From contig NZ_SODD01000026.1 in the NCBI RefSeq assembly GCF_004365815.1, forward strand, positions 1,044 to 33,043: DNA of 32,000 nt, written 5' to 3'. Made by a program: the position numbers and the translations under genes. How positions within the stretch are numbered: position 1 is the first letter of the stretch; each line of letters opens with the position of its first letter. The stretch is from Breznakia blatticola. GTDB taxonomy: Bacteria; Bacillota_I; Bacilli_A; Erysipelotrichales; Erysipelotrichaceae. A model generated the notes under the pieces. It did no database searches, was not told the origin of the DNA, and saw nothing but the letters and a program-made list of their open reading frames with translations. This document shows, in pieces, positions 1 to 32,000 of the stretch.

Positions 1-1612
1 CTTTAACAAATACATAAAGGGTATAAATGATGGTATAATAAAAGCAGATAAAATATCTGAAGATGAATACATGAATGCAGTACTAGGATCTAAGTTTGCA
101 CATGATATGGAAGCGGATGATTTTATATCTGGATTAAGCTTTGTCTTAGATTGTATACCTGTCGTAGGTGGTATAAAAAATATTGCAGAAGCATGTTCTG
201 GAACAACTATGACAGGAGAAAAACTATCTGATGATGAAAGAGTCATGTTGGGAGTTGGAGGACTGTTATCAATTGGAATTGATATAGCTACGTTTGGTTC
301 ACTAAGTGGAGCTACAACAGCAGCAAAAGTAGGAAGTTTCACAATCAAAGTAGGAATAGAAACAGGACAAGCAATGGTGATAGGTCTAGGTAGTCAATAC
401 CTGATAGAAAATGGATGTAATCCACTATTGGCATTTGCTATTATGGCAGGAGCAACTGTAGCAGGTGGAGCAGCATTTAGTAAAGTAACCGCAAAACCAT
501 CTATCAAACTTGATTTAGACACTCTAGCAAGTAAAGGAATTAATAATGTAGATGAACTAGCAAAACATGGAATCACAAGTATGGATGATCTTGCTAAGCT
601 AGGTGTAAAGAATAGTGATGATCTAGCTAAACTAGGAATTAAAAATGCAGATGACTTGGCAAAATTTGGAGTAAATAGTTTAGAAGATTTAAAACATATT
701 GGTTTAGGTGATTTAGCAACCTATAAAAGTATTGATGATATCTTTGATAGCAAGAAAAGCTTCATGGATATGATGGATGCAACAGAGGCAGCAAGATATG
801 AAAAATATCTAAGTTCTAAATTAACAGATGGATTGCCACCAAATATGGATATGGATGACTATTTGCGATATCAAAAAGCATTAAATAAACTAGATGAAAT
901 AAGTGCATACAACAAAGTAAATGGAAATGCGATTCTTGATATAAGAAGAGAAGCAGATAACTTACTAAAATATGGAGTGAAAAATACAAGTGATTTAGGA
1001 AAGTTAGGAATCACAAGTATAGATGACTTAACAAAACTAGGAATCAAAAACACAGATGATTTACTAAGTTTAGGAGTTAAGAATATCGATGACCTTAAGC
1101 AGGTAGGTATTAAAGGTTTAGATGAATTTAATTCGATAGATAAAATTTTTAAGGGCTTGGGGAATGAAGAGCGTCTAATTCCAGGTATGGATGGAGTTGT
1201 GACTGGTGGTAATTCTACAAAGCTTGGTAAGAATATGCTTGGGGATATGGGTGTTAATGGTTCAAAATGGAGCGGTTATCAAGCACAGCATATTATTCCC
1301 GCTGAAGCCATGAATCACCCAGTAATTCAGAAAATAGGTATGGATTTTGATGATGCATCAAATGGATTGTTCTTAAGAACTACCGATGATGGTATTAGTA
1401 CAATGTCAAGACATAAAGGATATCATTCTACATACAATGATTTTGTACTTTCAGAATTAGATAAAATAGATATAGCACAAAGTAGTGTCGCTATTCAAAA
1501 ACAAGTTTTGGATTTGCAATCTAAATTAATCACATTACAAAAAAGCGGATTACCTCTTTATCCTAAGCAAGGTGCAAGTATTGATTTGTGGGAGAGATGG
1601 TTTTATAAATAA
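1..1612 (+). CDS. Polymorphic toxin (N-terminus outside window): PT-TG pre-toxin segment, two blocks of ~11-aa tandem repeats, C-terminal HNH/EndoVII-fold nuclease of the AHH-like clade
   Basis: The frame of ORF 71..1612 stays open back to nt 2 (FNKYIKGINDGIIKADKISEDEY precedes the listed Met), so the true start lies upstream of the window. DCIPVVGGIKNIAEACSGTTMTGEKLSDDER followed by a Gly/Ala/Ile-rich hydrophobic stretch fits the PT-TG pattern. Nt ~530-750 and ~952-1155 encode DDLAKLGIKNx-type repeats. The C-terminus YQAQHIIPAE..NGLFL..SRHKGYHSTYNDFV fits the AHH-clade layout, with A-Q-H here rather than A-H-H. Motif recognition only. Confidence 0.7.
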   Translation, partial: FNKYIKGINDGIIKADKISEDEYMNAVLGSKFAHDMEADDFISGLSFVLDCIPVVGGIKNIAEACSGTTMTGEKLSDDERVMLGVGGLLSIGIDIATFGSLSGATTAAKVGSFTIKVGIETGQAMVIGLGSQYLIENGCNPLLAFAIMAGATVAGGAAFSKVTAKPSIKLDLDTLASKGINNVDELAKHGITSMDDLAKLGVKNSDDLAKLGIKNADDLAKFGVNSLEDLKHIGLGDLATYKSIDDIFDSKKSFMDMMDATEAARYEKYLSSKLTDGLPPNMDMDDYLRYQKALNKLDEISAYNKVNGNAILDIRREADNLLKYGVKNTSDLGKLGITSIDDLTKLGIKNTDDLLSLGVKNIDDLKQVGIKGLDEFNSIDKIFKGLGNEERLIPGMDGVVTGGNSTKLGKNMLGDMGVNGSKWSGYQAQHIIPAEAMNHPVIQKIGMDFDDASNGLFLRTTDDGISTMSRHKGYHSTYNDFVLSELDKIDIAQSSVAIQKQVLDLQSKLITLQKSGLPLYPKQGASIDLWERWFYK

Positions 1613-1623
1613 AGGAGGATAAA

Positions 1624-2076
1624 ATGATTATGACAGAAGCTCAACAAAGAATTATAAATCATTTATTATATGAAGCAAATGATGATAAAGTAATAAAGGC
1701 ATTACATGGAATAAAAGATACCGATATTATATATATATATATGTTTAATTATAATTGGGATAATGGCTTTGATATACCTAATGAAATTATAAATCATCCT
1801 TACTGTGATTTAAGTACGGCACTCATGATGTTTTATCATGCTGATGGGGATGCCTTTTTAGAGGACAAAAGAGTTAATGAACAACTCAAGAAATGGTTTG
1901 ATTTTATTAAATTACTATATTCGTTAATTTTAGGCTGTAAATATAAGAAGAGTGATATAAAATTTAGCCCTCCACTTTCTAGGGTGCAAATATTTAAGTT
2001 AAAAAAAATATTATCTCCTAATGAGAATATATTTATTGAGGAATTCGGAAACAGAAATTTAAATATTATCGTTTAG
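1624..2076 (+). CDS. Putative cognate immunity protein of the upstream nuclease toxin (DUF4274-like by motif)
   Basis: Starts 11 nt after the toxin stop, behind AGGAGG. 150 aa, with no signal peptide or TM segment. The position is typical of an immunity gene. YNWDNGFDIPNEIINHPYCDLSTALMMFY resembles the DUF4274 core as I remember it. Confidence 0.55.
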   Translation: MIMTEAQQRIINHLLYEANDDKVIKALHGIKDTDIIYIYMFNYNWDNGFDIPNEIINHPYCDLSTALMMFYHADGDAFLEDKRVNEQLKKWFDFIKLLYSLILGCKYKKSDIKFSPPLSRVQIFKLKKILSPNENIFIEEFGNRNLNIIV

Positions 2077-2210
2077 TGGTTTAAAGTGATCTATCTTAAT
2101 GTGTGGTTACATTGTAAAGAAAGAGAATTCGTACCAAATATGTTAGTTGGTGCCAAAAAGAATGGAGTCGTAGAAAAAGTAATATTCTAGTTAAATAACA
2201 ACATCAAAAT

Positions 2211-2258
2211 AAAATGCATCTAGATAAGTGTAATCAAGACATCTACAGATGCATTTTT
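2211..2258 (+). terminator. Rho-independent terminator of the first toxin-immunity pair
   Basis: AAAATGCATCTAGAT ... ATCTACAGATGCATTTT forms a long imperfect hairpin followed by a T-run. Confidence 0.55.
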
Positions 2259-2286
2259 ATATAATGATGCAATTATTCAAGGTTAT

Positions 2287-2324
2287 AAAGTGAACAAAGT
2301 ATAATAAAGTGAACAAAGTATAAT
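2287..2324. repeat. Tandem direct repeat, 2 x 19 nt (AAAGTGAACAAAGTATAAT)
   Basis: Read directly in ggttatAAAGTGAACAAAGTATAATAAAGTGAACAAAGTATAATaagg. It lies in an intergenic region. Confidence 0.8.
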
Positions 2325-2735
2325 AAGGAAATAACGGCATATAGTAAAATAAGTAAATTTGCAATTCTTGACAAAAAATAGAAGCATAAAACTTACAAAA
2401 TATGAAGTAAAAAAACTCAGGCATTTCAAGAGAACTAGAAATCAAAATTTTGATAGAGCAGCAACAGTTTTAGTAATGTTAAGGGCTATTGTCAATAAAA
2501 CATGGATTCCTAAGGGAATTAATGAGCAGATAATGTCAAGTGGATACACATGGTATGAGTTGAATAATGCAGAGATTATGATATTTTTCAGTGTAAAAAA
2601 GACTTCGTAGGGATTTATGTCTCTCAGAAAATAAAAGACATTATTGAAGAGAATGATTGAATCGGATTTGTATTATATAAGCAAGATATTATTAAAATTA
2701 AGTAAGTAAATTTTTTTTGCAATTGTCTAGAGAAA

Positions 2736-2756
2736 GGCGTTTATGAAAGTAACTAT
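2736..2756 (+). repeat. Left copy of 21-nt exact direct repeat GGCGTTTATGAAAGTAACTAT (scar of the DsbA-family gene 5' end)
   Basis: Identical to 16730-16750. Here it reads ATG AAA GTA ACT ATC ATT TAG, which is the first five codons of the gene at 16737 followed by a stop. Confidence 0.85.
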
Positions 2757-3180
2757 CATTTAGAATATACCTGTCTTTTTTTGTAATGAATCATCAATAT
2801 CTATTATGAAATTTACTGACAAAAGTGCTGTGATAGTTAATCGGCTCATCCATTAAACACAAAAAATACTTTTAATAATTCTTTTGAATGACTTAAACTT
2901 TGGAGTGTTAATATACTCAAATGTTGTAATGACACTTGGTTGGTAAAAGTCATTTTTTATCTTCAGCGTGAATTTCGAAGGGGTAATATTGACTAGTGAC
3001 ATCAAGTGTTGCTATATTAATAGTCATTCTTCTTACGTTGTCTCAATCACAATCGAGCCAAAATAAACCTAGTATCAACCTATATTTTGCGAGTGTTTAC
3101 ATGCAAAATAGCACATAGTAAATTAACCTACGTTTTTGAAAGAATAGTCAGAAAGTATTAGTTATAGAATGATAAGTTAA

Positions 3181-3209
3181 TTGAAGGCTAATGTATAAAG
3201 TGTTATAAT
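3181..3209 (+). promoter_or_regulatory. Sigma-A-type promoter of the toxin operon (TTGAAG - 17 nt - TGtTATAAT)
   Basis: A -35 TTGAAG (3181-3186), an exact 17-nt spacer ending in TGT (extended -10), and a consensus TATAAT (3204-3209), about 105 nt upstream of the first operon gene. Confidence 0.55.
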
Positions 3210-3313
3210 TTAGCCATTAAAAAAGCAAGAAGGGAAAAGAAAAACAATTTAAAATAAGTTTAATGGAATCCATTAACTTGGGTTCTGTTTTAATGTAGAG
3301 GGGGGTATAAATA

Positions 3314-3685
3314 ATGGGATGGTTTAGTAAAACCTATGTGCAAGAAATGATTGATGAGTTTGAAGATTTAATTTGCGATATCAATAGCACAATTACAAAG
3401 ATGGAAAGTAATTTAAGCACCTTGAAAACAGATGTAAAATCCATTCATAGTAAATTAGGTACATATACAGAAGCTAAAGGGTCTTACACAGATATTTATT
3501 ACAAGAAAATAGGGGAAAGTAAAGAAGATTTCAATGTTGTGTATAATAAGTATCAAGATGCTATAGATGCACTAAAGGTGAAAAAGAGAAGAGCAGAATA
3601 CGTGTTAAGTCAATTCGAGGATTATCGTAGAAAAGAAGTAAATCAAGACATAGAATATAGTGCAAATGAAGTTTACATTAACTAG
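3314..3685 (+). CDS. Small alpha-helical/coiled-coil protein, Lap/YwqH(DUF5082)-like T7SS toxin partner (inferred)
   Basis: Strong SD (GAGGGGGG). 123 aa rich in E/K/L with a coiled-coil look. It is the first gene of an operon that ends in a PT-TG toxin. Size and position match the helical partner proteins encoded upstream of LXG-type toxins. Confidence 0.5.
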   Translation: MGWFSKTYVQEMIDEFEDLICDINSTITKMESNLSTLKTDVKSIHSKLGTYTEAKGSYTDIYYKKIGESKEDFNVVYNKYQDAIDALKVKKRRAEYVLSQFEDYRRKEVNQDIEYSANEVYIN

Positions 3686-3697
3686 CGGAGGAGAATT

Positions 3698-4033
3698 ATG
3701 AGTGCAGATAAATACATTTTTGATCCTGCGGTAGTAACGAGGGTCATAAAAGAACAAAGACATGTTCGCAGTGAACTACAAGAGATTTATAAGAGTGCAA
3801 TTGAACTAAGAAGTAAAATTGATAGTGGCATTAGTTGGAAGGGTAAACAAAAGGACGTTTTACTGAATATGTTAGATGCTGTGATTTTATATCATGGTGA
3901 TGTAACTGGTGGAAAAGATGGAAAAAATAATAGTCCTTACGATGCATTAATTAGTGCATTAACAAACTTAGAGAAAAGTTTGAATGTATCTGTTAATGAT
4001 ATTCCTGCTTATAAGGAGATTTCAAAAGTATGA
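3698..4033 (+). CDS. Small helical WXG100-like protein (YwqI/DUF5344- or Lap-like, inferred)
   Basis: GGAGG SD. 111 aa, helical, with a central W-x-G (ISWKGKQ). Its stop overlaps the next start (ATGA). Confidence 0.5.
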   Translation: MSADKYIFDPAVVTRVIKEQRHVRSELQEIYKSAIELRSKIDSGISWKGKQKDVLLNMLDAVILYHGDVTGGKDGKNNSPYDALISALTNLEKSLNVSVNDIPAYKEISKV

Positions 4034-4683
4034 TTGCATTAAATACAAATGAGATTCTTGCCTTAAACGGACTATTGGATAGTGAAGCGATCCATGGAAT
4101 CAAACTTCCAACAGTACCACAAGAACAAGAAGAAGCAGTAACCAAAGAAGTAATCGAGTCACTCACGGAAAAAGAGTTTTTTATTGATGGGAAGATGAGT
4201 GATAAATTGTTTGCGATTACACAATTGTTAGAAGAATACAAAACGAGTGAACGATATGTATTTATAAATCAAATGCGTATTGGATTAAAAGATGAAGATG
4301 AAGTTACTTTTTTAGAAATTAATGAAGATGAAACTATTTATCTAGGACGTATCCAAAGAGTAAATATAGTAAAACAAATTGTTGGCAATAGTGAGTTTTT
4401 GAAGAAGGAACAAAAAACACGTTACTTTGGAAATGAAGAAAAGGATTGTAGTTTTGATGAATACACAGAGTATGTAAATAGTAAAAATGATGAATGGAAA
4501 GATATGATAGTTATCCAAGTTTATCAAGAAGAACAACTACAAAACTTTTATACATATTATATGAGTGATAATGAGGGATATTGCTACAACCATTTACGTA
4601 AAACAAGTAAAGAAAAAGGGCCGAAAGATATACGACAAGACTTAATCGATATTCTTGAGGTAGTAGGTGATCGCAATGAGTGA
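4030..4683 (+). CDS. Unclassified 217-aa acidic soluble protein, candidate toxin chaperone/adaptor
   Basis: Translationally coupled on both sides. No TM segment, no signal peptide, and no motif I can name. Confidence 0.6.
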   Translation: MIALNTNEILALNGLLDSEAIHGIKLPTVPQEQEEAVTKEVIESLTEKEFFIDGKMSDKLFAITQLLEEYKTSERYVFINQMRIGLKDEDEVTFLEINEDETIYLGRIQRVNIVKQIVGNSEFLKKEQKTRYFGNEEKDCSFDEYTEYVNSKNDEWKDMIVIQVYQEEQLQNFYTYYMSDNEGYCYNHLRKTSKEKGPKDIRQDLIDILEVVGDRNE

Positions 4684-5248
4684 TGTTACAGGAGTTACAA
4701 GTACTCAAGGTGTTGAAGTTTCAATCGGCGAAGAGAGTTATGAAATTGCAATGGAGTTTAGTAATTTAGTTGCAAGACTTGCGAGTGCTCAAAATGATTT
4801 CAATAAAAGTGCAGCATTTATGAGTGCATCAGAAGGTAGTATTATTGGAAAACAACTTGCTGAATCAATAATGACAAAAATGTCTGGATTGTTTGGACCA
4901 AACAAACAAGCAATACCATCAAATAGTCCAATACGGCCTGTAGGTGATGGAGAAGTTATGTATGAAGGTAAGGCAAGTGAAGAGATAGCGAATGCTACAG
5001 CAACACTGTCTACACATATTGATAACCTTATGAATTTTTACTCAATGTGCTCAGAATATATCAACCAAGCATGGGAAGCAATGGTTGAAAAAGATAAAGA
5101 GTTAGCGGATAAAATCTCTTTTAATTATATTGTTGAGCATAAGGAAGAGTATCGAAAGATACTTGAAGATGACTATGGTATCGATGCCGATGCATTACAA
5201 AAAGTTTCCCTTGAAAAAGATAGTAATCAAGGAGGCACAACAGCATGA
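4676..5248 (+). CDS. Unclassified ~190-aa helical protein encoded immediately upstream of, and coupled to, the toxin
   Basis: ATG 4676 sits behind AGGTGA. The track lists an upstream GTG at 4667, so the start is uncertain. The stop overlaps the toxin ATG (ATGA). Its last 89 codons are duplicated verbatim at 8909-9179. Confidence 0.6.
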   Translation: MSDVTGVTSTQGVEVSIGEESYEIAMEFSNLVARLASAQNDFNKSAAFMSASEGSIIGKQLAESIMTKMSGLFGPNKQAIPSNSPIRPVGDGEVMYEGKASEEIANATATLSTHIDNLMNFYSMCSEYINQAWEAMVEKDKELADKISFNYIVEHKEEYRKILEDDYGIDADALQKVSLEKDSNQGGTTA

Positions 5249-6246
5249 CAAAAACCAAAATTGTATGTACAAGATGGGAAGACAATGAAGTAAAAAATAA
5301 TGCGATGTTGTCAAATCTTATCAGTCTTGATTTAGATGGACCAGTAAATAGAATTAATGCTGAGTTTGCAAGGTTACCACATATTGCGAAAATTAGTTAT
5401 AGTAATTTAAATGAAAAAAAGAATACTGCTATGTATGGCTTATCAACTATATCTGGGTATGTTACAAAAATCATTGATTATATTGATGAGTACATCGATG
5501 ATCCATTCTACAAAAAATTAAATGGACCAACAGGAGTTCTGGAACGTTTGGAAAAAATCCGTTTGGATGACTCAAAATATCAAGTGAAAAACACAGCAGG
5601 TATTGAAACAGAAAAAACGGTTTATATTACAGATCCATATACACATCAAACAAAAGCTGAAGTAGTTAAGGAAGTAAAAAACAAAATCAGCATTGAAGAT
5701 ATGTTGAAGACTAGTGGGGTAAAAGGAAGTAGCAGTATTCCGACATTCAAAGATTTATATAAGGAACAGTTTGACCAACAAAGTAAGGCGAATCCGGATT
5801 TGAAGTATAGTGAATATGTTGATCAACTTATTCATAGAGCAGACATTAGTCATAGTGTGGATGCAGGATGGCTAAATGTAGTAAGTGATGTACTAGATAT
5901 AGTAGGTATTGTATCTATTGTTGGAATATTTACAGGTAAAGATTTTATTACTGGAGAAATCTATACGAAAGCGGAACGCGATGCAGCCTTAATTAATGGT
6001 ATAATAAGTATAGGAAGTTTAGCTTTTGCTGGAGTTGGGCTCGTAGGAAGTGGACTAAAAGCAACGGCAGTTGGATTAGGAAAGGCAGTAGCATTGGATA
6101 TGGCAGCTGGTGCAGCTGGTATGGGGGCAGGAGCAGTAGCTGGAGCACTAGGTGCACCAGATGAACTTCGTGCCTTGATTACAATTGGAACAGCAATGGG
6201 TGCTGGGTATGGACTTGGAAAGATAACCAATAAAAATATAAATAAA
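4978..6246 (+). repeat. Copy 1 of a 1269-bp direct repeat (3' part of the 190-aa gene plus the first ~334 codons of the toxin)
   Basis: Hand alignment with 8909-10177 (offset 3931). 4978-5966 is identical. There are 12 substitutions between 5967 and 6228, all synonymous. Similarity ends at 6246. Confidence 0.9.
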
Positions 6247-6762
6247 GCTAGTAAGGGTTCGGGTGCTAATTTAGATAATATTAATGGATTTGCTAAAGGA
6301 AATAAGAATTTCGATGATGTAGTAGATGATTATGCAAGGATTTACGCAGATAAAGTTAAAAGTAATAAGAGTTGGGAATGGATGGATATTGAAGGTGCTG
6401 AAAACCTTACGCCAAAACAAATGAAAGAAATTCGAGAATTAGCAAAAACTAATGGTTATATACCAAATATTCAGTTGAAGCCAGGAACTAACTACCCTGA
6501 TTTTGAAAGTTCTGATGTTATTTATAAAGTTAATGGAAATCCTGTTATAGAACAATTACCAGAAGATTTATGGCTAAAAGGAGATAAAGCACAATTTGAT
6601 TATCTAGACTCACAGTTGCCCGGTGGGGTTAGACCAAAAGGGTATACTTGGCACCATAGCGAAATATCCGGCAGAATGGAGTTAGTTGAATATGGTATTC
6701 ATAACTCTACATGGCATAAAGGCGGTAGAGCACCTGGCGGTTGGGCCGATGCAAAAAGATAG
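5245..6762 (+). CDS. Polymorphic toxin: unclassified ~200-aa N-terminal domain, PT-TG/Gly-Ala-rich segment, C-terminal WHH-type HNH/EndoVII nuclease
   Basis: AGGAGG SD. IVGIFTGKDFITGEIYTKAERD followed by a long G/A-rich hydrophobic stretch fits PT-TG. The C-terminus GYTWHHSEISGRMELVEYGIHNSTWHKGGR fits the WHH family signature. A SUKH immunity gene follows. Confidence 0.8.
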   Translation: MTKTKIVCTRWEDNEVKNNAMLSNLISLDLDGPVNRINAEFARLPHIAKISYSNLNEKKNTAMYGLSTISGYVTKIIDYIDEYIDDPFYKKLNGPTGVLERLEKIRLDDSKYQVKNTAGIETEKTVYITDPYTHQTKAEVVKEVKNKISIEDMLKTSGVKGSSSIPTFKDLYKEQFDQQSKANPDLKYSEYVDQLIHRADISHSVDAGWLNVVSDVLDIVGIVSIVGIFTGKDFITGEIYTKAERDAALINGIISIGSLAFAGVGLVGSGLKATAVGLGKAVALDMAAGAAGMGAGAVAGALGAPDELRALITIGTAMGAGYGLGKITNKNINKASKGSGANLDNINGFAKGNKNFDDVVDDYARIYADKVKSNKSWEWMDIEGAENLTPKQMKEIRELAKTNGYIPNIQLKPGTNYPDFESSDVIYKVNGNPVIEQLPEDLWLKGDKAQFDYLDSQLPGGVRPKGYTWHHSEISGRMELVEYGIHNSTWHKGGRAPGGWADAKR

Positions 6763-6774
6763 GAGGAATTATTA

Positions 6775-7248
6775 ATGTTTGAAAGAAGTGATATGAATGT
6801 GCTTCCTTCACCTTCGAAGGAGCAAATAATAAAAACTGAAAGATTTTACAGAATAAGTTTGCCAGAAGATTATGTAGAATTTATTAAAAATTATAATGGA
6901 GCAATACCTAAGAAAAATGCATTTACAATTGATGGAAGGGAGTATTTAGTAGAAAGATTTCTTTGTATATTAGGAAACTTGAAAAATGATTATGAAGAAG
7001 GTTGGGCTGACATAGGTGTTATTATAACCCAAATATTTGATAGACTTACTGATAGTCCGGATGAGCTGGGAATGAAAATAATACCAATTGCAGCATTGTT
7101 TGCAGGAGATTTTGTTTGCTTAGATTTTAGGGTAAATAAAAAAGATCCAAACGTTTGTATTTGGTATCACGAGACATCGGATGAGTTTAAGCCAGACACT
7201 AAAAAAGTTGCTAGAAATTTCACAGATTTTTTAGAAATGCTTAAATAA
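6775..7248 (+). CDS. SMI1/KNR4 (SUKH-1) family immunity protein
   Basis: Starts 12 nt after the toxin stop, behind AGGAGG. ISLPEDYVEFIKNYNGAIP is the classic SUKH N-terminal motif. 157 aa. Confidence 0.8.
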   Translation: MFERSDMNVLPSPSKEQIIKTERFYRISLPEDYVEFIKNYNGAIPKKNAFTIDGREYLVERFLCILGNLKNDYEEGWADIGVIITQIFDRLTDSPDELGMKIIPIAALFAGDFVCLDFRVNKKDPNVCIWYHETSDEFKPDTKKVARNFTDFLEMLK

Positions 7249-7433
7249 TGAAAGTGCAGTGAATGATTTTCCTTGCCCCCAGGCGCGCCAACGGCAAAGT
7301 GCCAAAGGAGTGGTGCTGGGCGAGGATGTAATACCGCCCTGCGCTAACGTCAACAAACAATAAAATACTGGATAAACATGGGACAATAAGCGAAAAAGGG
7401 CTTACCCCATAATATTTGAAAATGATAGAAATA

Positions 7434-7507
7434 ACGCCTCATTTTGAACTCTGCGTATACATCAAAATGAGACGTTTTTTATTACCGAGGGGCTTCGCCC
7501 CTTTTTT
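7434..7507 (+). terminator. Two consecutive rho-independent terminators
   Basis: The first is ACGCCTCATTTTGA..TCAAAATGAGACGT plus TTTTTT (7434-7480). The second is AGGGGCTTCGCCCCT plus TTTTTT (7488-7507). Confidence 0.6.
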
Positions 7508-7589
7508 GGTACATCGCAGAAACTTGGGGTGAGCAGAAAAAACACAAGTAAATAAGTTGGGGTGAAAAGTACCCCAAACTTCTTAAGAG

Positions 7590-8225
7590 ACGGTGTAAAA
7601 ATTTTTGTGCAAAGTATCCTCCCTTGGTAGAATGAAAATAACTACCAAAGGAGGATTTTTAATATGAGTAAGAAAGATATCATTAAAATGATAAGAGAAG
7701 AATATGGTGTAACGAATGCTTTAAAAGATCTAATAGGTGATACTCTCCAAGATATGCTTAATTCAGAATTTGATGAGCACATGGGATATGAGAAACACGA
7801 CCAGTCTGAACTCAAAGACAATTATCGTAATGGTAGTTCTAAGAAAAATGTAAAAACTACACAAGGTGAAATAGAACTAAATATACCAAGAGACAGAAAT
7901 GCAACTTTTGATCCAATGGTTATAGAAAAGCATAATCGAGATATATCTGACATTGATCATAAAATCATAAATTTATATGCTAGAGGTATGTCAACACGTG
8001 ATATTAGCGATTCTATAAAAGACATCTATGGAGTTGATGTTAGTGCTACTATGATTAGTAAAATTACGGATAAGATTATGCCGAAAGCTTTAGAATGGCA
8101 AAATAGAGCGTGTACACGGTTTATCCAATCGTATTTATTGATTGCGTACATTTTAATGTGAAGAATGAAAATATGGTAAGCAAGAAGGCTGCTTATGTAG
8201 TTTTAGGCGTTACAGAAACTAGATT
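7590..8225 (+). mobile_element. IS256-family insertion sequence remnant (left end plus frameshifted, 3'-truncated transposase pseudogene 7664-8225)
   Basis: ORF 7664..8161 has the IS256/mutator-type N-terminus (DEHMGYEKH..NYRNGSSKK..IPRDRN..FDP..INLYARGMSTRDI..EWQNR). After a frameshift near 8107-8112 it continues as VYTVYPIVFIDCVHFNVKNENMVSKKAAYVVLGV and then stops about 185 aa in; intact members are roughly 400 aa. A GTGTAAAA-type terminal motif lies near 7600. Confidence 0.75.
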
Positions 8226-8228
8226 ATG

Positions 8229-8467
8229 AGGTGGTTGGGTCATGAATGCAGATGATATTAACGGTTTAACCCCTACTCAAATTTAGATGAAATATGCATT
8301 AACATATGAGCCTATATTGGAGAAAAGCTATATTACTGGCAGGCATAAAAATCAATATGGGTGAAGCAAATAGTCTTTTTGGTTATCTTGGTGGAGCTAT
8401 TCAAATTGATTTTATTAGTTGGAGAATTTAAAGAAATCGGAAAAAATACAAATTGGAGTGATAAATA
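8229..8467 (+). pseudogene. Decayed orphan toxin tip, same family as the C-terminus of the toxin at 9176-10669
   Basis: Reads GGWVMNADDINGLTPTQI*MKYALTYEP.., compared with GGFVMKAEDIKNLTPAEIQAKYALPYEP in the intact toxin. After frameshifts it reads GEANSLFGYLGGAIQID and GEFKEIGK..W, compared with GEVAPNFGYSGGGIQID and GEFKELGKIIDWR. It has one in-frame stop and at least two frameshifts, and it abuts the IS256 remnant. Confidence 0.75.
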
Positions 8468-8824
8468 ATGATAAAAGTAAATAAAAATGTAATAGAAGTA
8501 AACAAAAAGAAAAAAGAATTTGAATATAATATTAGAAAATATATACAGCGAAATGATAAAATTTTTATATTACTAGAGATACCTATGGGAATAAATCTAA
8601 CAAGAAAAGAAATTGACAATATTATTTGTGTTAATTTGGATTTAGATATTATATGGATAGTGAAAAATATACCATTAAAACAGTTTCCTAATATGGATAA
8701 TCTTCCTTTTGAAGCAATAAGAATAACTGAAAATAATGAACTAAGGGGAGTAGACTTCTATGGTAGAAATTATTGTATTAATCAAAATAGCGGAGAATTA
8801 ATAAGTTTTAAAGTTGTTAAATAG
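8468..8824 (+). CDS. Orphan immunity protein, paralog of 10673-11035
   Basis: Intact 118-aa ORF placed directly after the decayed tip, with the same stop/start geometry as the intact pair. It shares DKIFILL(E/D)IP.GI.LT.KE..NI.C, G.DF.GR and FK..K with the 120-aa protein. Confidence 0.7.
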   Translation: MIKVNKNVIEVNKKKKEFEYNIRKYIQRNDKIFILLEIPMGINLTRKEIDNIICVNLDLDIIWIVKNIPLKQFPNMDNLPFEAIRITENNELRGVDFYGRNYCINQNSGELISFKVVK

Positions 8825-8908
8825 TACATTTAATATTGATAGTAATAACAAAAGATTTATAGTGCATAATAAAGAAGAATATTGCTGCAACCAGTTACAT
8901 AAAATAAA

Positions 8909-9179
8909 TGAAGAGATAGCGAATGCTACAGCAACACTGTCTACACATATTGATAACCTTATGAATTTTTACTCAATGTGCTCAGAATATATCAACCAAG
9001 CATGGGAAGCAATGGTTGAAAAAGATAAAGAGTTAGCGGATAAAATCTCTTTTAATTATATTGTTGAGCATAAGGAAGAGTATCGAAAGATACTTGAAGA
9101 TGACTATGGTATCGATGCCGATGCATTACAAAAAGTTTCCCTTGAAAAAGATAGTAATCAAGGAGGCACAACAGCATGA
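8909..9179 (+). pseudogene. 5'-truncated second copy of the 190-aa gene (last 89 codons only)
   Basis: Identical to 4978-5248. The track ORF 8814..9179 is a chimera: its first ~32 codons are unrelated read-through sequence. Confidence 0.85.
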
Positions 9180-10177
9180 CAAAAACCAAAATTGTATGTA
9201 CAAGATGGGAAGACAATGAAGTAAAAAATAATGCGATGTTGTCAAATCTTATCAGTCTTGATTTAGATGGACCAGTAAATAGAATTAATGCTGAGTTTGC
9301 AAGGTTACCACATATTGCGAAAATTAGTTATAGTAATTTAAATGAAAAAAAGAATACTGCTATGTATGGCTTATCAACTATATCTGGGTATGTTACAAAA
9401 ATCATTGATTATATTGATGAGTACATCGATGATCCATTCTACAAAAAATTAAATGGACCAACAGGAGTTCTGGAACGTTTGGAAAAAATCCGTTTGGATG
9501 ACTCAAAATATCAAGTGAAAAACACAGCAGGTATTGAAACAGAAAAAACGGTTTATATTACAGATCCATATACACATCAAACAAAAGCTGAAGTAGTTAA
9601 GGAAGTAAAAAACAAAATCAGCATTGAAGATATGTTGAAGACTAGTGGGGTAAAAGGAAGTAGCAGTATTCCGACATTCAAAGATTTATATAAGGAACAG
9701 TTTGACCAACAAAGTAAGGCGAATCCGGATTTGAAGTATAGTGAATATGTTGATCAACTTATTCATAGAGCAGACATTAGTCATAGTGTGGATGCAGGAT
9801 GGCTAAATGTAGTAAGTGATGTACTAGATATAGTAGGTATTGTATCTATTGTTGGAATATTTACAGGTAAAGATTTTATTACTGGAGAAATCTATACAAA
9901 AGCAGAACGCGATGCAGCCTTAATTAATGGTATAATAAGTATAGGAAGTTTAGCTTTTGCTGGAGTTGGGCTTGTAGGAAGTGGACTAAAAGCAACGGCA
10001 GTTGGATTAGGAAAGGCAGTAGCATTAGATATGGCAGCTGGTGCAGCCGGTATGGGAGCAGGAGCAGTAGCCGGAGCATTAGGTGCACCGGATGAACTTC
10101 GAGCCCTGATTACAATTGGAACAGCAATGGGTGCTGGGTATGGACTTGGAAAGATAACTAATAAAAATATAAATAAG
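8909..10177 (+). repeat. Copy 2 of the 1269-bp direct repeat
   Basis: See copy 1 (4978-6246). Confidence 0.9.
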
Positions 10178-10669
10178 GTAGTTAAGGACTCGGGTACAGT
10201 CGGTTCGGGTAGTGTTTATGATGATTTAGATGAGATGTTAACAGGATCACTTGATGGTAAAGTTAAGTACAATAAAATAGAATTATCTGATAATGTAAAT
10301 GATTTCTGGAAAAACAAGGGATACAGTGAGCCACCATATAATGCTGGTGATGTTGTAATTGATGGTACCCTTACCAAAGATGGAACATTTGTTCGTGTTT
10401 ATGATGGTGTAAACACAAAATTGGAAGGTGGATTTGTAATGAAGGCAGAAGATATAAAAAATCTTACTCCTGCTGAAATCCAAGCAAAATATGCATTACC
10501 ATATGAGCCTGTTTATGTTGCAGAGGTGAAATTAGATGCAGGAACCAATATTCATATAGGTGAGGTAGCACCTAATTTTGGATACTCCGGTGGTGGTATT
10601 CAAATTGATATGAAAGGTGCATGGGTAGGTGAATTTAAAGAACTCGGAAAAATAATAGATTGGAGATAA
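9176..10669 (+). CDS. Polymorphic toxin, second allele: same N-terminal 334 aa as 5245-6762, with a different C-terminal tip resembling TNT-type NAD+ glycohydrolases
   Basis: Protein identical to the first toxin through ..GKITNKNINK, then unrelated. The tip FVRVYDG..GGFVMK..LTPAEIQAKYALPYEPVYVAEVKLDAGTNIHIGEVAPNFGYSGGGIQID fits the R..G.f ... aLP ... y.v ... G.vaP.fG..GGG.Q pattern I associate with the TNT (tuberculosis necrotizing toxin) domain. Confidence 0.75.
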   Translation: MTKTKIVCTRWEDNEVKNNAMLSNLISLDLDGPVNRINAEFARLPHIAKISYSNLNEKKNTAMYGLSTISGYVTKIIDYIDEYIDDPFYKKLNGPTGVLERLEKIRLDDSKYQVKNTAGIETEKTVYITDPYTHQTKAEVVKEVKNKISIEDMLKTSGVKGSSSIPTFKDLYKEQFDQQSKANPDLKYSEYVDQLIHRADISHSVDAGWLNVVSDVLDIVGIVSIVGIFTGKDFITGEIYTKAERDAALINGIISIGSLAFAGVGLVGSGLKATAVGLGKAVALDMAAGAAGMGAGAVAGALGAPDELRALITIGTAMGAGYGLGKITNKNINKVVKDSGTVGSGSVYDDLDEMLTGSLDGKVKYNKIELSDNVNDFWKNKGYSEPPYNAGDVVIDGTLTKDGTFVRVYDGVNTKLEGGFVMKAEDIKNLTPAEIQAKYALPYEPVYVAEVKLDAGTNIHIGEVAPNFGYSGGGIQIDMKGAWVGEFKELGKIIDWR

Positions 10670-10672
10670 TAA

Positions 10673-11035
10673 ATGAATTCAAAATATAATGTTGAAGAAA
10701 ATAAAATCATTATAAATAACATTGAAATTTATATGGACTATCCAATTAAGGATATTAAAGAATTAAGAGATAAAATATTTATTTTATTAGATATCCCTAG
10801 AGGGATTAAACTTACAGAAAAAGAAGATTGTAATATCCTTTGTTATAATTCCTCAGGTATATTTCAATGGCGTATAAGTTCTTCTTTACCCAAAGGCATT
10901 GAGAGCAAAGAATTAATACCCTATATTTCTATAGATATACAAGAAGGAAACTTATATGGTTTTGATTTCTGGGGGCGCAAATTCCATATAGATACTTTTA
11001 ATGGAAATTTACTTGACTTTAAAACTTTCAAATAG
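10673..11035 (+). CDS. Putative cognate immunity protein of the TNT-like tip
   Basis: Starts 3 nt after the toxin stop. 120 aa. Paralog of 8468-8824. Confidence 0.65.
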   Translation: MNSKYNVEENKIIINNIEIYMDYPIKDIKELRDKIFILLDIPRGIKLTEKEDCNILCYNSSGIFQWRISSSLPKGIESKELIPYISIDIQEGNLYGFDFWGRKFHIDTFNGNLLDFKTFK

Positions 11036-11294
11036 AAATAATATATGACTTTGAAATCGGAAATCAAAGGGGCATTGTCGATTTATGTGGCTAATATTTA
11101 GCTTTTGATCAAACAAAAGACAATACCAAATGAAAAAAATCACTGTGAAATTTTTAGTATGAATAAGCAAAAAGGTGCTTTGAGAACTAGCGGGGTTTTA
11201 GACAAAAGTTATAAAGTATAGAGGGGTCAATCTTTACCCCTCTATTAGTTTAAAACCATCAGTTCAATCAATAGACTTCAGTCAAGACTGAGGA

Positions 11295-12110
11295 CTATTT
11301 TTTCGTTCCTTTCTTTTTCTTATTTGTCCTGTATTCACTTAAGGAATAGCACTCATACTTATTTTGCGAGTACATGATTTTATTGCGAGCTCTCTCAAAG
11401 TTTCTAAAACCATTTGCATTATTCAAAATTTTCTTAATATAATTATTTAACCTTCAATTACACCGTTCGAGAACCGTCGTCCATCAAACCATACAAATGA
11501 GTTTAGTATTTCTTCTTTCCATTTTTCCAGAGTATTTGCACATCTATTAAATTCATTTATCTGAGAGTTCCGCATTGCTTCAACTATGTCATCAAGTCTT
11601 TCATTATGAAGTTCCGCTTTTGTGAACTTGGTTTCTTGAAAAAGTAGTCGTACAGGATTACGTATCTTCTAGATTTTACGATATCAAGAATCAGTTTCTT
11701 ATCGAAATCCATAATCATAAATGCATATTTATATTTCGAATGTCGATTGAAATAAAACTCATTGATACAGATGTGTTGTGTGAGTGCTTTTGGTTGTACT
11801 TGCACATGAATATCAAACAACTCCACTACTTTAGTAACAGATAGGTTGTATCTTCTTGCCACTGAGGAAAAAGTTTCGTTATATGGTTTTAAATCATCTA
11901 AAATGTTTATAATGGACTTAGAAGATACTTTAGTGCGTCTATTCGATGTAAACGGATTGTTTTCAACGAATGAAATCTGGCAGGATTTACACAAGTATCT
12001 TTTACATTTGTAGAATAGGAAAGTGTCACGGTTGATAAGACTATTATGTGATACTTTTCTTATTAGCGAAGCTAGAATACCACTTACTATGCGAGTGGTA
12101 ATAGGCTTCT
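11295..12110 (-). mobile_element. ISL3-family transposase pseudogene (N-terminally truncated, internally deleted, frameshifted)
   Basis: The minus strand reads ..FLFYKCKRYLCKSCQISFVENNPF..RRT.., ..INEFYFNR..KYAFMIMDFD..KLILDIV (ORF 11584..11994). It then reads ..EFNRCANTLEKWKEEILNSFVWFDGRRFSNGVIEG, a frameshift, and LNNYIKKILNNANGFRNFERARNKIMYS ending at 11295. About 0.8 kb remains. Confidence 0.75.
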
Positions 12111-12203
12111 AGTTGTAAACACGCACCAAAAAAGCACCAAATTTCGATATACTATAGATGGCCTGGCAGCTAACTATAAATAAAGAAAGAAGGTGCATTG
12201 TCT

Positions 12204-12365
12204 AATGAAAGACACAAACAATTTATCACACACAAGTTACAGATGCAAATATCACATTATAATAATACCAAAGTATAGAAGAATGGTAATTTATAATAAG
12301 TTAAGGAGAGATGTCGGACAAATATTGAGAAGACTAATAGAAAGAAAATCTATATATTTTATATA
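12204..12365 (+). pseudogene. IS200/IS605-family TnpA (Y1 transposase) N-terminal fragment
   Basis: MKDTNNLSHTSYRCKYHIIIIPKYRRMVIYNKLRRDVGQILRRL matches the conserved TnpA N-terminus (H..w.c.YHiv..pKYRr). It stops after 53 codons. Confidence 0.65.
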
Positions 12366-12468
12366 GGCAGAAATTTTAAGTTAAGTTATAGATTAGTACA
12401 TATGAACTATAATTAGTTACAAATACTAGATGTATTATTCGGGTAATGTATAAATCAAAGGAGATTGA

Positions 12469-12981
12469 ATGAAGAAGGCAATTGTTTTTTTAGCAACACT
12501 CATTTTTATAACTGGGTGTATAAGAGTATATAGTTCCCATGACAAATTAAGAGATTATCTAAAGGACTATTGTGACGATTTAGAATGTGAAAATGAGGGG
12601 ATTGTAGCTGAAATGGAAATTACTGATGTAGGAAGTTATGCAATTGCAAAAATAAGTTATGATGGAAACGAAGAACTTATTTTCGCTTGCCGTCACTCAC
12701 CTGGAGGTCAATCTCCAACAGGTTCTGGAGAACTTGGACCTGTATTTCTAGAGGATTCATACTATTTATTTGATAATCTGGATAGTTGGTTTGGACATGG
12801 TTATAACTATTATGTATATATGGGTTATGGGCTACTAGAATCAGTGGAATATAATGGTGTAAAATTAGATAAAGAAGTATTTGAATTTTATTTGAATGGA
12901 GATAAAAAAATAATAACTAGCTTCGTTCTTAAATTGGATTCAACAGAACTATTTGACAAATTAAATCTAGTTTTGAAATGA
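12469..12981 (+). CDS. Lipoprotein of unknown function (cassette 1)
   Basis: AGGAG SD. Signal peptide with lipobox MKKAIVFLATLIFITGC. Distant similarity in layout to 14655-15215. Confidence 0.7.
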   Translation: MKKAIVFLATLIFITGCIRVYSSHDKLRDYLKDYCDDLECENEGIVAEMEITDVGSYAIAKISYDGNEELIFACRHSPGGQSPTGSGELGPVFLEDSYYLFDNLDSWFGHGYNYYVYMGYGLLESVEYNGVKLDKEVFEFYLNGDKKIITSFVLKLDSTELFDKLNLVLK

Positions 12982-13105
12982 TTAAATAGGGTTTTATGTA
13001 TGTCGTTGCGCGTAAGGAAGGGACAAGGCAATAAAATGTAAGTTATAGTAGTAGTGTGTGTAGAGTTATTTGATAGTGGTTTATAAAAATTAGTAAGAGG
13101 GGAAA

Positions 13106-14278
13106 ATGAAAAATATAGGAGAAGTATTGTTTAGACATGTTACTGCAACGTGTGTAACATTTATTATTGCATATGTATTTACTACATATTATGAGAATAA
13201 TATAGGTGTAAGTAAGTTTGAATGGTTTGGTTATTTAGCCCTTTTTAGTGGTATCATTGCAACTGCAACTTACATAGGTCAATACATTGATAAAGCTAAA
13301 GGAAAAGCGTTAGTACTATTTATAGTAGGATGTATTATATTGGTGAAATTTGGTGTCTTTTTTGTATTAGTACCAATGTTACTTATTGAAAGTATAGTAT
13401 TTATTTATTCGATTTTTAAATTGAATATGAATACTGTTTTGAATAGTGATGAACAAAGGCAAATTGAACAAGGCAAAATTGATAAAATGAAGATTGTAAT
13501 ACTTCAGAATAGAAGATTATGTGCATACAAAATTTTGATTGCGTTGATTGATACAGGAATTATATTTAGTCTTTCAAGAATTTTTAATAGTGTTGCTATA
13601 GTTGCCTTAGTCTTATTGTTTTTGTCTTATTATTTGTATATAGGTAAGATTCAAGGCAAAAACATTCAAAAAACTGCTAAGTTATTAGATGATGTTTTGA
13701 CAGTAGAATGCGACGCGAAATTATATTGTGTTATGTATCGTGCGATAGAAAGAAATTGTAGTTCGATTGCTATCATGTATAACTATATGTGTGGACTTCA
13801 ATGGGGTGGGTATGTAATAGAACTTGATAGAATGTTAAAAGCGTACCGAACATACAGCAAAACGTTTCAATATAAAACCATGTTTTATTCAAGAAAGGCG
13901 TTTGATAATAAAGTAAGTGAAAGTTTGTACACAGAGTTAATTGCACTTTATGATCGCGTTATTAAGCGTAGTAAAAATGATAAAATGTGGATATATGGTA
14001 GAAAAATACTGGTGATACAACGAAAAATCATTAAGCAAAGTTATAGAGAAGCACTAGAGAACATTCATGAATTATATGAATATGAAGAGATTTTACCAAA
14101 GATTTCATTAATTAATCAGAGAAGTTTGGAAAGTGAGTGTTTATATCATTTAGGTAAATATGAGGAATGCACGAACTTACTTGAATGGATTATTGAACAT
14201 GGTAATACATTGGTGGTGGTACGTAATGCGCAAGATCGTAAACAAAGGATTCATGAAAACCTAGCTATTGAAGTATAA
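13106..14278 (+). CDS. Multi-pass membrane protein (~6 TM) with a ~210-aa Cys-rich, TPR-like C-terminal domain, unknown function (cassette 1)
   Basis: GAGGGG SD. Hydrophobic segments at about aa 12-29, 40-61, 68-82, 84-104, 139-160 and 163-180. The C-terminal domain has conserved ECDA.LYCVMYR.IERNCSSIA.MY.YMCGLQ and a TPR-like ECLYHLG.YE.C..LLEWIIE.GNTL. Paralog at 15385-16587. Confidence 0.7.
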   Translation: MKNIGEVLFRHVTATCVTFIIAYVFTTYYENNIGVSKFEWFGYLALFSGIIATATYIGQYIDKAKGKALVLFIVGCIILVKFGVFFVLVPMLLIESIVFIYSIFKLNMNTVLNSDEQRQIEQGKIDKMKIVILQNRRLCAYKILIALIDTGIIFSLSRIFNSVAIVALVLLFLSYYLYIGKIQGKNIQKTAKLLDDVLTVECDAKLYCVMYRAIERNCSSIAIMYNYMCGLQWGGYVIELDRMLKAYRTYSKTFQYKTMFYSRKAFDNKVSESLYTELIALYDRVIKRSKNDKMWIYGRKILVIQRKIIKQSYREALENIHELYEYEEILPKISLINQRSLESECLYHLGKYEECTNLLEWIIEHGNTLVVVRNAQDRKQRIHENLAIEV

Positions 14279-14654
14279 AATAGCTAGATAAAGTGATGTT
14301 TACAACATCCTGGTTACATCAATTGACATAATGTCTATCCAATACGAAGTTCACAGCAACTAAAGCAGTAATATTTATAAAATTACAGTTAAAGAAGAAC
14401 GTTTATGAAAGTACTGGTGATTATGTATGTTTATAGAAAAGGAAAATAGTATTGTTATTAAAATACTCTGATTAAAAATAGATAAACAATTACCTAGACA
14501 AATGTAAAAGATTCTTATAAAAATGTATGGTATGATTATTTCGTTGGAATTGCGTTTTAAATAGTGAGTAAACAGAGAATGTTAAGAAAATCTTATGTTC
14601 GGTATTACTTGCTATAACTTAATTAAAAGTGTTGTGATTAGATAAGGAGATTTT

Positions 14655-15215
14655 ATGAATCAAATTGGTAAGAAAGCTAGTATATTCTTATTGCTAATAC
14701 TGGTTTTGTTTGGCTGCCGGAGCGATTTACCATCTTTCGAAGAGAGTTTAGATGAATTTGTAGAAGGAAGCGAAACACTGGTTCGTGTAGAAGAAATTTT
14801 GGATTATAAGGAGTTTGAAGATGCATTGATTGGAATTGCATTAATAAGTAATGAAAATGAGGATGAAATTCTTTACTTAAGCGGATTGATTGTTGATGAA
14901 GATACAGGATTAACTGTAGAATCACACGGTGAAACTAAACCTATCTATATACATAATGAATCAGAAATTATGGTTTACCCTTCAAAAGATAAACAATATG
15001 AAAGCGATCCAAAAAGTAATTACACGGAGTTTAAGTCCTCAAAAGTAAAATATTATACTGGAATCGTAGAAGGAAATCAAAAACTTAAATATAATGACAA
15101 AAAAATATACACCAAGAAGGTGGATTTAGAATATAAGGGCAAGCCAGAAACTATAACCTTTTGGATAGTTAAGATATCCAGTGACGAAAGTTTTAATATT
15201 GATAAATTGACCTAG
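14655..15215 (+). CDS. Lipoprotein of unknown function (cassette 2)
   Basis: AGGAG SD. Lipobox LLILVLFGC. Highly diverged counterpart of 12469-12981. Confidence 0.7.
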   Translation: MNQIGKKASIFLLLILVLFGCRSDLPSFEESLDEFVEGSETLVRVEEILDYKEFEDALIGIALISNENEDEILYLSGLIVDEDTGLTVESHGETKPIYIHNESEIMVYPSKDKQYESDPKSNYTEFKSSKVKYYTGIVEGNQKLKYNDKKIYTKKVDLEYKGKPETITFWIVKISSDESFNIDKLT

Positions 15216-15384
15216 TAAGGTAACAGAGATGTAGTAGTTTAAAAACTATGTCTTTTGTATATTAGATTTGTTAGCGAGTGACATTGTGCGTAAATAAAAG
15301 ACAAAGCAATAACAATGTAAGTTCTAGTAGTAGTGTGTGTAGAGTTTTTAGATAGTGGTTTATAGAAATTAGTAAGAGGGGAAA

Positions 15385-16587
15385 ATGAAAAATATAGGAG
15401 AAGTATTGCTTAAACATGTTGCTGTAACGTGTCTAACATTTATTATAGTATATGGATTTACTACAAATAATGCTAATCTATTTGAATGGTTTTGTAATTT
15501 CGCACTTCTTGGTAGTGTTGCTGCAACGGTAACTAACGTTGGTCGACACATTATCAAATCAAAAGGAAATGCACTAATACTATTTGTATTAGGTTGTCTT
15601 GTAGTGTTTATAGCTGGGTGTATTGTATTGGCAAAATTTGGTGCCCATTTTGTGTTAATACCAATGTTACTTATCGAAAGTATATTATTTGCTAATTCGA
15701 TTTTAAATTTAAATATGAATTCCATTTTAACTAAAGATGAACAAAAGCAAATTGATCAAGATAAAATTGGAAAAATGAAGACTATAATACTTCAAAACAG
15801 AAGATTATACTTATACGAAATATTGATTGTATTGGTAGATACTGTAATTATATATGGTCTATCAAAAATTATTGAGATTAAAATGATTGTTTTCATAGTG
15901 TCAATAGTATTGATTATCTGGTCTTATTATTTGTATATAAGTAAGATTCAATTAAAAAGTTCATTCAAACCCAGCGAGTTATTAGAGAATGTTTTGTCAG
16001 AAGAATGCGATGCATATTTATATTGTGTTATGTATCGAGTAATTGAAAGAAATTGTAGTTCGATTGCTGTTATGTATTGCTATATGTGTGGACTTCAATG
16101 TGGTGATTATGTAATAGAATTTGATAGAATGTTGAAAGAATACTATATGTATAGAGGAATGTTCCAATATAAAGTAATGTATTATTCAAGAAATGCATAT
16201 GATAATAATGTAAATGATAGTTTATACAAAGAACAAATTGAATATTGCGATCGCATCATTAAACGCCTTAAGAATGATAAAGAAATGATATACAGTAAAA
16301 AAATACTCATGATAGAACGAAAATTTATTATACAGAATTATACAGAAGCACTAGAAGATCTTTATGAATTACATGATGAATTTTGCGAGTATGAAAAGAC
16401 AAAATCAAAGCTTTCGATAATTAGTCTGAAAAGTTTAGAAAGTGAATGCTTATATCATTTAGGTCAATATGAGAAATGTATGGACTTACTTGAATGGATT
16501 ATTGAAAATGGAAATACATTAGCGATAGTACGCAAAGCACAAATATGCAAATATAAGATTCAAGAAAAACTAGCTATTGAAGTATAA
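15385..16587 (+). CDS. Multi-pass membrane protein with Cys-rich/TPR-like C-terminal domain (cassette 2), paralog of 13106-14278
   Basis: Same SD and first 8 codons as the paralog, the same TM layout, the same conserved Cys pattern, and the same C-terminal ..LAIEV. Confidence 0.7.
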   Translation: MKNIGEVLLKHVAVTCLTFIIVYGFTTNNANLFEWFCNFALLGSVAATVTNVGRHIIKSKGNALILFVLGCLVVFIAGCIVLAKFGAHFVLIPMLLIESILFANSILNLNMNSILTKDEQKQIDQDKIGKMKTIILQNRRLYLYEILIVLVDTVIIYGLSKIIEIKMIVFIVSIVLIIWSYYLYISKIQLKSSFKPSELLENVLSEECDAYLYCVMYRVIERNCSSIAVMYCYMCGLQCGDYVIEFDRMLKEYYMYRGMFQYKVMYYSRNAYDNNVNDSLYKEQIEYCDRIIKRLKNDKEMIYSKKILMIERKFIIQNYTEALEDLYELHDEFCEYEKTKSKLSIISLKSLESECLYHLGQYEKCMDLLEWIIENGNTLAIVRKAQICKYKIQEKLAIEV

Positions 16588-16631
16588 AATGGATAGATAA
16601 AGTGATATTTACAACATCCTGGTTACATCAA

Positions 16632-16660
16632 TTGACATAATGTCTATCCAATACTAAGAT
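16632..16660 (+). promoter_or_regulatory. Candidate promoter of the DsbA-family gene (TTGACA - 17 nt - TAAGAT)
   Basis: Consensus -35, a 17-nt spacer and an acceptable -10, about 75 nt upstream of ATG 16737. A degenerate copy lies at 14323-14351. Confidence 0.4.
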
Positions 16661-16729
16661 AACACCAACCAAAGCGGTAAAAGTTATAAACAAAGAGTTT
16701 ATAGGTTTATAAATTTATAGCTAAAGGAG

Positions 16730-16750
16730 GGCGTTTATGAAAGTAACTAT
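16730..16750 (+). repeat. Right copy of the 21-nt exact direct repeat (SD-to-codon-5 of the DsbA-family gene)
   Basis: Identical to 2736-2756. Confidence 0.85.
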
Positions 16751-17441
16751 TGATATGTACAGTGACTATGCATGTCCATTTTGTTATCTGGGAAAAGAGA
16801 ATTTAAAAGCAGCAATTAAAACGTTACATCTACAAGATGATGTTGATATTCGTTACCATAGTTTTCAGTTAGATCCAAATATTGATCAATCACACCCAAT
16901 TGATTTAGAACACTTTGCGAAGATGAAAGGAATTTCATTGCAGCAATTACTTGAATCACAAAAAGAATTAGGTGAAAGACTACAAGAAAAAGGATTGACG
17001 ATGCATTATGACAAATTGATTGTCGCAAACAGTTTTGATGCACATCGTTTAGTAAAGTATGCAACAACACAAAACAAGGCTACAGAGTTACAAGATCGTT
17101 TATTAAAAGCAAGTCTTGAACAAGGATTAGATATTGCAGATTATAATGTGTTAACTACACTAGCTGTAGAAGTAGGTTTGGATAAAGATGCAGTAAAAGC
17201 TGTACTAAATTCTGGTGATTATGCATATTCAGTCATTCAAGATTTGGATAGTGCACGTGAACAAAATATATCGGGTGTTCCATTTTTTGTGATCAACAAT
17301 CGTTATCCAATTTATGGTGCACAACCAGAATATCGTTTTGAAGATACACTACGTCGTGCATTACTTGAAATGGATGATGCACCAATAAAAAAAGAAAAGA
17401 AACCAGAAGTCTGTGAAGGCGATTGTTGTTTGTTTGAATAG
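16737..17441 (+). CDS. DsbA/FrnE-family thiol:disulfide oxidoreductase
   Basis: N-terminal YSDYACPFCY (CPFC active site) in a DsbA-like thioredoxin-fold layout. Cys-rich C-terminal tail CEGDCC, as in FrnE-like proteins. Confidence 0.8.
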   Translation: MKVTIDMYSDYACPFCYLGKENLKAAIKTLHLQDDVDIRYHSFQLDPNIDQSHPIDLEHFAKMKGISLQQLLESQKELGERLQEKGLTMHYDKLIVANSFDAHRLVKYATTQNKATELQDRLLKASLEQGLDIADYNVLTTLAVEVGLDKDAVKAVLNSGDYAYSVIQDLDSAREQNISGVPFFVINNRYPIYGAQPEYRFEDTLRRALLEMDDAPIKKEKKPEVCEGDCCLFE

Positions 17442-17467
17442 GTGATGTTACGGCATCACTTTTCTTT
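17442..17467 (+). terminator. Short hairpin plus T-run after the DsbA-family gene
   Basis: GTGATG-TTACGG-CATCAC followed by TTTTCTTTT. Confidence 0.4.
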
Positions 17468-17541
17468 TGAAAAAGTTGTATTCCAATAGAATTTAGACAC
17501 ACATATTGATATACTAAACCTAGAACTAGGAGGATGATAGG

Positions 17542-18492
17542 ATGGCAATTCAAGAAGGAAAAGTCGTAATTATCGGAGCAGGTATGGTTGGTAGTCAAAC
17601 CCTTTCTGCAGTATTAAGAGAAGCAGTTGTAAATGAAATCGTTCTTATTGATATGAATAAAGAAAAAGCCCAAGGAGAAGTGCTTGATGCATCGCATACA
17701 ACAGCGTTTGCATATAGCAGTAATGTGAACATTCATACAGGTGATTATAGTGAATGTAAAGATGCACATATTATTGTGATGTCAGCTGGTCCAAGTATTA
17801 CTAAAGGAAATACGATGGATCGTAGTTTACTGTTAAATAAGAATATTGCAGTAATGCATGATGTAATGACGAACATCACAAAATATACAAAAGAAGCCAT
17901 TATCATTGTGATCAGTAATCCACTTGATGCATTAGTTTATTATGGGCAACATGCATTTGATTATCCACGTCATAAAATGATTGGGACAGGTACGTTATTA
18001 GATACAGCACGTCTACGTAAGATTATAGGTGAAACCTGTGGTGTAGATAGCAAGAATGTACATGGATATGTTCTAGGAGAACACGGAGAAAGTGCATTTG
18101 TTACTTGGAGTGATGTGAATATTGCAGGTATCCCATTTGAAGATTTAAATACAACCTTCCAAACAAAACTCGTAAAAGAAGAAATCTATAATGAAATGCG
18201 TTCCGTTGGATTTGATATATTACAATTAAAAGGATATACAAATGTTGGAGTTTCAGCTGCATGCGCAAGAATTATTAAATGTATTGTATTAAATGAGAAA
18301 AGCGTATTACCGATTTCCAATGTGCCTGATGGAGAATATGGATTACATGATGTTGCCTTAAGTTTGCCTTGTATTGTAGGTAGTCAAGGAATTGAACGGA
18401 TTCTAGAAATTCCATTAACAATTGCAGAACGTGCTTGTCTAGAGCGTTCAACAGCAAAACTAAAAGAAGAAAACTCAAAAATCGAAGCATAA
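17542..18492 (+). CDS. ldh: L-lactate dehydrogenase (L-2-hydroxyacid dehydrogenase family)
   Basis: Rossmann motif VVIIGAGMVGS, plus IGTGTLLDTARLR and LGEHGES catalytic motifs. 316 aa. Confidence 0.85.
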   Translation: MAIQEGKVVIIGAGMVGSQTLSAVLREAVVNEIVLIDMNKEKAQGEVLDASHTTAFAYSSNVNIHTGDYSECKDAHIIVMSAGPSITKGNTMDRSLLLNKNIAVMHDVMTNITKYTKEAIIIVISNPLDALVYYGQHAFDYPRHKMIGTGTLLDTARLRKIIGETCGVDSKNVHGYVLGEHGESAFVTWSDVNIAGIPFEDLNTTFQTKLVKEEIYNEMRSVGFDILQLKGYTNVGVSAACARIIKCIVLNEKSVLPISNVPDGEYGLHDVALSLPCIVGSQGIERILEIPLTIAERACLERSTAKLKEENSKIEA

Positions 18493-18496
18493 GTTG

Positions 18497-18527
18497 GCAT
18501 GTTCCTTAATAAGGAATGTGCTTTTTT
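18497..18527 (+). terminator. ldh terminator
   Basis: GCATGTTCC-TTAATAA-GGAATGTGC followed by TTTTTT. Duplicated at about 19327-19357. Confidence 0.6.
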
Positions 18528-18550
18528 CTTTATACGTATATATCAAAAAA

Positions 18551-18559
18551 TGATATGAT
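18551..18559 (+). promoter_or_regulatory. Extended -10 element TGaTATGAT upstream of DUF975 copy 1
   Basis: TGnTATGAT lies 37 nt upstream of ATG 18596. The same element recurs before the other two paralogs. Confidence 0.35.
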
Positions 18560-18595
18560 ATCAAAAGGGTGTGTGATGTAAAATGGGAGGACTCT

Positions 18596-19216
18596 ATGTT
18601 TTCGAGAATCTTAGTAAAAGAAAAAGCAAAAGTACAAAAAAGAAGTAATACGAAATTCATGCTTGTCGATTTATGTTTTTGCTGGATTTTACTGTTTGCA
18701 CTTTTTATAGCAATTTGTCTTCTAACAGAACCAAAAGTGATAAACGTAACACTAACCATAAGTATTGTTGCTATTTTTATTGTTATGATTTCATGTTTTG
18801 TTGCAAAAATAATTAATAAAACTGTAAAGTATGCAAAAGATGAAGATGCATTTTTAATACTTATTGATGAATCTGCATCATATACGTTTATAACGAAACA
18901 CTTAGTTGCTTGTTATATCATTGGTGCAGGATTATTGTTATTTATATTTCCTGGAGTGTATCTAGCATATCGCCTAATGTTTGTAAAACAAATTGCGGTT
19001 GATAAGCCAAAATTAGGAATAGTAGATACGATAAAATATTCTTTCGAACTGACAAAAGGAATTGAATTTGATTTGTTTATTTTGGATCTTTCATTTGCTT
19101 GGCGTTACATAATAATCATTTGTACATTTGGTGTAGCTATGATTTTACTTGCTCCATATATCTTAGTAACAAAAGCAGTACTATATGATCAATTGTCAAC
19201 AGAACCACTGTATTAG
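18596..19216 (+). CDS. DUF975-family integral membrane protein, paralog 1
   Basis: ATG 18596 sits behind GGGAGG; the track lists 18569. The N-terminus MFSRILVKEKAKVQ and the multi-TM layout match DUF975 as I remember it. Confidence 0.65.
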   Translation: MFSRILVKEKAKVQKRSNTKFMLVDLCFCWILLFALFIAICLLTEPKVINVTLTISIVAIFIVMISCFVAKIINKTVKYAKDEDAFLILIDESASYTFITKHLVACYIIGAGLLLFIFPGVYLAYRLMFVKQIAVDKPKLGIVDTIKYSFELTKGIEFDLFILDLSFAWRYIIIICTFGVAMILLAPYILVTKAVLYDQLSTEPLY

Positions 19217-19258
19217 TGGTTCTTTACTGCCTTTGTAGCATATGCTTTACGTGCTTGT

Positions 19259-19322
19259 CTAGAGCGTTCAACAGCAAAACTGAAAGAAGAAAACTCAAAA
19301 ATTGAAGCATAAGTTTGGCATG
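19259..19322 (+). pseudogene. Duplicated 3'-terminal 64 nt of ldh
   Basis: ACGTGCTTGTCTAGAGCGTTCAACAGCAAAACTGAAAGAAGAAAACTCAAAAATTGAAGCATAA matches 18429-18492 with 2 substitutions. Confidence 0.85.
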
Positions 19323-19379
19323 TTCCTTTATAAGGAATGTGCTTTTTTTAATTTGTATATATTAAAAAATGGTATGATA

Positions 19380-19388
19380 TCAAAAGGG
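19380..19388 (+). promoter_or_regulatory. Extended -10 element TGgTATGAT upstream of DUF975 copy 2
   Basis: Same position relative to the start codon as in copy 1. Confidence 0.35.
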
Positions 19389-19413
19389 TGTGTGATGTAA
19401 AATGGGGGACTCT

Positions 19414-20037
19414 ATGTTTTCAAGAATTTTAGTAAAAGAAAAAGCAAAAGTACAAATAAAAGGAAAAAGAAAATTCATGCTTATCGATTTATATTTTTGC
19501 TGGACTTTGTTATTTGTACTATCGATAGTAATTAGTCTACTAATAGAACCAAAAATTAAAAACACAACAGTAGTAATCGTAATTATTTTTGTTATTCTCG
19601 TTATGCTACTTTCGTTCTTTGTAGAAAGAAGAACTAAAAAAACTGTAAAGTATGCAAAGAATGAAGATGCATTTTTAATACTTATTGATGAATCAGAATC
19701 ATATACGTTTATTACGAAACACTTAGTTGCTTGTTGCATCATTGGGGTTGGTTTATTGTTATTTATATTTCCTGGAGTGTATCTAGCATATCGCCTAATG
19801 TTTGTAAAACAAATTGCGGTTGATAAGCCAAAATTAGGAATAGTAGATACGATAAAATATTCTTTCGAACTGACAAAAGGAATTGAATTTGATTTATTTA
19901 TCTTGGATCTTTCATTTGCTTGGCGTTACATAATAATCATTTGTACATTTGGTATAGCTATGATTTTACTAGCTCCATATATCCTAGTAACAAAAGCTGT
20001 ACTATATGATCAATTGTCAACAGAACCACTGTATTAG
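19414..20037 (+). CDS. DUF975-family integral membrane protein, paralog 2
   Basis: ATG 19414 sits behind GGGGGA. The C-terminal ~125 aa are nearly identical to paralog 1, while aa ~15-85 are diverged. Confidence 0.65.
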   Translation: MFSRILVKEKAKVQIKGKRKFMLIDLYFCWTLLFVLSIVISLLIEPKIKNTTVVIVIIFVILVMLLSFFVERRTKKTVKYAKNEDAFLILIDESESYTFITKHLVACCIIGVGLLLFIFPGVYLAYRLMFVKQIAVDKPKLGIVDTIKYSFELTKGIEFDLFILDLSFAWRYIIIICTFGIAMILLAPYILVTKAVLYDQLSTEPLY

Positions 20038-20081
20038 TGGTTCTTTACTGCCTTTATAGCATATGCCTTCTGTATGATTTA

Positions 20082-20090
20082 TGGTATGAT
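20082..20090 (+). promoter_or_regulatory. Extended -10 element TGgTATGAT upstream of DUF975 copy 3
   Basis: Lies 41 nt upstream of ATG 20132. Confidence 0.35.
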
Positions 20091-20131
20091 ATACATCGTG
20101 TGTGGATTAAGTAATGAAAGAGAGGGAACGA

Positions 20132-20797
20132 ATGTTTATTAGAAAAGAGTTAAAAGAAAAGGCAAAAAAGCGACTAAAAGGAAACTTAGCGAATATTATC
20201 GCACTACAGTTTTTCTCTATTGTCGCTTTTTTAGGAATGTATGTTTTTGCTTTTGGTATGATTGCAAGTAGAAATCGCCAACGAGGAATCACTATTTTAC
20301 TGAGTATTGGATTTATCCTATTTCTACTGTATCTATCTGTGGTTATTATGAATATGTACGTCAAGTATGCAAAAGAGGAAGTATATACATTTTCTGATAC
20401 AAAGTTAAAGACGGTGTGTATGTATGCCTTGAAAAATCTAGTAGTAGGATTACTTGTATGCATTGGAACGATTACACTTTTTATACCTGGAATATATCTA
20501 CTATATCGCTACACATTTGTTAGACAAATCGCTGTAGATCAACCAAACTTAGGAATTATTAAAACTCTTCGATATTCAGCAGAACTGACAAAGGGAATCA
20601 AACTAGATATCTTTGCACTAAACTTGTCATTTTACTTTTGGCAACTACTATGTGTAGTTACTTGTGGTTTAGCAGCGTTTTATGTAATACCTTATGTGAC
20701 GATGACAAATACGGTATTATATTATGAATTATCTATTGATGAAGGTAATGTGACAAATGAAGTAAGGGAGGAACATTGGAAACAGGGAATCGAATAA
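20132..20797 (+). CDS. DUF975-family integral membrane protein, paralog 3 (more distant)
   Basis: ATG 20132 sits behind AGAGGGA. MFIRKELKEKAKKRLKGNLANII is the typical DUF975 N-terminus. It shares PG.YL.YR..FV.QIAVD.P.LGI....YS.ELTKGI with paralogs 1 and 2. Confidence 0.7.
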   Translation: MFIRKELKEKAKKRLKGNLANIIALQFFSIVAFLGMYVFAFGMIASRNRQRGITILLSIGFILFLLYLSVVIMNMYVKYAKEEVYTFSDTKLKTVCMYALKNLVVGLLVCIGTITLFIPGIYLLYRYTFVRQIAVDQPNLGIIKTLRYSAELTKGIKLDIFALNLSFYFWQLLCVVTCGLAAFYVIPYVTMTNTVLYYELSIDEGNVTNEVREEHWKQGIE

Positions 20798-21207
20798 GAA
20801 TTGCTCGTGAACATAAGCGATACACGCAACAAGAGTTTGCAAAACACATTGATGTAAAAGAAGGAATTGTAAGACACTGGGAAGCTGGTGTATTATTTCC
20901 TACGGCATATGAATTATATAAAATAGCTAAGTGTCTGGATCTAACAATTGATGAGTTCTTAAAAGATGATACACGTATGGTGAATGCAATTGAATACAAT
21001 CATCGATTGCTTAAAACAACAAGAATATTCATTACGATTTCAGCACTTTCTATAATGATTACGTTATTTGCTTTGTTGTTTTCATTTGGATCAAGAGAGT
21101 TGCAAACCAACCTAATGGATTTGAATATATGGATTGTGATGTTATGTATGTTAGCTAATTTTGTGTTATTCAGTGTATATCGAGTACCTCAAAAAGAGAA
21201 TCATTAA
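20776..21207 (+). CDS. XRE-family HTH regulator with a C-terminal membrane anchor
   Basis: TTG start behind GGGAGG, overlapping the DUF975 gene by 22 nt. The N-terminus IRIAREHKRYTQQEFAKHIDVKEGIVRHWEAG is a Cro/C1-type HTH. Two hydrophobic segments occupy the last ~60 aa. Confidence 0.7.
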   Translation: METGNRIRIAREHKRYTQQEFAKHIDVKEGIVRHWEAGVLFPTAYELYKIAKCLDLTIDEFLKDDTRMVNAIEYNHRLLKTTRIFITISALSIMITLFALLFSFGSRELQTNLMDLNIWIVMLCMLANFVLFSVYRVPQKENH

Positions 21208-21240
21208 GTTCATTTTTGTTGGGGAAACACTAAATAAGAA

Positions 21241-21292
21241 AAAACAACAGACAAGTTTGATTAAGTTGAATTAAACCTGTCTGTTGTTTTTA
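21241..21292. terminator. Bidirectional terminator between convergent genes
   Basis: AAAACAACAGACAAGTTT ... AAACCTGTCTGTTGTTTT (about 16 bp with one mismatch), flanked by an A-run and a T-run. Confidence 0.6.
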
Positions 21293-21592
21293 TATGTTTC
21301 GTCCTTGATATTGTATGGTAACGACGAGCACAGTTTTATCTATTTCATTGATACGAAAAATAACAATATACTTATCAACTAGTAACTGTTTATAGTTCTT
21401 TCCTGCATAATTTCCTTCAATGCGATCTTGATGAGACATCGGAAATGTTGACATATTCAAAATGTCGTGCTTGATTTGGTTTGTTAATTTTTTTGCACTT
21501 TCAGGAGCTAATATCGTATGTGTAATGTAATCATAAATGCTTTCCAATTCTTTTATAGCTTTAGGTGAAATAACTACTTTATATTTTTCCAA
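21290..21592 (-). CDS. Type II toxin, RelE/ParE family
   Basis: 100 aa. Overlaps the upstream antitoxin gene by 14 nt. Sequence layout is typical of ParE/RelE (..ISPKAIKELESIYDYI.., ..IVIFRINE..VLVVTI..). Confidence 0.7.
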   Translation of the reverse strand: MEKYKVVISPKAIKELESIYDYITHTILAPESAKKLTNQIKHDILNMSTFPMSHQDRIEGNYAGKNYKQLLVDKYIVIFRINEIDKTVLVVTIQYQGRNI

Positions 21593-21848
21593 AATACTTT
21601 TTGTCTAATTCAGCAAAAACTGTTTTCGCATCAACAGGTTCTGCTCCGTTTGTGATTTCTTGTTCAGATTCATAGATAGCTTGGTCAATACGATTTATTC
21701 TGGCAAATTTATCATATAGTTCACTACTCATTATTACTAAATCGCTATATCCGTTTTTGGTAACAAATATTGGTTGATTTTCCTTATGTGCAAGGTTTGA
21801 AATTTCAGTTGTATTTCGCAAATCTTTAATAGGTACAATAATTGGCAT
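21579..21848 (-). CDS. Type II antitoxin, Phd/YefM family
   Basis: MPIIVPIKDLRNTTEISNLAHKENQPIFVTKNGYSDLVIMS is the Phd/YefM N-terminal signature. 89 aa, upstream of the toxin. Confidence 0.75.
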   Translation of the reverse strand: MPIIVPIKDLRNTTEISNLAHKENQPIFVTKNGYSDLVIMSSELYDKFARINRIDQAIYESEQEITNGAEPVDAKTVFAELDKKYFGKI

Positions 21849-21862
21849 ATCGTTAAGCTCCT

Positions 21863-21897
21863 CTCTTTACATAATTATAGCATAATTATGTAAAGAG
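21863..21897. promoter_or_regulatory. Perfect 16-bp inverted repeat (CTCTTTACATAATTAT agc ATAATTATGTAAAGAG), candidate TA operator
   Basis: Read directly. It lies 15-50 nt upstream of the antitoxin start on the minus strand, next to its SD. Confidence 0.5.
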
Positions 21898-22070
21898 GTA
21901 AATAATCGCTTTAAAAGTACAAATTTATAAATAGAGTGATAGAAAATATGATGTATTCAACAAAATAATGTAAAAAAATGAATAAAAGAATAAAGTTTGC
22001 CACAAGTAAGGTAAACTTTTTTTATTGGCAATAATTTTAGGTTTCATATAATGAAGGTAGGAGATAAAAG

Positions 22071-24020
22071 ATGATAGTTCTAACAAAACGGCAAAAAGAG
22101 ATTCTTACACTTTTGGCAAAGCAAAGTGATTACATCACATTCAATGAAATTGCGAAAAAGCTAAATGTAAGTAATCGAACCATTCGTAATGACATGAAGC
22201 AAATTGAATATTTTCTAGACGAAAAGAATATTGAACTTATCAAGAAATCAGGGGTAGGTGTTTTCATAAACTGTCTAGATAATACGATGCGTGAAATTCA
22301 AAAAGATATTGATGAACCATGTATGCGAATATTATCAAAATCAGAACGTAACGATTTAATGAAGGTGTATTTGTGTCTACCACGAATTAGCACCTTTCAA
22401 GAACTAGCAGATTTCTGTTTTGTGTCAAAACAAACCATTGTTAATGATTTTGATGAAGTGATACAGGAACTTGGTGGATACAACATCTCTGTTGAGAAAA
22501 TACAAGGTGTTGGCTTGCGATTGTTTGGAAGTGAAATTGATATTCGTAAGATGTTTATGCAAATCAACAACCAAGGAACGTATCAAAATGAAATCAAAGA
22601 GTTACTAACGATTCATGATGAAACTGGAATGCTTCAAAAGAAGGTAGAAGATATCTTTAATCAATTGGAAAATGAATATAACATTGTATTCAAAAATAGA
22701 GAGCGTTTTACCAATATTATCTTATTTTTCTTCCTGCGTATGAAACACAAGCAAGAATTAGCTGAAGACTTTCAATTTCCAGAAACACCAACACATGAGA
22801 GTTTGCCATTCTTTGTATCTTTTTTAACACCATATATTTCAAACAAACAAGAACGTTTATATATGAGTACAATCATGATCAGTGAAAGAATGAGTCAGTT
22901 ATCAGATTTACTTCATACAGATACAAATGAAAATGATGAAGCATATCAAATCTCCATGTATTTAGTAGATTCCTTACAAGCTTTACAACCATTAGAAAAA
23001 GAAGCAGTTCAGGAAATGATAGATGGATTAACTCTTCATTTAAAAACTGCAATTCATCGTTGTCGAAATAATCTTCAAGTGAAAAATGACTTAGTTGATC
23101 AAACACAAATGATGATTTCGCTATTCTATGAATTCACACGCAAGCAATTACATAAAATTGAAAAAGATTATAATCTAGCTTTTGATGAAAATGAAATTGC
23201 ATATATTGCGATGTACATTGCCTCAATTTATGAAACTGGAAATAAGGAACAAAATCTAGTGAATGTATTGTTGGTTTGTTCGTTTGGTTTAGCAACCAGT
23301 TCAATTTTGAAATCAAGACTTTCACAGTTTCTACCAGAGATTTGTATCATTGGGCCAATTGGTGAAAAACAAGCACAAGACTATATACAAAAAGAAGATA
23401 TCGATTTAATTATTTCAACTAGTGATTTTGAAGCACAAGAGATTCCAGTGATTCAAGTAAACGCGATGTTGAATCAAGTCGATATTGAAAGAATAAAGAA
23501 TACGTTGTATCAATTCTCTTATGCAAAGATGTGTTCGTCATTTATTAATTCAGTTGCACCTGCAATTGAGAAGTTAGAGAAACACTATATTAGTGATTAC
23601 ATTGAACGTTCACATATTCAAATTGTTGATCGTGTAGCCTCATGGGAACAAGCGATTCAGTTAGCTGCAAAACCATTACTACACAAAGGATATATTGAAC
23701 AAACGTATGTAGAAACTATGATCTATGCGGTAAATGAATATGGGACGTATATGGTGATGACACCAGAAACAGCATATATCCATGCTGGTGTAGATGATGG
23801 AATTTATCAGAATTGTACAGCGATGTTGGTACTAAAACATCCAGTGATGTTTGGATACAACAATCCAAAACTAGTTCGTAATATCGTAATCTTAGGAATC
23901 GAAAATAAACAAGAAAATGATTTGTTGAATATTGCATATATTTTAGAGAAAGAATGGAATATTAAACAACTTGAACATAAAGAAATAACTAAAGAAATGA
24001 TTTTAGACATGCATGATTAA
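22071..24020 (+). CDS. PRD-domain transcriptional regulator (BglG/MtlR/LicR type: N-terminal HTH, PRDs, EIIB-like and C-terminal EIIA-like domains)
   Basis: N-terminus KRQKEILTLLAKQSDYITFNEIAKKLNVSNRTIRNDMKQI (HTH). 649 aa, encoded directly upstream of PTS genes. NVLLVCSFGLATSS is EIIB-like. The C-terminal ~150 aa resemble the EIIA-2 fold. Confidence 0.75.
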   Translation: MIVLTKRQKEILTLLAKQSDYITFNEIAKKLNVSNRTIRNDMKQIEYFLDEKNIELIKKSGVGVFINCLDNTMREIQKDIDEPCMRILSKSERNDLMKVYLCLPRISTFQELADFCFVSKQTIVNDFDEVIQELGGYNISVEKIQGVGLRLFGSEIDIRKMFMQINNQGTYQNEIKELLTIHDETGMLQKKVEDIFNQLENEYNIVFKNRERFTNIILFFFLRMKHKQELAEDFQFPETPTHESLPFFVSFLTPYISNKQERLYMSTIMISERMSQLSDLLHTDTNENDEAYQISMYLVDSLQALQPLEKEAVQEMIDGLTLHLKTAIHRCRNNLQVKNDLVDQTQMMISLFYEFTRKQLHKIEKDYNLAFDENEIAYIAMYIASIYETGNKEQNLVNVLLVCSFGLATSSILKSRLSQFLPEICIIGPIGEKQAQDYIQKEDIDLIISTSDFEAQEIPVIQVNAMLNQVDIERIKNTLYQFSYAKMCSSFINSVAPAIEKLEKHYISDYIERSHIQIVDRVASWEQAIQLAAKPLLHKGYIEQTYVETMIYAVNEYGTYMVMTPETAYIHAGVDDGIYQNCTAMLVLKHPVMFGYNNPKLVRNIVILGIENKQENDLLNIAYILEKEWNIKQLEHKEITKEMILDMHD

Positions 24021-24033
24021 TGGAGGACTTAAA

Positions 24034-24477
24034 ATGAATGAAATTATACGAATGAATCATATACTAATCAATCAAAAAGCAAATACTTGGGAAGAAGCGA
24101 TTCGATTGACAGGACATCCATTAGTGAAAAGTCATGCGATTGATATGGAATATGTAGATAACATGGTCACAAGTGTAAAAGAGCTTGGACCGTATATTGT
24201 GATTATGCCACACTTTGCCTTAGCACATGCTGCTCCGGGTATCAGCGTACATCAATCAGAAATGTCGATTGCGACATTTCCAGAAGGGGTTTGTTTTGAC
24301 TGTGACAACGATCCAGTAAAAGTACTGATTTGTATGGCTTGTATCGATAAGACATCACACATTGATCGCTTACAAAAGATTGCAAATATTTTGATGGATG
24401 AAACGATTATTCAGCGGATGTGTGATTGTACTAGTGAACAAGAATTATACGACATCATAAATACAGATGGAAAATAG
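24034..24477 (+). CDS. PTS EIIA component (fructose/mannitol/ascorbate EIIA-2 type)
   Basis: ATG 24034 sits behind GGAGG; the track lists 24013. PHFALAHAAP contains the phosphorylatable His context. Confidence 0.75.
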   Translation: MNEIIRMNHILINQKANTWEEAIRLTGHPLVKSHAIDMEYVDNMVTSVKELGPYIVIMPHFALAHAAPGISVHQSEMSIATFPEGVCFDCDNDPVKVLICMACIDKTSHIDRLQKIANILMDETIIQRMCDCTSEQELYDIINTDGK

Positions 24478-24489
24478 AAAGGAGGCATT

Positions 24490-24774
24490 ATGAAACATAA
24501 AATTCAGACAGTTTGTGGTTTTGGTTGTGGCTCTTCACTAATGTTAAAAATGAATGTAGAAGCAATAGCTAAAAAACACGGAATTGAAATTGATGCGTTT
24601 TGCGGAGATGTTGGAACATGTTGTTCTAATGAATGTGATGTAATCTTCATCTCTAAAGAACTTGCAGAACGTATTGCAGAAAGAACAAAAGTACCGTTAG
24701 TTGTATTCAACAACTTTATGGACAAAAAAGAAGTAGAAGAAAAAAGTTTAGCCTATTTTGAAACGATTAAATAA
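24490..24774 (+). CDS. PTS EIIB component (ascorbate/UlaB-SgaB type)
   Basis: 94 aa. N-terminal VCGFGCGSS contains the active-site Cys loop. Confidence 0.75.
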   Translation: MKHKIQTVCGFGCGSSLMLKMNVEAIAKKHGIEIDAFCGDVGTCCSNECDVIFISKELAERIAERTKVPLVVFNNFMDKKEVEEKSLAYFETIK

Positions 24775-24800
24775 GAGATAGAAAAAGGAGAGTATATAAT

Positions 24801-26075
24801 ATGGCAGTATTTAATTTTATTATTAAGGAAATATTTGGACAGGGTGCAATATTTCTAGGATTGATTGCATGTATTGGTTTATTATTGCAAAAGAAATCCG
24901 CTTCAGAAGTAATTCGTGGTACGGTAATGACCGCAATGGGATTCTTTGTATTATCAACAGGGACAGGATTAATTACAGGAAACTCGATTGATGGAATTGC
25001 AACAGCATTTAATTCCATCATGCCTACAGCAGTAGAATCAACAAATGTAGATATCGGTGCATTATATGGTACAGAAATTGGAATTGTAATGTTGGTTGGA
25101 TTTGGGATCAACCTATTAGTTGCTAGATTCACAAGATTTAAATCTGTATTCTTAACAGGACACATGTTATATTGGTTCCCGTTTGTATTTATCGCTGCCG
25201 GAGTAAATGCAGGACTTACTGGAACAAAATTAGTAATTATTGCAGGTTTATTTACTGCAGTATATATGGTAGTTTCACCAAACTTAATGCGTCCATTTGT
25301 AAAAGAAGTAACTGGAGATGACTCATTTACAATTGGTCACCCAACGACGATATTATCTGTAATTTCAGGGTTATTAGGAAAAGCATTTGGAAACAAAGCA
25401 AAATCAACAGAAGATTTAAATATTCCTAGTTCATTAAGTTTCTTACGTGAAGTATCAATTACTGGATCTATTGTAATTGCGATTACATATATTGTAATGT
25501 ACTTTATCTTACAAGGTAATGGAATGGATCCTGCAGTTGTATGGGGATATGCAGAATCAGGAACAACAGCATTTAGTTACATTTTCACACACGCAATTTA
25601 CTTTGGTGTAGGGGTTACGATTATGTTACAAGGGGTACGTATGTTAATTGCAGAAATCGTGCCAGCTTTCCAAGGAATTGCAGAGAAATTCGTACCTGGT
25701 GCAATCCCAGCATTAGATGTACCAGTTATCTTCCCTTATGGACCAAATGCATTAATTATTGGATTTATCGTAGCGATGATTACATCAACAATTACGATTA
25801 TTCTTACTGCAGGAATGTTCCCTACAGTAATTATTCCACTAACATTCACTTGTTTCTTTGAAATTGGATGTGCGGCAATTATTGGGAATGCCACAGGTGG
25901 AATTCGTGGATGTATTATGGGAGCAGCAGTGAGTGGTATTATCATGGTTCTTCTTGTTGGGTTTGGAGCATACTTCTTTAACGATACGATCCAACAATGG
26001 ATGCTTGTATATGGAGGACAAGATTTCTCACTATGGGGTATTCTAGAAGGATTGTTTGCACGCTTATTTGTGTAA
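24801..26075 (+). CDS. PTS EIIC component, ascorbate (UlaA/SgaT) family
   Basis: 424-aa polytopic membrane protein. N-terminus FIIKEIFGQGAIFLGLIACIGLLLQKK and overall layout are typical of the UlaA/SgaT family. Confidence 0.8.
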   Translation: MAVFNFIIKEIFGQGAIFLGLIACIGLLLQKKSASEVIRGTVMTAMGFFVLSTGTGLITGNSIDGIATAFNSIMPTAVESTNVDIGALYGTEIGIVMLVGFGINLLVARFTRFKSVFLTGHMLYWFPFVFIAAGVNAGLTGTKLVIIAGLFTAVYMVVSPNLMRPFVKEVTGDDSFTIGHPTTILSVISGLLGKAFGNKAKSTEDLNIPSSLSFLREVSITGSIVIAITYIVMYFILQGNGMDPAVVWGYAESGTTAFSYIFTHAIYFGVGVTIMLQGVRMLIAEIVPAFQGIAEKFVPGAIPALDVPVIFPYGPNALIIGFIVAMITSTITIILTAGMFPTVIIPLTFTCFFEIGCAAIIGNATGGIRGCIMGAAVSGIIMVLLVGFGAYFFNDTIQQWMLVYGGQDFSLWGILEGLFARLFV

Positions 26076-26086
26076 TTGGATAGTCT

Positions 26087-26830
26087 ATGAAATTTGCCTA
26101 TTTTGATAACATCAATGAGTTATTAAAACTTGTTGAAGAAAAAGAACACGATGGAATGGAAGCGAGTGTAAATCTACTATATGAGTGTATTCAAAGAAAG
26201 AACAGTATTTATACCTTTGGTGCAAGTCATGCAGGAATTATAAGTGAAGAGTTATTTTATCGTGCAGGTGGACTTATGCTATTTAATCCGATTTTTGGAC
26301 GTGAGATGATGTTAGATACATCACCAATTACGCTAACTTCACAAATGGAACGTACAGTTGGATACGGGACAGCTCTTGCTAATAGTAAAGTAAACTTTAA
26401 AAAAGGGGATGTCTTAATTGTCCACTCTGTATCAGGAAGAAATCCAGTTGCATTAGATGTTGCAGAAGTAGCAAAAGCAGCCGGTGTCCACATTATCGTA
26501 ATTACAAATGTAGTATATTCAAAATCAACAACATCACGTCATCCAAATGGAAAACGATTATTTGAATATGGAGATATCGTATTAGATAATCATGGGGATA
26601 TTGGAGATGCTTGTGTAAGTATTGAGGGACTCGAGCAAAAAGTATCACCAACATCCACAATTATTGCTTCAAGTATGATGCATGCAATTGTAGCGAGTCT
26701 TACACAAAAACTAGTGGATACAGGTATGAAAAAACCACCAATTTTCTATAGTGCAAACTTAGATGGTGGAGATCAAAGTAATCAAGAATTATACAAATTG
26801 TATAAAGATGAAATCCACTATAAATTCTAA
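26087..26830 (+). CDS. SIS (sugar isomerase) domain protein, UPF0309-like
   Basis: FGASHAGIISEELFYRAGGL and VHSVSGRNPV motifs. It is the last gene of the PTS operon. Confidence 0.65.
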   Translation: MKFAYFDNINELLKLVEEKEHDGMEASVNLLYECIQRKNSIYTFGASHAGIISEELFYRAGGLMLFNPIFGREMMLDTSPITLTSQMERTVGYGTALANSKVNFKKGDVLIVHSVSGRNPVALDVAEVAKAAGVHIIVITNVVYSKSTTSRHPNGKRLFEYGDIVLDNHGDIGDACVSIEGLEQKVSPTSTIIASSMMHAIVASLTQKLVDTGMKKPPIFYSANLDGGDQSNQELYKLYKDEIHYKF

Positions 26831-26840
26831 TATTAGATTG

Positions 26841-26873
26841 AAGATGACATGTCGTTTGATGTGTCATCTTTTC
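26841..26873 (+). terminator. PTS operon terminator
   Basis: AAGATGACA ... TGTCATCTT followed by TT. Confidence 0.55.
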
Positions 26874-26896
26874 ACTGTATACATTTCATTTTCTTA

Positions 26897-26925
26897 TTGA
26901 AAAAATAACATCTGAAACATATAAT
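26897..26925 (+). promoter_or_regulatory. Near-consensus promoter TTGAAA - 17 nt - TATAAT, placed to give a leaderless mRNA
   Basis: -35 at 26897-26902 and -10 at 26920-26925. The A of ATG 26932 is exactly 7 nt after the -10 hexamer, and there is no SD. Confidence 0.5.
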
Positions 26926-26931
26926 TTAGTT

Positions 26932-27297
26932 ATGGATAAATCAATAAAAGTTGGACTTTTTAAACAAAAATATAATACAGTTTTAAATACAAATTTTCCA
27001 ATATATGACATTGTTAAGTCAAATGGATTGAAACACCATTTGATAAAGAATAATCACAGTAATTGTCTATGTTATTTAGATAAGATAGAAGAAATATTAC
27101 ATGATCCAACATATATTGGTCAAAATGCAAGACACTCTAATAGCATAGAATTAATAAAAAGATATGACGATAATATACTAGTTGCTATGAAACTAGATAA
27201 TAAACATGGATGTTGGTATGTGGCAAGTGTGTATGATGTTCCAGAAGAAAAAATAATAAGAAGACTGCATAGTGGACGCTTAAAAAAATATAAGTGA
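26932..27297 (+). CDS. Small stand-alone protein resembling PBECR (phage Barnase-EndoU-ColicinE5/D-RelE-like) nuclease domains
   Basis: 121 aa. GLKHHLIKNNH...IEEILHDPTYIGQN...NSIELIKRYDDNILVAMKLD...WYVASVYDV..EKIIRRLHSGRL follows the H..H / PdyI / sie..k / v.va.k / y.as.y pattern I recall for this family. Confidence 0.45.
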   Translation: MDKSIKVGLFKQKYNTVLNTNFPIYDIVKSNGLKHHLIKNNHSNCLCYLDKIEEILHDPTYIGQNARHSNSIELIKRYDDNILVAMKLDNKHGCWYVASVYDVPEEKIIRRLHSGRLKKYK

Positions 27298-27759
27298 AAG
27301 TTATAATAATAAAAGTGATTATAGTGTGTCAAGTTATTTTTGAGGTAGTTGTTAATTGAATTGACAGTTTTTATTCCATATCTTTATTATGCTGAGTTCA
27401 AGAGTCAAATATTTGACAAACAAATTAAACTATAGTATATTTTAGATACCAAAAATGGTGATTAGCAGTATATATTTGAAGTAGAAAATGGTTCTCTACA
27501 CACCTAGTGATAGGTATCTGAGATGATGGATACACCGCCCATCCAAATGTATATTGCTTACATAGGGTGATCAGAAATGGTCACTCTTTTTTTGTTATAT
27601 ATATACTCATAACTGCTTTATTTATCGTTAAATATAGTTATCCAGGGGTTTTGTTAATTTTCTGTTAACAATGTAAATATTTGTTAAATAAAAAGATACC
27701 ATATGTTTCAATGTGTACTGTTTAAACAGTGCAATTTTATAAGCGCAAATGAGGTATGT

Positions 27760-29440
27760 ATGAATTTTTTAAACGCTGAGTTTATTAAGTCTGCTGTACT
27801 GGTTTTAGGTGGTTTAGCATTGTTTATTTATGGAATAGATTCAATGAGTGAGGGACTCAAAAGTATTGCTGGATCAAAGATTCGTGACTATATTGAAAAA
27901 TATACGAGCAATCTATTTATGGCTGTACTTGTAGGGACAATTGTTACTGGAGCCCTTCAATCATCAACTGCTTCAACAGTGATTTCTATAGGGTTAGTTA
28001 GAGCTGGATTAATGAAGTTGGAACAAGCCATTGGGGCAAACATCGGTAGTTGTTTTACATCGATTATGATTGGTATGATTATTGAAGATTATGCATACTA
28101 TATTATCTTTATTGGTGTTTGTTTGATGTTACTAGTAAAAAAGAAAAAGTGGACATATTTAGGAAAAGTATTCCTTGGATTTGGTTTATTATTTGTAGGT
28201 CTTCAAATTATGGGAGATGAATTAATTAAAATTGCGGATACTGCAATATTTAATGATGCAATGGTATTCTTAGGAAAAAATCCATGGTTGGCATTATTAG
28301 GTGGAACCATTGCTACTGCAGTATTACAATCATTTGCAGCGGTTGTGGGATTGTCCAAAACTATTTACCACAGGGATTATTACGCCTGTAGCAGGTGCTG
28401 CATTCATCTTTGGATCAAATGTAGGTACAACACTTACTGCAATCATTGCGGGTGCTGGAGGGACTGTATCAAGTCGTAGAGCTGCATGGTTCCATGCGGT
28501 GTACAATATCGTCGGTGCCATCTTAGGAATGATTTTAATGGTGCCATTCTTATGGTTAGTTGATTGGGTGAATTCTTTTATTCAAGGTTCACCAGAAATG
28601 TGGATTGCCCAAGCACACTTAATCTTTAATATTCTATCTACAATCTTGATCTTACCGTTTGTTGGCTACAGTGTAAAACTATTAAAGATGTTAATTCCTG
28701 GAGAAGATCGTCAAGGTGCGAAAATCGAAAGTATTGATAACTTAGATTTCTCTTTAATTGAAACATTACCTGCAGCAGCACTTGAGGTATCAAGAAAGAA
28801 TACGCTACGTATGGGTCGTAATACATCAACCATTATGGATATGAGTAAACGTTACCTTGAAAGCAAGAGTTCAGAAGACTACGATGAAATACAAGAAGTA
28901 GAAGCAACTGTTAATAAGTATGATGAAACATTATCCAAATACTTATCAGTGATTGTGCAGCAACAAAACCTTGCAAAAGATCAAACCAAAGAGTATTCAC
29001 GTAACTATGTTGTTGTTAAAAACTTAGAACGTATATCCGATTTATCGGTTGTATTATCTCAATTCTATAAATTAGTGTTTGATGAAAAAGAAGGATTCTC
29101 AACTACTGCAAATACAGAACTACACAAAATGTACAGTCTATTAGAAGAAATGTTACCTGCAGCTATGAATGTATATGCAGATATCGATAAAGAAGAAAAT
29201 GTAAAAAAAGTTGGAGAAATTCATCTACAACTAAAAGAACTTGAAGAAGGATTTAGAGATAGCCATTTTGATCGTATCGTCGACTACTCATGTAAAGACC
29301 AAGTAGCAGCATCAATTTATGTAGATATATTATCAAACTTAATGCGTATGGGTGAACATATACTAAATATCGTAAATAACTCAGTTTCTAAATCACAAGT
29401 GATTTCTAAACACGTAGAACCAGAATTAATTGCAGCATAA
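27760..29440 (+). pseudogene. Na+/phosphate cotransporter (NptA/YjbB type with C-terminal PhoU-like domain), disrupted by a +1 frameshift
   Basis: ORFs 27703..28479 and 28301..29440 are two halves of one protein (..GALQSSTAS..GANIGS.. then ..GSNVGTTLTAIIA..). Removing one A from AAAA at 28357-28360 gives a continuous GLSKLFTTGIITP. The likely start is ATG 27760 behind GAGG. Confidence 0.8.
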
Positions 29441-29444
29441 ATAT

Positions 29445-29477
29445 AGACAGTGGAAGTTAAATTCCATTGTCTTTTTA
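29445..29477 (+). terminator. Terminator after the Na/Pi cotransporter
   Basis: AGACAGTGGAA-GTTAAA-TTCCATTGTCT followed by TTTTT. Confidence 0.6.
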
Positions 29478-29599
29478 CATACATAGAGTAACAATGAAAA
29501 ATAAACCCTAATTCCTTTGAGATTTTACGTGTTGTTTGTTACTATTTGGTTAGTGTTATTTGTGCCTTCAGTGTGAAGTTGAAAGGTATTGTGGAGATA

Positions 29600-30295
29600 A
29601 TGAGGGTACATGCAGAAATAAAAAGAATAATAGTAGTTGATGATGAGAAAGAATATACATCAGCACTAGCAAAGAAGTTAAAGAAAGAAGGCTATAAAGT
29701 TGATTGTTTTAGTGATCCGGTTAAAGCGATTTCGATGGCTATAAAAAAACCATATGATTTAGTAATTTCCGAATATAAATTCGAAAATATGGACGGATTT
29801 CAATTGGTTGGAATATTACAGGGGATTATGCCAACATTACATAGCATCCTCTTAACAAAATGTTTAGATGAAGCTGTAGAACTTCGAGCGATTGAAAGTG
29901 GAATTGATCAATTTATAAATAAACAAAAAAGTATTGAGGTAGCGGTAAAATATATTGTAGAAATTCTAAATAGAGAATATCAACAAGTTTTTACTCCAAG
30001 AGAGTTGATTTCACAAGAAGAAGGAATTGTCTTGAATACAAGAAAACGAGAAGTTTATAAAGATGATCAAATTATTGATGTAACAAAAAAGGAATATGAT
30101 TTACTTTTATTATTCTTAAGCAACAAAGGGGTTGCATTAAGTCGAGAAGCAATTGCAGAACAATTGTGGACGACAGAAATTGAAGAGATTGATTTGCGAG
30201 TTATTGATGGACATATCAATCGGCTTCGAGCAAAGTTAAATTTGTTTTGTATTAACGCGATTCGTGGATATGGCTATAAATGGAATGAACAGTAA
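29600..30295 (+). CDS. OmpR/PhoB-family response regulator, atypical (Glu at the phospho-acceptor position), orphan
   Basis: ATG 29600 sits behind GGAG; the track lists 29546. The receiver domain has DD (IIVVDDEKE), a conserved T (ILLTK) and K (FINKQ), but DLVISEYKF where DLVILD is expected (GAA at 29771-29773). The C-terminal winged helix reads ..LTKKEYDLLLLF..RE.I....W........R.ID.HI.RLR.K......I..IRG.GYKW. No histidine kinase gene is adjacent. Confidence 0.75.
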   Translation: MRVHAEIKRIIVVDDEKEYTSALAKKLKKEGYKVDCFSDPVKAISMAIKKPYDLVISEYKFENMDGFQLVGILQGIMPTLHSILLTKCLDEAVELRAIESGIDQFINKQKSIEVAVKYIVEILNREYQQVFTPRELISQEEGIVLNTRKREVYKDDQIIDVTKKEYDLLLLFLSNKGVALSREAIAEQLWTTEIEEIDLRVIDGHINRLRAKLNLFCINAIRGYGYKWNEQ

Positions 30296-30731
30296 TTTTT
30301 ATATGAATATACACATATCGTAATCAAATCAACTTCATTTGTATGTGATGGATGTTTCTAGTTTTACCGATTTAGAAAAAAATTCACGTATTTATAAGGA
30401 AATACGTGTCAAGTAGGCACAAATAACACATAACTTCTTTTGTGCTTCATATAACAAATAATACATACTATTTATACAGAAATGTGTTTGATTGCACTTG
30501 TGTGGATTGTTATAATGCCTTTGATAGAGATAGATCTATCATTCTATAAGCGGGGGTTCCCTTCTTATTAAAACACACACACAAAGGAAAAAGGTACTCT
30601 TATATAGGGTATCTTTTTCCTTTATGAAGTCTTTCTCATTTTTGACATAAATTGAACAATTATCATGATTCTTCGTGTTTTTGTTTAGGGTTAACCTACG
30701 TATAATGAATAATTGAAAGAGAGGATACGAA

Positions 30732-31166
30732 ATGAAAAAGACAATTATTGGGTTATTACTTTGTTTGATATTAGTTGGGTGTTCAGGTTCTTCAAATAAA
30801 ACAGTATGTACATTTAGCAAAGGATCTGATTCTTATGAAATCACAATCACAGAAGATAGAGAAAAAATCGGTCATGTTAATTACACAATAACAAGTGTTG
30901 ATGAACAATATAAAGATCTAAAAGAAGATGACGTTAAAAGTTTTGAAACACTTATGCAACAACAAGTAGATGGCAAAAAAGGGATTGAAATTGAAGTAGA
31001 TGCAAAAGATGATGCGTTAAGTATAACGTTTAAACTTGATATACAAAAATTAGATACGATTCCAGATGTATTATTAAACAGTGGAAAATCATTAGATGAA
31101 CTAAAAGTAATGACAGTAAAAGATTTCAAGAAAACGCTCGAAAATGAAGGAGCAACTTGTAAATAA
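30732..31166 (+). CDS. Small lipoprotein, YehR/DUF1307-like
   Basis: Lipobox LLCLILVGC. 144 aa. Overall pattern and C-terminus are similar to DUF1307 lipoproteins as I remember them. Confidence 0.55.
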   Translation: MKKTIIGLLLCLILVGCSGSSNKTVCTFSKGSDSYEITITEDREKIGHVNYTITSVDEQYKDLKEDDVKSFETLMQQQVDGKKGIEIEVDAKDDALSITFKLDIQKLDTIPDVLLNSGKSLDELKVMTVKDFKKTLENEGATCK

Positions 31167-31205
31167 AAAAATGCTAGCTCAAGTGTATGAGTTAGCATTT
31201 TTTTG
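31164..31205. terminator. Bidirectional-type terminator after the lipoprotein gene
   Basis: A-run, ATGCTAGCTC-AAGTGTAT-GAGTTAGCAT, then a T-run. Confidence 0.6.
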
Positions 31206-32000
31206 AGTATGCACAGAATCATCCATATAATAAAGTGTAAAAGGGATACGTTTTATACAGATGTCTATTTGAATTAAAATGTATGCACATTAATACAATA
31301 CATATAATTATTTTACAATTTTGATTTTGTGTGTGTTGGTAATTTCATTTAGTAATTTGTACGTATATAAGGAGTATACGTTCTATAGGTTTGGTTGAAT
31401 CAAAGCAGTTGATATATCCTCCTTTCAGCTATCAATAATTAAATACATACTGCATTATGGCAAGTTTTGACAATTTCACAAAGATAATGAATTCCCTTTA
31501 CATTCATAATTGAAAAAGTCTGTAATTATGTTTATTGACCTTCACATGATATATTTGGAAAGCTAGACAATTTGAGAAAAACACATCAAGTGAAGCGTCA
31601 AAATGATAATCACAAAACTTGTTATTATCATCATTTAGAATTATAGCAACGGATATTTATACATTACAAAGTTATATTTGTGTATTTTGTTCGTATTGTT
31701 CATTAATTGATTTTAAAAACAAGAGAGCCTATGTGAAACGCGATAAATAAAGGAGTTTTCGATACTTTTATGAATTGTGTTTTCAGGTTTACAAACCAAA
31801 TATAGGCTATAAAAAGAAAATACTATTTATACAAATTTCATGATTCGCATAATTCTAATAATAGACACAATAAACACATTGAGATTGATAAATGTGTTTG
31901 TTAAGTGTGCTTCGGCGCTTTATTCTAACCAAACGTAGTCACATTATTTCAACCAACAGCACCTTATGAAAGTCGAATTTAATTATCCTTTCTATATTTA

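Follow-up and report, generated by a model that had tools for sequence, protein, structure and literature searches.

Results

We analyzed a window of 32,000 nucleotides from Breznakia blatticola, a gut bacterium of the Erysipelotrichaceae, in which both toxins described below are separate NCBI proteins encoded on one 33-kb contig of a draft genome. Its genes predict a polymorphic-toxin module for type VIIb secretion (T7SSb), of the EsaD/LXG-like kind: small helical partner genes come first, then the gene for a DUF5081 chaperone, that for a partner of 190 aa and finally that for a secreted antibacterial toxin whose trunk spans 334 aa (Table 1). Counterparts of the first gene (124-133 aa) occupy the same position in the related loci L001, L003 and L004-7, and the DUF5081 gene has the same position in all related loci compared. 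Two conserved blocks align the 190-aa partner with its homologues in L001 (109 aa) and L003 (152 aa); family searches with the 111-aa partner returned no match. In L001 and the Listeria booriae loci L004-7, the trunk homologues lie directly 3' of YukC/EssB, EssC and WXG100, and the gene order is ~124 aa, ~106 aa, DUF5081, 109-152 aa, toxin and immunity. Within the window there are no T7SS core genes, the trunk has no Pfam LXG match, and the structure model of the trunk is of too poor a quality for a fold to be assigned; we count all three against our preferred interpretation.

Table 1. Features of the toxin locus, with positions in the window
Feature	Position	Strand	Basis or remark
123-aa helical partner, first gene of effector module	3314..3685	+	Weak YwqH-like Pfam match, E = 0.006
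111-aa small partner protein	3698..4033	+	Conserved position; 106-aa counterpart in related loci
DUF5081 protein, position of EsaE-type chaperone	4030..4683	+	Pfam DUF5081, E = 2.3e-8
190-aa partner gene, directly 5' of toxin 1	4676..5248	+	ORF; stop overlaps toxin ATG (ATGA)
Direct repeat, copy 1	4978..6246	+	Last 89 partner codons, ribosome-binding site, ATG, toxin codons 1-334
Toxin 1	5245..6762	+	334-aa trunk and WHH (HNH/EndoVII) nuclease tip; Pfam WHH 1.6e-14, Colicin-DNase 4.9e-8
SUKH-family immunity gene, toxin 1	6775..7248	+	Pfam SUKH_6 7.8e-24, SMI1_KNR4 2e-19
Putative intrinsic-terminator-like hairpin after first toxin-immunity pair	7487..7509	+	GAGGGGC-TTC-GCCCCTT and T-run; consensus scan
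IS256-family transposase remnant, N-terminal 165 aa only	7664..8161	+	Pfam Transposase_mut 2.8e-40, profile positions 15-159 of 379
Decayed orphan fragment of tip-2-like toxin end (pseudogene)	8190..8460	+	72-83% nt identity to 10415-10665
Orphan immunity gene, intact, 118 aa	8468..8824	+	40% aa identity to 10673-11035, E = 3e-20
Candidate promoter-like motif TTGATA-16-TATAGT	8836..8863	+	10/12 consensus positions; 45 nt upstream of repeat copy 2
Direct repeat, copy 2	8909..10177	+	Offset 3931 from copy 1
Truncated partner-gene 3' part, 89 codons	8909..9179	+	Alignment; first conserved block missing
Toxin 2	9176..10669	+	Trunk identical to toxin 1; 163-aa tip with predicted NADase (Tne2/Tse6/TNT-like) fold
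120-aa presumed immunity gene, toxin 2	10673..11035	+	Position, 3 nt past toxin stop; paralogue of 8468-8824
Terminator-like site after second toxin-immunity pair	11276..11303	+	Consensus scan

The trunk has a helical N-terminus followed by a Gly/Ala-rich, PT-TG-type hydrophobic region. The assignment of this region to PT-TG in the sequence-only reading is clear at the family level (24/34 relatives), but in toxin 1 itself the Pfam match is below threshold (17.5 bits, cut-off 23.5). Pfam matches upheld the WHH, SUKH and IS256 identities proposed in that reading. The WHH tip is also found on a Pfam-LXG scaffold in Enterococcus plantarum (69% identity), and the pairing of toxin and SUKH immunity recurs in L001. 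For tip 2, described earlier as TNT-like, support is weak to moderate: the Pfam TNT match is below the cut-off (E = 0.016), and the AF2 model (pLDDT 70.5) has its best PDB fold matches to Tne2 (6b12, prob 0.99, E = 0.054), Tse6 and the Aspergillus fumigatus NADase, so that NADase folds match best. Family searches with the 120-aa protein encoded next to toxin 2 returned no match.

A terminator-like site of its own lies 3' of each toxin-immunity pair, and the region 7440-7520 around the first folds with z = -2.65. Given this hairpin and the IS remnant, copy 2 of the repeat might not be transcribed, which we count against the preferred interpretation. The IS256 remnant has distant DNA matches to annotated IS256 transposases. 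The orphan tip next to it has decayed, as it carries a stop codon (TAG) in frame and two frameshifting indels (-2 and -8), and the presence of an intact immunity gene beside it has P ~0.02 if both decay at the same rate. The sequence 3' of this orphan immunity gene does not align with that 3' of the toxin-2 immunity gene, and the consensus scan found no terminator-like site between the orphan immunity gene and toxin 2. Copy 2 may be transcribed separately. In this AT-rich region, however, promoter-like sites are no more frequent than expected by chance (53 against an expectation of 55.7), so that the motif at 8836-8863 is only a candidate, which we also count against our interpretation.

The direct repeat reported in the sequence-only reading was confirmed to the base by alignment at an offset of 3931, as was the perfect identity over the 989 nt of 4978-5966. 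The left edge is abrupt and non-homologous (4977/4978 and 8908/8909), with the first leftward mismatch at 4977, and a unique 2.66-kb segment (6247-8908) separates the copies. All 12 substitutions listed earlier are present (copy-1 positions 5967, 5973, 6042, 6096, 6117, 6126, 6141, 6148, 6159, 6171, 6175 and 6228), and we found a 13th at 6246 (AAA/AAG, Lys), beyond which the copies diverge. The repeat had been said to end exactly at 6246/10177; this is indeed the boundary between trunk and tip, but position 6246 itself differs and a semi-conserved linker runs ~20 nt further. All 12 listed differences, and all 13 including 6246, are synonymous (12 transitions and 1 transversion), so that toxins 1 and 2 are identical over residues 1-334. 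Neither an even spread of differences nor non-synonymous changes, the alignment pattern named beforehand as contrary evidence, was found; the differences are clustered and none is non-synonymous. As proposed, copy 2 keeps the N-terminal region, the start codon and part of the upstream gene, namely, 89 partner codons and a complete toxin ORF of 497 codons, whose ribosome-binding site (AGGAGG), start codon and overlap with the partner stop (ATGA) are identical to those of toxin 1.

The clustering of differences (0/989 vs 13/280) has p = 2.4e-9 in a Fisher test, and if the pS of the variable part applied to the identical part, its 196 synonymous sites would all be without a difference with a probability of 4e-17. 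Judged from the alignment, this identity step is a highly non-random recombination junction near 5967. Over the variable arm of ~280 nt, dS is ~0.20 and dN is 0, and the probability of 13/13 synonymous changes under neutrality is ~3e-8; the changes in copy 2 thus appear to be only of the type left by purifying selection. The two-tier pattern proposed earlier stands with respect to the sharp step, whereas it is not clear that its second tier is uniform: the first 129 nt hold 3 differences and the remaining 151 nt hold 10. In a maximum chi-square test, position 6095 is the last before the best-supported single breakpoint (permutation p = 2e-4), but the two densities do not differ significantly (p = 0.15).

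The trunk belongs to a family of 155 representatives, in which alignments mostly end at residues 318-333 and the tips include TNT, EndoU, deaminase, GH-E, AHH, WHH, CdiA_C and RES. The homology of the repeat ends where conservation across the family stops and where L002, a third allele in an orphan-type module on a 1.4-kb metagenome fragment from another sample, switches to a different tip while keeping the ...NKNINK boundary. Upstream of 5967, L002 differs from both copies at 1/146 nt. Of the variable sites, 11 can be compared: L002 agrees with copy 1 at 6 of them and with copy 2 at the other 5, and the agreements fall into three runs (P = 0.024). It looks mosaic across the variable arm; the other contrasts with L002 are weak singly (p = 0.085-0.15), which we count against the preferred interpretation. 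L002 suggests that the variable arm represents tip-linked allelic variation. Two further points count against the interpretation that we prefer: the comparison base is one genome and this one fragment, and the site patterns, for three sequences, are also compatible with a star tree that involves no recombination.

Discussion

We lean towards the interpretation that the trunk has been duplicated, that two complete toxins are probably both made, and that the repeat is a footprint of recombination and not a dedicated switch. The order of events, which we infer, would be as follows. A duplication spanning 267 nt of the upstream partner gene and two-thirds of the toxin gene from its 5' end would have given two complete toxin genes. 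Their common 334-aa trunk would be the part that partners, chaperone and secretion machine must recognize. Their ends differ, and each is followed by its own immunity gene: SUKH behind the WHH DNase, and the presumed 120-aa immunity protein behind the Tne2/TNT-like NADase. Each tip would carry along an older arm of ~280 nt, to which a young or homogenized trunk is joined near 5967. On this view, a single set of partner genes would serve both toxins in trans, and the trunks would stay identical through this shared use and through repeated homologous recombination. A RecA-type crossover between the copies can delete or amplify the 3931-bp unit; we take such events to be incidental, and a means by which cassettes are shuffled in evolution, rather than a dedicated switch. 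The deletion discards the SUKH immunity gene.

The sequence-only reading took copy 2 to be silent and the deletion to be a one-step switch from the WHH to the TNT-like tip under the operon promoter, with recent conversion superimposed on an old duplication. As a full model, copy 2 would be a pre-assembled cassette, and a RecA-mediated deletion would act as a stochastic switch to the NADase. The geometry holds: wherever the crossover fell within the 1.27-kb repeat, 3931 bp would be lost and an intact toxin-2 gene would come to lie behind the partner genes of the operon. Moreover, a good terminator-like hairpin, the IS remnant and the pseudogene separate copy 2 from the operon, the partner-gene fragment in copy 2 is truncated, and recombination activating a downstream toxin was shown experimentally for Rhs in Salmonella (PMC3967940). 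However, silent sequence should gain non-synonymous changes, while 0/13 were found (P ~3e-8) and the true orphan tip nearby has decayed. Copy 2 also falls outside the definition of an orphan, which is without N-terminal domain and start codon (PMC7790226); its complete ORF, identical ribosome-binding site and the lack of a terminator-like site upstream in the scan likewise speak against silence. Nor is the one-step toxin switch supported: the deletion also loses the SUKH immunity gene, so that segregants would lie open to attack by WHH toxin from sibling cells, a problem discussed for Rhs, in which prior duplication is invoked to avoid such loss (PMC3967940), and neither a deletion nor a duplication of the 3931-bp unit was found in any sequence collection searched. 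Altogether, we consider a silent copy awaiting a switch unlikely. The history of old duplication and recent conversion fits the data but is only one of several that do, and L002 points to tip-linked variation in the arm.

One such history, to which we also assign a low probability, is without intragenomic conversion; here, the identical 989 nt would simply be young, arising from a Campbell-type single crossover of a circular or linear trunk segment from the same or a sibling strain or from a recent segmental duplication, and the 13 differences would be pre-existing tip-linked allelic variation. The direct repeat flanking a unique segment, the abrupt, non-homologous left junction, the IS256, ISL3-like and IS200-like debris within and beside the island, and the relaxase/MobC and serine recombinase adjoining the homologous module in Listeria booriae are in line with this. 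L002 is near-identical upstream of 5967 and diverged downstream, arguing that the two-tier pattern seems to be present between genomes too; however, these contrasts are singly non-significant. Furthermore, integration scars and target duplications were not identified, the sequences past the two immunity genes do not align, and one genome cannot separate a young trunk from conversion. Very unlikely, in our view, is that the two-copy layout or the 989-nt identity is an artefact of repeat resolution or bubble collapse in the draft assembly. De Bruijn assemblers can collapse isolated repeat differences more than k apart, but not dense ones such as those at 5967-6246, and the source is a 33-kb draft contig. 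Nevertheless, 6247-8908 starts and ends in the repeat, so that the assembled order is the only linear path using all of the sequence; 12 transitions and 1 transversion, all synonymous, are biological variation and not error; and as collapse hides only sparse differences, the change in density is real either way. If sparse differences were merged by a short-read assembler, however, the identity over the 989 nt could be less than perfect, which we count against our preferred interpretation.

Shuffling of toxin ends of this kind is already well known, and the locus is comparable to Rhs/CDI orphan recombination and to the LXG toxins of Listeria. By gene order, it resembles Staphylococcus aureus, in which the module esxC-esxB-esaE-esxD-esaD-esaG likewise runs from two small helical proteins through a DUF5081 chaperone and a small partner to the nuclease toxin and then immunity. 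Homologous recombination between tandem esaG paralogues causes gene loss and expansion in the S. aureus T7SS (Garrett et al. 2022, PMC9484751); the recombining paralogues there are immunity genes, whereas they are toxin trunks in Breznakia. Among the variable-region-2 LXG toxins of the Listeria monocytogenes T7SSb (D, E, F, G and Omicron), a shared, highly conserved N-terminal region is similarly followed by abrupt divergence of the tip (at residue 343 there and 334 here), each toxin has its own immunity gene with orphan immunity genes nearby, and the Omicron tip resembles the Tne2 NADase, as does Breznakia tip 2 (PMC10327511). However, the Listeria variants are alleles in different strains, with never more than one found per locus (PMC10327511), while the single genome of Breznakia, an Erysipelotrichaceae host, carries a tandem pair that is perfectly identical over 989 nt of DNA and has a trunk outside Pfam LXG.

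For the main and orphan Rhs genes of Salmonella Typhimurium, a downstream tip with its immunity gene shares homology with the main gene, and homologous recombination joins this tip to the trunk of the main gene, with loss of the main tip and immunity gene between them (Koskiniemi et al. 2014, PMC3967940). Rhs/CDI orphans differ from Breznakia copy 2 in being without start codon and delivery domain and in having short homology, whereas in copy 2 the gene is complete and the homology extends over 1.27 kb, including part of the upstream gene; moreover, their secretion is by T6SS or T5SS and not T7SSb, and no rearranged variant was observed for the Breznakia locus. Closer in setting is the T7SSb LXG locus of Enterococcus faecalis OG1RF, also a gut bacterium of the Bacillota, in which downstream toxin fragments with >75% nt homology to part of the full-length toxin each have an immunity gene, and the orphan tips occur elsewhere as full-length toxins (Chatterjee et al. 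2021, PMC7790226). The OG1RF orphans are N-terminally truncated (PMC7790226); in Breznakia, only the decayed fragment at 8190-8460 is like them, while toxin 2 is full-length.

Two toxin genes share a trunk with a sharp step in nucleotide identity

The B. blatticola locus carries two complete toxin genes with one common trunk, the shared 334-aa N-terminal part (see the table). Based on a six-frame-independent repeat search followed by a base-by-base comparison at offset 3931, the two copies of the underlying direct repeat are spaced by 3931 nt and are 99% identical over 1269 nt. Leftward, the first mismatch is at 4977; 4978-5966 has 0 mismatches over 989 nt; and mismatches then appear at 5967, 5973, 6042, 6096, 6117, 6126, 6141, 6148, 6159, 6171, 6175 and 6228. 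The sequence-only reading had listed these 12 substitutions as synonymous, and each position and its synonymy were confirmed; 6246 also differs, as the 13th mismatch, and beyond it the copies diverge, with a semi-conserved linker of ~20 nt continuing past this point. All 13 differences are synonymous in the toxin frame, and residues 1-334 are identical between toxin 1 and toxin 2. The repeat also includes the last 89 codons of the upstream partner gene, the AGGAGG ribosome-binding site and the ATGA stop/start overlap.

The identity pattern is a sharp step at ~5967 (0/989 versus 13/280 differences; p = 2.4e-9, Fisher's test), possibly followed by a gradient. The density of differences climbs toward the tip, from 0/989 to 3/129 to 10/151, the last two values not differing significantly (p = 0.15), and because of this increase, the best single break in a maximum chi-square scan falls after 6095 (chi-square 53, permutation p = 2e-4). 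The variable part, referred to here as the arm, has ~74 synonymous sites with pS = 0.175 and dS (JC) = 0.20, while none of the ~196 synonymous sites in the identical part has changed, giving a 95% upper bound on pS of 1.5%. At the pS of the variable part, the latter outcome has P = 4e-17, which rules out mutation or constraint alone as the cause of the step. There is a recombination junction near 5967, and the arm shows purifying-selection-type change (13/13 synonymous under neutrality, P ~3e-8). Sequencing errors are ruled out as the source of the 13 differences, which are all synonymous and comprise 12 transitions and one transversion; differences this dense and without exception synonymous cannot be artefacts. 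The repeat allows no linear path other than the assembled order. All of this is based on a single draft genome, and collapse of sparse differences by the assembler could have inflated the exact zero in 989 nt.

Features of the toxin locus (window positions)
Feature	Position	Remarks
YwqH-like gene	3314-3685	Weak Pfam match
DUF5081 gene	4030-4683	EsaE-like chaperone position; Pfam 2.3e-8
Partner gene, 190 aa	4676-5248	3' 89 codons repeated at 8909-9179
Repeat copy 1	4978-6246	Arm at 5967-6246
Toxin 1	5245-6762 (+)	WHH/colicin-DNase tip; PT-TG sub-threshold (Pfam)
SUKH gene	6775-7248	SUKH_6, 84.9 bits vs cut-off 27; begins 13 nt past toxin 1
Terminator-like hairpin, then T-run	7487-7503	After SUKH gene and a GC-rich stretch
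IS256-family transposase remnant, first 165 aa	7664-8161	Transposase_mut at 138.8 bits vs cut-off 21; only profile positions 15-159 of 379 covered
Decayed orphan tip	~8190-8460	72-83% identical to tip 2 end; TAG and two frameshifting indels
Intact orphan immunity gene, 118 aa	8468-8824	40% identity to toxin-2 immunity protein
Repeat copy 2	8909-10177	
Toxin 2	9176-10669 (+)	NADase-like tip
Putative toxin-2 immunity ORF, 120 aa	10673-11035	Begins 3 nt past toxin 2; has orphan paralogue

A metagenomic third allele

A third allele, L002 (protein P0005), lies on a 1.4-kb contig of an ENA metagenome (ERZ1030060). This orphan-type module begins near trunk residue 170, carries two in-frame deletions and is conserved up to the same ...GKITNKNINK boundary, followed by a different WHH-type tip. 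Compared with both window copies, L002 differs at 1/146 positions upstream of 5967 and at 7-8/201 positions downstream (p = 0.15 and 0.085). It has the copy-2 base at 5967, 5973, 6117, 6126 and 6246, and the copy-1 base at 6141, 6148, 6159, 6171, 6175 and 6228, so that the 11 comparable variable sites fall into three runs (P = 0.024 for a 5:6 split). A star tree is compatible with this site pattern, there being only three sequences; even so, the clustering into runs suggests more recombination breakpoints inside the arm. Across samples the trunk is nearly identical, which suggests that the two-tier pattern belongs to the gene family as it occurs in this lineage, with trunks that are young or homogenised and arms that are old and tip-linked; the pattern need not trace to one conversion event in this genome. 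Measured against the window trunk, the two L002 deletions (within 395-860) remove 48 nt and 78 nt; each has short direct repeats at its edges (TTGAYCAAC; GCTGG), in keeping with slippage or microhomology deletion.

The trunk defines a polymorphic toxin family in a probable T7SSb setting

Both toxins are database proteins of B. blatticola, a member of the Erysipelotrichaceae from the cockroach gut, and are encoded on one 33-kb contig. In an exhaustive HMMER search, the 334-aa query retrieved 155 cluster representatives, with alignments that mostly stop at residues 318-333. Among 34 trunk relatives, PT-TG was matched in 24, and the C-termini belong to at least 12 toxin-type Pfam tip families, including TNT, Endonuclease_NS_2, EndoU, deaminase, GH-E, AHH, WHH, CdiA_C, RES and others. 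The trunk family is thus a polymorphic toxin family with one trunk, unrelated tips and adjacent putative immunity genes; the window itself has a WHH tip on one copy of an identical trunk and an NADase-like tip on the other.

The assignment to T7SSb rests on conserved synteny in relatives. No T7SSb core genes (EssC, EssB/YukC, WXG100) were found within the 32-kb window. In L001, whose toxin is the closest full-length relative (45% identity), and in the Listeria booriae loci L004-7, a six-gene module encoding proteins of ~124 aa and ~106 aa, DUF5081, a protein of 109-152 aa, toxin and immunity directly follows YukC/EssB, EssC and a WXG100 gene. This module order is that of the esxC-esxB-esaE-esxD-esaD-esaG region of S. 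aureus. The synteny of small helical partners and DUF5081 upstream of the toxin is kept in L001, L003 and L004-7. Pfam LXG (PF04740) gave no match in the toxin or any of the 34 relatives, while UniRef labels a 40% identical L. booriae homologue "LXG domain-containing". NCBIfam gave no match for any module protein, and a PDB sequence search for trunk and tip classification returned low-complexity noise only. The AF2 model of the trunk (pTM 0.34) is too poor to classify, making a fold search meaningless. L003 and L004 (Listeria) are uniformly ~91% identical and hence uninformative as comparators for an identity gradient. Relaxase/MobC genes directly follow the T7SS toxin module in L003 (4569-6205; a related Logan assembly) and in L004-L007 (12547-17987), and the latter also have a large serine recombinase after the module; this layout points to a mobile element that borders or carries the effector end of these loci.

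The two tips

Tip 1 is a WHH nuclease (Pfam 53.8 bits versus a cut-off of 25.1). A tip 69% identical to it rides a Pfam-LXG scaffold in Enterococcus plantarum, showing that tips move between trunks. For tip 2, only three database homologues were found; R73 and Q142, the latter in the GGG-x-Q motif, are invariant among the four sequences. The sequence-only reading had called this tip TNT-like. Pfam TNT aligns at the C-terminal GGG-x-Q region with 16 bits (E = 0.016), below the cut-off of 27. An AlphaFold (AF2) model built from the three homologues (pLDDT 70.5) has Tne2 as its best PDB match (prob 0.99, E = 0.054, TM 0.59 on target), and the other matches include Tse6, the Aspergillus fumigatus NADase and an Rhs1-CT toxin; of the five best matches, four are named as NADases or Tse6, with E-values of 0.05-0.3. 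It is therefore reasonable but not proven that tip 2 is a TNT-like NADase.

Between the copies

The orphan tip between the copies is decayed, while its immunity gene is intact (P ~0.02 if decay rates were equal), arguing for transcription through 8468-8824. The immunity gene is separated from copy 2 by 84 nt of unrelated sequence, and aligning the sequences after both related immunity genes in search of an insertion junction revealed no homology. At 8418-8467, which holds the GGAG ribosome-binding site of the orphan immunity gene, the last ~41 nt of the decayed tip are 83% conserved, compared with 72% elsewhere in the tip; this better conservation is consistent with selection for translation of the immunity gene. 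Just past the SUKH gene, 7255-7345 is GC-rich in AT-rich surroundings and forms a long imperfect hairpin (z = -2.2); it contains no ORF of note, and an Rfam scan of 7200-7700 gave no match.

A second expressed toxin or a silent cassette

In toxin 2, the ORF, ribosome-binding site and immunity gene are all intact. The sequence-only reading held that copy 2 is silent though not a bare orphan. The latter part is borne out by the full 334-aa trunk, AGGAGG and ATG. Orphans are defined by the absence of the N-terminal domain (PMC7790226); copy 2 has this domain and therefore falls outside the definition, and only the decayed fragment at 8190-8460 has the orphan feature, being without an N-terminal delivery domain and without a translation start. 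As for silence, a terminator-like hairpin lies upstream of copy 2, and the sole promoter-like site there (8836-8863) is no better than chance; however, the change between the copies is of the purifying-selection type, and 0/13 nonsynonymous differences argue against long-term silence. A consensus scan found no terminator-like site between the orphan immunity gene and toxin 2, and a separate terminator-like site lies behind each of the two toxin-immunity pairs. The partner-gene fragment in copy 2 keeps only the second of two conserved family blocks and, judging from its sequence, is probably nonfunctional alone; toxin 2 would then need the upstream partners in trans. On these indirect arguments, we propose that both toxins are probably produced and use a single partner/chaperone set; this common use would constrain the trunk and, together with homologous recombination, would keep it identical.

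The same repeats could instead serve a switch, and a one-step exchange by crossover had been put forward. The 3931-bp deletion is geometrically possible and would leave toxin 2 in frame; yet the SUKH immunity gene would be lost, and no rearranged variant was found in the collections searched. For Salmonella Rhs, duplication before recombination has been proposed as the step that preserves immunity to the main toxin (PMC3967940). A dedicated switch is possible but unsupported. In its strongest form, copy 2 would be a deliberately maintained full-length cassette, recurrent gene conversion would keep the 1 kb of perfect homology, and deletion and re-duplication of 3.9 kb would form a reversible, population-level DNase/NADase switch; we regard this as unlikely. 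If true, an Erysipelotrichaceae gut symbiont would provide T7SSb with its first counterpart of Rhs orphan activation. Nothing beyond L002 emerged as a second genome or rearranged variant in the collections searched: megablast of 3300-11100 against plasmids gave no match, an exact-protein look-up of toxin 1 no record, a protein-pattern scan of species-representative genomes no relative, and degenerate DNA patterns (trunk end; DAGWLNVVSDVLD) 0 matches in metagenome and genome collections. With the trunk alone as query, a word-indexed protein search yielded the two window proteins and P0005 and nothing else.

Comparison with known systems

The closest described situation is variable region 2 of Listeria monocytogenes, where five LXG toxins, one with a Tne2-like tip, share a common N-terminus to residue 343 and have different tips; these toxins are allelic, with no more than one at any locus (PMC10327511). 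Recombination between tandem T7SS paralogues has been documented for immunity genes (PMC9484751), and orphan tips with homology arms for the E. faecalis T7SS (PMC7790226). Such tips are also documented for CDI/Rhs. As orphan modules do, copy 2 shares with the main toxin gene a homologous stretch over which the two can recombine (1269 nt, 99%); if the copies interconvert, the locus would be a T7SSb counterpart of Rhs orphan activation. The one-trunk/many-tips arrangement of T7SSb, present in Listeria as between-strain alleles, now reaches the Erysipelotrichaceae, in a trunk family without a Pfam LXG assignment. At base-level resolution, the locus is a clean case of polymorphic toxin loci rebuilt by homologous recombination: within 8 kb there are a perfectly homogenised trunk, an older tip-linked arm, an orphan tip in decay, an orphan immunity gene that has survived, and the debris of IS elements. 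That the tandem copy is full-length, has 1 kb of perfect identity and takes in part of the upstream gene is a matter of detail rather than a new principle; as it stands, the locus confirms known principles and reveals no new one.

Genomic neighbourhood

A third toxin-immunity pair lies upstream in the window (2-2076). Its AHH-nuclease protein consists of PT-TG, helix-hairpin-helix-like repeats and then AHH, and its PT-TG region shares just 28% identity with the trunk of toxins 1 and 2; the frame is open back to base 2, and the start is probably outside the window. A DUF4274 gene (1624-2076) follows. At the 3' edge of the toxin island, further IS debris (11300-12370) includes a weak ISL3-type HTH match (11584-11994, minus strand) and an IS200-type Y1 transposase fragment (12193-12366, E = 1.7e-7). 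Directly downstream, a two-gene unit without a convincing family match is tandemly duplicated (12469-16587); it encodes a lipoprotein-like protein of 170/186 aa and a multi-pass membrane protein of 390/400 aa, and its copies have 72-90% nucleotide identity at ~2.3 kb spacing. A tandem pair of DUF975 membrane-protein genes (18416-20037) has upstream regions, each with the shared hairpin and promoter-like stretch, that are 80-91% identical at ~820 nt spacing. Finally, the skipping-rope RNA motif (RF02924) is matched over its full length (69.6 bits, E = 5e-15) at 27471-27551 on the plus strand, upstream of an ORF at 27703.
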